60,350 nucleotides of DNA from Acutalibacteraceae bacterium (GTDB lineage: Bacteria; Bacillota; Clostridia; Oscillospirales; Acutalibacteraceae), in contig JAZOXC010000082.1 of NCBI GenBank assembly GCA_045659535.1, forward strand, positions 1 to 60,350, read 5' to 3'. Shown here one piece after another: positions 1-60,350 of the stretch. Numbering within the stretch: the first letter of the stretch is position 1; each line of letters starts with the position of its first letter. The translations under genes and the position numbers were made by a program. The notes under the pieces were generated by a model. It ran no database searches. It was given only the letters and a program-made list of their open reading frames with translations, and was not told the origin of the DNA.

Positions 1-1
1 C

Positions 2-904
2 GTTTTAACCTCCGCAAATGTTGGCAGGCGCGATGCAGGAGATCCTTATATCATCTATGAGGGCGGCATGTATTACTATTGCTATACCTCCGATTGCGAA
101 CTTTTTATTTCGCGCTTTAAAAACCTCGAGGATATCGAAAAAGGCGAGGTTTTAAAGATATATGACAAAGAAAAGCAGGGAGATCTTGGCTCTTGGTTTG
201 CCCCCGAGCTCCATAAAATAGGCGACCGTTGGTATGTTTATGCCGCCCCCGGCTGCAAGGGGAATATAGGTTGCCATAGTATGCATGTTTTGTGCTCAAA
301 AACCGAGGATATTTTCGGCGAATATGAGTTTTTGGGCAATATGCATGGGCTCGAAAATAAATGGGCGATTGATGGAACAATTTTCACCCATGAGGGCAAG
401 CTTTATATGGCGGGTTCTTGGGATGGTATAACCATAGTTGAGCTGTCCGACCCCATGACTTTATCGCAAAATTCCGCCTCTGTAGCGAATGCGGATCTCG
501 ATTGGGAAAGGCAAATGAACCCCGTTATTGAGGGCTCTTTTATGCTCAAAAAAGGCAAATATATTCATATGCTTTATTCGGCATCAGATTGTCGAAGCCA
601 GCATTATTGCCTCGGTCTTTTGACCTATTCGGGCGGCGATATTTTAGATAAAAACTCCTGGAAAAAGAGCGAAAAACCCCTCTTCTCGATGGCGAACGGA
701 GTCTATGGACCGGGTCATTGTTCGGTGGTAAAAACCCCCGAAGGCGATGATATTTTGGTGTATCATGCCCGACTTTACGGCGATAACGAGAATGGAACAA
801 ACGTTGAAAACAACTGGTCCTCGCGTGAAGTTTTTTATGGAAAAATCGAGTGGGAAAACGACTATCCCGTGCTCGGCGAACCTCTGATGGAGGTCGAAAT
901 TTAA
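2..904 (+). CDS. Glycoside hydrolase family 43 protein (arabinofuranosidase/xylosidase-type beta-propeller), 5' end cut by the window edge
   Basis: Frame 2 is open from nt 2 (...DAGDPYIIYEGGMYYY precedes the ORF-track Met at 68). GH43-type blade motifs WFAPELHKIGDRWYVYAA, DGTIFTHEGKLYM, EGSFMLKKGKYIHMLYSA and GPGHCSVV are present. Stop is TAA at 902-904. Confidence 0.85.
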   Translation, partial: VLTSANVGRRDAGDPYIIYEGGMYYYCYTSDCELFISRFKNLEDIEKGEVLKIYDKEKQGDLGSWFAPELHKIGDRWYVYAAPGCKGNIGCHSMHVLCSKTEDIFGEYEFLGNMHGLENKWAIDGTIFTHEGKLYMAGSWDGITIVELSDPMTLSQNSASVANADLDWERQMNPVIEGSFMLKKGKYIHMLYSASDCRSQHYCLGLLTYSGGDILDKNSWKKSEKPLFSMANGVYGPGHCSVVKTPEGDDILVYHARLYGDNENGTNVENNWSSREVFYGKIEWENDYPVLGEPLMEVEI

Positions 905-972
905 GCTTTGTGAAAAAGCCTTAAAACAGTCTAAAAACCATCAGTTTCTGCTCTTCTCCAAACTCGTGAAAT

Positions 973-995
973 CCGCTTGTGAAGCGGGTTTTCGC
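973..995 (+). terminator. Weak hairpin plus short U-tract downstream of the GH43 gene
   Basis: CCGCTT(973-978)/AAGCGG(982-987) with a 3-nt loop, followed by GTTTT. The stem is short, so the call is marginal. Confidence 0.3.
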
Positions 996-1195
996 GCGGT
1001 TTGCCCATTTTTGGGGAACGGGGTGGGAGAATTTGTTTTTGCTTTATAATTCAGCGGTCAAAAACGGATTCGAAAATCGGTCGATTCGTGATACTTTTTG
1101 TCGCAGTGATAGGATGCAGGGAAGAATAACTCCCCCGCGACGAAATTCGCGGAAATGTTCTAATTTTTTGCAAAAAGGGAACAATTAAGAAACAT

Positions 1196-1236
1196 ACGGC
1201 ACCGTGTATAAACGGTGCCGTTTTTCTATTTTTTTA
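1196..1236 (+). terminator. Rho-independent terminator
   Basis: Perfect 10-bp stem ACGGCACCGT(1196-1205)/ACGGTGCCGT(1212-1221) with a 6-nt loop, followed by TTTTTCTATTTTTTT. Confidence 0.8.
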
Positions 1237-1370
1237 CCACTTAAACGAGTTCCTCTGCCTTTTTTACCAGGCAAAGTAAAATTTTGCTATATTTTTCTCA
1301 AAAAAACCAAAAAAGGGGCATTTTTTGGGCAAAATGCAAGGGTCAGGACCAAATAGGTAAAGATTTAGTA

Positions 1371-1399
1371 GTGCATTTTTAACAAACTGCTATTATAAT
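1371..1399 (+). promoter_or_regulatory. Candidate sigma-A promoter for the long plus-strand operon
   Basis: GTGCAT(1371-1376), 17-nt spacer, TATAAT(1394-1399), about 35 nt upstream of the RBS and ATG at 1433. Confidence 0.35.
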
Positions 1400-1432
1400 A
1401 TATAAAAATATATTTTATCTTGGGGGATTATT

Positions 1433-2101
1433 ATGCAAATTTCGAGAAAGGCGAAACCGATATTGCTCTCGGCTGCGATACTCTTGCTGGCCGTAACCAT
1501 AGTTTTGGTAATCGTTTTATCGGCTAAACCCGAAAAGATTACCGACCCTGCCAAATTCGCAGGCGATCATGGTGTTTATGTTATCGCAAATGGTTCGTAT
1601 GACCAGGCGGGCAGCATTGTGCTTAAATCGGTTGCCGATGGCGATAATGGTTGGAAGCAGTTCGTTTTCTCCCTGGCCCCCTCCGCCAAGATAAATGATC
1701 TTTATATCCTCCCCTTAAAGGCGGGGATATCGGTAGATGAGGTTTTCCTCTTTGATGGCAGCATTGATGCTTCGCTTCAAAGCCAGTTTGCAAAACCGGT
1801 TGCAAAGGCAAACTTTGATTCTATCGATTCGCCCGGCCCGGGCTACGGTTTCGAGCTCAGCGAGGAAGCTATCGAAGGTAAAGGCAAATGCATTAAAGCC
1901 GCCGATACCGCAAGCAAAATCCTTTATTTCATAAAGGGCGGCAAAGCGGTTGATAGCATAGTATACGAGGGCGATGTATCGCTTGCGTGTGAGAGCTATG
2001 AGCTTTCGATTTGGGTTAAATACGAATGGTCGGGTATCGACTATGATAATTTGTTCTACATTGGCGTAAACGAAGTAGAAAGTGAAACTACCGCAGAATA
2101 G
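1433..2101 (+). CDS. Single-pass membrane-anchored protein of unknown function
   Basis: RBS GGGGGA precedes the ATG. N-terminal hydrophobic helix is PILLSAAILLLAVTIVLVIVLSA. First gene of the tightly spaced operon. I recognise no family motif. Confidence 0.6.
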   Translation: MQISRKAKPILLSAAILLLAVTIVLVIVLSAKPEKITDPAKFAGDHGVYVIANGSYDQAGSIVLKSVADGDNGWKQFVFSLAPSAKINDLYILPLKAGISVDEVFLFDGSIDASLQSQFAKPVAKANFDSIDSPGPGYGFELSEEAIEGKGKCIKAADTASKILYFIKGGKAVDSIVYEGDVSLACESYELSIWVKYEWSGIDYDNLFYIGVNEVESETTAE

Positions 2102-2112
2102 GGGTGTAGTAA

Positions 2113-4230
2113 TTGCGAAACATAAGTAAATTCTTTAAAGTGCTTGTTTTCACTATGGTTGCAATAATGGTTTTCTCGGTTTCGGCATCAGCTCTACCGC
2201 AATTAACCGCACCATATGATGGATACGAATATGATGGCTACAAAACCTCCCACGAAGCCCCGATAACCTACCTTACCCAGGGCTCGATCAACTCGAACGA
2301 CCTAGGGCTCGAGCTTCCCCTCGCAGCTCCCTCGGATATGGTTTATGATGGCAAGGATTCGCTCTATGTTCTCGATACCGAGAATGGCAGAATCGTAGTG
2401 CTCAGCGCGTCTGATTATTCGGTTAAGGCAATCTATGATGATTTCCTTGATAAGGATGGCAACCCGATAAGCTTTGTCGGTGCAACCGGCATGGATATCG
2501 GCAGCGATGGCAGCATCTACATAGCCGATACCAAAAATCTTCGCATCCTCGTTTTTGATAAGGAGCGCAAATTAAAGCTAACCATCAACCGCCCCGATGA
2601 GGCCTTGGCAGGAACCGAAACTCCCTTTGATGTAACCAAGGTTATGATAGGCAACGATGGAACCATCTATGTTATCTGTAAATCGATCAATACCGGTATC
2701 CTAACCTTCACTCAGTCGGGTGAATTCAAGGTTTTCTACGGCAGCAATACCGTTGAGGCTACCGCCGATGTTATCAAGCAGTTCTTCTACAATAAGTTCT
2801 TAACCCGCGCTCAGCGAGCCGCAAGAAGAAGCATAACTCCTACCAACTTCGCAAACATGACCCTCGATGGTAACAACTTTATCTATACCGTTAAGGCCGA
2901 CCGCTTTATATTCGGTTCGAGCGATGTTGTTCAGTGCTTAAACTATACCGGTAAGAGCAATCTGAATTCCGATGTTAAATTCGGTGAAACCGAAAACGAC
3001 TCTTATTCGCATTATTGGCAGCGCCTTAATAACTGCTTTACCGATATCGATATCGACTATGAGGGCATGATAAATGTTCTCGACTCGGAATACGGCAGAG
3101 TTTATCAGTATACCGTTGATGGCGACTTCATCGGCGCGGTAGGCGGCAAGGGCGACTACCACGGTATGATGGGCAACGCAACCGCCATCGAAACAGTTAA
3201 AGGCAAAATCCTTGTTTTGGATGCCGCTAAAAACTGTATCCATATTTATGCACCTACCGAATATGGTCTTGCCCTTCGCGAAGCCTTCCTCCTCGGCGAT
3301 TCTACCGATTTGGATGCCCGTGAGGCAGCATGGGAGCATGTTCTTATCCTCAACTCAAACAGCACCTATCCCTATTATGGCTTAGCCCTCGTTTATGATG
3401 AGCGCGGCGATTATAAGGAGGCTATGGATTACTTCCAGATAGCCGGTGCGCAGGATGAATATTCAAAATCCTTCAAACAGTATAGAAAGCAGGCAATGGC
3501 CGAAAATATTCTTTGGATAATCTTGGTTATTGTTGCTATTGTTGCTGTTATCATCGTTTTAAAGAAGCTCTTCAGAAGCAAGATGAAGGTGGTAGAGGGA
3601 ACCGCATATTCCTCCCTCGAGAGCAAATGGGGTCTCCCGATATATACCCTGTTCCATCCGGTTGATTCCTTCGATCAGTTCAAGGATCGCAAAACCGAAT
3701 CGCCGCTTATCGCTTCGGGAATCGTTATTGCTTGGTTCGTAATCGATACCCTCGCATTCTTCTGCACAGGCTTCTCATTCAGCACCGCCCGAGTTACCGA
3801 TTTCAATCTGCTTATCGAGATATTCAAAACCTTTGGTATCTTCATTCTCTTTGTTTCGGCAAACTGGTCGATGTGTACCCTCTGCAACGGCAAGGGAACC
3901 TTTAAAGAAATCTATTGTGCAATCGCTTATGCACTTATTCCGTATGTTATCTCGATCGGAATCTCGGCAGCCCTCAGTAATGTTCTAACCGGTAGCGAAG
4001 GCGTATTCATGACCCTTATAACCTCGGTTGGCCTGCTCTGGACCCTCGCTATCGGTGCTTTCGCACTTATAACACTCCATGAGTATTCCTTCGGCAAAAT
4101 GGTAGCATCCGTATTCTTAACAATTCTTGCAATGGCTGTTATAGGCTTCCTTTTAGCCTTGTTCTATACCCTTATGCTTCAGGTATGGCAGTTTGCAAGC
4201 TCCATAATGCAGGAAATCCAAATCAGATAA
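2113..4230 (+). CDS. NHL-repeat beta-propeller / TPR-like / Yip1-type multipass membrane fusion protein
   Basis: TTG start with GGGGTG RBS and signal/anchor VLVFTMVAIMVFSVSASA. About six NHL-like blades (SLYVLDTENGRIVVL, GSIYIADTKNLRILVFD, GMINVLDSEYGRVYQY, GKILVLDAAKNCIHIY). A TPR-like segment (YGLALVYDERGDYKEAMDYFQIAG) is followed by one TM and about five more in a Yip1-like C-terminal domain. Confidence 0.75.
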   Translation: MRNISKFFKVLVFTMVAIMVFSVSASALPQLTAPYDGYEYDGYKTSHEAPITYLTQGSINSNDLGLELPLAAPSDMVYDGKDSLYVLDTENGRIVVLSASDYSVKAIYDDFLDKDGNPISFVGATGMDIGSDGSIYIADTKNLRILVFDKERKLKLTINRPDEALAGTETPFDVTKVMIGNDGTIYVICKSINTGILTFTQSGEFKVFYGSNTVEATADVIKQFFYNKFLTRAQRAARRSITPTNFANMTLDGNNFIYTVKADRFIFGSSDVVQCLNYTGKSNLNSDVKFGETENDSYSHYWQRLNNCFTDIDIDYEGMINVLDSEYGRVYQYTVDGDFIGAVGGKGDYHGMMGNATAIETVKGKILVLDAAKNCIHIYAPTEYGLALREAFLLGDSTDLDAREAAWEHVLILNSNSTYPYYGLALVYDERGDYKEAMDYFQIAGAQDEYSKSFKQYRKQAMAENILWIILVIVAIVAVIIVLKKLFRSKMKVVEGTAYSSLESKWGLPIYTLFHPVDSFDQFKDRKTESPLIASGIVIAWFVIDTLAFFCTGFSFSTARVTDFNLLIEIFKTFGIFILFVSANWSMCTLCNGKGTFKEIYCAIAYALIPYVISIGISAALSNVLTGSEGVFMTLITSVGLLWTLAIGAFALITLHEYSFGKMVASVFLTILAMAVIGFLLALFYTLMLQVWQFASSIMQEIQIR

Positions 4231-4243
4231 AGGAGGACACATA

Positions 4244-6466
4244 ATGAAAATTAAATCCATAATCAGCAGCATTTTATGTGTCGCTCTTTTGCTTTCCATG
4301 GTGCTAACGGTTGGGGCCGCCCCGACCGAGGGTGCCGCCGATACCTTCATTCTCGGCGAAACCACCTACGAAAAGGTTTCCGAAAACTCGCATAACGTTC
4401 TCTATATCGATAGAGAAACAGGAAACGTTGTTGTAAAAAATCTTGCCAGCGGAAATGTTTTCTGCTCGGCTCCTTCGGATGAGGTTAGCGATAAGAATTC
4501 GGTTGGTATCGAAAAAACAAGCATAAAATCGCCCCTCGTTATCGAATACATATATAGCGAGAAAGCAAATGCAACCGATATTTCGGGCCTCGAGAAAACC
4601 AATACCGTTGAGGAATGCAGCGAGGGTGATATCACCATCGAAAAAATTGAAAACGGTGTTAAGGTTACCTTCTCGATTGCTTGGCTTGGAGTAACCATCC
4701 CGGTTGAATATGTTTTGGATGGCGATCAGTTCAAGGCATCCATCCTCTATGATGAACTCGTTGAGGGCTCGGATATCCTCATCATCTATATCAAGCTTTT
4801 GCCCGGCTTCGGCGCAGCAAAAATGGATGATGAAGGCTATATAGTAGTGCCCGATGGAAGCGGCGCAGTCATCAACTTTAATAATGGCTCGGGTGTTTCC
4901 GAATATGTTGGAAATGTATATGGAACCGAGTTGAACCCGCTCACATATATAGATAAATATCGCGGCGAGAGAATTCATCTCCCGATTTTCGGAATCGTTA
5001 ATTCCGATCGCGCACTCCTTGGTGTTATAACCGAAGGCGATGATAGCGCAGCCATCTGTGCATATTCCGCAGCAGCCAAAAAATATGGCTATAACGCAGC
5101 CTCCGCCAAGGCTATATACCGCGCCAATTCTCCGGTTTCCATGTTCGGAACCTCTTGGGAGGGTCAGAACGTAAGCAACTGGTCGAAGGTTGCAGGTACC
5201 GGCAAGTTTACCGTTAGCTATTTCTTCCTCGGAGCCGAAAAAGCATCCTATCAGGGCATCGCTTCGGCATATCAGGAATACCTTGTTGCCGAGGGTGTTC
5301 TAAAGAAGAACCAAAATAAGCCCTCGCTTCATCTTGATGTTTACCATAGCATTGATAAAATAACCGCTGCGCTCGGCTTTAAGTATAACGAGCAGATATC
5401 GTTAACTACCTATGACGATGTTAAAAAGATTCTCGAGCAGCTCAAGTCCGCGGGTGTAAACGATGTTACCGCCGAGCTTATCGGTTGGGGTAATACAGGT
5501 GTTACCAATGATGAGCTTCCCTCGGGTGTTGATCATCTTTCAAATGTTGGCGGCGGAAAAGGCTTCTCGGGTCTTAAGACCTATGCGGCAGAATCGGGAG
5601 CAACCCTAATAGCAAACTCCGATTTCGTTTATGCAAGAGAAATAAGCAATTCCAATTCTATAAGAACCCATTTCAACAAGGTTATGTATAAATACTTGTA
5701 TCGCAATTCGGTTTATACCGAGCGCCGCGATACAGCCCGCCGAATAGCAACCGCCGATCGCTTCCAGTCTTCGGCTCTCGCATTCCTCGATTCCTATGCT
5801 TCGATGGAACTCGATGCTATCTCGATGGATACCCTTGGCGAATATTTCTATACTAACTTCACCAAGAAGGGTCTTCAGAATAAGCAGTACCTTGTTGGCA
5901 AGGTAAAGGAAACCTTGGCAGCCTATAAAGAAGCAGGCTATAAGATTTCTATTGCAGGCGCAAACGCATATACCTTTGCGTATGTTGATATCGTAACCGC
6001 AGCTCCGATCGGCTCCAGCTGCTACGAGATGTTCGATTATGATATCCCGCTTTATCAGCTTGTACTGCATGGTTATGTAACCGTTACAACCGAGTCGCTC
6101 CCGCAAACCATCGATGAGGAATTAACCTATCTTTGGGCGGTTTCGACCGGAACCGAGCCGATGTATAATACCATCGCCCAGGAAGCCAGCATACTCCAGG
6201 AAACAACCTACGACTACCTCTATAGCTCGACCTTTAATTGGTGGAAAGATGAGGCAGTAGAGAAATACACCGAGTATTCAAAACTTCTAAACCTTATCTA
6301 TGATAAAAAGATAGTTGGATATACCGAGGTATTACCCAATGTAGTAAAAACCGAGTATGAAAATGGCCCAACCGTGTTTGTTAACTATACCGACACTGAG
6401 GTAACTGTTGATGGACATAAGGTTCCCGCTAAAGGCTATGTGTGGTTTGGGGAGGATAACGAATGA
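4244..6466 (+). CDS. Secreted 740-aa protein of unknown function
   Basis: RBS AAAGGAGG and signal peptide ILCVALLLSMVLTVGAAP. The stop overlaps the next start (ATGA at 6463-6466). From memory, proteins in this genomic context are annotated DUF5696; I could not verify this. Confidence 0.7.
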   Translation: MKIKSIISSILCVALLLSMVLTVGAAPTEGAADTFILGETTYEKVSENSHNVLYIDRETGNVVVKNLASGNVFCSAPSDEVSDKNSVGIEKTSIKSPLVIEYIYSEKANATDISGLEKTNTVEECSEGDITIEKIENGVKVTFSIAWLGVTIPVEYVLDGDQFKASILYDELVEGSDILIIYIKLLPGFGAAKMDDEGYIVVPDGSGAVINFNNGSGVSEYVGNVYGTELNPLTYIDKYRGERIHLPIFGIVNSDRALLGVITEGDDSAAICAYSAAAKKYGYNAASAKAIYRANSPVSMFGTSWEGQNVSNWSKVAGTGKFTVSYFFLGAEKASYQGIASAYQEYLVAEGVLKKNQNKPSLHLDVYHSIDKITAALGFKYNEQISLTTYDDVKKILEQLKSAGVNDVTAELIGWGNTGVTNDELPSGVDHLSNVGGGKGFSGLKTYAAESGATLIANSDFVYAREISNSNSIRTHFNKVMYKYLYRNSVYTERRDTARRIATADRFQSSALAFLDSYASMELDAISMDTLGEYFYTNFTKKGLQNKQYLVGKVKETLAAYKEAGYKISIAGANAYTFAYVDIVTAAPIGSSCYEMFDYDIPLYQLVLHGYVTVTTESLPQTIDEELTYLWAVSTGTEPMYNTIAQEASILQETTYDYLYSSTFNWWKDEAVEKYTEYSKLLNLIYDKKIVGYTEVLPNVVKTEYENGPTVFVNYTDTEVTVDGHKVPAKGYVWFGEDNE

Positions 6467-7386
6467 AGATGAGAAAAAGCAAATTAAGTCTTGCAACCCG
6501 TGAATCGCTGAAGGGTCATATCTTCTTAATCCCCTTTTATATCGGACTTCTTGTTTTCTTTGCAGGTCCTCTTATTCAGTCGATTCAGTTTGCGTTCCAA
6601 AGCGTTAACCCGCAGGTTGGTTATTATGAGGTAACCAATGTTGGAGATTATAACTTCAACTACATATTCAATCAGGATGCAAACTTTAAAATCAACCTCA
6701 TAGAATCGCTCACAACCCTTGCTTGGAAGCTTCCCGTAATCTTTGTTTCCAGCCTTTTCTTTGCGATTCTCATAAACCGAAAATTCCATGGTAGAGTTTT
6801 TGTTCGTGCTGTATTCTTCCTTCCGGTTATCATAGCATCCGGCTTGGTTATGAATGTTATCCAGGGCGACCAAATCGCAGGTGCGGCTCTATCGGGAAGT
6901 TCGGTAGCGGGCGGGGAAATTTCGCAGAGTACCGCGCTATCGAATGTGCTTTCGGGAATTGGTCTTAGCGATGGCATCATCGGAACCATAACAACCATAA
7001 CCGACAGCATGTTCAGTACCATTTGGCAAACCGGCGTTCAAACTGTTATATTCCTCGCAGGTCTTCAGGGAATCCCCTCGAGCCTATATGAGGCTTCGGC
7101 GGTTGAGGGCGCTACCGCTTGGGAAGATTTTTGGAAGATAACCCTCCCGATGATACTTCCCATATCACTTGTTAACATTGTTTATACAATAGTTGACTTC
7201 CTTGTTAATACCGAAAACCCCGTTATGATTCAGGTTCTAAACGATACAAACAATGCTCGTTACGGAACCGCATCCGCAATGGCATGGTCGTATTTCTTGA
7301 TCATAGCGGTTATATTGGTGGTTATCATGCTCTTGTTTGGTAAGATAACTGCTGCAAGCACCGGCGGTAAGGAGGCGAAGAGATAA
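6463..7386 (+). CDS. Carbohydrate ABC transporter permease (MalF/LplB-like)
   Basis: Six predicted TM helices. Permease loop is LYEASAVEGATAWEDFWKITLPM. Translationally coupled to both neighbours. Confidence 0.85.
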   Translation: MKMRKSKLSLATRESLKGHIFLIPFYIGLLVFFAGPLIQSIQFAFQSVNPQVGYYEVTNVGDYNFNYIFNQDANFKINLIESLTTLAWKLPVIFVSSLFFAILINRKFHGRVFVRAVFFLPVIIASGLVMNVIQGDQIAGAALSGSSVAGGEISQSTALSNVLSGIGLSDGIIGTITTITDSMFSTIWQTGVQTVIFLAGLQGIPSSLYEASAVEGATAWEDFWKITLPMILPISLVNIVYTIVDFLVNTENPVMIQVLNDTNNARYGTASAMAWSYFLIIAVILVVIMLLFGKITAASTGGKEAKR

Positions 7387-7387
7387 T

Positions 7388-8350
7388 ATGAAATTTTTTA
7401 AAGCCTCTCAAAAGGTAAGTCCGATTGTGCTTAAGCGCCGTTCAACAGCCTTTGTTATAGGTGTTATAAGAGCACTGTTTATTATCGGTCTTTGCTACCT
7501 CTTCCTTTTCCCGGTTGTTTATATGATAGTAACCGCGCTTCAGGATCCTGCATTTGCAAACGATCCTTCATCCATCTGGATTCCCAAGAAATTTTCGCTT
7601 GTTGCGATAAAGGGAGCAATGAAAGCGCTCAATTTCTGGCCCTCGCTCGGAATGACCGCGAGAATCTCGATACTAAGTACTATAGCTTCGCTTTTCTCCT
7701 GCTCACTCGCGGGTTACGGACTTGCCAGATTCAAGCTTCCCGGCAAGAAAATAGTTATGGCGCTTCTGTTCTTAACTATTCTCGTTCCGCCTCAGCTGCT
7801 GCTTACCGCGCAGTATGTTAATTTCCGTTATTTCGATTTCGGTGGATTGCTTAGCATCTTCGGAGCCGATGTTTCGCTCCTTGATTCCGAGCTTTCGTTC
7901 GTGCTTCCCGCCATATTCGCAAACGGACTTCGCGGCGGATTATTCATCTTTATCTTTAAGCAGTTCTTCGAGGGTCTGCCAAAAGACCTTGAAGAAGCAG
8001 GAAAAATTGATGGTAGCGGAACCTTTAGAACCTATTTCAGCATTATGCTTCCGCTCGCAGTTCCCGCTTTTATAACCGTTTTGCTCTTCTCCTTTATCTG
8101 GCATTGGAACGATTACTACAGCGCCGCGGTTTATTTCACCGGCGATGTTCGTCCTTTGAATGTTATGCTAAAGGGATTGCAGTCGGCCCTTGAGCAGGGA
8201 ACTATCATCGCCAACGATGCAACGGCTATGGAAAGCCGAATGTATCTGCAGGCGGGCGCACTTTTAACTATTTTGCCACCTCTCGTTATTTACATTTTCA
8301 CGCAAAAATACTTTACCGAAGGCATCGAGCGTACCGGTATAGTAGGCTAA
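7388..8350 (+). CDS. Carbohydrate ABC transporter permease (MalG/LplC-like)
   Basis: EAA-type loop LEEAGKIDGSGTFRTYFSIMLPLAVP in a multipass membrane protein. Gap to the upstream permease is 1 nt. Confidence 0.85.
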   Translation: MKFFKASQKVSPIVLKRRSTAFVIGVIRALFIIGLCYLFLFPVVYMIVTALQDPAFANDPSSIWIPKKFSLVAIKGAMKALNFWPSLGMTARISILSTIASLFSCSLAGYGLARFKLPGKKIVMALLFLTILVPPQLLLTAQYVNFRYFDFGGLLSIFGADVSLLDSELSFVLPAIFANGLRGGLFIFIFKQFFEGLPKDLEEAGKIDGSGTFRTYFSIMLPLAVPAFITVLLFSFIWHWNDYYSAAVYFTGDVRPLNVMLKGLQSALEQGTIIANDATAMESRMYLQAGALLTILPPLVIYIFTQKYFTEGIERTGIVG

Positions 8351-8380
8351 TAAAAGTTTTTGCAACAGGAGGAAAAACTT

Positions 8381-10387
8381 ATGAACAAGTATATAAGAAT
8401 AGCAGCAATATTCTTAACCTTGCTTATGGTTTGCTCAATGTTCAGCGGATGCTTTAAGCAGGTAACAATCTCTGAACAAACCATAGGCGGAAATGATACA
8501 TCCGATGATACCTCTTCTTCGGATGACACAACATCCTCGGATGATACTACCGACCCCGATGATACAACCTCTTCCGATAATTCCGGAAGCGGCGATAACG
8601 GCTCATCTGATGAAACCCCTTCCAATCCGGAAGATGATGAGGAAGACGTAATCAAGGAATATACCGGAACCGATAGAACCGTTGTTGTTGATCTTAATAA
8701 GGTCGTTAACACCAAGTTCCTCGGCGTAGGCGGAAACATCGTTCCCTATACCTATATGCCCTCGAATACAGCCGAAGGCTACAACGAGGCATACTATGCT
8801 CTCGATGCTCAGCGCCTTAAGACCATCGGCGTTGATATCGTTCGTTTTTGGATCCAGGTTGACTGGTTCGAGAAGGAAAAGGGAGTTTATAACTTCGATA
8901 CCCCCGAAATGTTCTCATGCCGCAAGTTCATCGAAGCTCTCTATAATGCAGGCTGCGATGTTCAAGTAACCTTCTCTTGGAAGGTTGGCCCGGATGCTCA
9001 GCCCTGGTATTCCATCCCCGGACTTGAGGATGATGATAAAGGCATCAGCGCTCCGCATGACCTCGAGCATTTCGGCGAGGAATGTGTTGTTCTCTTTAAA
9101 TATCTCCGCGAAACCTGCGGATATACCAATGTTAAGCATATAACCTTCGGTAATGAGCCCAATGGTAGTTGGGACTGGGAAACCTTAGGCTACCAGCCGG
9201 CATACTATGCATCGGTTGTTGAATCGGTTGATAAGGCATTCAAGGATGCAGGTATGCGCGATGATATCAAGATTTGGGCAGCCGAGGCTTCCTCCGGCTC
9301 CTTCCCGACCTGGCTTTCTTACCTTGGCAAGCAGTGTGCCGATTGCATCGATGTTTGGTCGATTCATCAGTCGGGTCATACCAATGATACCCTCGCAGAG
9401 TGGATTGATCAGATCAATAGCTATGCTGAGCGTCCGTTATTCATCTCCGAGTTTCAGGAAGGCCACATTGCCGACTACTATGAGGGCGCAAACGCAGGTC
9501 ATGTTATAGTTGGTTCGCAGAAGGGCTTTGCTGGCTTCACAACCTGGGACTTCTGGGGTGTTAGACATATGTCTTCGACCGATACAAATGCCTGGGAAAT
9601 GGAAGATACTTTAAGCGAAGGCGACCAGAAGCCCATGTTCGTATTCCATAACCACTTCACCGAGCGCGTTGTTCCGGGAACCCTTTCGTTCCATTACTAT
9701 ACCCTCGGAACCCTTGCTAAATGGATTGAGCAGGATAATAAGGTTCTTAAAACAACAACAACCCTTTCTAACAACGATATGCGCGCAACAACCATCAAGA
9801 ACCCCGATGGAACTATAAGTGTTATTGTTGAGGTTAAGGCATCCGATAAGAATCGCGAGCTCACCATCGACTTCGGTCAGAATGTTGGCAAGACCTTTAC
9901 CCGCCACGTATTCCTCGAGAGCAACTATCCCGAGACCTATGAATATATGGTAGGCCCGATCGATGTTGAATCGATGAACACTCCCAACGGCTTCCTGCCC
10001 AAGGGCGATAAGACCTTCTCGGTTGGTCAGAAGCTCGTTGATAAGGATATTCCGAAGAACGACTATGCCATCATAGTTTATACAACCATGCCTACCGAAA
10101 CCCAGATCGGTTTCCATGAATATGATGATGTTCATGCTCCGAGCGTTCCCGTTGCTGTTGAGGCGGGCAAATCCTATCAGGTTAAGGGTTATATATATGA
10201 AGGCAAGGATAGCGATCAGCTTGTTTATAGCATCGCAAACCCCGGCGAGGCAAAGCAGGGAACCATCTCGGCTTCCGGCCTTTATACTGCCGATGCAAAC
10301 GCAGTTAGCGGCGATGTTGTTGCTGTTCGTGCAGCCCTCAAAAATGACCCCAACAACTACAAGATATTACTTATAAAGATTGCCTAA
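8381..10387 (+). CDS. Lipoprotein clan GH-A (TIM-barrel) glycoside hydrolase with C-terminal beta-sandwich and Ig-like domain
   Basis: ATG 8381 is preceded by AGGAGG (the ORF-track TTG at 8360 overlaps that RBS). Lipobox MFSGC is followed by an acidic S/T/D linker. Acid/base-like FGNEPNG and nucleophile-like ISEFQEG are present. Beta-sandwich segment is RATTIKNPDGTISVIVEV, with a Big_2-like tail. The GH family cannot be assigned by eye. Confidence 0.75.
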   Translation: MNKYIRIAAIFLTLLMVCSMFSGCFKQVTISEQTIGGNDTSDDTSSSDDTTSSDDTTDPDDTTSSDNSGSGDNGSSDETPSNPEDDEEDVIKEYTGTDRTVVVDLNKVVNTKFLGVGGNIVPYTYMPSNTAEGYNEAYYALDAQRLKTIGVDIVRFWIQVDWFEKEKGVYNFDTPEMFSCRKFIEALYNAGCDVQVTFSWKVGPDAQPWYSIPGLEDDDKGISAPHDLEHFGEECVVLFKYLRETCGYTNVKHITFGNEPNGSWDWETLGYQPAYYASVVESVDKAFKDAGMRDDIKIWAAEASSGSFPTWLSYLGKQCADCIDVWSIHQSGHTNDTLAEWIDQINSYAERPLFISEFQEGHIADYYEGANAGHVIVGSQKGFAGFTTWDFWGVRHMSSTDTNAWEMEDTLSEGDQKPMFVFHNHFTERVVPGTLSFHYYTLGTLAKWIEQDNKVLKTTTTLSNNDMRATTIKNPDGTISVIVEVKASDKNRELTIDFGQNVGKTFTRHVFLESNYPETYEYMVGPIDVESMNTPNGFLPKGDKTFSVGQKLVDKDIPKNDYAIIVYTTMPTETQIGFHEYDDVHAPSVPVAVEAGKSYQVKGYIYEGKDSDQLVYSIANPGEAKQGTISASGLYTADANAVSGDVVAVRAALKNDPNNYKILLIKIA

Positions 10388-10429
10388 TAATTTAAAAAAC
10401 GGCGCTCTTTAATCCAAGTGGTGATAACA

Positions 10430-12979
10430 ATGAAATTTAGCGTTAACAACTCTATAACAAGAAAAGAAGTAATCGAACTTGGCACCAGCGTTTTAACAGG
10501 TAAAGAACCTGTTTTGCGCGATGCCAAGGGTCGTCCCTTCGAACCGAAATACGATAAGGGTCTTGGTTATTTAACCTCCGAAACCGTATATCAGCATGTC
10601 GATTTCGAGGCTGAATATCCCTTTACCATAACCTTCGATATGGAAAACTCCATAAAGTTCGAGCAGGCCCTAATCGGCGGCTTTTACAGCGCAAACGCAA
10701 ACTACTGCTTAGATGAGTTTGAACTCTATGCAGCAAACAGCGAAGCAGAGCTTTATAACGAGGCGAATAAAATTGCCTATTATAATAATGTAGGGGTTTG
10801 GTCGAGAGAGAAGAAGGATGGCAACCATTTCCTCTTCACTTTCCCCGAAAAAGCAGAGGGTCGTTTCTTTGGTTTCAAGGTACTCAAACCTTGTCCCGCA
10901 GATAACATCGCTCGTATCGCTCGAGTTGGTGTTTACAGCGAGGAATATACCCGCCGCCTTACATATATAGATAAGTTCGGAACCAACATAGCAAAAGGCC
11001 TCGATATCGAGATGATCGATGAAGATGGCTGCAGCATGCGTTTCGAAACCATCTATGGTAAGCGCATTCACCTAAACGATGGTGTTGCTTTTGATCCCTT
11101 AAAAACTGCTCGTCTCAAGTTAAAGAGAACAGTTGATGCCATCTTCCGTTTTGGAAAAGCTGTTGATATTAATAAAGTTGTTATCGCCCATGTAGATGAA
11201 CTACCCGAGATTGAGGTTTTCGCCTCAACCGATATAAAAACTCTCCATGATAGTCCCTTAAATATTAAGGTATCTACCGAAAAGGTAGGGGAGAGCCTCC
11301 TGTCGGTTTATGAGTTCCAAAGTGTTGAAGCCGGCTATATCGCCATTCGCTTCAAAAAGGGAACTACCGAATATATGGAGATCAGCGAAATCGCAGTTAT
11401 GAGCCCGCTCACAACTATCGATGCTTCGAGCGGCAAGGTTATGAACGAGAAGTTCGTTGGTAACGGCGCAAATGAAGTGCCCTTCGCTATCCAGCCCGGA
11501 AACATCCTGGCGGGATATAACGATGAACTTTTTGAATCCGATTGCAATCGCTTTAAAAGAATGAAATCAACCTTGGTTCGTTTCTGGATGCAGGTCGATT
11601 GGTTCGAAAAGGAAAAGGGTGTATATAATTTCGATACCCCCGAAATGAAGGCGGTTTGGCGCTACTTCGATCTCTTTAAGGAGATCGGAAGCGAGGTTCA
11701 GCTAACTCATAGCTGGAAGATTGGACCCGATGCCCGCGAATGGTTCTGCATTCCGGGTGTTCCCAATCCCAATAATAGTGCTCCCGTGGATCCCGAGCAT
11801 TATGCCGAAGGCTATTCGGTGCTAATGAAGGAAATCTGGCGCAGAGGCTATGATAATGTATTCCATATCTCGTTTGCAAACGAGCCCGGCTTTAGTTGGG
11901 ATTTCCAATGCTTTGGCAACCGCAAGGATTATTATTGCAAGGTTGTTCGTGCCGTGCATGATCGCTTTATTGCCGATGGTATCCGCGAAAAGTGTGTATT
12001 CTGGTGCTGCGAGTCGGCCGAGGATATAACCTGGATCGAATACTGTAAGGAATATATCGATGATTGCGTTGACTACTATACCCTTCATTGCTATGAATGC
12101 CCCGAGGATCGCCTGGAGCAGGATATGATGAAGAAGATTCGCGATATCGATGCTCTGCCGTATCTTTTAACCGAGTGTTCCGAAAACGGTGCCGATTTCA
12201 CCAATCCTTGGAACCGCAGCCTTGCAGGACTTCTAATCGAGTCCTCCAACCTCGGCGCAGGCGGAATAGTAATGTGGACCTATCATGGTATTAAATCAAT
12301 GTCGATTTATTCGCCCGATAGCTGGACCATGAACGAGCGCGGCCACCTTTGGAACTCTCAGCTCCTTGGCGGTATGCCGAACCCGAACTATTATATAATG
12401 GCGTTGCTAACCCGATATGTTGTGGGCCATAGCAAGGTTATAAAGACTGATGTTTTGGGCGATGGAATGCGCGCCGCAACCTTTATCTCTCCGAATGGGG
12501 AGACAACCGTTGTGGTTGAATGCAAAAAGGTTCCCTCGAACCGTTCGATAAAGGTTAAACTCCCGAGCGGCAACTATAAACTCCATAAACATGTTTATAT
12601 TCCCGAAACCTTAAAACCGACCTATGACGGAACCGTTCCCGAGATTGTTAAAACCTTCGAGTGCGATGGAGTCTTCTCGGATAGCGAAATCCCGAATGAT
12701 TATTGCGTTTTGGTTTATACCAATGTTCCCGCAGTAGGTCAGATAGCGCTATCGGATAACCGCATCACCTTGGGTGTTGGCGAAAGCTATCAGTTTAGCG
12801 CAAAATTAATCGACTTTGAGGGCGATATTAAATATAAAACCCTCGGAGGCAAAGGTAAGATTAGCGAAGATGGATTGTTTATTGCCGAAGGCGTAAACCC
12901 GGGCGAGAATGTTGCGGTTATCGCAACCTCCTCAACCGAGAATACAGTTGAAGGCATAGCAATCATTGATATTAAGTAA
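10430..12979 (+). CDS. Two discoidin-like (F5/8 type C) domains fused to a clan GH-A hydrolase; paralog of 8381-10387; no signal peptide seen
   Basis: ATG 10430 with GGTGA RBS (the ORF-track GTG at 10418 has none). Discoidin hallmark is FELYAANSEAELYNEANKIAYY. GH block is VRFWMQVDWFEKEKGVYNFDTPEM, with FANEPGF and LTECSENG. Beta-sandwich segment is RAATFISPNGETTVVVEC, with a Big_2-like tail. Confidence 0.75.
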   Translation: MKFSVNNSITRKEVIELGTSVLTGKEPVLRDAKGRPFEPKYDKGLGYLTSETVYQHVDFEAEYPFTITFDMENSIKFEQALIGGFYSANANYCLDEFELYAANSEAELYNEANKIAYYNNVGVWSREKKDGNHFLFTFPEKAEGRFFGFKVLKPCPADNIARIARVGVYSEEYTRRLTYIDKFGTNIAKGLDIEMIDEDGCSMRFETIYGKRIHLNDGVAFDPLKTARLKLKRTVDAIFRFGKAVDINKVVIAHVDELPEIEVFASTDIKTLHDSPLNIKVSTEKVGESLLSVYEFQSVEAGYIAIRFKKGTTEYMEISEIAVMSPLTTIDASSGKVMNEKFVGNGANEVPFAIQPGNILAGYNDELFESDCNRFKRMKSTLVRFWMQVDWFEKEKGVYNFDTPEMKAVWRYFDLFKEIGSEVQLTHSWKIGPDAREWFCIPGVPNPNNSAPVDPEHYAEGYSVLMKEIWRRGYDNVFHISFANEPGFSWDFQCFGNRKDYYCKVVRAVHDRFIADGIREKCVFWCCESAEDITWIEYCKEYIDDCVDYYTLHCYECPEDRLEQDMMKKIRDIDALPYLLTECSENGADFTNPWNRSLAGLLIESSNLGAGGIVMWTYHGIKSMSIYSPDSWTMNERGHLWNSQLLGGMPNPNYYIMALLTRYVVGHSKVIKTDVLGDGMRAATFISPNGETTVVVECKKVPSNRSIKVKLPSGNYKLHKHVYIPETLKPTYDGTVPEIVKTFECDGVFSDSEIPNDYCVLVYTNVPAVGQIALSDNRITLGVGESYQFSAKLIDFEGDIKYKTLGGKGKISEDGLFIAEGVNPGENVAVIATSSTENTVEGIAIIDIK

Positions 12980-12994
12980 AGAAAGGAGACCGGA

Positions 12995-15880
12995 ATGAAA
13001 AAATTCAGAAAAACAGCGGCTTATGTGTTATCGGCGCTGTTGGCTGTTCAGATTCTAAGCACCGTTTCGCTTGTTTCGGCAGAAGAAGTTAAAACCGAAA
13101 CAGTTCCGCAGGCGAGTGCAGAGGATATAGAGCAGCTCCTATCCTCGGATACATCGTATATCGATTTCTATTCCGCGGTTAAAGATACCAAAAGGCATTA
13201 CGGTTTTCTTTCGGCAACCGTAACCGCAACCGAAAATAAAGATGCAAAGGTAACTGCCGATGAAAAGGAAGGCTATATCCTTTCCGATGGGCGAAACCAA
13301 TGGATCGAATATAAAGTTTCGATTCCCGAAGATGCTCTTTATGGGATGAAGGTTACATATTATGCGCCAACCTCAGCAAGCGGCCGCAACATAGTTTTGT
13401 CGGTTGCTGTTGATGGAACTCTGCCGTATGAGAAGGCAAAAACCTTCTCGCTAACCCGAATTTGGAAAGATTCGGGCGAGATAAAGCAGGATGCAAACGG
13501 AAACGACCTCCGCCCCAAACAGGAAGAGGTTCCGCAATGGATTTCTGCAATGTTTATCAACGAGCAGGCGCTTTATGAAGAACCCTATATGCTCTATCTA
13601 ACCGCAGGAGAACATACTCTGCGAATTAGTATCGAGGAAGAGGAGGTTTATATAGGCGGCTTTAGCTTGGGTCTCGAACCTAAAGCCATGAGCTATGAAG
13701 ACTATATAAGCCAATATAGCGATAACGACCATGTAAGTGGCGATGCAGTAGTAATTCAGGCTGAAAAAGCCTATGAGAAGAGCGATTCAATGCTCTATTC
13801 AACCTATGATAGAACAACGGTTGATGTAACTCCCTATGACCCTGCATCAATGAAACTCAACACCATCGGCCAGTCCAACTGGGGACAAAACGGCCAATGG
13901 ATCAGCTGGCAGGTTCCGATCGAAACCGCAGGTCTCTATAAAATTGCATTCCATGCAAACCAAGACTTTAGCCAGTCGATCAACTCTTATCGAAAACTGC
14001 TTGTAAACGGCGAGCTGCCGTTTGCCGAGGCAGATAACATCAGCTTCCATTATGCAACCTCATGGTATATGAAAACACTCGGCGATGATAAACCGATGTA
14101 TGTATATCTCGAGCCGGGCGATGTTATAAGCCTTTCCTGTGTTCCGGGCGAGCTTTCGGGAGTTCTCCGAAACATTCAGCAAACAGTTTTAAACCTCAAT
14201 GCAATCTACCGCGATATCATAGCAATAACCAGCACAAGCCCCGACATTTATCAGGACTACAACCTTGATAAGAAAATACCGGGACTCGAGGATGCCCTCT
14301 ATGCCAACAAAGCGGTGCTGGATGAAACCTATGAAGAGGTTAAGCGAGTTCTCGGTGGTTCGGGCGGTAACGCTTCTACCATCGTTCAGGTAGCACAGAT
14401 ACTTGGCGACCTCGCTTATGACCCATATACAATCCCCGATAGATTATCAACCTTCAAATCCGAAATTGATAATCTCGCTTCCCTTATACTAACCCTCCAG
14501 AGCCAGCCGCTCGAGCTCGACTTTATCGCCTTTGTTCCAAAAGATACCGCGATACCGAGTGGAGAGGGAGGCTTCTTCGAAGGTCTTAAATACACCTTCA
14601 TGAAATTCTGCTACTCCTTCGTAACCGATTATAATAGCTTCTCGGGTGGAAGCGGAGATGCAAAGCAGATCAATGTTTGGGTATCAACCGGTCGTGACCA
14701 AATGCAGATACTCAACAACATGATAAGCGACTCATTCACCCAACAAACGGGTACAAATGTTAAACTGAGCCTTATCAATACAGGAATGACAATGATTCAG
14801 GCAACCCTCGCAGGAAAGGGACCCGATGTTGCCCTTATGGTTTCAAAGGATCTTCCCGTTAACCTTGCGATGCGTGGAGCCTTGATGGATCTGAGCGACT
14901 ATGATTTCAGTCAGCTCAAATCCGAAACTGCTGAATCAGCATGGACTTCGTTCTATTATAATGGTGGACTTTATGGTATCCCCGAGAGCGAAACCTTCCA
15001 AATGCTGTTCTACCGAACCGATATCTTCGAGGAGTTAGGTCTATCCGGACCGCCCGATACATGGGATGACTTCTATGATTATATGGAGATTATTCAAAAG
15101 AATAACTTCTCGGTAGGCGTTATGGAAATCGATGCTACAAACTATGGTGTATCGGCAGGTATCGATATTTTCTCGATGTTCCTCTATCAGCGAGGCGGCC
15201 GCTTCTATAACAGCGACCTAACCGCAACCATGTTTGATACCGAGGTTGCATACCAGGCCTTTAAGGAATGGGTAAACCTCTATGATGTTTACGGACTCGA
15301 TCGAAGCTTCAGCTTCTATAATGTGTTCAGAAGCGGCGAAATGCCGATGGCCATTCAGGGCTACGGAGCATACAACCAGCTAATGGCTGCAGCTCCCGAA
15401 ATAACCGGTCTTTGGGAATTTGCTCCCATTCCCGGAACTCTGCAGGCCGATGGAACAATCAACCGCAGTCAGAACTCGGGTGTTACCGCATCGGTAATCC
15501 TGCAGGCTGCTGCCGACCATGGCGTTGCCGATGAATGCGTTGAGTTTGTAAAATGGTGGACCTCGGCGGAGATTCAAACCCGCTATGGTAAAGAGCTCGA
15601 AGCTATCTTGGGCGTTGCCGCAAGATATGCGCCGGCAAACCATGTTGCTCTGCGCAACCTGGGTTGGACAAAGGCCGAGCTTGATGCTCTTATGGAGTCC
15701 TATGAATGGACAGTTAATATGGAGCAAATCCCGGGCAACTATTTAGTTTCCCGTTCCCTCACGAGTGCAGCGCGCGCAGCCATGAGCAACAAACAAACCA
15801 TAAGACGCGCACTACTACTCTACAATATAGATATAAACGAAGAAATCACGCGTAAGCGTGCCGAATTCGGCTTGGACTAA
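12995..15880 (+). CDS. Oversized extracellular solute-binding protein with an N-terminal CBM-like extension fused to a family-1 ABC SBP
   Basis: Signal peptide is VLSALLAVQILSTVSLVSA. Two CBM6/35-like segments (NQWIEYKVSIPEDALYGMKVTYYAP and NGQWISWQVPIETAGLYKIAFHAN) precede the SBP core from about residue 560 (INVWVSTGRDQMQILNNMISDSFTQQTGTNVKL...GKGPDVALMV). Confidence 0.75.
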   Translation: MKKFRKTAAYVLSALLAVQILSTVSLVSAEEVKTETVPQASAEDIEQLLSSDTSYIDFYSAVKDTKRHYGFLSATVTATENKDAKVTADEKEGYILSDGRNQWIEYKVSIPEDALYGMKVTYYAPTSASGRNIVLSVAVDGTLPYEKAKTFSLTRIWKDSGEIKQDANGNDLRPKQEEVPQWISAMFINEQALYEEPYMLYLTAGEHTLRISIEEEEVYIGGFSLGLEPKAMSYEDYISQYSDNDHVSGDAVVIQAEKAYEKSDSMLYSTYDRTTVDVTPYDPASMKLNTIGQSNWGQNGQWISWQVPIETAGLYKIAFHANQDFSQSINSYRKLLVNGELPFAEADNISFHYATSWYMKTLGDDKPMYVYLEPGDVISLSCVPGELSGVLRNIQQTVLNLNAIYRDIIAITSTSPDIYQDYNLDKKIPGLEDALYANKAVLDETYEEVKRVLGGSGGNASTIVQVAQILGDLAYDPYTIPDRLSTFKSEIDNLASLILTLQSQPLELDFIAFVPKDTAIPSGEGGFFEGLKYTFMKFCYSFVTDYNSFSGGSGDAKQINVWVSTGRDQMQILNNMISDSFTQQTGTNVKLSLINTGMTMIQATLAGKGPDVALMVSKDLPVNLAMRGALMDLSDYDFSQLKSETAESAWTSFYYNGGLYGIPESETFQMLFYRTDIFEELGLSGPPDTWDDFYDYMEIIQKNNFSVGVMEIDATNYGVSAGIDIFSMFLYQRGGRFYNSDLTATMFDTEVAYQAFKEWVNLYDVYGLDRSFSFYNVFRSGEMPMAIQGYGAYNQLMAAAPEITGLWEFAPIPGTLQADGTINRSQNSGVTASVILQAAADHGVADECVEFVKWWTSAEIQTRYGKELEAILGVAARYAPANHVALRNLGWTKAELDALMESYEWTVNMEQIPGNYLVSRSLTSAARAAMSNKQTIRRALLLYNIDINEEITRKRAEFGLD

Positions 15881-15898
15881 GGGGGGTGCGGATGAATA

Positions 15899-16801
15899 GT
15901 GGCAAAAATTAAAACAGCAAGAAAAGATAAAAGTAGAAATTGGGCCTACTATTCCATGATAGCACCGTTCCTTTTAGCGTTTATGCTATTCATGGTAATC
16001 CCGATTGTATCCTCAATAGTCCTAAGCTTTACCAACTTCAACATGGTTCAAACGCCCGACTTCGTTGGGCTTGACAACTACTGGAGAATATTCACCGGCG
16101 ATGAAGTTTTCATGATAGCCCTTAAAAACACCTTGGTTTTGGCACTTGTTGTCGGACCCGGCGGCTATCTAATCAGCTTTATCGTTGCCTGGTTCATAAA
16201 CGAGCTGGGTAGGGGACCGAGAACCCTCGTAACCTTCATGGTTTATTCTCCGGCACTCGCAGGAAACATTTATTTCATCTGGACTTATATTTTCTCGCCC
16301 GACCGCCGAGGCTTCCTAAACAATCTGCTTATTCAGATGGGAATCCTTCGCGACCCTGTTTCGTGGCTAACCGATACAAAATATAACTTCACGATAGTAA
16401 TAATAGTTTCTCTTTGGATGAGCTTCGGTGTTGGATTCCTTTCCTTCATCGCGGCGCTCCAGGCGCTCGACCGCAGCTATTACGAGGCTGCAGCACTTGA
16501 TGGACTTAAAAACCGCTGGCAGGAGCTTTACTATGTAACCTTCCCGCAGATTGGTCCTCAGCTAATGTTCGGCGCAGTAAACGCAATCGCAGGTGCTTTC
16601 GCAACCGGTGCTGTCAGCTCGGCATTAACCGGTAACCCAAGTACCGAGTATTCAACGCATACGCTTCTGCTTCATATCTCCGACTTCGGTCATACGAGAT
16701 ACGAAATGGGCTATGCATCGGCACTTTCTGTAATATTATTTGCCATGATGTTGCTCGCATGGCTCTTCTGCAGCAAGGTGCTTCGCAAATTTATGGATTA
16801 G
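15899..16801 (+). CDS. Carbohydrate ABC transporter permease (MalF-like)
   Basis: GTG start with a G-rich RBS. Multipass membrane protein with loop YYEAAALDGLKNRWQELYYVTFPQ. Confidence 0.85.
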   Translation: MAKIKTARKDKSRNWAYYSMIAPFLLAFMLFMVIPIVSSIVLSFTNFNMVQTPDFVGLDNYWRIFTGDEVFMIALKNTLVLALVVGPGGYLISFIVAWFINELGRGPRTLVTFMVYSPALAGNIYFIWTYIFSPDRRGFLNNLLIQMGILRDPVSWLTDTKYNFTIVIIVSLWMSFGVGFLSFIAALQALDRSYYEAAALDGLKNRWQELYYVTFPQIGPQLMFGAVNAIAGAFATGAVSSALTGNPSTEYSTHTLLLHISDFGHTRYEMGYASALSVILFAMMLLAWLFCSKVLRKFMD

Positions 16802-16818
16802 GGGGTGCGAGATAGAGA

Positions 16819-17721
16819 ATGTCAAGCAAAGTAGCAACACTTTGGGAACGCATTAAATTCGAGCGTCGTTCGCGCAAGAAGGTTATGCTATCTCGTTCCA
16901 AAGCAGGAAACTTCGGCGTATTCCTGTTTTTGCTCGGAATATCGATTTTCATGATTTTGCCGATGGTTTATTCGGTAGTTCAATCATTAAAACCGATCGA
17001 TGAGATTTTCGCATTCCCGCCCAGATTCTTCGTTCGGCATCCAACATTTGATAACTATAAACAGTTATTCAAACTGGCCGATAACCTCTGGGTTCCTTTC
17101 TCGCGATACCTATTTAACAGTATTGCAATATCAACCGTGGGAACATTGCTTTATCTTGTTATTGCAACCATGGCGGCATACCCGCTTGCAAAAGCCAAGA
17201 ATACAACAATGTATATCATCTCGCAGGCAATCGTTATGGCAATGCTGTTCCGTGGCGACACAACAGCGATTCCCCAGTATATTATCATCGCAAAGCTCGG
17301 TATGGTTGATACCTACTACGCGATGATACTTCCAACCCTGGCAAGCACAATGGGTGTATACCTCATTCGCCAGTTCATCGTTACCGCCATTCCGGACGAA
17401 ACCCTCGAAGCCGCCCGAATCGACGGTGCGGGAGAATATAAAATATTCTTCCGAATTGTTATTCCGAGTGTTAAACCCGCACTTCTGACCCTCGTTATCT
17501 TCACCTTCCAGACGATGTGGAACAGCACCGGAACACAGTACATCTTTAGCGAAGAACTAAAACAGCTTCCTAGCGTACTGTCTAGCATCTCGGCTGGAGG
17601 ACTTGCTCGTTCGGGCGCGTCCGCGGCAGTAAGCGTCGTAATGATGATACCGCCAATCGCCGTATTCCTTATCTCGCAAAGTTCTGTTATGGAAACAATG
17701 ACACATTCAGGTCTTAAATAA
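16819..17721 (+). CDS. Carbohydrate ABC transporter permease (MalG-like)
   Basis: EAA loop LEAARIDGAGEYKIFFRIVIPSVKP in a multipass membrane protein. Confidence 0.85.
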   Translation: MSSKVATLWERIKFERRSRKKVMLSRSKAGNFGVFLFLLGISIFMILPMVYSVVQSLKPIDEIFAFPPRFFVRHPTFDNYKQLFKLADNLWVPFSRYLFNSIAISTVGTLLYLVIATMAAYPLAKAKNTTMYIISQAIVMAMLFRGDTTAIPQYIIIAKLGMVDTYYAMILPTLASTMGVYLIRQFIVTAIPDETLEAARIDGAGEYKIFFRIVIPSVKPALLTLVIFTFQTMWNSTGTQYIFSEELKQLPSVLSSISAGGLARSGASAAVSVVMMIPPIAVFLISQSSVMETMTHSGLK

Positions 17722-17736
17722 GGAGGAAAAATTAGT

Positions 17737-17880
17737 ATGAAGAAATTTTACGAAGAACCCGAGTTAATAAAGTACAGACTCGAATCGGTTCAGAACATTG
17801 CCGATCTTTCTATCGGTGGCTCACTTGGTGATGGTGACGAGTGGGGCAACGAGGATGAAGATGGCGACTTAATTGATTAG
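17737..17880 (+). CDS. Small hyper-acidic protein (47 aa), unannotated family; paralog of 51811-51957
   Basis: AGGAGG(17721-17726), ATG 17737, TAG 17878-17880. Sequence is MKKFYEEPELIKYRLESVQNIADLSIGGSLGDGDEWGNEDEDGDLID. It is below the 60-aa ORF-track cutoff and ends 13 nt before the ATG of the 1,528-aa gene. It shares the N-terminal signature MK-x2-Y-[ED]-x-P-E-[LF]-x3-R with the second copy. Confidence 0.65.
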   Translation: MKKFYEEPELIKYRLESVQNIADLSIGGSLGDGDEWGNEDEDGDLID

Positions 17881-17893
17881 GGAGGAAAAAGAA

Positions 17894-20800
17894 ATGAAAA
17901 ACTTTAAAAAGCTTTCCGCGATTTTCCTCAGCGTTTTATTGCTCATCGGAGCAGTAATTGTCCCCTTAACCGTAACAACTGCAGTTGCAGCTGATGAAGT
18001 TGACTTTACTCAGTCGCTCATCTACGGACAGACAGCAACCCACAATAACATCACCAACCAGGACGGTATCTATTACGGCAGTAGTGATACCGCAACCATG
18101 AAGAAATCAACCGATGGTAATATAAGCACCAATATTGAGTTTTACGGCACTTCACAGGACGATAAACTCATTTGGATGATGAACAGCTATGCAAAGGTTG
18201 ACTCCTTCGAGCTTTGGGCTCATGAAGTTACCCATTATGACTTCAGCTTTAAGCTCTATATTTCGGACAATACCGATGACCTTTTCACCGATGAAAACTT
18301 AGTTTATACCCATGTCCGTGAAGAGGGCAACAGCAGCGGTGGCCACTATACTGCCAACGTTGCAATGCCCGATGGCAGCGATGTCTATGGTGCAGTAGTT
18401 GGTATGTATGTTTATGAAACCCATGCAACCAACCAGGGAATTAAAATCCGCGAGCTTGCTCTTTGGGGAACTCCCGCAGAGGATAATGTTGGCGACTTCT
18501 ACTATAGCCGCTGGGCGGTTAACCGCAATCTCGCAAACAATTCGGCAAAGAGCCTTATAAACGGCAAGCTTCCCTATACCGCCTATGTCGGAACTTCTAC
18601 CTCTACCGCAGGCGGTAGCGAATACGGCGCAACCTCCGGTCAACCTAAGTTTACCGCTTTGACCGATGGTAACTCTAACGGCGGACGCACCAATAAGACC
18701 GATGTTACAGGTGCTACCTATAATGGCGCAAGCAACGGCTGGTATCAGTTTACCTATCAGCTCGATTCGCTTACCAAGGTTACCGGTGCCGCAATCGGAA
18801 ACGGTTTCTTGGGCGATGACCGCGCTTGGGATTGGGAGCTCTATGTAGGCAGCGACCCTGCAAGCCTTTATAGCGGCGCTCCTGTTGCAAGCGGCCGTTC
18901 TTATCCCAGCGTTGATGGCGTTGTTCAGGACGGTTATATGTTCGGTATGGAGGTTCTCCTTGCCAACAATGCAAATGCAGTAGGAACCTATGTCGGCTTC
19001 AAGCTCATCCCCAACAACTCTCTCGGAGATTCCTGCATTCGCATCGCTGAACTTCAGGTTTACGGCGAGGGTAACCAGTCGGGAACAACCGAGCGTTGGG
19101 CAAAGACTACCGACGTTACTACCGACAGCCTTCTCTATAATCGCGGCCTCGACAATGCTTTTGTCGATAAAAATATTGCAGGTGGAAATTGGACCTTTGC
19201 CAATACTACCGATACCTACGTTTATCTTTCCAATGGCACCCGTTTAACCGACGGAACAACCTCTACCGCTCACGCCGATGTTTCCAACGGCACAAACGGT
19301 AAGCTCATTTGGGCACTTGAAGAGACAACCGATATCGAAAGTTTTGTTCTTTATAACCATTCGGGTCAGTATTATAATGCTGCTTACGAGGTTTACGCTT
19401 CCGATAGTCTTGACACCCTCTTTAATCTTGAAAATCAGATTTATACCTTCACGTTCAAGGATGAAAACGGCAACATCGACCCCAACAAAATGCAGTATGG
19501 CGGTAAGTATGTTGAGTTCTATGGCGATGATATAAAGAGCGCAAACTATATAGCAGTTTGGCTTCGCGAGGGTCTCCGCGCTTCCAAGAACGCCGATGGA
19601 ACCTTCAACTCGCTCGATACCGGCTTCCGTATTTCCGAAATTGCATTCTATGGAACTAAGTCGGAAAATGCTAAGAAAAACGGTAAAATTATTACTTATG
19701 TCAGAACAAACGAGTCCAACTATGCTCAGGTTGCTACAAAGCTTGGCGAAGAAGGCTTCACCTATGAAAACAACCTTCTCAAGTCCTCGAATGTTACAGT
19801 TAAGAATGCAAGCGGAACTACCGTTAATATCAACACCGATAAGCTTACAAACGGTGTTACCACCAGCGAAGAATTCTATGGCTCGTATCTCAACTATGAA
19901 TTTACCTACTTCCTCGGCGGCCTGACTACGGTCGAAGGCTTTATGCATATCCGCAACAATATCGGATTCTGCGAAGGCTATCAGGTATATGTTGGTAATT
20001 CTATGGATTCCCTCTATACCGAGGAAAACCTCGTTCTCGATATGAGCGATAATCTCCATATGCTTCCCCGCGGAAGAACAACCGCTATTAAGTTCGGCAC
20101 CCCGAAAACCGGTATGTATCTTGGTATTAAGTGGGTAAATGTTAATTCCTATTCCGAAGTTCGTATCGCCGAAATCGCTGCTTGGGGAACAACCGAGGAC
20201 CTCGGCTACGACCTCGCTCCCAACATCGGCGCTATGGCAAATGCTGATTCTGCAAAGAAGAATGCATCCGATGTAAACCTTCTCCGTGGCCTCAAGGCTA
20301 CAACCGGTTACTATGGTTCTACCCATTCTTCTACCGGTCTTTACTGTATAGACGGTATTACCGATGGCGTTGCAAACCTCCATTACGACTTCAACTACAG
20401 CGCCGAAGCAAATGGTCCCGGAAGCGAACTCTTATATGACCTTGGTTATGTTTCGACCATCAATGAGTTTGCTCTTTGGATGACCTGTGCCGGTCGTCAG
20501 TATTCCTATGAGGTTTATATGGGCGAGAGCTATGATACTATGTTTGAAGCTCCCGTTGCAGTTTGGGATTATAATATCGTTGCCAATTCCCTCGGCCAGA
20601 AGTTCACCTTCGATGAGCCGAAGCAGGCACGCTACATTGCAATCCGCCTTACCGATACCCGCGTTGACAAGGACTCCTATCGTTTGACCGAGGTTGCCGC
20701 ATTCGGAACTCTCGGCGGAGCAGATAGCGAATTCGTTGAGATAAACGGCGCAGAAATCAGCTCCGATGGCAAGCATATTTCCTACAACGCAACCTACACC

Positions 20801-22471
20801 TTCCCCGCAGGCATTATGACCGAGTCTGTTGTTGATATCGGAACTGTTGTCTACCCGACAACCGCTCTTGCAGGCGCAGAACTCACCCTTAATACCGCAG
20901 GCGCATCCATCGCATCGGCCGCAACCGATGAGGTTATGGATATAATCAATGCATATGATGCAGCAGGCTATAAGGCAGTCCGCACCAACAGCACCTTCTC
21001 GGGCGCTGATTCGGTAGGTGCTACCACTAAGCTTACCGCTCGTGCATATATAACCCTTTCCAATGGCAAAACCTATTACTCCGCACCCTATAACTACTCT
21101 GTAACTCAGGTTAAGCGTCTTGCAGCTAAGAAGTATTTGAGCATCTTTGCAAACGATACCGATTACATTGCAAACAAGGGCTACAACGGAGATATCGATA
21201 CTGTTTGGTCCGACCTTACTGCTGCTAAGGCAGAGGTTAGCTCCGACAAGAACGCAATGCTCTCCGCTTCCAATGCTTGGATAAACAATGTTCTCGAAAC
21301 CTATGGATTCGAGAAGGAGTGGATTGACAACGGTGTTGCAACTCTTGGCGACTCCAGCCGCCTTGCAGCCGTTATTCGCAAATTGATGCGTGGCGAAAAT
21401 ATAACCCTCGTTCAGATTGGCGGCTCCATTACCGAAGGCTACTACGCAACCGATAAACATGGCGAAGCCGAACTCGTTGCTGATTACCTTAATGCTGTAT
21501 TCCCGGGTCAGGTTACCTTCAAGAATGCAGGTATCGCCGCAACAGGTGCAACCCTCGGTGCATACCGTCTCGAAGAGGATGTTTTAAGCGCTGATCCCGA
21601 CCTCGTAATCGTTGAATTTGCTATCAATGATGCTCGCGATGACGTTCAGGCTATGGGCGCTTATGAGGATATCATTCGTCGACTCCTCGGCGAGGATATC
21701 GCAGTAATCGCACTCCATAATCTCCAGTATTACAGCAACTCCATCTTCGCAGAAGGCTCTGCAACAAGCCATCAGAACATTGGTTTTGTTTATGGTCTCC
21801 CGCAGGTCCGTGCATTTAGTGCATACTACGGAACTTCCGTATATGGTCAGGGCGAAGGCAAGAACTACAATGCAGGCGATGCAACACATCCGAACGACCA
21901 GGGCCACAATGCCGTAGCAGTTCTTGTTGCAAACCTTATCAACTATGTAATGGCAGATATCGAAAATCAGCCGACCGAGTCCTATGCTATTCCTACCTAT
22001 GCAATGACTACTTACGGCGGATATATAAATGATAATGCTACTATCTATAAGTCGCAGGATATCGAGGCAGGCAGTAATCCCGTTACTATCACCGGCGCAG
22101 CATATTCTGCCACCGGCAACCAGGTTGGTCATGATGATATCCGTGGCAACCACGACTATGCTATCTACACCATTGAAAGCGGCGCTTCCGCTACTATCAC
22201 AGTAAGCAACGCTACCGATATCCTCCCGCTTGTTGCTGCAACATCTTCAGGCAGCAAGGCTGCAACCTATGTTGTAACCGATGCTGATGGCAATGTTCTC
22301 AGCGAGGGAACTTTCTCGGCTCAGTATACCGGCTCTCTTACGGTAGAAAACGCACGAATCATCGAAGGCACTCGCTTCTATAATGGCGAAGCAGCAGATA
22401 TCACAATTACTATTACCGCAGTAAGCGGTAAGGTTCAGCTCGCAGGCGTTCTCGCTTGTGTAGCAAAGTAA
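17894..22471 (+). CDS. Secreted multi-discoidin (F5/8 type C-like x5) protein with a C-terminal SGNH/GDSL-type esterase domain
   Basis: ATG 17894 follows GGAGG (the ORF-track TTG at 17873 overlaps the small ORF). Signal peptide is LSAIFLSVLLLIGAVIVPLTVTTAVA. Five hallmark motifs are FKLYISDNTDDLF, WELYVGSDPASLY, YEVYASDSLDTLF, YQVYVGNSMDSLY and YEVYMGESYDTMF. SGNH blocks are QIGGSITEG, NAGIAATG, EFAINDA and DATHPNDQGH (about nt 21390-21960). Confidence 0.85.
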   Translation: MKNFKKLSAIFLSVLLLIGAVIVPLTVTTAVAADEVDFTQSLIYGQTATHNNITNQDGIYYGSSDTATMKKSTDGNISTNIEFYGTSQDDKLIWMMNSYAKVDSFELWAHEVTHYDFSFKLYISDNTDDLFTDENLVYTHVREEGNSSGGHYTANVAMPDGSDVYGAVVGMYVYETHATNQGIKIRELALWGTPAEDNVGDFYYSRWAVNRNLANNSAKSLINGKLPYTAYVGTSTSTAGGSEYGATSGQPKFTALTDGNSNGGRTNKTDVTGATYNGASNGWYQFTYQLDSLTKVTGAAIGNGFLGDDRAWDWELYVGSDPASLYSGAPVASGRSYPSVDGVVQDGYMFGMEVLLANNANAVGTYVGFKLIPNNSLGDSCIRIAELQVYGEGNQSGTTERWAKTTDVTTDSLLYNRGLDNAFVDKNIAGGNWTFANTTDTYVYLSNGTRLTDGTTSTAHADVSNGTNGKLIWALEETTDIESFVLYNHSGQYYNAAYEVYASDSLDTLFNLENQIYTFTFKDENGNIDPNKMQYGGKYVEFYGDDIKSANYIAVWLREGLRASKNADGTFNSLDTGFRISEIAFYGTKSENAKKNGKIITYVRTNESNYAQVATKLGEEGFTYENNLLKSSNVTVKNASGTTVNINTDKLTNGVTTSEEFYGSYLNYEFTYFLGGLTTVEGFMHIRNNIGFCEGYQVYVGNSMDSLYTEENLVLDMSDNLHMLPRGRTTAIKFGTPKTGMYLGIKWVNVNSYSEVRIAEIAAWGTTEDLGYDLAPNIGAMANADSAKKNASDVNLLRGLKATTGYYGSTHSSTGLYCIDGITDGVANLHYDFNYSAEANGPGSELLYDLGYVSTINEFALWMTCAGRQYSYEVYMGESYDTMFEAPVAVWDYNIVANSLGQKFTFDEPKQARYIAIRLTDTRVDKDSYRLTEVAAFGTLGGADSEFVEINGAEISSDGKHISYNATYTFPAGIMTESVVDIGTVVYPTTALAGAELTLNTAGASIASAATDEVMDIINAYDAAGYKAVRTNSTFSGADSVGATTKLTARAYITLSNGKTYYSAPYNYSVTQVKRLAAKKYLSIFANDTDYIANKGYNGDIDTVWSDLTAAKAEVSSDKNAMLSASNAWINNVLETYGFEKEWIDNGVATLGDSSRLAAVIRKLMRGENITLVQIGGSITEGYYATDKHGEAELVADYLNAVFPGQVTFKNAGIAATGATLGAYRLEEDVLSADPDLVIVEFAINDARDDVQAMGAYEDIIRRLLGEDIAVIALHNLQYYSNSIFAEGSATSHQNIGFVYGLPQVRAFSAYYGTSVYGQGEGKNYNAGDATHPNDQGHNAVAVLVANLINYVMADIENQPTESYAIPTYAMTTYGGYINDNATIYKSQDIEAGSNPVTITGAAYSATGNQVGHDDIRGNHDYAIYTIESGASATITVSNATDILPLVAATSSGSKAATYVVTDADGNVLSEGTFSAQYTGSLTVENARIIEGTRFYNGEAADITITITAVSGKVQLAGVLACVAK

Positions 22472-22538
22472 TTTCGCAAATCAATTATTTAAACATTTTG
22501 CTAAAATGTTTTGTCCTAACGGACTTTCAAAGACTTAA

Positions 22539-22566
22539 CCCTGCGGATGCAATAGTGTCCGCAGGG
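22539..22566 (+). promoter_or_regulatory. GC-rich stem-loop in the gap between the two plus-strand giant genes (no U-tract)
   Basis: Perfect 9-bp stem CCCTGCGGA(22539-22547)/TCCGCAGGG(22558-22566) with a 10-nt loop, ending about 8 nt before the RBS GGGAGG of the next gene. Confidence 0.4.
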
Positions 22567-22586
22567 GACCAAAAGGGAGGCAAAAC

Positions 22587-25500
22587 ATGAAAAACTTTCG
22601 TTTTTCTAATCGACTGATCGCAGTTGCCGTATCGCTGCTCATCCTCGTTGGTGCGCTGCTCGTTCCGATAACTGCCTTCGCATCAACTCCGATTGCTGAT
22701 ACTCCTATCACATCGCTTGATGATGCAAATGCCTATGCGCAGCAGTCGATAATAAAGGATAAAAAGCCGGTAATGGTCTATGGCGATTACTATGGCGACA
22801 ATTCTTTTGCAGGCCTCGTTGACTGTCGTACCGATGGTGTAGTAAAACTTACCGACGGAACCGTTGGAACCGGAAGCGGCCATGCCGACTTCTCCTATGC
22901 CAACAATGTTAACGGCGACTCTGCAAACATAGATAAAAACATCTATGTTGCCTGGGAAACGGGCGGAAAAGCAACCGTAACAGGTTTTATGCTCTTCAAC
23001 CGCGCAACACATACTTCCGCAGGCGATCATTCCGAATATGAGGTATATGTAGGCAATAGCCTTGATACCCTCTTTAATGCAGGTAATAAGGTTCATACAT
23101 ATACCGCTCCTGAAAATGCCGCATATAATGGTGTTTACAATGCTTTCAAAAACGAAAATGTAAAGACCGGCTATTATGTTGGCGTTAAGCTCCTTGATGC
23201 ATGTTCGCATACTGATACTGCAAACTGCGGCGCAGTCTGCACATATCACCGTATTTCCGAGATTTCCTTCCTCGGAACCGTTGATGCAAATGATAAGCCC
23301 GACTATGTTCTCAACAGCAACTTCTTCTATTCGGGATATAGTCCCTCAAAGGCTTATGATACCGATGGCGATTACACCTATGCAAACAGCCTTGTAAATA
23401 CTTCTAATGTTGTTATCGATGATACCGTTGTATTCTCGGGCAACGATGTTGTTAATAAGGCATATATCAATGATGGTAATGTTAGCAACCAGGTTGAATA
23501 TCGCAGTGCAACCAATAAAACCATAACCTTCACCCTCGGAACCGTTTATCAGATCAATAGATTCTCCTATTGGCATCAGCAGAACTCCGAGCGTAAGGAT
23601 AGCTATGAAATCTATGTTGGCAACGACCTTGCCAACCTCTATACCGCAGGCAACAAGGTGTTTACCTGGAATGCCGCAACCTCGCTCCGCTCCATGCGTC
23701 AGGTTGTAACCTTTAATAAAAAGGTTAGCGGTAAGTATGTTGGTATTAAGTTTACCGATGCCGACTACTTTGATAAAAACGGCGGCTCTTCTCGTATGGC
23801 AGAGTTTGCTGTTTGGGGCGAAACCGATACCGCTCCCTATATCGAAAAGAGCAACACTACCGAGGTTGGTCAGTATGTTGACACCTATAAGGATAGCAAC
23901 CTAATCGCAGGTAAGAGCTATATCGCAGGCTTCAATGGTGCTAAGATCAACAACAACGGTAATGCAGTTCGCTTAACCGATAATACTGTTTCTACCGCTC
24001 ATGCCGACATCTATGATGCCGATAATGCTCATCTCGTATGGCAGTTCGATTATTATTCGAATGTTGACCATCTCTTGGTTTATAACAGAACCAACTATGC
24101 AGATGAGGCTTCGTATAAGTTCTATGTAGGTAGCGACTTTAATACCCTGTTCTCGGATGATAACCTTGTTTATACCCATGTTGCAGATGCTTCGAACCCG
24201 ATGCGCGCACAGGTTATAAACATCCCGGGCGGCGCAAAGGGCTATTTCCTCGGTATGATTATTACCGATGCAGGCGGCCCTGATACCTGCGCTCGTATCA
24301 GCGAAATCGCAGCTTATGGTGCAGCCGATGAGCAGAAGCCCGCTTCCTATATGCTCAATACATATTTCAATAGCAAGAAATATGATACCGATGGCGATTA
24401 CACCTATCAGAACAGCCTTGTTGCAGGTATGACTCCCAATATCCCCAGCGCAGGCTCTAATAAGGATAAGTTAACCGATGGTGCTTTCGCAAATGAGGTT
24501 GAACTTTGGAGCGTTGGAACTGCCGGCAAGGAGACCGTAACCTTTACTCTTCCTGCTGCCGCAACCATTGATGCTATTCAGTATTGGCATAGTAAATCGG
24601 AATATGTAACAAACCTCCGTGATAACTATGAAATATATGTAAGCAATAGCCTCGACAACCTCTATGATGAGAGCAATCGAGTATTCGAATGGGTTAATAC
24701 CGCAAACCCCCAGAGCTATTCTCAGAGAATAGTTTTCACCGCTCAGAGCAAGCCCTATGGTAAGTATGTTGGTATCAAATATACCGACGGTGCATCGGGC
24801 AGCGATACAGACAACAGCGCTCGCGTTCATGAGTTTGCTGTTTGGGGCGAACTCGAAGAGTTAACCGCAACCCTAACCCCAATTACCGATGATATTATTG
24901 CTAATAAGGCTCCCATGAACCTTATTACAAGCAAATTACCGACCTATTGGTATAAAGATACCGATGGAACCATCGCAGGTCAAACTGCAAACTTCCTCCC
25001 GAGCGGAAGCTCCGGTGCTGAAAAGTTAACCGATAACTCGCTCTCGGGTCATACCGATGTATATGGCGGCGTTGGAACACGCATTGTTTATAAGCTCAAC
25101 GGCTATTCGCAGATCGATGCCTTTACCGCTGTTGCTCGCAATGCAGGCGAAGAGGTAAGCTATAAGATTTATGTTGCTGATTCTCTCGATGAGATGTTCG
25201 ATAGCGCAAATCTTGTTTATACCCATACCGCCGATAATACCGTTAAGGGCAAACTTGTTGAGCTTTTAGTTCCCGCAAAGGGCTATTATGTAGCAATCGA
25301 GTTTACCGCTATGGGTTCCTCTACCGATTATCCGCGTATTCAGGAACTCGCATTCTATGGCTCCGCACTTTCGGGCGGCGCAGAGGATGCAATTGATCAG
25401 ATTAATGCAAACTACTATTATCGTGCAGGAAGCCCCTTCGTTTATAGCGATGCCTTCCCGTATGAAACAAACCGCATTAAGGGTCTTAGCAAAACCGCAG

Positions 25501-28500
25501 GAACCGTTATCTTAGGTTCTGCAGGCAATAAAATTGATACCGGTTGGGGCGATGGCTCTTTCGATGAAATCGAGCTTTGGAACGCCGCAACCGCAGGCAA
25601 GGATACCGTAACCTTCGTTCTCGCAAAGAGAACCAATGTTACCGCACTTCAGTATTGGTCTTCTAACAGAACTGCCAATGCAATGCGCGATAGCTATGAT
25701 GTTTACGTATCCGATGACCTTTCCAGCCTCTATGATGCAGGAAATAAGGTATTCTCTTGGGATGCAACCCTTTGCGCTCCTTCCGTTTCGCAGAGAGTAA
25801 CCTTTAAGACCGGTAAAGAACCGATAGGTAAGTATGTTGGTATTAAATATACCGATCCCTATATCGGCGATGCAACCGGCGGCGCTCGCGCAGGCGAGTT
25901 CGCTGTTTGGGGAACCGATGCTCCCGCAGAAAACAGCATCAGCTACACCTTAACCATCGATGATGCAGCAAGCATGCACGCATCGAGCCTTATCGCAGGC
26001 AGATTCCCCTCGACAACCAATGCAGGCTCTGCAAACTGGAAAGAGGGCATAACCGATGGTTCTGCACAGCCTTTCTCGGGCAACACCTCTTGGCATGACA
26101 TTTACAATAAAAACGGCGCCGTAGGCACCGATGTAAACCTCACCTATTCGCTCGAATATCAGAGCATGATTCAGGGTATTGCAATTTGGGAGACCCATCC
26201 CTCGCTTAAGAACGGCTTTGATGTCTATGTTGGCAGCGAGTCGGGCGATGCTCTCTTCTCGGCAGCAAATAAGGTTGCCAGCTGGAGTGCAGCAGCCAAC
26301 CCGACTGCAAAATCTGTTTACATCCAGTTAGCCGATGAGCATCAGAAGGAAGGCCGCTATGTTGGTATTAAGTTTACCGATCATACAGGCAATACCTCTG
26401 TTCGCGTAGCCGAGCTTCAGGTTTATGGTTATGCAACCAGCGATGATAACTCGGGAACCGATACCGCTCTCGGAAACAGCGAAATTCCGAAGCTCCATGG
26501 AAGCAACCTCCTTGTAGGTCGCGTTCCGGATATGGGCGTTTTGGTTGGTAATAACCTAATTGGTCTTGCCGATGGTCTTTATAATAAGGAAGTTCAGATT
26601 TATGATGCAACCGTTAAGGGCGACACCATAACCTACGACCTTGGCTATCCAACCCTCATTCAGAAGGTTGGTACCTGGCATTCCAATGCAGATCGTCGCG
26701 TAAGCTATCAGATTTTCGTTGGCAATGACCCCGCAACCCTCTATGATGGCACCCCGATCTTTACCTGGGATGCTATGGGAAATACATCTCTTGGTCAGAT
26801 GTATACCTTAAGCTCCAATGCTAATGTAACCGCTCGTTATATCGGTTGGAAGATAACCGATGCCGACTCTTCGGGCGATGATGTTAACAACCATGCAAGA
26901 ATTGCTCGTTTCTATGAGCTTTATGTTGCAGGTATTCAGGATATGAACACCGTTGTTCATGAGCCGATTGAAAACCTCGATGGTTTCGATGGCGAGAACC
27001 TCCTTTCGGGTATCGTCCCCGAACTCGGCGGAACCGCTGTTGCTGCCGATGATGCTGCGGCAATAACCGATGGCATCATTGCTGCAGGAAACGGTGTAAC
27101 CGTTAAGGCAGGGGATAAGCTCGTCTTCAATGTTGGCCGCAGCGCAAACTTCCTCGAATACATCCTTTCGGCTGATAAGACCATTGGTCGCTATGCAATC
27201 TATGTTGCAAATGCGGAAGATGAACTCTTCCGTTCAACCAACTGTGTATATACAGTTATCAATACCGCAGATGTTTCCAAGATAACCAAGATAACCAATG
27301 CTGTTGAAGATAGATCCTTTGTTGGTATCTATATTATCGATCCTTCCTTCGATGATAGCACAACCAACGTTATCAACGAGTTTATCGTAACAGGAAGCCT
27401 CAACACCTATCTCACAACCTATCCGACCTACCCGAGCGCAGCAACCGATCTTTGCTATGGTAAGGATAACCTCCTCGATGGACTCACTCCTACCATTACC
27501 TATTTAGACGGAAGCAATATCCGCAACGGAAAGAGTAAGGCGAGCCCGGTATTCACCGGTGAGAGAGGCCAGAGCCTCGGCTGGTGGACCGATGATATCG
27601 TAGGTCCCAACAAGCATACCGATATCTACTTCTTCGATGCAGGTCATATAACCTATAACCTTGGAACCAAGAAGTATGATATGAGCGGCTTCGAGATCTA
27701 CTATCATAGAGAGCGCCCGATTATGGAATACGAAATTTATGTAAGTAACTCCGAATCGACCCTCTATAACCCCGAGAACTTAGTTATCCGCTATTATAAC
27801 GAAAACAATTCTTGGGCTCAGTCGTTCACCTTCGCAGATGGTGAGCATCCCGTTGGCAAGTTCATTGGAATCAAGATTCTCAACGCAAACGATCTTGATG
27901 ATTCCAACCCGCGTATCGCCGAAATCGTTCTCTTCGGTGAAGAGTATATTCCTCAGCCCACCAACCTCGGCTCTACCGCCGCAGTTAAGGGCTATATCGA
28001 GAAGAACGGCGTTAAGACCGAACTTAACCACGATGAGTTTACAACCGAGCAGAGAAAGAACTTCTTAAACGCAGACAACGAGGATCCGATCGTTATCGAT
28101 TCCAAGGGCGGAAAGCTCCATTTCGTTGCCGACCTTTGCGCACCCATGAACATCGATGAGGTTATCCTCGAGAATGTTGCAAATGCTGCAAAGCGCGTTG
28201 GTTCCTTCAAACTCTATGTAGCCGACTTCCCGGATGAAGTATGGCAGGATAGTGCCCTTGCATATACCTATACCCGCTCTAATGCAGATGGTCAGGTTGT
28301 AACCTTGCCGAAGGATATTAAGGGACGCTATATCCGTATCGAGATTACCGATAACGGAACCACAGACGGAACCTTCAATATCAACAACTTCCAGTTCATC
28401 GGCCTTGATGATCAGGCTCTCGATGTAACCAACCAGTTGTTCAATATTGGAACCTCCGCAATCTCGTTCTATGGACAGAGCAACAAAACCTATGATTATG

Positions 28501-29666
28501 CTTCGATCTTCGGTTCTTATAACCTCGCCAAGATCTACGATAACTCCAATCTTGCAGCAGCAGGTATTTGGGGCGCAGCTCGCGGCGATGAGACCACCGA
28601 TGAAGAAAGCATCAACATAGTTTACAAGTTCAACAACACTAAATCCATAAGCTCAGTTCAGATTTCAACCCTTATCGATGAAGTTTATAAGGTAAACGAT
28701 TTCGATATCTACCTTGCAAATTCTGTAAATGCTATCATGGATAAGTCTGCAACACCTGTTGCATCCTATCGTGCCGATGGTTCGGGATTCAACGCCTATA
28801 GAACCGATGATGGCAACGGACTCACCGAAACAACCTACCTCGAGTTCGAATCCACCGAGACTCTCTATCTCCGTGTTCGTACAAACAGCAGTGTTGATTG
28901 GCTACATCATCGTGATAGCAAGCAGATTGCTATCTGCGAGATTAAGGCTATCGGTGTTGATACCGCCAATGTTGATATCGGTGGCGGCGGCGCCTATTCT
29001 GCAGAGTTTACCGATGCAGCAACCGGCATTACCGCTAAGTTCAGCGCTTTGAGCGTATCCGATGTTTATCGCGGTGTAACCAAGATGGTAGTAACCCGAA
29101 CCAATGTTACCAAGGAAATGGATAAAGCTGTTTCTGATATTGGATTCAAGATCGTTGGTAAGGCATATACCCTTAAGTTCTATGATTACCTTGGAAACGA
29201 GGTTACCGATTTCGGCGGCAGAACCATTTATGTAACCGTTCCTTATGACCAGGCAGGCGATATGCCCTACCTTGCAGGTTACTATGGCGATGAATTCTCG
29301 CTTCTCAACTCCGGATTCGAAGGTCAGCTTATTGCCTACGAGTATCCTGAGGTAATCCCCAATACGGTATTCGCACTCGCATATGAGATCGCTTCGGATT
29401 CGACCGATGATGACGATGTAAATGCTCCGAGCGATGAGCCCACCGATACCCCCGATGAGCCCACCACTCCGGAAGATCCCACTACACCGGATGATGATTC
29501 TTCGGACGATGATGACAACGGCCCCAAGAAGCGTAGAGTTATTACCGTAACATATCTTTGGACAAATATTATTCTTGCGATAGTAGGTGCTGTATTAGGC
29601 CTCGCAGCCGTAATCGTTATCATCATACTTCTCGTTAAGAACAATAAAAAGAAGAAAAAGAATTAG
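22587..29666 (+). CDS. Giant (2,359 aa) cell-surface protein with 12 discoidin-like repeats, an acidic Pro/Thr/Asp stalk, a C-terminal TM anchor and a poly-Lys tail
   Basis: Signal peptide is LIAVAVSLLILVGALLVPITAFA. Twelve occurrences of [YF]-x-[IVLF]-[YF]-[VL]-[GSA]-[NSD]...[LM][FYW] (for example YEVYVGNSLDTLF, YEIYVGNDLANLY) are each followed by xYVGIKxTD-like and RxxEhxhxG strands. The C-terminus reads DEPTDTPDEPTTPEDPTTPDDDSSDDDD...ILAIVGAVLGLAAVIVIIILLVKNNKKKKKN. No catalytic motif recognised. Confidence 0.85.
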   Translation: MKNFRFSNRLIAVAVSLLILVGALLVPITAFASTPIADTPITSLDDANAYAQQSIIKDKKPVMVYGDYYGDNSFAGLVDCRTDGVVKLTDGTVGTGSGHADFSYANNVNGDSANIDKNIYVAWETGGKATVTGFMLFNRATHTSAGDHSEYEVYVGNSLDTLFNAGNKVHTYTAPENAAYNGVYNAFKNENVKTGYYVGVKLLDACSHTDTANCGAVCTYHRISEISFLGTVDANDKPDYVLNSNFFYSGYSPSKAYDTDGDYTYANSLVNTSNVVIDDTVVFSGNDVVNKAYINDGNVSNQVEYRSATNKTITFTLGTVYQINRFSYWHQQNSERKDSYEIYVGNDLANLYTAGNKVFTWNAATSLRSMRQVVTFNKKVSGKYVGIKFTDADYFDKNGGSSRMAEFAVWGETDTAPYIEKSNTTEVGQYVDTYKDSNLIAGKSYIAGFNGAKINNNGNAVRLTDNTVSTAHADIYDADNAHLVWQFDYYSNVDHLLVYNRTNYADEASYKFYVGSDFNTLFSDDNLVYTHVADASNPMRAQVINIPGGAKGYFLGMIITDAGGPDTCARISEIAAYGAADEQKPASYMLNTYFNSKKYDTDGDYTYQNSLVAGMTPNIPSAGSNKDKLTDGAFANEVELWSVGTAGKETVTFTLPAAATIDAIQYWHSKSEYVTNLRDNYEIYVSNSLDNLYDESNRVFEWVNTANPQSYSQRIVFTAQSKPYGKYVGIKYTDGASGSDTDNSARVHEFAVWGELEELTATLTPITDDIIANKAPMNLITSKLPTYWYKDTDGTIAGQTANFLPSGSSGAEKLTDNSLSGHTDVYGGVGTRIVYKLNGYSQIDAFTAVARNAGEEVSYKIYVADSLDEMFDSANLVYTHTADNTVKGKLVELLVPAKGYYVAIEFTAMGSSTDYPRIQELAFYGSALSGGAEDAIDQINANYYYRAGSPFVYSDAFPYETNRIKGLSKTAGTVILGSAGNKIDTGWGDGSFDEIELWNAATAGKDTVTFVLAKRTNVTALQYWSSNRTANAMRDSYDVYVSDDLSSLYDAGNKVFSWDATLCAPSVSQRVTFKTGKEPIGKYVGIKYTDPYIGDATGGARAGEFAVWGTDAPAENSISYTLTIDDAASMHASSLIAGRFPSTTNAGSANWKEGITDGSAQPFSGNTSWHDIYNKNGAVGTDVNLTYSLEYQSMIQGIAIWETHPSLKNGFDVYVGSESGDALFSAANKVASWSAAANPTAKSVYIQLADEHQKEGRYVGIKFTDHTGNTSVRVAELQVYGYATSDDNSGTDTALGNSEIPKLHGSNLLVGRVPDMGVLVGNNLIGLADGLYNKEVQIYDATVKGDTITYDLGYPTLIQKVGTWHSNADRRVSYQIFVGNDPATLYDGTPIFTWDAMGNTSLGQMYTLSSNANVTARYIGWKITDADSSGDDVNNHARIARFYELYVAGIQDMNTVVHEPIENLDGFDGENLLSGIVPELGGTAVAADDAAAITDGIIAAGNGVTVKAGDKLVFNVGRSANFLEYILSADKTIGRYAIYVANAEDELFRSTNCVYTVINTADVSKITKITNAVEDRSFVGIYIIDPSFDDSTTNVINEFIVTGSLNTYLTTYPTYPSAATDLCYGKDNLLDGLTPTITYLDGSNIRNGKSKASPVFTGERGQSLGWWTDDIVGPNKHTDIYFFDAGHITYNLGTKKYDMSGFEIYYHRERPIMEYEIYVSNSESTLYNPENLVIRYYNENNSWAQSFTFADGEHPVGKFIGIKILNANDLDDSNPRIAEIVLFGEEYIPQPTNLGSTAAVKGYIEKNGVKTELNHDEFTTEQRKNFLNADNEDPIVIDSKGGKLHFVADLCAPMNIDEVILENVANAAKRVGSFKLYVADFPDEVWQDSALAYTYTRSNADGQVVTLPKDIKGRYIRIEITDNGTTDGTFNINNFQFIGLDDQALDVTNQLFNIGTSAISFYGQSNKTYDYASIFGSYNLAKIYDNSNLAAAGIWGAARGDETTDEESINIVYKFNNTKSISSVQISTLIDEVYKVNDFDIYLANSVNAIMDKSATPVASYRADGSGFNAYRTDDGNGLTETTYLEFESTETLYLRVRTNSSVDWLHHRDSKQIAICEIKAIGVDTANVDIGGGGAYSAEFTDAATGITAKFSALSVSDVYRGVTKMVVTRTNVTKEMDKAVSDIGFKIVGKAYTLKFYDYLGNEVTDFGGRTIYVTVPYDQAGDMPYLAGYYGDEFSLLNSGFEGQLIAYEYPEVIPNTVFALAYEIASDSTDDDDVNAPSDEPTDTPDEPTTPEDPTTPDDDSSDDDDNGPKKRRVITVTYLWTNIILAIVGAVLGLAAVIVIIILLVKNNKKKKKN

Positions 29667-29682
29667 AAAGGGAGTATTCTGA

Positions 29683-31188
29683 GTGAAAAACTTTAAGAAA
29701 CTCGCCGCTTTACTTCTTGTTCTTGTTATGATATTCACAGTCGCAGGTTGTGGCACCACCACAACCTACGAGGATATCGATGACGGTACAAGCAACGACG
29801 GCGGCAACGCAAACAATGATGGCGGCAACACTAATAACGATGGTGGCAACAGCACCGCCTCCAAGCCCCAGACCAATGTTGGCACCGGAATTCAGACCGG
29901 TCAGGTAGGCGATAAGATCGATGCTTCTAAATGGGGCATCGCAACCAGCGACAAGGGCATCGAGTCGAAGGTAAACCTTAAAGGTAAGACCCTCCGTATG
30001 CTCTGCTTCAGCACCATCAACTACCAGTCTGCTGCTTTCCAGAGAGTTGTTAAGGCTTTCGAGAAACAGTATGGATGCACCGTTAAGATCGACTACGCAG
30101 CATTCGGAACCGAATATACAACCGCTCTCCGCAACGCTATTGCAGCAAAAGAGCCGTATGATATCGCTTTCATGCATGCTTCTTGGTCCTATGACACCAT
30201 CGCATCAAACCTCTATGAGCCGCTAAACGGCAGCATGACCACCGCAGATCTCCTTGATAAGAACAACAAGGGTATCGACCTCACTAAGTCCACCGAAATT
30301 TCCTGGAACGGAAGCATCTATGGTGTTTGCGGATATCGTGGCGTTAACCCCATGATCATCTACTACAACAAGGTTATGTTCCAGCGCGACTTCGATGAAG
30401 CTGATGATCCCCGTACCCTTTATGAAAATGGCAAGTGGACCTGGGATAAGTTCTTCGAACTTGGCAGCAAGGTTGTTGACTCCTCCAACGATAAGTGGTT
30501 CGGCGGCTACAACTTCTTCCGTGTTGAAATCTGCTCTACCTTCGGCGGAAACTGTGTTACCGTTGTAAACGGTAAGCCCACCGTTACCATCGATAGCAAA
30601 GAGTATATCGCAGGTATGAAGAACATCTCTAAGTTAGGCTCCGGCGCAACCAAGATCATCCAGACTCAGACCGCCGAGGATCAGCTCGAGAACTTCCTCG
30701 CAGGTGAAACCTATGTTTACACCGAGGAATCCGACCGTTACACCAAGATTATGAGCCGCATTAATACCCTTAATGCATTCAAGAAGAATGGTAACAACCT
30801 CGGAATCGTTCCGCTCCCGCTTGGCGATACCAACACCAAGAAGACCTATCCCACCGGCTGGATCGAGACCGCTGTTTGCCCGAAGGGCGCAAACCCCGAT
30901 GTAGTTGTTGCATGGGCTAAGTTCTATACTACCTATGAAGATCCGGTTACCACCGATAAGACCAAGATGAGCGCTAAGGATCAGGCAATGATTGATGATC
31001 TTCTCAAGAACATCAACCCCCGTCGTTGCAGCTATTCCGATTCCTCCTGGTCGATGTCTTCCCTCGAGTGGAACCTCGTAACCGAGGCTGCTCGCGGCAA
31101 GGATCTTTCTGTTCAGATCAATGACTATAAGCCTCAGATGCAGTCCTGCATTGATGCAACTATGGCAGCTCTTAATAAACTTAAGTAA
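29683..31188 (+). CDS. Lipoprotein, ABC transporter extracellular solute-binding protein (family 1)
   Basis: GTG start with AGGGAG RBS and lipobox FTVAGC. An N/D/G-rich linker precedes the SBP core LRMLCFSTINYQ...YDIAFMH. Confidence 0.8.
   Translation: MKNFKKLAALLLVLVMIFTVAGCGTTTTYEDIDDGTSNDGGNANNDGGNTNNDGGNSTASKPQTNVGTGIQTGQVGDKIDASKWGIATSDKGIESKVNLKGKTLRMLCFSTINYQSAAFQRVVKAFEKQYGCTVKIDYAAFGTEYTTALRNAIAAKEPYDIAFMHASWSYDTIASNLYEPLNGSMTTADLLDKNNKGIDLTKSTEISWNGSIYGVCGYRGVNPMIIYYNKVMFQRDFDEADDPRTLYENGKWTWDKFFELGSKVVDSSNDKWFGGYNFFRVEICSTFGGNCVTVVNGKPTVTIDSKEYIAGMKNISKLGSGATKIIQTQTAEDQLENFLAGETYVYTEESDRYTKIMSRINTLNAFKKNGNNLGIVPLPLGDTNTKKTYPTGWIETAVCPKGANPDVVVAWAKFYTTYEDPVTTDKTKMSAKDQAMIDDLLKNINPRRCSYSDSSWSMSSLEWNLVTEAARGKDLSVQINDYKPQMQSCIDATMAALNKLK
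29794..29856 (+). repeat. Imperfect 21-nt tandem repeat x3 encoding NDGGN(A/T/S)(N/T) in the lipoprotein linker
   Basis: aacgacggcggcaacgcaaac / aatgatggcggcaacactaat / aacgatggtggcaacagcacc. Confidence 0.8.
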
Positions 31189-31208
31189 GTTATAAACAAC
31201 TAAAAAAA

Positions 31209-31236
31209 GCCCGGCGGACTTTTTAGTCCGTCGGGC
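31209..31236 (+). terminator. Strong hairpin after the SBP gene; possible operon-end terminator, atypical because it has no downstream U-tract
   Basis: GCCCGGCGGACT(31209-31220), TTTT loop, AGTCCGTCGGGC(31225-31236), with one G-U pair. An A-run precedes it, but AACC rather than a T-run follows. Confidence 0.4.
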
Positions 31237-31259
31237 AACCAAAAGAAACTAGGTGTATT

Positions 31260-32003
31260 ATGAAAATTCATGTAATCGGTACAAGCCATGGCGCTCCCGA
31301 AAAAAACCGCGCCTGCACAGCAACGCTGCTCGAAACCCAGGGTCAATTTTATGTTATTGATGCCGGCTCGAGTGTTGAAAAATACATGGCAGATAATGAT
31401 TTAAATCCCGAAGCAATAAACGGAATTTTCATAACCCATATGCATGATGATCATGTTGGAACCATAACCGGTCTCCTTAAAGTGCTTCGCACCTATCATG
31501 GAACTGCAAAAGCAAATATTTATCTTCCCGAGCAAAAGGGAATAGATGCCCTTATCGTTTGGCTAGATGCAATGCATTCGTCAAACTGGCCCCATAACCG
31601 CCTTCCCATTCTTCCTATTTCGGAGGGCGAGGTATTCAAAGATGAATTTGTAACAGTTAGTGCTGTTAAAACCGACCACATAAAAGGCTTCGATACCTTC
31701 GCGTTTGTGGTCGAGTGTGAGGGAAAGCGAATTGTATTCACAGGCGACCTCACCGATGACCTGCATGATTACCCGCAGGTTATATTAGATGAAGAATCCG
31801 CTGCGGTAGTAACCGAGCTTTGTCACTACCGAAAAGAATATGGCTTTGTCGGCGGATCGATTGATAAAATTAAAGCCTCTAAAACTAAGAAAATAATATT
31901 CACTCATATCTATCCCGGCGCGGATGATGATATGAGAGCGATTGAAGATACATTACCATTTGAAATACACATAGCGCAGGACAGCGATATTATTGAGATT
32001 TAG
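31260..32003 (+). CDS. MBL-fold metallo-hydrolase
   Basis: HxHxDH motif ITHMHDDHVG with downstream His/Asp ligand positions (KTDHIKG, FTGDL, FTHIYPG). No signal peptide. Confidence 0.8.
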   Translation: MKIHVIGTSHGAPEKNRACTATLLETQGQFYVIDAGSSVEKYMADNDLNPEAINGIFITHMHDDHVGTITGLLKVLRTYHGTAKANIYLPEQKGIDALIVWLDAMHSSNWPHNRLPILPISEGEVFKDEFVTVSAVKTDHIKGFDTFAFVVECEGKRIVFTGDLTDDLHDYPQVILDEESAAVVTELCHYRKEYGFVGGSIDKIKASKTKKIIFTHIYPGADDDMRAIEDTLPFEIHIAQDSDIIEI

Positions 32004-32013
32004 GAGAATCGAT

Positions 32014-33861
32014 ATGCAGTTGACATTCGAACAGTATAAGAAAAAGGTTGTTGGTTGTTTTATAGGTAAAGCCGTAGGCGGAACTCTCGGAGCTCCCGTT
32101 GAAGGAAAGCGCCAGATAAACAACTTTACATATTATAATCCCGTTCCCACCGAGATGTTGCCGAATGATGACCTTGATTTGCAGGTTGTTTGGCTCGAGG
32201 CAATTCGCGAGAATGGCCTGCCCGTAAACCGCAAGCATCTTGCCGAGGCATGGAACAAGCATGTTTTCTACCATTTTGATGAATATGGTATGGCCATGCG
32301 CAACATTCAAAATAAAATTCAGCCCCCGCTTTCGGGCTACTATAATAACCGTTTTAACGCAGGTATGGGCGCCGCTATCCGCGCCGAGCTTTGGGCATCT
32401 CTCGCCCCCGCAAACCCCGCTCTTGCAACCCAGCTTGCTCGCGAGGATGCTTGCGTTGACCATTATGAGGATGGTGTTGACGGAACCGCTTTCATTGCTG
32501 CTGTTGAGAGTGCCGCATTCGTTGAGAGCGATACCGATAAGCTCATCGAAATCGGTCTTGCCAATATCCCCGAAAACTCCAAGATGGCAAATGCCGTTCG
32601 CGATACCGTTGCTTGGTATAAGGAGAGCGGCGATATGTTTGCCGTTCGCGAACTCATTCTCGAAAAGTATGGCACCTGCAAATGGGAAAAGGCTATCGTT
32701 AACTGGTCGGATGTTGTTATCAATGTTGCATTCACCGTTTTGGCTTGGATCAGCTGCTGCGGCGACTTCAGCGAGGGTATCTGCCGTGCAACCAATTTAG
32801 GCTATGATACCGACTGCACCGCAGGTATAGTTGCTTCTATCCTTGCTATTATCAATCCCGATTGCGTTGAGGAGCGTTGGCTCAAGCCCATCGGAACCGA
32901 TGTTGTTCTCTCGGCAAATATTATCGGTATGCATAATAAAAACACCATCGAATCCTTCTGCGAGGATATAAATAACCTTTGCCTCGATATTCAGAAGTAT
33001 TATAAAACCGGTATGTTCGAAGGCGAGGAGTCTAAAGCACCCGTTTCTGTTTGGACCGAAAACTTCGAAGGTATCGCCCTATCTAAGGACTATAACGTTC
33101 GCGAGTCTTTAGTAACCGTGGAACCCATCGCAGTAAAGCTTTCGTATCCCGAGGGTGTTGCAGTAATTCCCGGTGTTGCCGCAGAGTTCTCGGCAACCTT
33201 GGTTAATACCGCATCGGCAGCCGTTTCGGGAAGCCTCAAGCTTTCCGGCCCCGATGGTTGGAAGGTTTCTCCCGCTGATTTCTCTATTGATTTAAAGGTA
33301 GGGGAGAGCAAGGAGATTTCCTTCATGGTAACCGCTCCCGATGTAACCGAGATTCCTTATCTCAATGTTCTTCGCTTTGCGTTTGATTTTTCGGGTATCA
33401 AAACTCATGCCGAGGCAGGCATTCAGCTTGCAACTCCTTGGCTTTTAAAAGAGGTTGATGAAATCCCCGAGGAAATAACCGCCGATATGTTCAAAGATGC
33501 CGCAATCAACTATGCCGCATCCTTTATTCAGAATATAAAGCCCGGCAAAAAATATATTGCCGCAGTAGATTTCAAACTCTGGCATTTCCAAGATTGCAAT
33601 AGCCTCTTTGTTGCTCAGGGTGCCCCGCTAAAGCTTTATATCGATGGCGAAATGATTCTCGAACATGAAGCCGAGTACTACACTCCTTCGCCCCATCGTT
33701 TCGAATGCTCCAAACCGCATACACTTCGTGGCGGCTGGCATAAGGCATTTATAGCAGTTGATAATTCTCTTTGCGGCTCGGAAGAGCTATTCTTCGGAAT
33801 AGGCAACCTGGGCGGAAGATATTGGCATTATCAGCTTGAATGGAGAAAACCCAATATATAA
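32014..33861 (+). CDS. ADP-ribosylglycohydrolase-family protein with a C-terminal beta-sandwich / PA14-like extension of about 290 aa
   Basis: ATG 32014 follows AGGAG (the ORF-track start at 31993 overlaps the MBL gene end). ARH-family motifs are GCFIGKAVGGTLGAPVEG, NDDLDLQVVWLEAI, EDACVDHYEDGVDGTAFIAAVES and LGYDTDCTAGIVASILA. No signal peptide. Confidence 0.75.
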   Translation: MQLTFEQYKKKVVGCFIGKAVGGTLGAPVEGKRQINNFTYYNPVPTEMLPNDDLDLQVVWLEAIRENGLPVNRKHLAEAWNKHVFYHFDEYGMAMRNIQNKIQPPLSGYYNNRFNAGMGAAIRAELWASLAPANPALATQLAREDACVDHYEDGVDGTAFIAAVESAAFVESDTDKLIEIGLANIPENSKMANAVRDTVAWYKESGDMFAVRELILEKYGTCKWEKAIVNWSDVVINVAFTVLAWISCCGDFSEGICRATNLGYDTDCTAGIVASILAIINPDCVEERWLKPIGTDVVLSANIIGMHNKNTIESFCEDINNLCLDIQKYYKTGMFEGEESKAPVSVWTENFEGIALSKDYNVRESLVTVEPIAVKLSYPEGVAVIPGVAAEFSATLVNTASAAVSGSLKLSGPDGWKVSPADFSIDLKVGESKEISFMVTAPDVTEIPYLNVLRFAFDFSGIKTHAEAGIQLATPWLLKEVDEIPEEITADMFKDAAINYAASFIQNIKPGKKYIAAVDFKLWHFQDCNSLFVAQGAPLKLYIDGEMILEHEAEYYTPSPHRFECSKPHTLRGGWHKAFIAVDNSLCGSEELFFGIGNLGGRYWHYQLEWRKPNI

Positions 33862-33891
33862 CTCCATAAAACCGATTGAGGTGTAATTTTT

Positions 33892-35475
33892 ATGAGCAAA
33901 CAAATAACCAATGTGATTTTCTTCCTTCGTCATGATGAGCCGCGTATTCCCGAGCTCGACCTTTATTATACCCTTGAGCAGCAATTAGCAACCGCCAATA
34001 GCTTTGGCTTCCCTGTAACCTATCTGCTCGAGTATGATAGCCTAATCGATAGCCGCTATACCGATTTAATCAAAAACGAGGCTAATGATAAAAGCGAGGT
34101 TGGCGCATGGTTCGAAATCGTGCAGCCTCTCTGCGAAAAGGCAGGTCTTCCGTGGCGCGGAAGAGAGGGCTTTAGTTGGGATTGGCATTCGCATTGCGGC
34201 TTTTCCGTTGGCTATACAAGAGAGGAAAGAATGCTCCTCATCGATACCTATATGGAAGAGTTTATGGGTATCTTCGGCTACTATCCGAAATCGGTTGGCA
34301 GCTGGATGATCGATGCCTTCTCGCTCTCCTATATGGAAGAAAAATATGGTGTTATTGCTTCTTGCAACTGCCGCGACCAATGGGGAACCGATGGTTATTC
34401 CATTTGGGGCGGATATTATGGTCAGGGTTATTACCCCAGCAAGAAGAATGCTCTTTGCCCCGCAAATACCAAAGAAAATCAGATAAATATCCCCGTTTTC
34501 CGTATGCTTGGTCTCGATTATCTCCATTCCTATGATTGCGGACTTAATCGCCAAAACGGAAGCTTTGACCACGCAAAGTGGCAGCCCTGCCTAACCCTCG
34601 AACCTTGTATGCTCTATGATGGCATCGGCGGCGGCTGTTCCGAATGGGTTGATTGGTATCTAAAAGAAAATTTCTGCGAGCCGACACTCAGCTTCAACTA
34701 TGTTCATGTTGGTCAGGAAAATTCCTTCCTCTGGTCCGCCCAGGAGAAGGGAACTATCGACCAGTTTAAAAAGCTCAAGAAGTTAGAGGATGAAGGCTTT
34801 ATGTCGATGGAGACTTTAAGCCAAACCGCAGAATGGTACCGCAATACCTATCCGTTAACCCCCGCCTCAATAGTAAAGGCCGATACCGATTGGAACAAAG
34901 AGCTCGATGCTAAAACCCTTTGGTATAACAGCCGAAACTATCGCTTGAATGTTTATAGCGAACATGGCAAGGTTTGGATCCGCGACCTTATGCTCTATGA
35001 TGAGAATTATGTAGAGCGTTACTATAACGATATCTGCACCACAACAACCATGCTCTATGATAACCTTCCCATCGTTGATGGCAACCTTTGGAGCAGCGGC
35101 GGCGTTCGTGCAGGACTTTATCTCTATCTCCTTAAAAATGGCGAGGAAAAGGATTTCATCGCAAAGGAAAGCAAGATTGCCTACCTCGATGAAAACACCG
35201 TCCGGATCGAATTTATAACCGAAGAAGACGATAAAGTTATTATGCTTATCGGCGAGAAGGGAATTTCCATCGAGAGCGAAACCGTTAAAATCGGAGCCAA
35301 GTTCCGCGGTGTTCCGCGTTATCCGATGCCTTTCCGCAAAGCCGATGGCAATACCCTTTATATGAACCATAACGGCTATGATTACAGCGTTGATATTAAG
35401 GGTATCGAGCTTTTACCGAATAACTACTTTACCGTAGAGCCGAGCGAAAAGCTTGAAATCGTTTTAAAAAAATAA
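33892..35475 (+). CDS. Cytoplasmic protein of unknown function (527 aa)
   Basis: RBS GAGGTG with sense-like codon usage in a long ORF. No signal peptide or TM. No family motif I can name with confidence. Confidence 0.65.
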   Translation: MSKQITNVIFFLRHDEPRIPELDLYYTLEQQLATANSFGFPVTYLLEYDSLIDSRYTDLIKNEANDKSEVGAWFEIVQPLCEKAGLPWRGREGFSWDWHSHCGFSVGYTREERMLLIDTYMEEFMGIFGYYPKSVGSWMIDAFSLSYMEEKYGVIASCNCRDQWGTDGYSIWGGYYGQGYYPSKKNALCPANTKENQINIPVFRMLGLDYLHSYDCGLNRQNGSFDHAKWQPCLTLEPCMLYDGIGGGCSEWVDWYLKENFCEPTLSFNYVHVGQENSFLWSAQEKGTIDQFKKLKKLEDEGFMSMETLSQTAEWYRNTYPLTPASIVKADTDWNKELDAKTLWYNSRNYRLNVYSEHGKVWIRDLMLYDENYVERYYNDICTTTTMLYDNLPIVDGNLWSSGGVRAGLYLYLLKNGEEKDFIAKESKIAYLDENTVRIEFITEEDDKVIMLIGEKGISIESETVKIGAKFRGVPRYPMPFRKADGNTLYMNHNGYDYSVDIKGIELLPNNYFTVEPSEKLEIVLKK

Positions 35476-35487
35476 AGAGTGATAAAT

Positions 35488-36345
35488 ATGCAGCTTTATT
35501 CTATAAAAAATGAATTCTTTACCGTTAAGGTTGGCAGCTATGGTGCCCATCTGCAGAGTATGCTTTCGGCCGATGGCATCGAGGTTGTTTTCCAAGGCGA
35601 CGAGGTTTGGGGCGGCAAATCGCCCAACATCTTCCCAATAATCGGAGTTTTCGATGCAGGGAAGTATACCTTCGAGGGCAAGGAGTATAAATACCCCTGC
35701 CATGGTGTTGCCCCGAGAAACGAATACGAGGTTAGCATCCATACCGAAAACGAGCTCGAATTTTGCCTAAAGGATAATGAAGAAACCCGAAAAATCTATC
35801 CCTTCGCTTTTGCCTTCTATGTAAACTATAAATTAGATGGCGATAAGCTTATCTATTCGGTTCGCGCCGAAAATAGGGATAATCGCCCGATCTATTTCGA
35901 AACCGGAACCCATACAGGCTTCGGTGTTGCAAAAAACTTTGGGGGCGCTAAAATAGTATTCGATAGCGAGGAAAAGGATTATACCGTTAAGAATAACGAT
36001 AAGAAAAAGTGCGAGGTTCGCTTTATTGATGAAAAAGGCGAGCTGCCGCTATCTGATTGGATGTTCGAAACCGGCGCAGTAACCCTGCAGTCGCTAAACT
36101 CAAAATCGGTTCGCCTCGTTCGCGAGGATGTAGATTATGAGATAGAGGTTGGTCTCGGAAACTATAGTGTTTTAACCCTTTGGTCGGCTCCCGGAGCTTC
36201 CTATGTTTGCATCGAACCGTGGAGCTGCGAAAGCTCGCATTATGCGGGCGATAATATCGAGCTAACCCGTCAGGTTGGTATCGATGTTTTAGGGGTAGGG
36301 GAGTCAAAAACCTATTTCAATACCATCTCGCTTATCAGAAAATAG
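35488..36345 (+). CDS. Aldose 1-epimerase family protein (LacX/YphB-like mutarotase fold)
   Basis: Motifs are NIFPIIGVFDAGKYTFEGKEYKYPCHGVAPRNEY, FETGTHTGF and LWSAPGASYVCIEPW. ATG 35488 is preferred over the ORF-track GTG at 35479. Confidence 0.75.
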   Translation: MQLYSIKNEFFTVKVGSYGAHLQSMLSADGIEVVFQGDEVWGGKSPNIFPIIGVFDAGKYTFEGKEYKYPCHGVAPRNEYEVSIHTENELEFCLKDNEETRKIYPFAFAFYVNYKLDGDKLIYSVRAENRDNRPIYFETGTHTGFGVAKNFGGAKIVFDSEEKDYTVKNNDKKKCEVRFIDEKGELPLSDWMFETGAVTLQSLNSKSVRLVREDVDYEIEVGLGNYSVLTLWSAPGASYVCIEPWSCESSHYAGDNIELTRQVGIDVLGVGESKTYFNTISLIRK

Positions 36346-36490
36346 CCACCAAAAATACAATTTTCACCTTTTTTGGACAATTTTGGTGAAAATCGACAAA
36401 TTTCAAGCGCAAATATGTTATATTCTCGGTTAACAGGTAAAAAACCGATATATTTTCGTGAAATTTTAGTAACAAATACTCTTTTTAATG

Positions 36491-36499
36491 TGATATACT
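36491..36499 (+). promoter_or_regulatory. Candidate extended -10 promoter element for the lipoprotein-AraC gene pair
   Basis: TGaTATACT (TG 36491-36492, TATACT 36494-36499), about 30 nt upstream of ATG 36532. No clear -35. Confidence 0.3.
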
Positions 36500-36531
36500 A
36501 TACTCGTTGAGAGTGAATTTGGAGGAAAAAC

Positions 36532-37026
36532 ATGAAAAATGCAATAGCTCTTTTATTAGCATTGACCTTTTTATTCTGTCTTGGCGCTTGCGGCGAAAAA
36601 GCCGAAAATCAAAATGATACACCCTCGATATCCGATGATGTAGCATCCAATGATGAAATTTCATCAAACGATGAGTCATCAAGCGCTACCCCCGCACCCT
36701 CTAACAAGCCCGAAAGTGAAAAACCCGAGAGCTCTTCGAAACCGAGCAATGTATCGAGTAAACCCCAAAGCGGCAATGCTTCCGATACATCTGCAAGCAA
36801 GGTTCCCGTTTCAAGCGAGGTTATTACTCCTTCAACAAGCAGCAAACCCTCGTCGTCATCTACTCCTTCTGTATCTTCGCCCTCTTCGAGCAGCGAAGTA
36901 GTTAGCGGAGGGGAGAGTAGCTCTGAGGTTAGTTCAACCACCCCCGTTCCGCCGCCCGCAAGCTCTTCATCCGGTATAGGCGGCAGCGGCAATATCGGTG
37001 GCGGTGGCATTTTCCCCATCAAATAG
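36532..37026 (+). CDS. Ser/Pro-rich low-complexity lipoprotein
   Basis: RBS GGAGGA and lipobox FCLGAC. Most of the remainder is S/P/E-rich (SSKPSSSSTPSVSSPSSSSEVVSGG...). Confidence 0.65.
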   Translation: MKNAIALLLALTFLFCLGACGEKAENQNDTPSISDDVASNDEISSNDESSSATPAPSNKPESEKPESSSKPSNVSSKPQSGNASDTSASKVPVSSEVITPSTSSKPSSSSTPSVSSPSSSSEVVSGGESSSEVSSTTPVPPPASSSSGIGGSGNIGGGGIFPIK

Positions 37027-37041
37027 TAATTGGAGGCAACT

Positions 37042-37869
37042 ATGGTAAACTGGAGTTTACAAATGGCATTACATGATAACGCAAAGAATTGCGAATTTCT
37101 TGTAATCAACCATGACCGGAGCACAACTTTACCCGCTCATACGCACCAATTCGTTGAGATTGAGTATGTTTTGCGTGGTCCTATGATCCAGGTTATAAAT
37201 GGTGTTGAACATACCGTTCAGCGCGGCGATATTATATATCTAAATGTTGGCGATAGCCATGAGCTTAAAAGAGTAACCCCCGATTCCGAGGCCGAGGTTC
37301 TGAATATCATGTTCCTAACCAATCAGCTCTTTAAGGGTGTTGAATCTTTTGATTATTCAAACCTCCCGCAGGGCGGTATTATTCGCCTGCAGAATTCCGA
37401 TCGCGTAGAGATCGAAAATCTCATCATGATGATCGAGCAGGAATATAATACCTACGACCGCTTTACCGAAATCATCCTCAAAAACCTTACTCTTGCATTG
37501 GTTTCGATTCTTATCCGCCATAGTTCCGATAATCAAGAGCGCAAGTATAATAAGGAATTCGAGCGCATTATAAACTTTGTTGATAATGATTTCTCAAGCG
37601 CATGCCTTGAGAAAACCGCAGCCAAGTTTGGCTATAATTCCTCCTATTTCAGCCGTTTCTTTGAAAAGAATATGGGAGCAAACTTCTCGAGCTATGTTGC
37701 CGAAAAGAAGATAAACCTTTCGAAGGACCTCCTTATCAATACAAAGGATCCCATCGATGTTATAAGCTATAAGTGCGGCTTCAATTCGCAGAGTGCATTC
37801 TATCGTATGTTCCAAAAGAAAACCGGAATGACTCCAAAAAAATACCGCCAGCTTAATAAAAATCAGTAG
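37042..37869 (+). CDS. AraC-family transcriptional regulator (cupin sensor plus HTH)
   Basis: ATG 37042 follows GGAGG. Cupin-like N-terminus is HTHQFVEIEYVLRG...GDIIYLNVGDSHE. C-terminal AraC HTH is ISYKCGFNSQSAFYRMFQKKTGMTPKKYR. Confidence 0.85.
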   Translation: MVNWSLQMALHDNAKNCEFLVINHDRSTTLPAHTHQFVEIEYVLRGPMIQVINGVEHTVQRGDIIYLNVGDSHELKRVTPDSEAEVLNIMFLTNQLFKGVESFDYSNLPQGGIIRLQNSDRVEIENLIMMIEQEYNTYDRFTEIILKNLTLALVSILIRHSSDNQERKYNKEFERIINFVDNDFSSACLEKTAAKFGYNSSYFSRFFEKNMGANFSSYVAEKKINLSKDLLINTKDPIDVISYKCGFNSQSAFYRMFQKKTGMTPKKYRQLNKNQ

Positions 37870-37875
37870 TAATCA

Positions 37876-37916
37876 AAAATATCCTGTGGTATAATAGCCG
37901 CAGGATATTTTTTGTT
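37876..37916 (+). terminator. Rho-independent terminator after the AraC gene
   Basis: AATATCCTGTGG, 8-nt loop, CCGCAGGATATT (one G-U pair), followed by TTTTGTTT. Confidence 0.7.
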
Positions 37917-37928
37917 TGGAGATATGTC

Positions 37929-38492
37929 ATGAAAGTTATTTTAGCCTCTAAATCGCCAAGAAGGCAGGAGCTACTTCGCGTTCTTTGCAGCGATTTTTCT
38001 ATTGATGTACCCGTTGGCGAGGAATTCTGCCCCGCCGAAATTCCGCTTTTTTCGCGCCCCGAGTTTTTGGCGCGCGAAAAGGCGATAGAGGTTGCCGCTC
38101 GCAACCCCGATGCCCTAATTATCGCCGCCGATACCGCAGTGTTCTCGGATGGTGCGATGCTCGGCAAACCAAAAAACGAAGCCGAGGCAAGGGAAATGTT
38201 AGGTAGCCTTTCGGGCAAAACCCATGAGGTTATAACCGGCTGCGCGATAGCATATTCCGGCAAAATAGAAACCTTTAGCGTTAAAACCGAGGTCGAATTT
38301 TATCCGCTGTCCGATAGTGATATAGATTCTTATATTAAAACAGGCGAGAGCTTTGATAAAGCAGGGGCCTATGGAATTCAGGGCAAAGGCGCTATATTGG
38401 TTCGCGGAATCAGGGGCGACTATTTCAATGTTGTCGGACTTCCGATTGCGGAGTTATCTCAAAAACTAAAAAATATCTGCATCCTTAACTAA
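37929..38492 (+). CDS. maf: Maf-family nucleoside triphosphate pyrophosphatase (septum formation inhibitor-like)
   Basis: N-terminus is KVILASKSPRRQELL, with ADTAVF, GKPKNEAEA, AGAYGIQG and NVVGLP. Confidence 0.9.
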   Translation: MKVILASKSPRRQELLRVLCSDFSIDVPVGEEFCPAEIPLFSRPEFLAREKAIEVAARNPDALIIAADTAVFSDGAMLGKPKNEAEAREMLGSLSGKTHEVITGCAIAYSGKIETFSVKTEVEFYPLSDSDIDSYIKTGESFDKAGAYGIQGKGAILVRGIRGDYFNVVGLPIAELSQKLKNICILN

Positions 38493-38630
38493 AAAAACAA
38501 AAAAAGAGCGGATTTTTTCGAATCTGCCCTTTTTTTATGAAAAATTTTATGATAAAATAAAACCATAGGGTTTTCTAAAACCACCTATTTTCAGAGGGAA
38601 GCCTCAAAAGGAAAAAAGGAGAAACAAAAA

Positions 38631-39986
38631 ATGAAAAAACTTATTGCAATTTTATTAGTAGCAGTCATGGTCTTTAGCTTTGCTGCATGCGGCGGCGGTT
38701 CTTCGGGCAGCAAAGGCACAGGCCTTTGGAAGGTAACCTATCCCGATGGCAGAATAGAATATTATGATGTTTTCGATAACGGCTCGAACCTGCTTTCTGT
38801 TACCCTCGTTGTAAACAAAGAGGGAAGCCGCAATATCCTCGATCTATTCGGTGATAACGATTTCAGCTATCTTGCCGAAATGGGTTTCTTAGGCAAAACC
38901 CCCAACGAAATAATATCCTGGTATGAGCTTGATTATGATTATTTTATGACAGAATATTATAGTTATTTCGAGCAACAAGCCACCGGCGACTTCTCCGAGC
39001 TGTTCAAAGCCGAGGCTAAGCGCATCAAGGAGAACGGAACCGCAGAAGAACTCGATGCATTCTTATATATGGTTTCCCTGTGGGATAAGGACTATTATCT
39101 GTGCGATAAATACAGCAAAGAAGGCGAACTCAGACTTTCAAAGAACAGCAAACTCGTTGCCAAAATCGATTTCGATTCGTTACAGATAACCGTTCCTCAG
39201 TATAATGTTCCCATCAGCTTTGAGGGTGATTCCAAAAAATTCACCGTAACCCAGAGCTGGAACGAACCCTTCCATACGAACTCGGTTTGGGAGCGCATCG
39301 GCGACACCAAGAACAACGCTTCTAAGCTCGATATAAACACTCTATCCGATCTCGATGGTATTTGGAGAATCGAGAGTTATGATGAGGATGGAAATGTTAG
39401 TGGCGCAACCTATCTCAAGATTCAAAAGTCTGCAGATAGCGATGGATATATTACCTATATGCAGGTTGCACCGAACGGCAGCGAAAATATTCTTGAGGCA
39501 TTAACCGGCGATGTTGAAACCTTCTTAATCGAGAATGGTTATGCCGATGACTTCGATTCGGCCAAGGAGAATTGGTATTCTTCGAATTTCACAATCGAAG
39601 AATCTATAGCATGGGATATGGAGGATATGCTCGCAGGTAAACCCTATCAGGGCTGGTCTAATTTCGAGGGCTCCGATGGTTCGGGTCAGGCATTCGTTGC
39701 TCCTTATTTCAAGGCAGCAGCCGAAGCGCTTAAGGATGCAGATATCCGCATTCAGTATGCTCTAACCAAGTTCTATGCTGATATTAACGAGCAGGTTGAA
39801 AAATATGATGGTGATGGAAGCATAAGCGGATTCCGCGGTGGCTATAATGTTAATAGCGAAACTCTCATCTTCAGAGTAGGTTCTGATGATGTTAATACTC
39901 TAAGTGGAAACAGCAAGAAACTAAAAGTAGTTGTTGGCTATTTTTCGAGCTTCCCCGCAGGCAGTGTTCTAACCCGCGTTAAGTAA
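38631..39986 (+). CDS. Lipoprotein of unknown function with an internal two-fold duplication
   Basis: RBS AAGGAG and lipobox FAACGG. The halves share GLWKV/GIWRI, EGSRNILDLFGDN/NGSENILEALTGD and EGDSKKFTVT/SGNSKKLKVV. Confidence 0.7.
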   Translation: MKKLIAILLVAVMVFSFAACGGGSSGSKGTGLWKVTYPDGRIEYYDVFDNGSNLLSVTLVVNKEGSRNILDLFGDNDFSYLAEMGFLGKTPNEIISWYELDYDYFMTEYYSYFEQQATGDFSELFKAEAKRIKENGTAEELDAFLYMVSLWDKDYYLCDKYSKEGELRLSKNSKLVAKIDFDSLQITVPQYNVPISFEGDSKKFTVTQSWNEPFHTNSVWERIGDTKNNASKLDINTLSDLDGIWRIESYDEDGNVSGATYLKIQKSADSDGYITYMQVAPNGSENILEALTGDVETFLIENGYADDFDSAKENWYSSNFTIEESIAWDMEDMLAGKPYQGWSNFEGSDGSGQAFVAPYFKAAAEALKDADIRIQYALTKFYADINEQVEKYDGDGSISGFRGGYNVNSETLIFRVGSDDVNTLSGNSKKLKVVVGYFSSFPAGSVLTRVK

Positions 39987-39989
39987 AAT

Positions 39990-40022
39990 AAAAAACCTCC
40001 CCGAATCGGGGAGGTTTTTTTG
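39990..40022. terminator. Bidirectional rho-independent terminator between convergent genes
   Basis: AAAAAA-CCTCCCCG-AAT-CGGGGAGG-TTTTTTT. The stem is flanked by an A-run and a T-run. Confidence 0.85.
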
Positions 40023-40024
40023 TT

Positions 40025-41050
40025 TTATCTTTTGCCGAAGATGTATTCGGTAATGCTATAAAAATCGGTCTCGGCAGGGAGAACTGTCGAGGGGAAGTTA
40101 TCATGGTTGGGGCTATCTGGATAGTGCTGGGTTTCGAGGCAGAAGCCTTGATGCTTATAAAGTCCGCCACCCTTTCCGAGAACATTCGAAAGGAAGTTCG
40201 AGGTATAAAGCTGAACTCCGGGCTCGCTTGTTTTAACCTTCATTTCGATTCCCGTTTTGGGGCTGTAGGCAATGATCTTAACCCCGTCGCCATCGTTTAG
40301 GCAGAAGTTATGATCAAAGCCGCCGCCAAAGCGCATCTGCTCATCATCGCTCTCAATATCGCGGCCGATAGCTTTTGCGGTTCTGAAATCAAAGGGAGTG
40401 CCCGAAACATCGCGAATTTCGCCCGTAGGAACGAGTTTATCATTATAGGGAGTGAAGTTATCGGCATCAATATAAAGCTCGTTATCAAGGATATTTCCGC
40501 CATCATAGCCGTTTAGGTTGAAATAGGTATGATTGGTTAGGTTTATAATGGTTTCCTTGCTTGCGATGGCCTTGTATTCTATGCGCAGCGCGTTATCCTT
40601 GGTGACTGTGAATATAACCGTAACATCCAGCTCGCCGGGATAGCCCTCCTCCATATCATCGAAGATATGATTAAAGGAAATCGAGGGTTCATCGCCCTCA
40701 TTTGCGCCAACAACATCCCAAAGCTGCTTATCAAATCCAACAAAGCCGCCATGCAGATGGGTGATGCCCTTTTCGTTGCAGCCAACCTCATATTCCTTGC
40801 CGCCGAGCTTAAATATTCCATCGCCGATGCGATTGCCGTAGCGACCGATGGTGGCGCCCAAATATCCGCCCGACTTTAGGTAGTCTTCTAAACAGTCGTA
40901 GCCGAGGGCAACATCGCGACCATCAAAAATTATATTGGTTATGGTTGCGCCATAGTTGATAATCGAAACCTCAAGACCGCCCGCACCTACGAGGGTATAT
41001 TTGGTTATCTCAACTCCATAAAGCTCGCCAAAATCTGTTTCCTTAATCAT
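40025..41050 (-). CDS. galM: Galactose mutarotase (aldose 1-epimerase)
   Basis: Motifs are GRYGNRIGDG, THLHGGFVGFDKQLW, NLTNHTYFNL and GFCLETQHYPDSPNH. Confidence 0.9.
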   Translation of the reverse strand: MIKETDFGELYGVEITKYTLVGAGGLEVSIINYGATITNIIFDGRDVALGYDCLEDYLKSGGYLGATIGRYGNRIGDGIFKLGGKEYEVGCNEKGITHLHGGFVGFDKQLWDVVGANEGDEPSISFNHIFDDMEEGYPGELDVTVIFTVTKDNALRIEYKAIASKETIINLTNHTYFNLNGYDGGNILDNELYIDADNFTPYNDKLVPTGEIRDVSGTPFDFRTAKAIGRDIESDDEQMRFGGGFDHNFCLNDGDGVKIIAYSPKTGIEMKVKTSEPGVQLYTSNFLSNVLGKGGGLYKHQGFCLETQHYPDSPNHDNFPSTVLPAETDFYSITEYIFGKR

Positions 41051-41079
41051 ATCGATACTCCTTTATAGGTTATGATTAT

Positions 41080-41108
41080 ATAATAATATATTTGCCTCAA
41101 TATGGCAA
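41080..41108 (-). promoter_or_regulatory. Candidate sigma-A promoter for galM
   Basis: On the minus strand: TTGCCA (41108-41103), 17 nt, TATTAT (41085-41080). The RBS AAGGAG lies downstream. Confidence 0.4.
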
Positions 41109-41140
41109 CAAAAAACCGCCGGTTTCCCGACGGTTTTTTT
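41109..41140 (-). terminator. Rho-independent (bidirectional-type) terminator after the giant minus-strand gene
   Basis: AAAAAACCGCCGG-TTTC-CCGACGGTTTTTTT, with one mismatch in the stem and A/T runs on both sides. Confidence 0.7.
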
Positions 41141-41145
41141 AAAAT

Positions 41146-42105
41146 TTATCCCTTAATCGAAGTATAAACTACAACGCTGCCTGCGGGAATAGTATCGTTT
41201 ATCTTGGTTGTAACGCCGCTATAGGTCTTGTCGGCATCGATAATCGCGCCGCGCGAATCGCGCTCAACGCTTTCAACATCATAAACATGTCGATACATAT
41301 TCTTTCCGCCGATCGATTTTGCGAAGTTAACGCTAATATTCTGCTCGCTTTCGCTGCTGTTAACAACGAGAACCGACCAATTTCCATCAGCAAGCTTAAC
41401 AGTTGCGATATGAATATTGTCGTGTGTCGAGGATGAATAGTAGGTTGTTCCGTCATCCGATCCGGAGAAGTATTTGGTTAGTAGGCTGGTTGAATAGTAG
41501 ATATAATAGGGAGTCTGTGTTTGGATAAGCGAGGTGGTTGCGCCGCCCATATGGTTGCCATACTGGAACTCGCCGCCGCTACCCGAGATGTACGACCATA
41601 AGCAGTCGGCAAACTGCCATAGGATACCGCCCGAGAGACCTGCGTTCATAAGCGATACAAACTGGTTTGCGTTCTTAACGCCCCACCAGCGCTGACCTTC
41701 ATCATCATAGAGCTGCATGAAGTTGTAGCCGCTCGATGCAAACTCATCGCACCAGAAGGTAACATCCGAGAACTTGGGATTAACAGCCTCGAGATTCGAG
41801 AGCCAAGCTGCGAAGCGGTCATAAGCCTCCCAGTAAACATCGCCTTCTGCACCAACAACGGGAGCAGGGTCGTATTCACCGGTTCTGTCCTGGCTGCCTT
41901 CGATGAGGTGGGTGGTCCAAACATCATAGAGATCGTAGCCATATTTAGAATTCTTGGCGAAGTATTCTGCAAGACCTGCGTGCCCGCTCGGACCCGACTG
42001 GTTGGGGCCAACAAGGATAATAGAATCGCGAACGGTTTGGGTCTTGCTGCTGTCGGTATAGGTTGCATACATCTTGTCAACCAATCGATCAACAATCTTG
42101 AGCAT
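41146..42105 (-). CDS. C-terminal part of a clan GH-A hydrolase domain (nucleophile strand plus beta-sandwich); in-frame continuation of the giant ORF after a TAA, probably not a separate gene
   Basis: TFWCDEFASSG aligns with ISEFQEG and LTECSENG of the paralogs. HIATVKLADGNWSVLVVN aligns with their beta-sandwich. There is no RBS before ATG 42105. The frame is continuous with 42127-51792 apart from TAA at 42127-42129. Confidence 0.6.
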   Translation of the reverse strand: MLKIVDRLVDKMYATYTDSSKTQTVRDSIILVGPNQSGPSGHAGLAEYFAKNSKYGYDLYDVWTTHLIEGSQDRTGEYDPAPVVGAEGDVYWEAYDRFAAWLSNLEAVNPKFSDVTFWCDEFASSGYNFMQLYDDEGQRWWGVKNANQFVSLMNAGLSGGILWQFADCLWSYISGSGGEFQYGNHMGGATTSLIQTQTPYYIYYSTSLLTKYFSGSDDGTTYYSSSTHDNIHIATVKLADGNWSVLVVNSSESEQNISVNFAKSIGGKNMYRHVYDVESVERDSRGAIIDADKTYSGVTTKINDTIPAGSVVVYTSIKG

Positions 42106-42126
42106 CTGAGCAGCATGAGCACCCTG

Positions 42127-45100
42127 TTAGAGAGAGCCGTTCTGTTGCGAGGGCTCGTAAAAGGATAGGACATGGGTTAGGTTGGTAACACCATGATTAC
42201 GGATAGCCAAAACAGCCTCGGTCATCCAGGTAGCATATCTGTCTGCTGCGAGGTCAAGATCAATAGCGGGATGGAATATACCCCAAGAGATAGCATATTG
42301 AATATTGCCGTTTGCATCAACAATTCGCGGAGAGAGGTAATCAACCTCGGGAATCGAGGAAGAACCATAAACCGCCGAGGAGAGATGCCATCCGCAAAGG
42401 ATCATAACATCAATGCCGTAATCCTCGAGCAACTGACACCATTTATAGAACTGCTGCATCTCAGAAGAGTTCCAATCCCAAGGATTGTTAACATCGCCTG
42501 TATATGCCCATTGCGATCTAAACATGGTTCTAACGCGGGTAATACCTGCGTTCTTCATGCGGGTAAGCTCTTCATGGAGCTGTTCTTCGGTAAAGTCTCT
42601 TCCCATAACATCATCAATAAGCGGGAAATAAACTGTTGAGGTAAGACCCGAGAAGGTATCGTTAACAATGCCCGAGGTGGTATTGTTAACGGTTAGGGTA
42701 GCTGCGCCTGCACCAGCGGTTCCGCCGCCCTCCACAGCGTTCGACATATCATCGTAGTCATAAGCCTCATCAGCGGTTTCGTTGGGTCTGTTTTCGAACG
42801 CATGGATATCCGAGAAGAAGGAAACATAGTCAATATCGATATATCCTGCAGTACATTCGATAACAAGATAGGTCGGGCGAACATCGGGGCTTAGATACTT
42901 GAATGCGCCAAAGCTCCAATTGGTTCCCGATGCCTTAATCGAGGCGATAGAACCATCAGCATTGAGAACAGGAGTTTTGCCATCGGCTGTTGCCGAGATG
43001 CCAATATATCCTGCGCCGCTTGCCGAAGAACGGATAGCAGCCGAAAGGGTATAGTTGTAGTAATCTTTATAGTTATAGTCGATTCGGGTGTTGATGGGAA
43101 CGATAAGCTTCTGACCGGCCGAAACGCGGAGATACTTGCCGCCATCATATGCATCCGAGGAGCTCATAAAGGTTCCGCCGCTATAAAGCGAGTTGCCGTT
43201 TTCAAAGCTACCATCGCTAACAAGGTTATAAAGCGATTCGGTATAGGGAGCAGTAACAGGGTCGCTGCTTGCTATAGCATTTGTGCGCTTGATCTGGATA
43301 TCATCGAAATGGAGGTTCGATGTTGTGCTGTCGTTTGCCGAGAAAACAAGGTTAACGTTGCAAGCATCAGCTGCGGCGCGATCATTTGCGAAGGTATGAG
43401 TAACCAATGTCCATTCGGTATTCGAAAGGGTAACAGTCTGCTTGTCGAGTGCGTGCATGTAATCCCAGTCGCCCGAGTCAACGGTTCGAATTGAGCTATC
43501 AAAAGATGTTCCTGCCTTATCGGCCTTAACATAATAGGAAATGGTATACCACTCACCCGGATTAACCCTAAATGTGGACCAAGCCTGATATAGCGGGTGG
43601 CGCAGTAGATCGCCATCATTGGTTGTAACATCGCTCTTGGGATCGGTATCGCTCGAGGTAGCATTCATGCGGAGCGAATATTTGCCCGAATGTGCGGTCG
43701 AGGAGGAGATAGCATACCAAAGCTTGTTAGTCTTGGCAATGGTGTAGGCAGGAGCAAATCCGCCCTCAACCTTAATCATGCTGTTCTCAAAATCAACCGA
43801 CTCATAGGTTATAAGCTCTTCGGTTTCATCGAGCGAAACGGATAGGATGCTAACCTTGCTGTCGCAAACCGACTGCAGGAAAACATCAACCGCCGAATTA
43901 TCACTCGAGTTGAAGCTAACCTTATAGGTCGAAACACCGGTCTTATCGGTGGTCATCGAGGAGTTTGCGCTATAAGAGGTGGTCGGGTTGAGTGTTGTGG
44001 CACCCGCATCGGTAACACCAAAGTAAAGAGCACCGGCTTCGCTTGTCTTTGCCTTAACGGTTAGGGTGTAGTCGGTGTAGCGCTTAACGGTAGCACTCTG
44101 CTTGAGGTACTGACCTCTCTCGGTTAAGGTTGCGCTGGGCTCGCCATCGATATCATAGGTCGAAGCGCTGCCTTCCCAACCATTTCTGCCGTTTTCAAAG
44201 TTTCCGTTCTCGATGCCATAGGTGGGAGCATCAATCTGGGTTAAGGAGAGGTCATCAATCCAAACAGTACCCGAGTTCAGGCGGCTTCCATAGCCAAGAC
44301 CGAATACTGCCTCGGTGTCATCGCCCGAGTTAAAGCGAAGGGTAACCTTCTGCCAATCCCAGTTTGCATACATGGGTCCTAATTGATAATCAAGAGCATA
44401 GGATTGAAGCGAAAGAAGCTTCGGAGCCAGGTATTCCGCTTCACCATATTTATACTGGCGATACTTAACTCCATCAATCTCGATGTCCTGATAATAGGAG
44501 TATCCTGCATTCATAAACTTGTGCGGATAGATATAGGCTCTTCCAAGGAATACAGGAGTTTGTGCATACCAATAGAACGAGAATTCATAATCGGTATTGG
44601 GAATAAGATCGCGCAGAATATAGGATGCGGTTCCTGCGCGGGTTGAAAGTCTGAGCGAGCGGTTACCTGTATGGGCATATGAACTATCGATCGAGAAATA
44701 CGAATCGAAGGTTGCATTGGCGCCTATAATGTAGTCGCTACCCGAGTAGTAGATAAATCCGTTATGGTCGTATGCATAGCAAATACCATTGCTTTCATTA
44801 TAGGTTGTGTAAGAGTAGGGATTATCGGTAACAACTCGGTTTTCAAAGTTTCCAACATAGAACTCATCATTTTCAAAGCTACCATCATTTATGAGGTTAA
44901 CCTTTTCGGGAACACTGTTGTTAACTCCCGACTGAAGATGAGCATTACGCTTAATAAAGTTCCAAACCTTATCAACCGAAACACTTGCAGAGGATTTAAC
45001 ATTGGTGGTCTCGTTAACATCGCTGTCGCTCCAGAAGTCGGCAGGATAGTTGCCTGCGAAGGCATCGATGAGAGCTACCGCCAATAATCTCTTAACCTGG

Positions 45101-48100
45101 TTAACCGAACGGTTATAGGTTCCGCCCACGATAGCCTTGGAGGCATCCTCGTTTCCGGAATAGAAGGTCCAGTTAAACTTGCCGTATTTATCGGTAATCT
45201 TGCAATAAGATCTTGCCGAAATCTTGGCAGAGGGGTTGATTGTATCGGTATTGGTAAAGGTTGCATAGAAGGAATTACCAACAAGATTGATTCCTGCGCT
45301 GTTAGAAAGTGCAGCATAGCTAACACCGGGAACATCCCAAGTGAGCTCACCTGTGAAGAGCTGAGTCGGCATAGCTATGGTTCCGATTTCGGTAAGAACC
45401 GAGGAGGTCGGAATAAATCCAACATCGGATTTATACGAGATAGTGCCTTCCTTATACTTGCCGGCCTCGGTAACGAGGGTTGCACCAAGAATAGAGGGAG
45501 CAATATCATCAACCTTCATAACCGAAACGTTATCAATGTAATAAATTCCGTCGGCCTTTGCGCCCATAAGGAGATACATTGTTTCGCCATCTGCCAATTC
45601 TTCGGCAGTGTTAACGATTATGTTGGCTTCGATAAATCCATCGCCAAACTTTCTAGTGATGGTGTTGGGATACTTGTTGTCATAAAGCGAGGTATCGGTT
45701 TCGCTGGCTGCCTCTGTGGAGAGATAGGTTGTGCTGTTTGCGAAAGCACCCCAGCTGTTCTTCGGGCTTAAGGTTATATCAATTCGCGAGTTGGTGGTAG
45801 AGGTAACCTTAAACGAGAAGTGAACAAGATATTGGGTGCCCGGCTCGGCCTTAATGGGCAAACCGAAGTTTAGATATCCGGTTGCATTATCGGTAACCTT
45901 TAGGTAGCGGTTTCCGAATTCGCTATCTGAGATATCGGTATGAACAGCGTTTTCGAGTGTAACACCCTTGTTTGCGAACCATTCGCCGGTTGTTCCTTGC
46001 TCAAATCCGCCATCAGAAATGCTGTTAAATACCTTGAATTTAGCAATAAGGTGTATGTATTCGGTGGTGGTGAAGGTGGGATAGTAGGAAACAATGTTGC
46101 CTGCCGCATCATACCAACCATCGAATCCGTTTCCGTATTCGGGTGTTGCGGTGAAGGTGATTTCGGTTCCGATAACAGCCTCATCCTTATCGGCAGCTGC
46201 AAATCCGCCAACATCGGCCTCTGCAATAACCTCGGATGCCGCTGCGAGGATAAAGTTATCCAGCTGCATCTCAAGACCATTGTTGAGGTTTTGAATCATG
46301 AGGTAAACGGTTCCCTTATCGCCGTTTGTGAATACGTTGGGATCGCTGCCCGAATTGAAGGAAATAGTAAACCTTACCCAATCGCTGCCGAATTTATCGG
46401 TGTATTCGGTATAGGCAAGGTTGCCACCGGGACGGTGTGCGGTTCCTGCCTCGGTGGAATAGGTTTTGGTGTAGCCGGTGGTCGGATTCTTGTAAAACTG
46501 GGTGGTAGCGCCCATGATAGCGCTGCTCTCCCAATTTAAGAGGTTATACATAAATCCGATACGAAGTCCGCCGTTTGCACCAAAGTCGGTAATCTTAAGG
46601 TCGAAGGAAAGACTGTAGTCGGTATCCTTCTCAACATTAAGAGCAAAACCGGTTTGAACAGTTTCCTGCGAGGGAGCGCTGAACTTTAGGTATCCGTTTC
46701 CGTGTCCCGAAAGGGCAGCATCAAACTGACTAATGGTAAGGCGGTTTGTGTTAGAGAATATGATCGAAGGCATCTCATCGCCCTCAATATCACCGTTTCT
46801 AATGGTGTTGGGACCCGAGAATACTGCCTTTAGGTAGTTGTAGGTAGCGGTTGCATGGGTTAGGTTCTTGGAAACAAGATTTCCATCGATATCATACCAA
46901 CCAACAAAGGTGTTTCCATAGTAGGGAACAGCGGTATAGGTGGTAATCAAGGTTCCGCCAACAACTGCCTTATCATAGCTAACATCGCCGCCGCTTGTTG
47001 AATCAACGGTCTTGTCAAGAGCTAAGGTGAATTCGTTTACACCCTTGCAGAAATACTTATCCTGAACGGTGGAATAGGATGTGAAATCAACCATATTTCC
47101 GTTGTCATAGAATCCCATGAGAACAATATTACCAACGCCTTTGTAGTTGATATCATCGTTTTGGTTATCCATAAGGATTTCGTAGATGGTATTTCCGTTG
47201 TCGCCCTTGGTTGTGTTAACCTTGGTCTGCGAGTTGGATTCATGTCCGCAGAGGAGCATGATAATGTTGGGGTAAACCTTAAGAAGCTGATCATAGAGCT
47301 CCTGCGGGTTGCTCGAATCTTCGGGGTTGGTGAAGATATAGGGGCTCTCCGCATCGGTTGCGCGGGTGCCATCAGCAGCCAAGTGTGCATGGGTGGTAAC
47401 GATAACCTTATAGTCGGGATTCTGCTCGCAAAGCTCGCCTGCCCACTTTATAACATCATAGCGGGGATAAAGCTCGAGCGAGATAATCATAAGCTTAACG
47501 CCGTTAACATTAATCTTATGATATGTGTTATCCATCGAGTCATCATAAGCGCCGCCCCACTGGGGAAGAGTGTTAAACTGCGACTGCTTAAACATGCTGT
47601 TAAAGAGTCCGGTTTTGCGTTCGGCGGTTGCATTGTATGCGCCGGTGCTGGCACCATTTATGTAGTCGTGGTTACCAAGCGAGATGGCAAACGGAATCTT
47701 TCCTATAACCGAGCTAAAGGAATTCGAAACATTATACCATTGGTTGTAGCTTCCGTTTTCGGTGAGGTCTCCCATCGAAAGAACGGCTGCAATGTTATAG
47801 GCATCCTTGTTGCCCGAAATCCAATCTGCTATATCAACATAGTAATCGGGGTAGTTGATGAGGAGCTTTTGCTCATCGGGAAGAACTACAAAGGTGAAAT
47901 CATAGTTATCGGGATCGAAATCGCTTTCGGTCGAGAGATTGGGGCTTGTGAAATCCTTGTAGTTTGCGGTAAGTGTGATATCGCCTGTTAGGTTGATGGT
48001 ATCGTTCTTAACATAGGTGTTAGCTCCCATCGACCAGTTAACGAAATCTTTTGCGGGAGGTAGCGAGCTCGGCGCCTTGATCACATAGCTGCCCTTGTGT

Positions 48101-51100
48101 GCAAGCTCGGTGATTATTCCGATGCGCTCATCTCCGCTGTCATAAGAAACGGTAACATAATCATCGCTTTTGCCGGGCATTAAGCAGAAATCATCGCAAA
48201 CAATGGTGCTGCTTCCTGCATAGTAGGTTATAGCAACATAAATTTCGGTATAATCACCGGAATTGAAGTAAACCTTGGTCTGCTGGAAGTCGGCGTTGTA
48301 TTGAGCGTCGAGTATTGTAGAGCTGAATTTCTTGCCATCCTTATCATAGAAGCTTACACTCTTTAGATGGGAGGGAGCAGAGCCTGCGCCTGCCGAAAGC
48401 GAATTGCGAATAAACCAATAGAACGAGAGCTCATAATCGGTGTTCTTCTCAAGACCATCAATCTTGCGGAGAACCTCGTTGTTGCGGTGAGTGAGCTCGA
48501 GCGAGGCCTCGCCGGAGTAGGGCTTGCTGGTTAATACCTTTGCATCCCACCAAAGCGAGGGGTTGTATGAGTGCCATTCGGCATAGCCGTTAGGATCGAT
48601 TTCAAAAATCTTATCCGAAAGGATAGATGTGTTGCGAATGGTGTTTTCATAACCCGAATCGGGCCAGAGATTGTTTATATTGAACTTAGCAACGATATCA
48701 CAGCTGCGTGCAATATAGAAGGTGTACTGTGCGTTAGAGGAAACCTTTTGACCATCGATATACCAGCCATCAAAGGTGTTTCCTGCATAGGGAACAGCGG
48801 TAAAGGTAACGGTTGTTCCGATAACACCCTCTGCAGTCTTGTTGCCGGTTATATAACCGCCGTAGATACCGTTTTGCTTTTCAATCTTGGCATTAACCTG
48901 GAACTGGGTTCCTTCGGGATCGAAGTATGCAAAGTTTCCGGTGAGGTTGGCAGCCTCGAAGGTAACATAGGGGTTGGTTGCCGAAAGCGGGTTGCCGTTT
49001 GAATCAACCCAACCTAAGAACATGTAGGATTCATCCTTCGGAACAGCGGTAATGGTGGCGGGGATAACCTTGGTTGATGCGAGTCGGTCGGCCATAACAT
49101 TACCACCATCGGTAGTGGCGATAGAGATAACATTCTTAACCTCGGAAACCGAGATATCATCGATATCAAGCGCCATTGTTCCGCCGCCGTTTGCACCAAA
49201 GATGAGTGCGAGGTCGATATTCTCGGAAATATCGGTTCCGTTTGCAAGAACGGCACTCGAGGTATCGAGAACTATCGAATAGTAGGTCCATTCATCGCTC
49301 TCTTTGGTGAAAACTCCGGGGAACGAGGTGGATGAACCGGAGGGATTAAGGTCGCTGCCGCCCGAGGGAAGCAGATCAACATCACTAATATAGCTTTGCT
49401 TCGAACCGCTGGTCATAGCGATCTGCTCGGCAAATAGCGGGTCGCTCCAAGCATAGGAACGGTTGCCCTGGTTATAAAGAAGTATTCTGCGGAAGGCCAT
49501 ATCTTGAGTGGAAAGGTAGTTTCCGTTCTCATCTATGCCCGAGCGCAGCTTATAAGAGATAACATATTTCTTGTTTTTCTCAAGCTTGAAATTCCATTGG
49601 AAGGAATAAAGAGCATTTCCGGTTGTAACCGATTCCATGCGCAGGAAGCGGTTACCATCCTTATCGGTCTTTATCGAAGCGGAGGAGCTTGAATTCTGAA
49701 CATAGTAGTTAACATAGTCGGTTGCAAAGTCGCCGTTGTAAATAAGGTTGTGCTTTTCAAACTTTGCATGCATTCCAACCTGAGTGGCAACGGTCTCTTC
49801 GGTGGAGATGAGCTGCTCATCCATATCATACCAACCGAGGAACTTGTTGCCGTAGTATGCCTTTGCGGTGTAGGTGTCGTTATCACTCGCAACAACATAT
49901 CCGCCATCCTCGGCATAGGGAGCGCTTGCGAATTTAGCGGTATAAACACCCTCGGCATAGAAGGTTTCGGTCGGGTTGGTCGAAACTAATTTGTTGCTGG
50001 CATCATACCAACCTGCAAACGAGAAGCCCTCGCTCGGGGTTGCGGTATAGCGGTTGATCGGGATCTGTGCATATGCGGTGGTTCCGTCAACGGCGGTAGC
50101 GGCCTGACCCTTCTTGGCGCCACCAAAATCAACATAGCAAACCGGATCGGGGATATAGGTCATAGCGGTAGAAACACTACCGTTTTTGCCTGCCAAAGCG
50201 GTGATAACCGAGCTTTGGGTTGTGCCCGCCTCGGTAAGGCTTATGTTGTCGAGGTAGAAGGTGTTGATTGTCGTGTTGCTGACACCCAAAAGGAAGAACA
50301 TATGGGCGGTATCTTTGCCATCGGCAAAAATCGAGGTTTCCTCTGCGGTATCAAATGTTACCCAAAGGTCAACCCATCCGTTCTTTCCGGCATTAACCGT
50401 TGCGTGGGTTTGTTCGCGCATCATGCCATAGCTTCCGCCATAGCCGCCGAATACCGACCAAGAGCCAAGGTTGGTTGTGCCTTCCTTTTCCCAATGGTAG
50501 GTTAGGTTCTTAACAAAGGTGCTTCTGGTCCAACCATTTTTAAAGGAAGTTTCGGAATGAAGACCAACATAAGCGGTAGCATCAATATCTACCGAGTAAT
50601 AAGAAAGGTGGAAAACATAGCGGGTATTTTTCTTAACATCAAAAGGAATGGTAACTATATCCGCGTTGGTGTTTGCTGCGGTGGTTGTATCAACCTTTAA
50701 AACATAATTTCCGTGGATGGTTGCGCTTGTGGTCGGGTTTTCTATAACAACCGCATGACCCGAGTTGGCCGAATGGGGCTCGGCATTGAGGTAATCCTGG
50801 CCTGCGGTGGTTCCCGATTCAAAGTTACCATCGGTAATCTGGTTATATACATTAAACTTGGCAGTAAGCGAGGAGGAAAGCTTGCCGCTAATAGTAGCTT
50901 CGGTTGTTACAAGGCGGTCGCCATCATACCAACCTGCAAAGGTATTGCCATAGAAGGGAACAGCGGTGCTCTGATAGGCTTCGCCCGCAAAACCGCTCTG
51001 TGTTCCGCTTATATAACCGCCATCGCCTGCAGTAAAGGCAACAACCTCATACATGGTAACATCATCAACAAGACCGCTGAAACTTCCCGACCAATCATAG

Positions 51101-51792
51101 TTGTGGAAAACAAGGCGGGCATGATATTTTCCATCTTCGCCGGCGGTAAGGTTGTTAGCCGCAATAAAGTCATCAGCCTTAAAGGTAAAGGTCTGCTTGC
51201 TGAAATCACCAACACCATAATATGTGGTGTCGGCAATTGCGGTATATTTATGGAACTTTACCGAAAGCCAGTCAACTCCCGAGGGAACGGTTGCATCTGC
51301 GATGCCTGTGTTAGCATCGAGATAGATGGCAAACTTCCATGAGGTTTGGGCTGTCTTGTCGGCAGTATGGGGTCGAACAGTAGTCAAAGCCGAAACAGTA
51401 TAGGTTTTACCTGCCTCGATTCGAACATCCTGATACATCTTCTGTCCCTGGTTAATGGTTGCAGCTATGTGGTTATAGTTTGCAAGATAACCTGCAGGGG
51501 ACAGGGTAGAGGGGTAAACCACTCTAATATTTTTAGAAGTGCCGTTAGTTCTCCAACCAACGGGAGCAAGATCAACCATCTCACCATCATACGAGGCGTT
51601 TGCCTGGTCATCGGTGGTGTATTCAATCTTGTCTTTAACACCGTCGTTATCGGTATCGATACCCTCAAAATCACCGTTTTTAACGAGATTTATCGGACCG
51701 GCATTTTCTGCAGAAACGGGGAGCAGGGTTAAAACTGTCAGTGTTCCTATCAGAATAGCAACCGAAAGAATAATGCTTAAAATTCTTTTCAT
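42127..51792 (-). CDS. Giant (3,221 aa to the TAA) secreted multimodular protein: about 10 CBM4/9-like modules, about 8 Listeria/Bacteroides-type repeats, a metallophosphoesterase-like domain and the N-terminal half of a GH-A domain
   Basis: RBS GGAGGTAGG and signal peptide ILSIILSVAILIGTLTVLTLLPVSA. NG[DS]FE-type module starts include NLVKNGDFEG, ITDGNFESG, ISDGGFEQG, INDGSFEND, IENGNFENG and VSDGSFENG. xxFxGWYD repeats include NTFAGWYDGD, NTFDGWYIDG, NTFVGWYDID and NGFDGWYDAA. Phosphoesterase motifs are GDLTENG, GNHDY, TTHAH and CGHES. GH-A start is RVRTMFRSQW...LSFYEPSQ. Confidence 0.85.
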   Translation of the reverse strand: MKRILSIILSVAILIGTLTVLTLLPVSAENAGPINLVKNGDFEGIDTDNDGVKDKIEYTTDDQANASYDGEMVDLAPVGWRTNGTSKNIRVVYPSTLSPAGYLANYNHIAATINQGQKMYQDVRIEAGKTYTVSALTTVRPHTADKTAQTSWKFAIYLDANTGIADATVPSGVDWLSVKFHKYTAIADTTYYGVGDFSKQTFTFKADDFIAANNLTAGEDGKYHARLVFHNYDWSGSFSGLVDDVTMYEVVAFTAGDGGYISGTQSGFAGEAYQSTAVPFYGNTFAGWYDGDRLVTTEATISGKLSSSLTAKFNVYNQITDGNFESGTTAGQDYLNAEPHSANSGHAVVIENPTTSATIHGNYVLKVDTTTAANTNADIVTIPFDVKKNTRYVFHLSYYSVDIDATAYVGLHSETSFKNGWTRSTFVKNLTYHWEKEGTTNLGSWSVFGGYGGSYGMMREQTHATVNAGKNGWVDLWVTFDTAEETSIFADGKDTAHMFFLLGVSNTTINTFYLDNISLTEAGTTQSSVITALAGKNGSVSTAMTYIPDPVCYVDFGGAKKGQAATAVDGTTAYAQIPINRYTATPSEGFSFAGWYDASNKLVSTNPTETFYAEGVYTAKFASAPYAEDGGYVVASDNDTYTAKAYYGNKFLGWYDMDEQLISTEETVATQVGMHAKFEKHNLIYNGDFATDYVNYYVQNSSSSASIKTDKDGNRFLRMESVTTGNALYSFQWNFKLEKNKKYVISYKLRSGIDENGNYLSTQDMAFRRILLYNQGNRSYAWSDPLFAEQIAMTSGSKQSYISDVDLLPSGGSDLNPSGSSTSFPGVFTKESDEWTYYSIVLDTSSAVLANGTDISENIDLALIFGANGGGTMALDIDDISVSEVKNVISIATTDGGNVMADRLASTKVIPATITAVPKDESYMFLGWVDSNGNPLSATNPYVTFEAANLTGNFAYFDPEGTQFQVNAKIEKQNGIYGGYITGNKTAEGVIGTTVTFTAVPYAGNTFDGWYIDGQKVSSNAQYTFYIARSCDIVAKFNINNLWPDSGYENTIRNTSILSDKIFEIDPNGYAEWHSYNPSLWWDAKVLTSKPYSGEASLELTHRNNEVLRKIDGLEKNTDYELSFYWFIRNSLSAGAGSAPSHLKSVSFYDKDGKKFSSTILDAQYNADFQQTKVYFNSGDYTEIYVAITYYAGSSTIVCDDFCLMPGKSDDYVTVSYDSGDERIGIITELAHKGSYVIKAPSSLPPAKDFVNWSMGANTYVKNDTINLTGDITLTANYKDFTSPNLSTESDFDPDNYDFTFVVLPDEQKLLINYPDYYVDIADWISGNKDAYNIAAVLSMGDLTENGSYNQWYNVSNSFSSVIGKIPFAISLGNHDYINGASTGAYNATAERKTGLFNSMFKQSQFNTLPQWGGAYDDSMDNTYHKINVNGVKLMIISLELYPRYDVIKWAGELCEQNPDYKVIVTTHAHLAADGTRATDAESPYIFTNPEDSSNPQELYDQLLKVYPNIIMLLCGHESNSQTKVNTTKGDNGNTIYEILMDNQNDDINYKGVGNIVLMGFYDNGNMVDFTSYSTVQDKYFCKGVNEFTLALDKTVDSTSGGDVSYDKAVVGGTLITTYTAVPYYGNTFVGWYDIDGNLVSKNLTHATATYNYLKAVFSGPNTIRNGDIEGDEMPSIIFSNTNRLTISQFDAALSGHGNGYLKFSAPSQETVQTGFALNVEKDTDYSLSFDLKITDFGANGGLRIGFMYNLLNWESSAIMGATTQFYKNPTTGYTKTYSTEAGTAHRPGGNLAYTEYTDKFGSDWVRFTISFNSGSDPNVFTNGDKGTVYLMIQNLNNGLEMQLDNFILAAASEVIAEADVGGFAAADKDEAVIGTEITFTATPEYGNGFDGWYDAAGNIVSYYPTFTTTEYIHLIAKFKVFNSISDGGFEQGTTGEWFANKGVTLENAVHTDISDSEFGNRYLKVTDNATGYLNFGLPIKAEPGTQYLVHFSFKVTSTTNSRIDITLSPKNSWGAFANSTTYLSTEAASETDTSLYDNKYPNTITRKFGDGFIEANIIVNTAEELADGETMYLLMGAKADGIYYIDNVSVMKVDDIAPSILGATLVTEAGKYKEGTISYKSDVGFIPTSSVLTEIGTIAMPTQLFTGELTWDVPGVSYAALSNSAGINLVGNSFYATFTNTDTINPSAKISARSYCKITDKYGKFNWTFYSGNEDASKAIVGGTYNRSVNQVKRLLAVALIDAFAGNYPADFWSDSDVNETTNVKSSASVSVDKVWNFIKRNAHLQSGVNNSVPEKVNLINDGSFENDEFYVGNFENRVVTDNPYSYTTYNESNGICYAYDHNGFIYYSGSDYIIGANATFDSYFSIDSSYAHTGNRSLRLSTRAGTASYILRDLIPNTDYEFSFYWYAQTPVFLGRAYIYPHKFMNAGYSYYQDIEIDGVKYRQYKYGEAEYLAPKLLSLQSYALDYQLGPMYANWDWQKVTLRFNSGDDTEAVFGLGYGSRLNSGTVWIDDLSLTQIDAPTYGIENGNFENGRNGWEGSASTYDIDGEPSATLTERGQYLKQSATVKRYTDYTLTVKAKTSEAGALYFGVTDAGATTLNPTTSYSANSSMTTDKTGVSTYKVSFNSSDNSAVDVFLQSVCDSKVSILSVSLDETEELITYESVDFENSMIKVEGGFAPAYTIAKTNKLWYAISSSTAHSGKYSLRMNATSSDTDPKSDVTTNDGDLLRHPLYQAWSTFRVNPGEWYTISYYVKADKAGTSFDSSIRTVDSGDWDYMHALDKQTVTLSNTEWTLVTHTFANDRAAADACNVNLVFSANDSTTSNLHFDDIQIKRTNAIASSDPVTAPYTESLYNLVSDGSFENGNSLYSGGTFMSSSDAYDGGKYLRVSAGQKLIVPINTRIDYNYKDYYNYTLSAAIRSSASGAGYIGISATADGKTPVLNADGSIASIKASGTNWSFGAFKYLSPDVRPTYLVIECTAGYIDIDYVSFFSDIHAFENRPNETADEAYDYDDMSNAVEGGGTAGAGAATLTVNNTTSGIVNDTFSGLTSTVYFPLIDDVMGRDFTEEQLHEELTRMKNAGITRVRTMFRSQWAYTGDVNNPWDWNSSEMQQFYKWCQLLEDYGIDVMILCGWHLSSAVYGSSSIPEVDYLSPRIVDANGNIQYAISWGIFHPAIDLDLAADRYATWMTEAVLAIRNHGVTNLTHVLSFYEPSQQNGSL

Positions 51793-51810
51793 AGCTTTAA
51801 ACCTACCTCC

Positions 51811-51957
51811 TTAAATATCGTCTCCGCCCTCATCAGGCTGGGTTTCGTAGTCGCCGAATTCGCCTTCAACATCAAAACTCGAATCGCCAAAGCAAACATC
51901 TCCGGCAGCGAGCATTCGAAGCAGCTCAAATTCGGGCGCATCATAACGCAGTTTCAT
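51811..51957 (-). CDS. Small hyper-acidic protein (48 aa), unannotated family; paralog of 17737-17880
   Basis: AGGAGG (complement of 51965-51970), ATG at 51957-51955, TAA at 51813-51811. Sequence is MKLRYDAPEFELLRMLAAGDVCFGDSSFDVEGEFGDYETQPDEGGDDI. It ends 18 nt before the giant gene's ATG. Confidence 0.65.
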   Translation of the reverse strand: MKLRYDAPEFELLRMLAAGDVCFGDSSFDVEGEFGDYETQPDEGGDDI

Positions 51958-52014
51958 AGTTTTTCCTCCTAAAAAATTACCTTCCAAATTGTGTGCTATT
52001 ATGAAATTAATATT

Positions 52015-52043
52015 ATTATATTACACAATATACAAAATAGCAA
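52015..52043 (-). promoter_or_regulatory. Candidate sigma-A promoter for the small-ORF/giant-gene operon
   Basis: On the minus strand: TTGCTA (52043-52038), 17 nt, TATAAT (52020-52015), about 50 nt upstream of the small ORF's RBS. Confidence 0.5.
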
Positions 52044-52332
52044 GCAAATATTGCTAATTTTTATTGATTTTGCGAATGTTTGTTTTCCTTAAATAAAAAA
52101 GTAGGAAAAGCTTGCAGCAATCAAAAATTTTCCTTTTTTAGAAGTGCTTTTTAGAGGATTTTTTTGGATAAAAAGGCGCCCAAAAGCATAAAATAGCTTA
52201 TAAATAATGCGAAGTGCACAAAAAAGTTTGGAGCATGCCGAGAGGTAAAGCAAAGCAAAAAAAGCTATGCTAAAATTATTATGTCGAAGCGACCGAAATA
52301 ATGTTTTTCGCTATATGAAAGGGATTGAACTT

Positions 52333-53682
52333 ATGGGCAGATTGTTTGGAACCGATGGTGTTAGAGGGGTGGCTAACAGCGAGCTCACCTGTGAGCAGGC
52401 CATGCAGATAGGAAGAGCATCGGCAACCGTTTTGGCCGATGGCTGCCGCCGAAGACCGATTTTTGTGGTTGGCGCGGATACGCGTACCTCGTCGGATATG
52501 CTTGCTTGCGCGCTCATAGCGGGCATATGCTCGGTTGGCGCCGATGTAATAAATCTTGGCGTTGTACCAACCCCTGCCGTTGCTTTTTTGGTGGGCAAAT
52601 ATAAAGCCGATGCGGGTGTTATGATTTCGGCATCGCATAATTCGGCGGAATATAACGGAATAAAGATTTTTAGCGGCGATGGCTTCAAACTTCCCGATAT
52701 GCTCGAGGAAAGGGTCGAGGATCTTGTGCTCGGCAAATGCGCTATGCCACAGCTGCCGATAGGCAAGGATGTCGGTAAGGTTTCGGTTGCGAAAAATGCA
52801 ATAAAGGATTACTGCGACCATGTAAAAAGCAGCGTGCTTTATTCACTCGATGGGCTTCGGGTGGCGATTGATTGCGCCAATGGCGCCGCGAGCACAACCG
52901 CCGCAGAGATTTTCGATTCGCTCGGAGCAGATGTGCATATATTAAATGCCGCTCCCGATGGACAAAATATAAACCGAGCTTGCGGATCAACCCATTTGGA
53001 ATCGCTATCCAAATATGTTGTTGATAACGGGATCGATGCAGGTGTGGCCTTTGATGGCGATGCCGATCGCTGCCTTTGCGTTGATGAAAACGGCAACCCC
53101 ATAGATGACGATGAAATAATGGCAATTTGCGCCCTCGATCTCAAAGAGCGGGGTCGCCTCGCCAAGAACACCGTGGTAGGAACCATAATGACCAACCTCG
53201 GGCTTATTCGCTTTTGCGAGCAAAACGATATCCGCTTTGTGGCAACCAAGGTTGGCGACCGCTTTGTGCTCGAGGAGATGCTGCTCGAGGATACCGTTTT
53301 TGGCGGGGAGCAGTCGGGGCATATCATCTTTCGCGATTTTGCAACAACCGGCGATGGACAACTCACGGCAGCACAGCTTTTATCGCTGATGCGCCGCAAA
53401 GGCGAGAAACTATCATCCTTGGCAGCGATTATGAAAAAATGCCCGCAAACCACAATAAACCTAAAGGTTTCGCCCGAGGGAAAGCGCCGTTATTATACCG
53501 ATGAGGTTATAAAAACCGCAATCGAAAAAGCAAAAGCGGAGCTCGGCAACATGGGAAGAATTGTTGTTCGCCCATCGGGCACCGAACCGTTTATTCGCGT
53601 TATGGTCGAGGGCGATGATGAGAAGATTATTGAAAAAACCGCAAAAGAGGTTGCCTCGGTTATAAATGGGCAGCTTTCTTAA
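52333..53682 (+). CDS. glmM: Phosphoglucosamine mutase
   Basis: Starts MGRLFGTDGVRGVAN, the canonical N-terminus; the ORF-track start at 52267 is upstream and unsupported. Active-site loop is SASHNSAEYNGIK, with DGDADR and GEQSGH. Confidence 0.9.
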   Translation: MGRLFGTDGVRGVANSELTCEQAMQIGRASATVLADGCRRRPIFVVGADTRTSSDMLACALIAGICSVGADVINLGVVPTPAVAFLVGKYKADAGVMISASHNSAEYNGIKIFSGDGFKLPDMLEERVEDLVLGKCAMPQLPIGKDVGKVSVAKNAIKDYCDHVKSSVLYSLDGLRVAIDCANGAASTTAAEIFDSLGADVHILNAAPDGQNINRACGSTHLESLSKYVVDNGIDAGVAFDGDADRCLCVDENGNPIDDDEIMAICALDLKERGRLAKNTVVGTIMTNLGLIRFCEQNDIRFVATKVGDRFVLEEMLLEDTVFGGEQSGHIIFRDFATTGDGQLTAAQLLSLMRRKGEKLSSLAAIMKKCPQTTINLKVSPEGKRRYYTDEVIKTAIEKAKAELGNMGRIVVRPSGTEPFIRVMVEGDDEKIIEKTAKEVASVINGQLS

Positions 53683-53715
53683 GCGGCAAAGCATTACTGA
53701 AAGTGAGTTTAGCAT

Positions 53716-55542
53716 ATGTGCGGAATAGTTGGATACACCGGAAAAAAGCAGGCAGTACCCGTATTGCTTTCGGGTCTTTCGGCCCTCGAATATAGGGGCT
53801 ATGATTCTGCCGGAATTTCGGTATATGAGGATGGAATCATAACAATTAAAACCGAGGGCAGAATTAAAAATCTCGAAAACCGTATTAAATCGGGTAGAAA
53901 ATTGAGAGGAACATCGGGTATCGGTCATACTCGATGGGCAACCCATGGAGAACCGAGCGAGCGCAACGCGCATCCCCATGTTTCATCAAGACTCAGCCTT
54001 GTTCATAACGGTATAATCGAAAACTATTTAGAACTGCAGAAAATGCTGATTTCGGAGGGTTATAGATTCAAAAGCGAAACCGATACCGAGGTTGCCGCAT
54101 ATCTCATAGACTATTTTTATAAGCAGCATAACGACCCCGTAAAAGCGCTCCATTCGGCGGCCAAAATCCTGCGCGGCTCCTATGCTTTTTGCGTTATGTT
54201 TAAAAGCAAAAAGGATACACTTTATGCTATTCGCCGCGGCAGCCCGCTTGTCTGTGCCTTGGTGCCAAACGGCGGCTATATAGCATCCGATATTCCCGCA
54301 ATACTGCCATTCACCAAAGAATATTATCAGCTCGATGAGGGTGTTGTTGCCGAGATATCACCGCAAAAGCTTCGCTTTATTACAGCCGAAGGAACCATTG
54401 TTTCGGCAGAAAAGCGCGAGATAGATTGGAATGTCGAGTCGGCCAAAAAATGCGGTTATAATCATTTTATGCTCAAGGAAATAAACGAGCAGGCCGAAGC
54501 GGTAAAAAATACGATAATGCCCCGCCTTCGCGATGGCATACCCTATTTTGATTGCGATATTCTCGATAGAAGCATCGAGGAGATAAGCGAGATAAAAATT
54601 ATCGGTTGCGGAACGGCAATGCATGCAGGGCTTGTGGGTAAAAATCTGATCGAGCGGTTCTCAAGAACCCCCGTTTCGGTAGAGATTGCCTCGGAATTCA
54701 GATATGCCGACCCGATTTTATCCAAAACCACCCTCGTTATCCTAATATCCCAGTCGGGTGAAACCGCCGATACAATAGCCGCCCTCGAGCTCGCGAAATC
54801 GGCGGGCGCAAAAACTCTTGCCATAGTCAATGTGGTTGGCTCAACCATAGCTCGGTTGGCTGATTATGTTATATATACCTGGGCGGGTCCCGAAATTTCG
54901 GTCGCCTCTACCAAGGCCTATACCGTACAGTGTGCTGTGCTTTATCAAATAGCCTTTAAGCTTGCGCTCGTAAAAAAGCAGATATCCGAGGGTCGCTGCC
55001 GAGAGCTGTGTGATATGCTCCTAAACTCTCTGCCCGATGCGATAGATGTCACCCTTAGGATGAGCGGCAGAATCAAGCGCCTTTCGGAAAAGATTGCGGA
55101 ATACGAGGATATATTCTTCATAGGTCGAGGTATGGATTCGGTTGTGTGCGAGGAGGGCTCGCTCAAGCTAAAGGAGATATCCTATATCCATAGCGAAGCC
55201 TATCCTGCGGGCGAGCTAAAACACGGCACCATCTCGCTTATTGATGCGAATGTGCCGATTATTGCGCTCGTTACCGTAAGCTCCGTTATGGAAAAGATGG
55301 TCAGCAATATAAGAGAGACCAAGTCCCGCGGGGCAAGGGTTTTCTCGGTTTGCATATCGGCGGCCGCCGATGCTGTAGAGGCTGTGTCGGATTATACTCT
55401 GATACTGCCCGAAATAAACGAAATTTTCGCCCCCATAATCGCTACTGTAGTGTTGCAGATATTGGCATATTATACGGCGGTTGCAAGGGGCTGCGATGTT
55501 GATAAACCCCGCAATCTCGCAAAATCTGTAACGGTAGAATAA
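53716..55542 (+). CDS. glmS: Glutamine--fructose-6-phosphate aminotransferase (isomerizing)
   Basis: N-terminus MCGIVGY, with HTRWATHG, two SIS domains (ISQSGETADT) and C-terminus KPRNLAKSVTVE. Confidence 0.95.
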   Translation: MCGIVGYTGKKQAVPVLLSGLSALEYRGYDSAGISVYEDGIITIKTEGRIKNLENRIKSGRKLRGTSGIGHTRWATHGEPSERNAHPHVSSRLSLVHNGIIENYLELQKMLISEGYRFKSETDTEVAAYLIDYFYKQHNDPVKALHSAAKILRGSYAFCVMFKSKKDTLYAIRRGSPLVCALVPNGGYIASDIPAILPFTKEYYQLDEGVVAEISPQKLRFITAEGTIVSAEKREIDWNVESAKKCGYNHFMLKEINEQAEAVKNTIMPRLRDGIPYFDCDILDRSIEEISEIKIIGCGTAMHAGLVGKNLIERFSRTPVSVEIASEFRYADPILSKTTLVILISQSGETADTIAALELAKSAGAKTLAIVNVVGSTIARLADYVIYTWAGPEISVASTKAYTVQCAVLYQIAFKLALVKKQISEGRCRELCDMLLNSLPDAIDVTLRMSGRIKRLSEKIAEYEDIFFIGRGMDSVVCEEGSLKLKEISYIHSEAYPAGELKHGTISLIDANVPIIALVTVSSVMEKMVSNIRETKSRGARVFSVCISAAADAVEAVSDYTLILPEINEIFAPIIATVVLQILAYYTAVARGCDVDKPRNLAKSVTVE

Positions 55543-55570
55543 AAAAGAGCCGCATTTCGCGGCTCTTTTT
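55541..55570. terminator. Bidirectional rho-independent terminator between glmS and the convergent RluA-family gene
   Basis: AAAAA-AGAGCCGC-ATTTC-GCGGCTCT-TTTT. It overlaps the stop codon of the minus-strand gene. Confidence 0.8.
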
Positions 55571-56225
55571 ATATTTCGAATTTATTCCAGGGAAAGATTT
55601 TCGGGGGATTTAGCGAAAACTCTAAAATCTCGCGGGTTTTGGGGTGGGCGAACTCGATTTTATGCGAGAAAAGGGCAATATTGCATTTATCCGCGGCGCC
55701 ACCATATCGCTCATCACCAACAAGCGGCATCTGGCGGGATGAAAACTGAACCCTGATTTGGTGGGTTCTGCCGGTCAGAAGTTCAACCTTAACAAGCGAA
55801 AAGGTCTCATTTCCAAGCTGCTTGGTCGCCAAAACCTCGTAGTTCAAAACCGCTTCCTTGGCGCCCTTTCGCTCGCGCTTAACAACATAGGATTTGCAAT
55901 GCTTTGCATCGCGGTAGAGATAGTCCTTCATGGTTCCTTTAGTCTCGGCGGGAACACCATGAACAACCGCAAGATATTCCTTTTTCATTCTGCGCTCTTT
56001 AACCGCGGTCGAGAGTATTCCCGCAGCCTCCCTTTGGCGGGCATAAACCATAACTCCGCCAACCGGCTTATCGAGTCGATGAACCGCCTCAACATAGTAG
56101 GAATTGGTCTCCTTTTTTAAAACCTCGGGCAGATTTTTTGCGCCCGAAGAATCGGCCTGCGATAAAATCCCTGCGGGCTTTTCGCAAACAATAATTTGCT
56201 TATCAAAATGTATAACATTTATCAT
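55569..56225 (-). CDS. RluA-family pseudouridine synthase (no S4 domain)
   Basis: Motifs are HRLDKPVGGVMVYA and LTGRTHQIRVQF. Confidence 0.85.
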   Translation of the reverse strand: MINVIHFDKQIIVCEKPAGILSQADSSGAKNLPEVLKKETNSYYVEAVHRLDKPVGGVMVYARQREAAGILSTAVKERRMKKEYLAVVHGVPAETKGTMKDYLYRDAKHCKSYVVKRERKGAKEAVLNYEVLATKQLGNETFSLVKVELLTGRTHQIRVQFSSRQMPLVGDERYGGAADKCNIALFSHKIEFAHPKTREILEFSLNPPKIFPWNKFEI

Positions 56226-56734
56226 AAAAATTTATCCAACCTTATCCGTTTTGCAATGGCTCCCGCCAACCAAACTAAAATAATATCCTTGAGAATAAAG
56301 GGGAGCGAGGCGGTTAAAAAAGCCGCAAAAATCGAACACCCCGAAACAAACGAAAACTGCAAAATACCAATTATATGGCAGATGAGGATTCCTAAAAGCG
56401 GCAGCAAGAAATTTGGTTTACATAATGTTTTCAGTCCGCAACAAATACCTAAAATCAAAAAGCCGAAAATAAAGCCGCCTCCGGTCGAGCTAAGCGCCCC
56501 GATTCCGCCGCTAAAATGCGAGAAAACCGGAAGCCCGAAAGCCCCCATCGCGATATAAACAGCGGTGCAGGCTGCAGCCTGCTTTGCGCCCAACAAAAAG
56601 CCGCAGAGCGCAACCGCAAAAACCTGAAGTGTTATGGGAACCATCAGCGGGGTAGGGATGGCTATCCAAGCGGAAAATATGATTAAAACCGAGAATAGCG
56701 CACATAAAGTTATGCTTCTAAGTCGCTTTTTCAT
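56222..56734 (-). CDS. bioY: Biotin transporter BioY (ECF S-component)
   Basis: Motifs are VPITLQVFAVALCGFLLG and GAFGLPVFS in a six-TM profile. Overlaps both neighbours by 4 nt. Confidence 0.85.
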   Translation of the reverse strand: MKKRLRSITLCALFSVLIIFSAWIAIPTPLMVPITLQVFAVALCGFLLGAKQAAACTAVYIAMGAFGLPVFSHFSGGIGALSSTGGGFIFGFLILGICCGLKTLCKPNFLLPLLGILICHIIGILQFSFVSGCSIFAAFLTASLPFILKDIILVWLAGAIAKRIRLDKFL

Positions 56735-57480
56735 AGCCTTGTGCTAACCTCCCCAAAAGAGAGAGCTATCAGCTCGCCATCCCGCTCAACAATAAGCCGA
56801 AAATCATCATCGAGCGCCTTGATTTCCGCGGGATATGAGGTATCCCCGTGGCTCACAAAAACAGCACCGTTGCATATCATATTTTCTCTGTATTTTTCGA
56901 GGTGCGGCTTATCGGATAGGTTTACATAATACTTTTTGAAATTCTTTAAAATCTCGGCGATAAGAAGGGCTTTTTCTTCCGCGTCAACCTCGCGTTTTGC
57001 AACGAATCCCATAATGTTTTTGAGCTCATCGGGAATATCCTCTTCGCTTCCGAAAAGGTTGATTCCGATCCCTAAAACAGTATAGGCGGTCGCGCTTCCG
57101 ATTATGGCCGATTCGGCAAGAATACCACAAACCTTTTTGCCATCTTTTATGATATCATTAACCCATTTTATCTTGGTATCAACCCCTAAAACCGAACTGA
57201 TCGCTTCGCGAACGGCCACGGCTGCAGCGGTTGTTATAAGTAGGTTATCACCTGAGGAAAGGGTGGGGCGAAGCAATACCGAAAGATAGAGTCCACCCTC
57301 GGGCGAATGAAAGCTTTTTCCAAGCCTGCCTCGGCCGCCGCTCTGGCTTTTTGCTATAAAACATTCCCATTCTGCCGCTCCCTCTATGGCATGGCGCTTG
57401 GCTTGGGAATTGGTCGAATCGGTCGATTCAAAATAATGAGCGGTAATGCCGTATTTTTCTGCAAGTATCGATTCTATCAT
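56731..57480 (-). CDS. birA: Biotin--[acetyl-CoA-carboxylase] ligase, group I (no N-terminal HTH)
   Basis: Motifs are GRGRLGKSFHSPEGGLYLSVLL and KWVNDI. At 249 aa it starts directly in the catalytic domain (FESTDSTNS). Confidence 0.85.
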   Translation of the reverse strand: MIESILAEKYGITAHYFESTDSTNSQAKRHAIEGAAEWECFIAKSQSGGRGRLGKSFHSPEGGLYLSVLLRPTLSSGDNLLITTAAAVAVREAISSVLGVDTKIKWVNDIIKDGKKVCGILAESAIIGSATAYTVLGIGINLFGSEEDIPDELKNIMGFVAKREVDAEEKALLIAEILKNFKKYYVNLSDKPHLEKYRENMICNGAVFVSHGDTSYPAEIKALDDDFRLIVERDGELIALSFGEVSTRL

Positions 57481-57502
57481 GGTATATTTTCACCTCCGTA
57501 TT

Positions 57503-57538
57503 TAAAAAATACCGCCTATGGAAAAACCATAGACGGTA
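57503..57538 (-). terminator. Rho-independent terminator after acpP
   Basis: On the minus strand: ACCGTCTATGG, TTTTT loop, CCATAGGCGGT (one G-U pair), followed by ATTTTTT. Confidence 0.7.
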
Positions 57539-57543
57539 GGGTT

Positions 57544-57771
57544 TTACTGAATGCTCTGGATATAATTTACAACATCGCCGACGGTTTTGATATTTTCAAT
57601 GTTCTCGTCGGGGATTTCGATTTCAAACTCATCCTCGATAGACATGATGAGCTCAACAACATCTAAGCTGTCTGCGCCTAAATCTGCGGCGATATCGGTT
57701 TCCATGGTGATATCGTCCTCATTAGCATCAAGCTGATTGGCGAGTATTGCGCGTATTTTCTCAAATACCAT
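57544..57771 (-). CDS. acpP: Acyl carrier protein
   Basis: [20 protein letters not shown] contains the phosphopantetheine Ser. 75 aa, with an AGGAGG RBS. Confidence 0.9.
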
Positions 57772-57830
57772 AACAAAAAACCTCCTGAAAAATATACCCG
57801 CTTCGCGGGTTCGCGGTGTGTTATAAGAAA

Positions 57831-57859
57831 ATGATATGCCGAGAAGTAAACTTTGTCAA
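57831..57859 (-). promoter_or_regulatory. Candidate sigma-A promoter for acpP
   Basis: On the minus strand: TTGACA (57859-57854), 17 nt, TATCAT (57836-57831). Confidence 0.5.
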
Positions 57860-57910
57860 CAGTTTTTTTGAAAAATTTCAAACTTTCTGCCAAAGAGGGG
57901 CAAAGAGGTG

Positions 57911-57939
57911 TTGCATATTTTTAAATAATAAAGTATAAT
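57911..57939 (+). promoter_or_regulatory. Candidate sigma-A promoter for proS
   Basis: TTGCAT (57911-57916), 17 nt, TATAAT (57934-57939), about 35 nt before ATG 57975. Confidence 0.55.
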
Positions 57940-57974
57940 ATTACCGATTATTAAGGAAATCGGAGCGTTTATTT

Positions 57975-59408
57975 ATGGCAAACGAAAAAATGGTAAAAGC
58001 AATAACCTCTATGGATGAGGATTTTGCAAAATGGTATACAGATATCGTAGCAAAGGCAGAGCTTATGGATTATTCCTCTGTTAAGGGCTGTATGATTATC
58101 CGCCCCTATGGTTATGCTATCTGGGAAAATATCCAAAAAATTCTTGATGGAATGTTCAAAGAAACCGGACATGAGAATGTTTGCATGCCTATGTTCATTC
58201 CCGAGAGCCTTCTTCAAAAAGAAAAGGATCATGTCGAGGGATTTGCCCCCGAGGTTGCTTGGGTAACCCATGGCGGAAACGAAAAGCTCGAGGAGCGCCT
58301 CTGCGTTCGCCCAACCTCCGAAACCCTCTTCTGCGATCATTATGCCAATATAGTTCAATCTTATCGCGACCTGCCGAAGCTTTATAACCAGTGGTGCAGC
58401 GTTGTTCGCTGGGAAAAGACTACCCGTCCTTTCCTCCGTTCGCGTGAGTTCTTGTGGCAGGAGGGTCATACCATCCATGCAACAAGAGAGGAAGCCGAGG
58501 CCGAAACCGTTCGCATGCTCGATACATATGCCCGCTTTGCCGAGGAATTCCTCGCAATCCCTGTTATAAAGGGCGTTAAAACCGAGAAAGAACGTTTTGC
58601 AGGCGCTGTTAATACCTATACAATAGAAGCAATGATGCACGATGGAAAAGCTCTCCAAAGCGGAACCTCGCATTTCTTTGGCGATGGTTTTGCCCGTGCA
58701 TTCAATATTCAGTTCACCGATAAGGAAAACAAACTTTCCTATCCCTTCCAGACCTCTTGGGGCGTTTCTACCCGTCTCATCGGCGCTATCATCATGACCC
58801 ATGGTGATAATGATGGTCTTGTTCTTCCGCCCGCAATCGCTCCTATCCAAACCGTTGTTATCCCGATCGCATCGCATAAAGAGGGTGTTATCGAGAAGGC
58901 AACCGAGGTTTATGAGCGCGTTGCCAAGCTTTGTCGCGCAAAGATCGATCTTTCCGAGCAGAGCCCCGGCTGGAAGTTTGCCGAGTATGAGATGAAGGGT
59001 GTTCCGCTCCGCGTTGAGCTTGGACCCAAGGATATCGAAAAGAATCAGTGCGTTATCGTTCGCCGCGATAATCGTCAGAAATATTTTGTTTCGCTTGATG
59101 ACCTCGAAACCGAGATTCCGCGCTTACTTGAAGAAATGCGCGACTCGATGTTCGCTGCCGCTCTCGAGCGCAGAAACAATATGACCTATGAAGCACGCGA
59201 TCTTGATGAAATGATCAAGGTTGCCGATGAAAAGCCCGGCTTTATCAAGGCTATGTGGTGCGGTTCTCGTGAATGCGAGGAGGCTCTCAAGGAAAAAGCA
59301 GGCGTTTCCTCGCGCTGCATCCCGTTTGAGCAGGATCCCGTTGGCGATACCTGCGTTTGCTGCGGCAAAAAAGCGGATAAGATGCTTTATTGGGGCAAGG
59401 CTTATTAA
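57975..59408 (+). CDS. proS: Proline--tRNA ligase, archaeal/eukaryote-like short form
   Basis: Motifs are [73 protein letters not shown] and C-terminal CVCCGKKA...YWGKAY. Confidence 0.9.
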
Positions 59409-59425
59409 AATTTTGGAGGTTTCCT

Positions 59426-60214
59426 ATGCAGGTAACACTTGAAAACATCAGAGCAAAAAAAGGCTTTATATGCGATATGGATGGCGTTATCTATCATGGT
59501 AATCAGCTCCTTCCGGGTGTTCATGAGTTTTTGGATTGGCTCAATAAGAATAATAAAAAGTTCTTGTTTTTAACCAATAGCAGCGAGCGTTCTCCGCTCG
59601 AGCTTAGCCAAAAGCTTTCTCGAATGGGACTCGAGGTTGACCCGAGCCATTTCTATACAAGCGCCCTTGCAACCGCCCATTTCCTAAAGCATCAAAAACC
59701 CGGCTGCTCGGTATATTGTATCGGCGAAGCCGGACTTTATAATGCGCTTTATAATGCGGGAATTTCCATGAATGATGTAAATCCCGATTATGTTGTTGTT
59801 GGTGAAACCCAAACCTATAACTATCAAAATATCTGCAAAGCCGTAAAACTCGTTAAAAACGGCGCAAAACTCATAGGAACCAACCCCGATATGACCGGCC
59901 CTGTTGAGGGAAATCAGATTGTTCCCGCCTGCCGTGCCTTGGTTGCTCCTATTGAGCTTGCAACCGGAAAACCGGCATATTTCCTCGGAAAACCGAACCC
60001 GCTTATGATGCGAACCGGAATCCGACTTCTTGATTGCGATACTAAAGATACCGCTATTATCGGCGACCGAATGGATACCGATATAATCGCGGGTATCGAA
60101 TCGGGAGTTGATACCGTTTTGGTTCTTTCGGGTGTAACTTCGATGGAAGATGTCAAAGAAATGCCCTATGCACCCCGCGTAATTCTAAACGGGGTAGGGG
60201 AAATAGCAGAATAA
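59426..60214 (+). CDS. HAD-IIA family phosphatase (NagD-like)
   Basis: ATG 59426 follows GGAGGT; the ORF-track start at 59390 overlaps proS. Motifs are FICDMDGVIYHG, LTNSS, GKPN and IGDRMDTDI. Confidence 0.85.
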   Translation: MQVTLENIRAKKGFICDMDGVIYHGNQLLPGVHEFLDWLNKNNKKFLFLTNSSERSPLELSQKLSRMGLEVDPSHFYTSALATAHFLKHQKPGCSVYCIGEAGLYNALYNAGISMNDVNPDYVVVGETQTYNYQNICKAVKLVKNGAKLIGTNPDMTGPVEGNQIVPACRALVAPIELATGKPAYFLGKPNPLMMRTGIRLLDCDTKDTAIIGDRMDTDIIAGIESGVDTVLVLSGVTSMEDVKEMPYAPRVILNGVGEIAE

Positions 60215-60219
60215 AAAAT

Positions 60220-60253
60220 GGCCTCGAGCATCCCCGCTCGGGGCCTTTATTTT
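60220..60253 (+). terminator. Rho-independent terminator
   Basis: GGCCTCGAGC, ATCCCC loop, GCTCGGGGCC (one mismatch), followed by TTTATTTT. Confidence 0.65.
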
Positions 60254-60350
60254 GCCCTGCGCTATACATTATATATATAGGGGTCGAAAACGGCCGAAAA
60301 AAGTGAACAAAAAAATGTAAAAAAATTTTGTTAAAATGCTTGACAACATA

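Follow-up and report, generated by a model that had tools for sequence, protein, structure and literature searches.

Does the short, hyper-acidic reading frame that stands directly before a giant surface-protein gene in this Acutalibacteraceae genome encode a product of its own, and if so, of what kind? The window, i.e., the whole stretch of 60,350 nucleotides that was analysed, carries this frame (ORF1) intact on the forward strand from the ATG at 17737 to the TAG at 17878-17880. Its product of 47 aa, MKKFYEEPELIKYRLESVQNIADLSIGGSLGDGDEWGNEDEDGDLID, contains 14 acidic and 4 basic residues and falls below the 60-aa cut-off of the supplied ORF track.

Two small genes before giant secreted-protein genes

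ORF1 is an internal operon gene located immediately 3' of two ABC permease genes, and its AGGAGG ribosome-binding site, read from the sequence at 17721-17726 on the forward strand, overlaps the TAA stop codon of the upstream permease gene (16819-17721). Only 13 nt separate the ORF1 stop codon from the ATG at 17894 of giant gene 1, and this spacer holds a GGAGG ribosome-binding site (17881-17885, forward strand) immediately 3' of the TAG. The giant secreted protein 1 (17894-22471, forward strand) combines a signal peptide, F5/8-type-C-like modules and a GDSL/SGNH esterase. The TTG start at 17873 given in the ORF list overlaps ORF1 and is an unlikely start of the giant gene. The initial annotation, which had proposed ORF1 as a gene, was accurate in its coordinates, the AGGAGG site, the 13-nt spacer and the charge count, and its statement that the product lacks a hydrophobic segment or signal peptide also holds, while the giant protein comes to 1,525 aa from the ATG at 17894 and not to the 1,528 aa that it gave.

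A second such frame before the other giant gene, to which the same annotation had drawn attention, is indeed there. ORF2 is intact on the reverse strand (51957-51811), has its own AGGAGG ribosome-binding site (51970-51965, reverse strand, read from the sequence) and encodes 48 aa, MKLRYDAPEFELLRMLAAGDVCFGDSSFDVEGEFGDYETQPDEGGDDI. Its stop codon lies 18 nt before the ATG at 51792 of giant gene 2 (42127-51792, reverse strand), the 3,221-aa product of which carries a signal peptide, InlB-B/Flg_new repeats and a metallophosphatase. All the motifs that the two peptides had been said to share are present without gaps, namely MK..Y[ED].PE[LF]...R[LM], E[WF]G[ND] and the G-D-x-I ending. When the window was scanned with the degenerate DNA pattern M-K-x2-Y-x2-P-[DE]-h ... 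G-x-h-G-D, the matches were ORF1 and ORF2 only, against a mean of 0.00 over 100 shuffles, and no further complete small ORF carries the shared amino-acid motif in the six frames of the window. The third giant gene (22587-29666) has no accompanying peptide gene.

The giant surface-protein gene and its peptide gene are co-transcribed and placed for translational coupling, an arrangement in which the peptide would be produced in step with the giant. Upstream of ORF2 a promoter-like TTGCTA-17-TATAAT site is found on the reverse strand (52015-52043), which is a consensus match only (2 sites vs 2.2 expected in shuffles of the region) and which would make ORF2 the first cistron of the giant 2 operon. 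Neither the ORF1/giant nor the ORF2/giant junction showed a stable RNA structure relative to shuffles (z = +1.66 and 0.04, respectively), and no Rfam family reached the gathering score in the window. The ORFs at 52267-60214 are housekeeping genes by synteny with L006, one of the loci with an ORF2 ortholog.

The peptides have a leader-plus-core anatomy, as shown by an alignment of 19 narrow-family sequences (A3) and by positional profiles. The leader-like half of ORF1, residues 1-25 (17737-17811, forward strand), contains the invariant Y5 and P8 together with E9 and L/F10, hydrophobic residues at Y+8, Y+10 and Y+16, and a Ser at Y+20, and its positional profile agrees with that of the wide family described below. 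All 19 sequences of A3 keep Y5 and P8 and have L, F, M or I at position 10. The Ser at Y+20 is present in 63 % of them, and in ORF2 it is displaced to 'DSS'. Residues 26-47 (17812-17877, forward strand) form a hyper-acidic Gly/Asp/Glu tail with a single conserved aromatic residue (W36) and the terminus G-D-x-I-D. AlphaFold2 predicted a helix at residues 9-27 (pLDDT ~76), a disordered tail (pLDDT 54-58) and no globular fold. The predicted helix and disordered tail would fit a peptide that folds on a partner, without indicating which one. A truncated EF-hand or dockerin-like Ca2+ loop in the tail (NEDEDGDLID) was considered and dropped as speculation only, its register not being conserved among the orthologs.

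A peptide family in gut and rumen bacteria

Word-indexed searches returned four close homologs of ORF1 and two of ORF2, and nine were found by profile. An exhaustive HMMER search among 1.84 billion (1.84e9) representatives gave 15 matches at E <= 1e-3, 12 of which are peptides of 40-50 aa with the same layout as ORF1 and ORF2; P0010, P0016 and P0019 are long repetitive proteins and were rejected as repeat artefacts. The best database match of ORF1 is 98 % identical, and an identical sequence was not found. On sufficiently long contigs, every ORF1-type peptide is flanked by the second ABC permease on one side and by an ortholog of the GDSL giant of about 1,530 aa on the other (L001, L002, L010, L011, L017, L181). 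ORF2-type peptides are always preceded by an AT-rich region and followed by an ortholog of the Flg_new giant (L006-L009, L018, L024, L027). Three divergent members (P0015, P0018, P0020) are located away from giants: a terminator-like hairpin directly follows P0015 and P0020, and P0018 is followed by a hairpin and then by a 345-aa gene.

Every ortholog retains the ribosome-binding site and the intact ORF. Nei-Gojobori dN/dS ranges from 0.05 to 0.44 where dS is unsaturated, and it is 0.10-0.20 for ORF2 against its close orthologs. The identity of the ORF1 orthologs (70, 54, 43 and 47 %) tracks that of giant 1 (69, 47, 41 and 40 %), unlike that of the adjacent permease (97, 94, 88 and 89 %). The initial annotation had argued from its two copies for a conserved small-protein family and had named profile searches and dN/dS as checks on it. 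Both bear the argument out, as the 12 peptide clusters among the 1.84 billion representatives mostly keep the synteny, orthologs of 43-98 % identity precede the same giants in at least seven lineages of the ORF1 type and at least four of the ORF2 type, and the dN/dS values are well below 1 and not neutral. That the two frames are chance openings without a product might be suggested by their length below the ORF-track cut-off and by the missing identical copy of ORF1 (98 % at best), and yet we leave this idea next to no probability in view of the strong ribosome-binding sites, the frames kept intact down to 43 % identity with dN/dS far below 1, and the homologous small ORFs annotated by gene callers in many other assemblies. 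ORF1 and ORF2 are genuine genes for two-part peptides with a leader-like N-terminus and an acidic tail, under purifying selection.

The family far exceeds two copies and extends beyond Clostridia and beyond giant neighbours, which the initial annotation had missed. A scan of a genome collection with a degenerate DNA pattern covering both window peptides gave 42 matches, half of which (21) are small stand-alone ORFs of 38-65 aa; two of these are the ORF2 orthologs L024 and L027, and the remainder are new relatives. The MAGs from which they come are labelled Ruminococcus, Lachnospiraceae, Oscillospiraceae, Acutalibacteraceae, Bacilli, Prevotella, Bacteroidaceae and others. In a metagenome scan, the N-terminal pattern M-K-K-x-Y-x-x-P-E-h-E-h alone returned at least 120 loci, and among the matches listed 117/122 are complete ORFs of 31-69 aa. 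Additional tandem copies of up to 74 aa, outside the pattern matches, were picked up with the profile of the window family in L038, L034 and L046. Members of this wide family thus measure 31-74 aa, come from gut and rumen Firmicutes and Bacteroidales, and have an MKKxYxxPEh N-terminus and an acidic, Gly-rich tail.

The relation between the two groups was assessed with a wide-family HMM built only from the metagenome peptides matched by the N-terminal pattern. Against 2,600 small ORFs, this HMM found ORF1 at E = 1.5e-3 and ORF2 at E = 0.028, with all unrelated ORFs ranking lower, and it found the divergent narrow members P0015, P0018 and P0020 at 1e-8 to 1e-10. Comparison of the wide and narrow families with hhalign gave 96.9 % (E = 1.8e-10). 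Positions that no pattern had fixed agree between the families, i.e., hydrophobic residues at Y+8, Y+10 and Y+16, Ala at Y+17 and Ser at Y+19/20, and so does the tail composition of about 27-39 % Asp+Glu, 13-22 % Gly and less than 4 % Lys+Arg. Ser stands at Y+19 or Y+20 in 50-59 % of the wide family among the matches listed. Neither the two window peptides nor ten wide-family peptides matched a family in Pfam or NCBIfam; DUF7327 (E = 0.047) and the StsA sactipeptide leader (E = 0.08) were sub-threshold matches only and were set aside. A profile search of the PDB with A3 gave nothing meaningful, and the characteristic strings of the family peptides were not found in the literature. The profiles place the narrow family as a divergent branch of a very large wide family that Pfam and NCBIfam do not hold.

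Neighbouring proteins and putative maturation genes of the relatives

The wide-family peptide gene is usually 3' of its large neighbour, whereas the window peptides are 5', a position also occupied by the wide-family members L077, L136 and L143. Among the matches listed, 92 of the 103 dereplicated metagenome peptide genes (89 %) have a same-strand gene that ends at most 150 nt upstream, and for 55/103 it ends at most 30 nt upstream. The neighbours tend to be long (48/59 complete neighbours of at least 400 aa vs a background of 35 %, among the matches listed). A signal-peptide-like N-terminus was seen, by a crude test and among the matches listed, in 39/59 complete neighbours vs a background of 43 %, and the neighbour products are mostly secreted where the N-terminus is readable. 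Their architectures are varied and include Laminin_G_3/Big_2, peptidase M6, Flg_new, F5/8-C, LRR_5 and GLUG.

Despite this variety, some neighbours have modules in common. Sixteen Firmicutes-type neighbours, among the matches listed, end in a homologous C-terminal domain of about 120 aa (domain A). In Prevotella/Bacteroidaceae-like loci, many neighbours end in …Y[ND]LxG[QR]RVxxPxKGLYIVNGKKVIIK, and these Bacteroidales-style C-termini, which Pfam did not recognise, may resemble T9SS sorting domains. The two giants of the window have module X in common (~130-160 aa; BLASTP E = 3e-8, hhalign 97.9 %), which occupies about 160 aa of giant 1 (20714-21193, forward strand) and residues 2118-2246 of giant 2 (45055-45441, reverse strand). 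By tblastn and jackhmmer it recurs in a 349-aa secreted protein encoded directly 5' of three family peptides in Acutalibacteraceae and Oscillospiraceae MAGs (L046, L040). Module X has no Pfam family at the gathering score, was not detected by jackhmmer among wide-family neighbours generally, and its structure prediction from a two-sequence alignment reached a pLDDT of 32. Module X and domain A are probably related, to judge from a single profile-profile result (hhalign 82 %, E = 1e-5), and the next-best matches of the domain A HMM are module-X proteins.

Discrete PqqD-type RREs bind the leader motif [Y/W]xxPx[L/V/I/F/A] in lasso peptides and in linear polyphosphorylated peptides (LPPs), a class described in 2026 by Popov et al. 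in Nat Commun (PMC13381572). Three Clostridia loci of the family place such machinery next to the peptide gene. Downstream of two tandem family peptides, L038 encodes NTP_transf_5, a P-loop protein of 237 aa, PqqD, a small peptidase and an ABC exporter, and L096 and L123 have the full set of a PqqD-type RRE, an S24/S26 SpI-like peptidase, a P-loop kinase-like protein, NTP_transf_5 and an MsbA-like exporter. The family peptides are the only candidate substrates in these three clusters. A further relative (L175) has a different setting, beside a PqqD gene and a radical-SAM/SPASM gene. In all three clusters the SpI and RRE proteins share homology with their published LPP counterparts (phmmer 1e-5 to 1e-11), the L096 peptidase matches Peptidase_S24 of Pfam, and the gene set would, by homology, be like that of LPP systems. 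A P-loop kinase-like gene lies near the peptide in 20/117 metagenome loci among the matches listed, covering about seven distinct peptide types and often accompanied by an exporter. We call the protein kinase-like from its P-loop SADSGVGKST, its position and its homology among the loci, as an HprK-like identity found no support in Pfam or in a PDB sequence search. In the enzyme clusters, genes for secreted proteins come between that of the peptide and those of the enzymes.

None of these genes, i.e., RRE, SpI-like peptidase, kinase-like protein, nucleotidyltransferase and MsbA-like exporter, is present within the 60-kb window, and no maturation genes were found within the 16-20-kb stretches around the orthologs. 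In the sequence available around the wide-family loci, most also show no maturation gene, and none was found, among the matches listed, at any locus with a Bacteroidales-style neighbour. The LPP table (Supplementary Data 1) records 'LPP precursor elsewhere in the genome' (PMC13381572), which provides a precedent for precursors encoded away from their cluster.

The window peptides resemble LPPs further in their short length, in the N-terminal YxxPx[hydrophobic] motif that is RRE-bound in LPPs, in a Ser near the putative leader/core junction, in a variable, Gly-rich and often acidic core, and in having relatives (L038, L096, L123) in clusters with homologous RRE and SpI-like peptidase, NTP_transf_5, P-loop kinase-like and MsbA-like exporter genes. 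The LPP leader follows the consensus YxxPxVLxHQxIxFETxxS, with the phospho-acceptor Ser at Y+18, three residues past the cleavage site (PMC13381572), and the window peptides match it no further than the 10-residue motif, the VLxHQxIxFET segment being missing. An HMM of nine published LPP precursors found neither window peptide at E <= 10, the A3 HMM reached E = 0.032 at best against the published LPP precursors, and hhalign of the narrow family against LPPs gave 16.5 %. The window peptides also differ from LPPs in the hyper-acidic tail and in the lack of maturation genes in the window. The 15 LPP host species taken from the table of that paper are all Bacillales, and published LPP clusters sit in capsule loci (PMC13381572), while the hosts here are Clostridia (MAGs labelled Acutalibacteraceae or Clostridia) and the window genes are fixed directly before a giant secreted-protein gene.

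Possible role of the peptides

We favour, tentatively and short of calling it probable, the reading that the window ORFs are precursor-type, RRE-dependent peptides that are matured in trans and tied to the neighbouring giant surface protein. An RRE encoded at another place in the genome would receive the YxxPE[L/F] segment as a docked strand. Modification close to the leader/core junction, probably at the conserved Ser, would be followed by removal of the leader and export of the acidic core. More speculatively, the exported acidic peptide may act at the surface structure of the giant, possibly by binding module X. Among the three roles that the initial annotation had offered, a secreted or processed peptide is best supported, given the RRE-binding type of N-terminus, YxxPx[L/F], and the relatives in PqqD/SpI-peptidase/exporter clusters.

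Another of those roles, an upstream cistron that sets the translation rate of the giant gene by coupling or by arrest or attenuation such that only the translating of the ORF matters, is disfavoured, and we consider it very unlikely. A stop codon 13 or 18 nt before the giant ATG with the ribosome-binding site in the spacer, and ORF2 as first cistron after a promoter-like site, would suit it, and runs of acidic residues can destabilise translating ribosomes. SecM, MifM and VemP upstream ORFs and the acidic or proline-rich leader MgtL are likewise small ORFs directly 5' of an exported-protein gene and translationally linked to it. The window peptides, however, have no signal peptide or membrane segment able to sense secretion, no RNA switch, and a family-defining motif that is N-terminal and not a C-terminal arrest motif; purifying selection acts on the amino-acid sequence over its full length, the downstream ribosome-binding site is not masked by stable RNA (the z-values given above), and the wide-family peptide gene is mostly 3' of its large partner or alone before a terminator. 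A lasso-peptide precursor, with the leader MKKFYEEPEL... and a core that starts at Gly27 or Gly28 and is closed into a ring by an Asp/Glu 7-9 residues on, is highly improbable. Paeninodin-like and other Firmicutes lasso precursors of about 40-50 aa, such as LasA of rumen Ruminococcus and Butyrivibrio, have the [Y/W]xxPx[L/F] leader motif, those of rumen Ruminococcus starting MTYNKPSFEK... (PMC7533575). PqqD, HPr-kinase-like and nucleotidyltransferase genes are often found in their company, and the sequence does offer a Gly with D/E at core positions 7-9, as it trivially would with so many acidic residues. Against it, Pfam scans of the ORFs from 68 to 51792 revealed no Asn-synthetase-like cyclase or transglutaminase-like B2 peptidase, the peptides have no conserved Thr at -2 or conserved ring-forming positions, the GG pair varies across A3, the core is predicted to be disordered and is acidic where that of lasso precursors is compact, and the relatives within enzyme clusters come with an SpI peptidase but without a cyclase. 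Peptides with a double-glycine leader, such as class II bacteriocins and GG-Bacteroidales peptides, are also small exported peptides with a short leader, which ORF1 recalls by its 'GG' (…LSIGG|S…), and this identity was rejected since the GG pair is not conserved in A3; furthermore, the hydrophobic spacing of the window family is off the -4/-7/-12/-15 rule, no C39-peptidase ABC transporter is nearby, and the exporters of the relatives are 530-640 aa long and of the MsbA type.

The main rival of the precursor matured in trans, possible if rather unlikely, is a small acidic protein that stays unmodified and works with the neighbouring secreted protein, be it as a holdase in the cytoplasm, as a cofactor of export or against aggregation, or as a regulator linked to module X/domain A, with YxxPEh adding a strand or helix to the partner and not to an RRE. 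In its favour are the tight spacing of peptide gene and neighbour and the excess of long neighbours among the matches listed, the 16 Firmicutes-type neighbours that end in domain A, itself probably related to module X, the identity of ORF1 that tracks giant 1, and the absence of maturation enzymes around most loci. The dedicated cofactor or chaperone of the initial annotation has some support in the domain common to neighbouring proteins. Weighing against it, the neighbours differ strongly in architecture (LRR_5, Big_2, peptidase M6, F5/8-C, GLUG), the third giant of the window lacks a peptide gene, several narrow-family members are solitary (L014, L015), and the link between domain A and module X comes from one profile-profile comparison. 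The neighbours are, moreover, exported by Sec as unfolded chains whereas the peptide has no signal peptide; any contact would have to precede export unless the peptide had an exporter of its own. This reading and that of a precursor matured in trans are not mutually exclusive and can both hold.

The systematic pairing of such peptides with large secreted-protein genes is undescribed as far as the literature was searched. LPPs are without a known function, and the link to a family beside large, mostly secreted-protein genes offers a testable lead, in which the peptides may act with cell-surface proteins of polysaccharide capture or adhesion. A still broader proposal, which we put forward as unlikely to hold, is an undescribed system of two phyla, in which leader-bearing acidic peptides serve as dedicated surface-protein partners in gut and rumen Firmicutes and Bacteroidales. 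Each peptide would be encoded beside 'its' protein, co-diverge with it and act extracellularly on a conserved module, i.e., module X/domain A in Firmicutes and the C-terminal …GLYIVNGKKVIIK domain in Bacteroidales, and some lineages would mature the peptides by LPP-type RRE, peptidase, kinase-like and exporter genes. If this were true, the peptides might have roles in anchoring, cation-dependent assembly or masking, the functionless LPP class would gain a biological role, and a new kind of peptide-surface-protein pair would be added. A family model would annotate many small genes that lack Pfam and NCBIfam models. Mining for RRE-dependent precursors is usually restricted to the vicinity of the enzymes, and precursors may also be scattered beside their functional partners.

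A module shared by the two giants

Giants 1 and 2, the large proteins encoded behind the two peptide genes of the window, have in common a module of ~130-160 aa with the signature '…ARAY…YS…SV[TN]QVKRL…' (module X), which is encoded at 20714-21193 (+) in giant 1 and at 45055-45441 (-) in giant 2 and is represented by no Pfam family. In other MAGs (L046, L040), module X recurs in a 349-aa secreted protein; domain A, the ~120-aa C-terminal domain of 16 other peptide-gene neighbours, is probably related to module X. Giant 1 is followed, 115 nt downstream, by the gene for a third giant (2,359 aa; 22587-29666, +). This protein contains F5/8-type-C domains and terminates with a membrane segment plus a poly-Lys tail (…LLVKNNKKKKKN); it has neither a peptide gene of its own nor module X.

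Peptide genes and their neighbours in relatives

Three peptide genes of the family stand in a row at 5002-6082 of locus L046, with the gene for a 125-aa lipoprotein in between, and second copies are present in L038 and L034. Such multi-copy arrangements are a typical feature of precursor peptides. In L061, L064 and L125, the genes directly 3' of the peptide gene encode secreted proteins of a recurrent type, 288-308 aa long, which combine BspA-type leucine-rich repeats with a dockerin-like pair of Ca-binding repeats at the C-terminus (…GDVNLDGKIDINDVTLLQ…); these genes separate the peptide gene from the kinase-like and exporter genes.

The Cys- and Lys-rich peptide of L175, a metagenome contig of the Ga0310690 type (oriented coordinates 907-3508), has the MKKNYTKPEFEV leader of the family and is flanked by a PqqD and radical-SAM/SPASM pair on one side and a P-loop kinase-like gene on the other. 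This arrangement suggests that the same leader type is also used with another kind of modification chemistry. Among the metagenome matches listed, peptides of the MKKTYINPEMEVVKI…LLAGS type (L066, L073, L081, L082, L087, L089, L091, L097, L100 and ~20 more) are encoded ~15-50 nt downstream of large proteins with the C-terminus …GLYIVNGKKVIIK, which resembles T9SS sorting domains, a label that Pfam did not confirm; neither an RRE nor a kinase-like gene lies in the flanking sequence available for these loci.

The 539-aa tandem-repeat protein P0010, with 10 copies of '…LLELELVQNISELSATS…', reached 88 bits against the peptide profile through the central helix alone; it was judged a repeat artefact and rejected as a relative.

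Transport and other genes of the window

An unusually long 961-aa protein (12995-15880, +), whose solute-binding (MalE/GanS-like) similarity is limited to residues ~557-940, and an 853-aa protein without a match in the family search are encoded upstream of the permease pair that precedes peptide gene 1; a second pair (6463-8350) adjoins DUF5696 and Yip1/NHL/TPR proteins. Two overlapping genes lie at 31260-33861 (+): the first encodes a metallo-beta-lactamase-fold protein that resembles anti-Pycsar Apyc1 weakly and below threshold, and it extends into the start of the gene for an ADP-ribosylglycohydrolase with a fused NPCBM-associated domain.

What the first reader, a model, noticed from the sequence alone, without database searches (positions are those of the whole stretch)
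42100..42135. A single in-frame TAA splits the GH-A catalytic domain of the giant gene
Reading the minus strand gives ...CTA TCC TTT TAC GAG CCC TCG CAA CAG AAC GGC TCT CTC TAA CAG GGT GCT CAT GCT GCT CAG ATG CTC AAG..., that is ...LSFYEPSQQNGSL*QGAHAAQMLKIVDRLVDKMY. The 319-aa ORF at 41146-42105 is therefore in the same frame as the 3,221-aa ORF, separated only by TAA (42127-42129) and seven sense codons.

Alignment by eye to the two paralogs (HITFGNEPNGSWDWETLGYQPAYYASVVESVDKAF and HISFANEPGFSWDFQCFGNRKDYYCKVVRAVHDRF) puts the stop inside the TIM barrel. It falls between the acid/base strand (xEP) and the nucleophile strand (CDEF, downstream fragment). No RBS precedes ATG 42105.

Four options remain: a recent nonsense mutation that removes catalysis but keeps the binding array; an assembly or sequencing error; strain-level on/off variation; or low-level readthrough. 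Other genes in the window end in TAA, TAG and TGA, so a recoded stop is unlikely.
Basis: seen in the sequence. Interest (0 to 1): 0.62.

Follow-up and report, generated by a model that had tools for sequence, protein, structure and literature searches.

The report
Premature stop truncates giant glycosidase gene
A single stop codon cuts off the second half of the enzyme domain at the end of a roughly 3,550-residue secreted sugar-binding protein of an uncultured gut Clostridia bacterium; all relatives read tyrosine there, so this is most likely an ordinary recent gene-breaking mutation, or less likely an assembly error.

Summary
TAA at 42127-42129 (minus strand) lies in frame between the 3,221-codon ORF and a 326-codon open tail. 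Seven sense codons separate it from ATG 42105.

Ten homologues run through this position without a break. Two of them sit in the same gene neighbourhood and are 3,554 and 3,566 aa long. All ten have Tyr at this position. The closest relative, a gut-metagenome contig, reads TAT.

The split domain is a (beta/alpha)8 barrel plus beta-sandwich whose best structural matches are GH30 xylanases. The stop falls in the beta4-alpha4 loop, nine residues after the invariant acid/base Glu and 128 residues before the invariant nucleophile Glu.

The tail is still intact and conserved, so the break is young. TAA is the main terminator in the window (22 of 32 genes). I found no RBS, no RNA structure and no conserved stop, so recoding is very unlikely.

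Best reading: a recent lineage-specific nonsense mutation (TAY>TAA) that removes catalysis and keeps the binding array (about 0.63). It comes with an unprecedented N>Y change next to the catalytic Glu. A sequencing or assembly error (about 0.25) cannot be excluded, because no run holding the source reads was found. This is ordinary biology and of low interest.

The parts
42127..42129 (-). Premature TAA stop; Tyr (TAC/TAT) in all relatives; residue 191 of the C-terminal domain, in the beta4-alpha4 loop
42130..51792 (-). Truncated ORF of 3,221 codons. It holds a signal peptide, CBM-like and InlB B-repeat (Flg_new_2) modules, a metallophosphoesterase domain and the first half (beta1-beta4) of the GH30-like barrel
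41146..42126 (-). Orphaned 3' part of the gene: 326 open codons plus the natural TAA. It encodes alpha4-beta8 of the barrel, including the nucleophile, and the C-terminal beta-sandwich. It is still intact and conserved
41149..42699 (-). GH30-like clan GH-A domain (517 residues when read through) that the stop splits
42154..42156 (-). GAG, predicted acid/base Glu (E182 of the domain); invariant in 155 of 156 family members
42157..42159 (-). TAC (Tyr) where all ten homologues and the metagenome relative have Asn (AAY); wider family has T/N/V/S, never Y
41743..41745 (-). GAG, predicted nucleophile Glu (E319, WCDEF, end of beta7); invariant; now downstream of the stop
42103..42105 (-). ATG that opens the 319-aa ORF. 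It is an internal Met conserved in all homologues, with no Shine-Dalgarno sequence in front

Best explanation
The giant gene at 41146-51792 (minus strand) was a single gene of about 3,548 codons for a secreted, multi-module glycan-binding protein that ends in a GH30-like retaining glycosidase domain. In this lineage a single-base change turned a Tyr codon (TAT or TAC) into TAA, in the loop after barrel strand beta4.

Translation now stops after residue 3,221. The exported product keeps the signal peptide, the CBM-like/InlB-repeat array, the phosphoesterase module and a half barrel that carries only the acid/base Glu. The nucleophile Glu, barrel strands beta5-beta8 and the beta-sandwich are no longer attached, so glycosidase activity is lost.

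The tail (41146-42126) is a young gene remnant. It has no signal peptide and no RBS, so even if a little of it is made by re-initiation at ATG 42105 it would stay in the cytoplasm and could not complement the exported half.

Shown here: the stop, the Tyr in relatives, the intact syntenic orthologues, the fold, the catalytic-residue positions and the conservation of the tail. Inferred: that the change is biological and not technical, loss of activity, and the fate of the two fragments. Whether the allele is fixed or polymorphic in the population is unknown.
For: - **Sense codon in all relatives.** Ten homologues (52-78% identity over the last 569 residues; six are full length at 3,552-3,629 aa) cover the site with no break. 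All ten have Tyr at the stop column.
- **Synteny.** L001/L002 and L004 have the same neighbourhood (PGM, 48-aa ORF, giant gene, aldose epimerase; L004 also has glmS and a pseudouridine synthase). Their genes are intact at 3,566 and 3,554 aa. The L001 codon is TAC.
- **Nearest relative.** A 201-nt gut-metagenome contig (run X1, 88% nt identity) shares window-specific residues and reads TAT and AAC, that is Y and N-E-P.
- **The break is young.** The tail shows 77-85% aa identity to the orthologue, as high as or higher than the rest of the protein. It has only one conservative private change at 96 otherwise invariant columns. Eleven of 12 differences from close relatives are at third codon positions. 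A relative-rate test shows no significant acceleration (26 vs 15, p = 0.12; upstream 325 vs 314).
- **The sequence is not generally noisy.** The window has the fewest private changes at invariant columns of seven full-length proteins (27, against 31-87). The flanking genes match orthologue lengths closely: galM 341 vs 340-341, glmS 608 vs 608, pseudouridine synthase 218 vs 218, PGM 471 vs 470 and 448.
- **Domain identity.** The AF2 model has pTM 0.77, with beta4 at 174-178 and beta7 at 314-320. Foldseek top hits are all GH30 (4fmv, E 1.4e-18, TM 0.76). E182 and E319 are invariant in 155 of 156 and 155 of 155 aligned family members.
- **The truncation is unique.** Among the best 150 of 974 family representatives, only the window's own protein ends at profile position 189.
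Against: - No sequencing run that holds the source reads was found. The best share of words was 0.10, and two further searches found nothing. The base call itself is therefore unverified.
- Only one low-depth contig (depth 2.4) from a related strain covers the site.
- The window's private changes are somewhat bunched around the stop: T>S, N>Y, H>Q and Y>stop within 13 codons. The scan statistic gives P = 0.036 for four within 24 residues and 0.16 for three within 13. This could also point to a local technical artefact.
- The tail shows no decay at all. That is equally what an error would give.
Confidence: 0.63

Rival explanations
1. Sequencing, assembly or consensus error. The organism actually has TAY (Tyr) and an intact 3,548-aa gene, and the contig carries a wrong base (or a short patch of wrong bases) at 42127-42165.
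For: - The tail is perfectly intact and conserved.
- Four private non-synonymous differences lie within 39 nt, with weakly significant clustering.
- The genome appears to be an uncultured-organism assembly, judging by its relatives.
- The source reads could not be inspected.
Against: - Elsewhere the contig looks clean. It has the fewest private changes at invariant columns among seven orthologues, and the neighbouring genes are full length.
- The changes are substitutions without indels.
- The sequence context of the two T>A changes (ATCAG>AACAG) is not systematically converted. ATCAG occurs 105 times in the window.
- The in-window paralogues are only about 20% identical, so cross-mapping of reads cannot explain it.
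- From general knowledge: a random consensus error that produces a stop in one particular gene is a priori much rarer than a real pseudogene.
Confidence: 0.25
2. Selected or polymorphic loss of catalysis. Strains of this species alternate between an enzyme-bearing and a binding-only version of the giant protein. The stop and the N>Y change next to the catalytic Glu reflect selection to switch the glycosidase off.
For: - The nearest relative carries the intact allele, TAT and N-E-P.
- The domain has two independent hits close together, Y-E-P and the stop.
- The binding array upstream is fully conserved.
Against: - Only one broken allele is known, and there are no population data.
- A substitution is not a reversible switch, and there is no repeat or invertible element at the site.
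- The clustering is statistically weak.
- The position before the catalytic Glu tolerates T, N, V and S in the wider family, so the effect of Y is unproven.
Confidence: 0.08
3. The gene is still expressed as a functional whole or as two cooperating pieces. This would happen through stop-codon readthrough or suppression at TAA, or through termination and re-initiation at ATG 42105.
For: - The frame is preserved.
- An ATG lies 21 nt after the stop.
- The tail is intact.
Against: - None of the 11 relatives has a stop here.
- TAA is the commonest terminator in the window (22 of 32), including housekeeping genes such as glmS, PGM and galM.
- There is no tRNA gene in the window.
- The RNA around the stop folds no better than shuffled sequence (z = +0.46).
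- There is no Shine-Dalgarno sequence before the ATG.
- The tail has no signal peptide, so it could not meet the exported half (inference).
- No family member among the best 150 is naturally split here.
Confidence: 0.04

Closest known systems
Glycoside hydrolase family 30 (clan GH-A), e.g. Clostridium papyrosolvens GH30 endoxylanase 4fmv and Bacillus subtilis XynC 3kl3/3gtn
   Same: - It is a (beta/alpha)8 barrel with a tightly associated beta-sandwich.
- A Glu follows beta4 in an x-E-P motif, and a Glu sits at the end of beta7.
- Foldseek gives E 1e-18 to 1e-15 and TM about 0.75 on the target.
- The profile hits GH30 xylanase B 6iuj at E 9e-6, aligning vtHvltfnEPsh with VTHLGFLNEPQE.
   Different: - Sequence identity is only 11-15%.
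- No Pfam GH30 model reaches its cut-off; Glyco_hydro_30C scores 17 bits against a cut-off of 22.
- There is no NCBIfam hit.
- The family of 974 cluster representatives is unannotated.
- Substrate and activity are unknown, and here the domain is cut in two.
Bacterial pseudogenes made by a single nonsense mutation (early-stage gene inactivation)
   Same: - There is an in-frame stop where all orthologues have a sense codon.
- The change is a single base.
- The downstream part is still open and conserved.
- The syntenic orthologues are intact.
   Different: - Only the last 9% of the protein is lost, so the large binding part may still be made and be useful.
- This is a domain truncation and not a full knock-out.
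- The allele is not verified in reads.
Giant multi-CBM / InlB-B-repeat surface proteins of gut Clostridia (P0001-P0010 family)
   Same: The architecture and synteny are the same: a 48-aa acidic ORF upstream, PGM/glmS on one side and galM on the other.
   Different: The window copy is the only one that ends at residue 3,221 without the second half of the terminal enzyme domain.

Membership tests
Clan GH-A glycoside hydrolases | (beta/alpha)8 barrel fold | tested here: met
   The AF2 model of the read-through domain has pTM 0.77 and eight beta/alpha units. Of 1,641 Foldseek matches, the 50 best listed are all GH30, GH44, GH39 and related barrels.
Clan GH-A glycoside hydrolases | Acid/base Glu at the C-terminal end of strand beta4 (N-E-P type motif) | tested here: met
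   E182 directly follows beta4 (174-178). It is invariant in all 12 aligned sequences and in 155 of 156 wider family members. The preceding residue is N or T in the family, but Y in the window.
Clan GH-A glycoside hydrolases | Nucleophile Glu at the end of strand beta7 | tested here: met
   E319 (WCDEF) ends beta7 (314-320) and is invariant in 155 of 155. In the window it lies downstream of the stop.
Clan GH-A glycoside hydrolases | Retaining glycosidase activity | not testable with these tools
   No biochemical data exist for any member of this sub-family.
CAZy family GH30 | Sequence membership (matches to GH30 family models) | tested here: not met
   No Pfam GH30 barrel model hit. Glyco_hydro_30C scores 17.2 bits, below its cut-off of 22. 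Ten other family members have no Pfam hit at all. The PDB profile hit to GH30 is only E 9e-6.
CAZy family GH30 | Barrel with an obligate side beta-sandwich | tested here: met
   The model has a beta-sandwich at 417-513. The top 30 Foldseek hits are all GH30.
Nonsense-mutation pseudogene / truncated allele | In-frame stop at a position where orthologues have a sense codon, with homology continuing on both sides | tested here: met
   Tyr in all 10 homologues, and TAT in the metagenome relative.
Nonsense-mutation pseudogene / truncated allele | The stop is present in the organism's DNA (not an artefact) | not testable with these tools
Programmed stop-codon readthrough or reassigned TAA | Stop conserved at the site in relatives | tested here: not met
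   None of the 11 relatives has a stop there.
Programmed stop-codon readthrough or reassigned TAA | TAA is not used as a normal terminator, or a stimulatory RNA element or suppressor tRNA is present | tested here: not met
   TAA ends 22 of 32 genes. The fold z-score is +0.46. There is no tRNA in the window. The rest of the genome could not be searched.

The most novel reading that the evidence does not exclude
The break is not junk but a selected, strain-variable switch. This species keeps both an enzyme-tipped and an enzyme-less allele of its giant glycan-binding surface protein. The enzyme-less allele, made by N>Y beside the catalytic Glu plus the stop, acts purely as an adhesin or glycan trap. 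Separately, the domain itself belongs to a large clan GH-A family (about 1,000 sequence clusters at 50% identity) that has no Pfam or NCBIfam model and no known substrate.
Probability: 0.08. Interest if true: 0.4.

Novelty: new member of a known kind. Interest (0 to 1): 0.15.

Why it matters
**Annotation.** The 3,221-aa and 319-aa ORFs should be treated as one disrupted gene. The 319-aa ORF is not an independent protein. The organism probably lacks the glycosidase activity that its relatives carry on this giant protein, while still displaying the binding array.

**Quality control.** This is a concrete, cheap test site (one amplicon or one pile-up) for assembly accuracy in this genome.

**Biology.** The general lesson is modest: single-hit truncations of very long genes are expected. 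The more useful by-product is that the C-terminal domain defines a sizeable GH30-like family with invariant catalytic glutamates and no curated model. That family may be worth biochemical characterisation in an intact orthologue.

Tried and rejected
- **Source reads.** Three run searches found only low-depth gut metagenomes with related strains. Only one contig (X1) crosses the site.
- **Own genome and relatives.** No genome-wide suppressor-tRNA search and no species-level comparison were possible.
- **Metagenome scans.**
  - A degenerate DNA pattern across the site found nothing. The same pattern matches the JGI contigs L001 and L002 locally, so that collection simply lacks them.
  - A protein-based scan also found nothing.
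  - The genome-contig scan gave only one 56% relative (L003).
- **Fragment search.** A 200-aa piece around the stop was used to find partial proteins from close strains. It found only the window's own 319-aa ORF.
- **Systematic sequencing error at an ATCAG motif.** Rejected, because the motif is abundant in the window.
- **Templated (quasi-repeat or palindrome) mutagenesis.** No repeat covers the changed bases.
- **Recoding RNA structure.** None found.
- **Strong clustering of private changes.** It is only weakly significant (P = 0.036 and 0.16), so I do not build on it.
- **N>Y as proof of a dead active site.** I toned this down, because the wider family has T more often than N at that position.
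- **Direct sequence hit to the PDB.** None with a single sequence; only a profile search gave hits.
Full report
**1. Observation**

ORF listing gives 42127..51792 (3,221 aa) and 41146..42105 (319 aa) on the minus strand. Translating 41146-51792 in one frame gives 3,548 residues with a single internal stop...THVLSFYEPSQQNGSL*QGAHAAQMLKIVDRL.... The stop is TAA at 42127-42129. Seven sense codons later comes ATG 42103-42105, and the natural stop is TAA at 41146-41148.

**2. One gene or two?**

A search with the last 569 residues of the read-through protein returned ten homologues at 52-78% identity. Each covers 100% of the query as one uninterrupted protein. Six of them are 3,552-3,629 aa long. 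The window's own 3,221-aa product covers only 43%. In the alignment all ten have Tyr at the stop column.

Two of these homologues are syntenic orthologues.
- L001 and L002 (two JGI metagenomes, identical genes) carry PGM, a 59-aa ORF, a 48-aa ORF, a 3,566-aa giant gene and aldose epimerase.
- L004 (GCA_045652465.1) carries a pseudouridine synthase, glmS, PGM, a 48-aa ORF, a 3,554-aa giant gene and aldose epimerase.
- The window has the same order: 55569-56225, 53716-55542, 52267-53682, the giant gene, then 40025-41050.

The L001 codon at the site is TAC.

**3. Nearest relative**

No public run holds the window's own sequence; the best share of sampled words was 0.10. Several gut metagenomes hold related strains at low depth. 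One 201-nt contig (run X1, depth 2.4, 88% identity) crosses the site. On the + strand it differs at 42127 (T>A) and 42159 (A>T). On the coding strand that means TAT (Tyr) in place of TAA and AAC (Asn) in place of TAC (Tyr).

Its translation is WMTEAVLAIRGHGVQNLTHVLTFNEPSHQNGALYQGAHAAQMLKIVDRLVDELYATYTDSSK. It shares window-specific residues (EAVL, KIVDRL, YATYTDSSK) that P0001 lacks. It is therefore the closest known relative, and it is intact at this position. Runs X2, X4 and X6 do not reach the stop.

**4. What the stop interrupts**

The last 517 residues have no Pfam or NCBIfam model above cut-off. Other evidence identifies the fold.
- A 12-sequence profile hits GH30 xylanase B 6iuj (E 9e-6) and the GH30 enzyme 5ngk (E 3.5e-5). 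The 6iuj alignment pairs vtHvltfnEPsh with VTHLGFLNEPQE.
- An AlphaFold2 model (pLDDT 72, pTM 0.77) is a (beta/alpha)8 barrel followed by a beta-sandwich. Strand beta4 is at 174-178 and beta7 at 314-320.
- Foldseek's best matches are all GH30 enzymes: 4fmv at E 1.4e-18 with target TM 0.76, and XynC 3kl3/3gtn, at 11-15% identity.

E182 (Y-E-P in the window, N-E-P in the orthologues) and E319 (WCDEF) are invariant across the orthologues and the two in-window paralogues. They are also invariant in 155 of 156 and 155 of 155 domain instances from the wider family. The N-E-P motif is a recognised feature of clan GH-A (PMC3190823).

The stop is residue 191 of the domain. It lies in the low-confidence loop between beta4 and helix alpha4, nine residues after the acid/base and 128 residues before the nucleophile.

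**5. Age of the lesion**

Several measures indicate that the break is young.
- The tail is 77-85% identical in protein to P0001, as high as or higher than the rest of the protein.
- Among 96 tail columns that are invariant in the other sequences, the window has one private and conservative change, L>I.
- Differences from the close metagenome strains in 41500-41870 fall at third codon positions in 11 of 12 cases.
- A relative-rate test (window vs P0001, with P0003 as outgroup) gives 325 vs 314 upstream and 26 vs 15 in the tail (p = 0.12).

The tail was therefore under purifying selection until very recently. This fits a young mutation, and equally an artefact.

**6. Other private changes**

Over the whole protein the window has 27 private changes at columns invariant in six full-length homologues. 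That is the lowest count of the seven sequences, whose range is 27-87. The sequence is therefore neither noisy nor generally decaying.

Four of the 27 lie at residues 3210 (T>S), 3212 (N>Y), 3222 (Y>stop) and 3233 (L>I). H>Q at 3216 sits in a nearly invariant column. A permutation scan gives P = 0.036 for four within 24 residues and 0.16 for three within 13. This is suggestive and no more.

The N>Y change sits next to the catalytic Glu. In the wider family this position is T (92), N (50), V (10) or S (2), and never Y. Tyr is therefore unprecedented, but the position is not strictly Asn, and I do not claim that this change alone kills the enzyme.

If the ancestor had the X1 codons, the four changes T>S, N>Y, H>Q and Y>stop are all A:T>T:A transversions. 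I note this without an explanation.
- A motif-specific base-calling error is not supported, because ATCAG occurs 105 times in the window.
- No repeat could have templated the changes.

**7. Recoding, readthrough and re-initiation**

- TAA terminates 22 of 32 genes in the window, including glmS, PGM and galM; TAG terminates 7 and TGA 3.
- The window holds no tRNA gene.
- The RNA around the stop is no more structured than shuffled sequence (z = +0.46).
- The 25 nt before ATG 42105 (CTAACAGGGTGCTCATGCTGCTCAG) hold no Shine-Dalgarno sequence at a usable distance. The giant gene itself and many of the other listed genes have a GGAGG-like site.
- That Met is an internal residue conserved in all homologues.
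- Among the best 150 of 974 family representatives, only the window's own protein stops at profile position 189.
- The 319-aa ORF exists as a called protein only on this contig.

A tail made by occasional re-initiation would lack a signal peptide. It could not meet the exported N-terminal part (inference).

**8. Verdict**

The most likely reading (about 0.63) is a recent, lineage-specific nonsense mutation, TAY>TAA. It removes the nucleophile half of a GH30-like domain from a giant secreted glycan-binding protein and leaves a 3,221-aa product with the binding array.

A technical error is the main rival (about 0.25). It can be settled only with the source reads. Selected or polymorphic loss (about 0.08) and functional readthrough or a two-piece arrangement (about 0.04) have little or no support.

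This is an ordinary event of a known kind, and interest is low.

Noticed in passing
window 41149-42699 (-); also 8360-10387 (+) and 10418-12979 (+): The C-terminal domain and the two in-window paralogues belong to a family of 974 representatives of 50%-identity clusters at E<=1e-3, 287 of them at E<=1e-30. The family has a GH30-like fold, two invariant glutamates and a T/N-E-P motif. Neither Pfam nor NCBIfam recognises it, so it appears to be an unclassified clan GH-A family.
   Followed up: partly
window 51811-51957 (-), L001 3040-3186, L004 3836-3982: A 48-aa acidic ORF (MKLRYDAPEFELLRMLAAGD...) directly upstream of the giant gene is also present in front of the intact orthologues.
   Followed up: partly
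window 42127-42199: This 73-nt block differs at 16 positions from the X1 allele; the unaligned contig ends in X2 and X4 carry part of the same allele. The flanks differ by only 2-6%. Both lineages carry derived, largely non-synonymous changes here, for example ACC>CAG in the relative. The cause of this local excess divergence is unexplained.
   Followed up: partly
window 47150-47900 (-): A calcineurin-like metallophosphoesterase domain (Pfam PF00149, E 1.3e-7, residues 1314-1518) is embedded in the middle of the giant binding protein. It is conserved in the orthologues.
   Followed up: no
window 1-31200: The first half of the window is a glycan-utilisation locus. It holds GH43, DUF5696, four ABC permease genes, a solute-binding protein, the two GH30-like paralogues, and giant discoidin/GDSL-lipase proteins of 1,532 and 2,359 aa.
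   Followed up: no
window 41080-41108 (-): A promoter-like site (TTGCCA-17-TATTAT, 10 of 12) lies between the giant gene and galM, and no strong terminator follows the giant gene. Any polar effect of the premature stop on galM is therefore uncertain.
   Followed up: no
window 31260-32003 (+): This metallo-beta-lactamase-fold protein has a sub-threshold match to the anti-Pycsar Apyc1 family (28.8 bits against a cut-off of 50). It is probably just shared fold.
   Followed up: no
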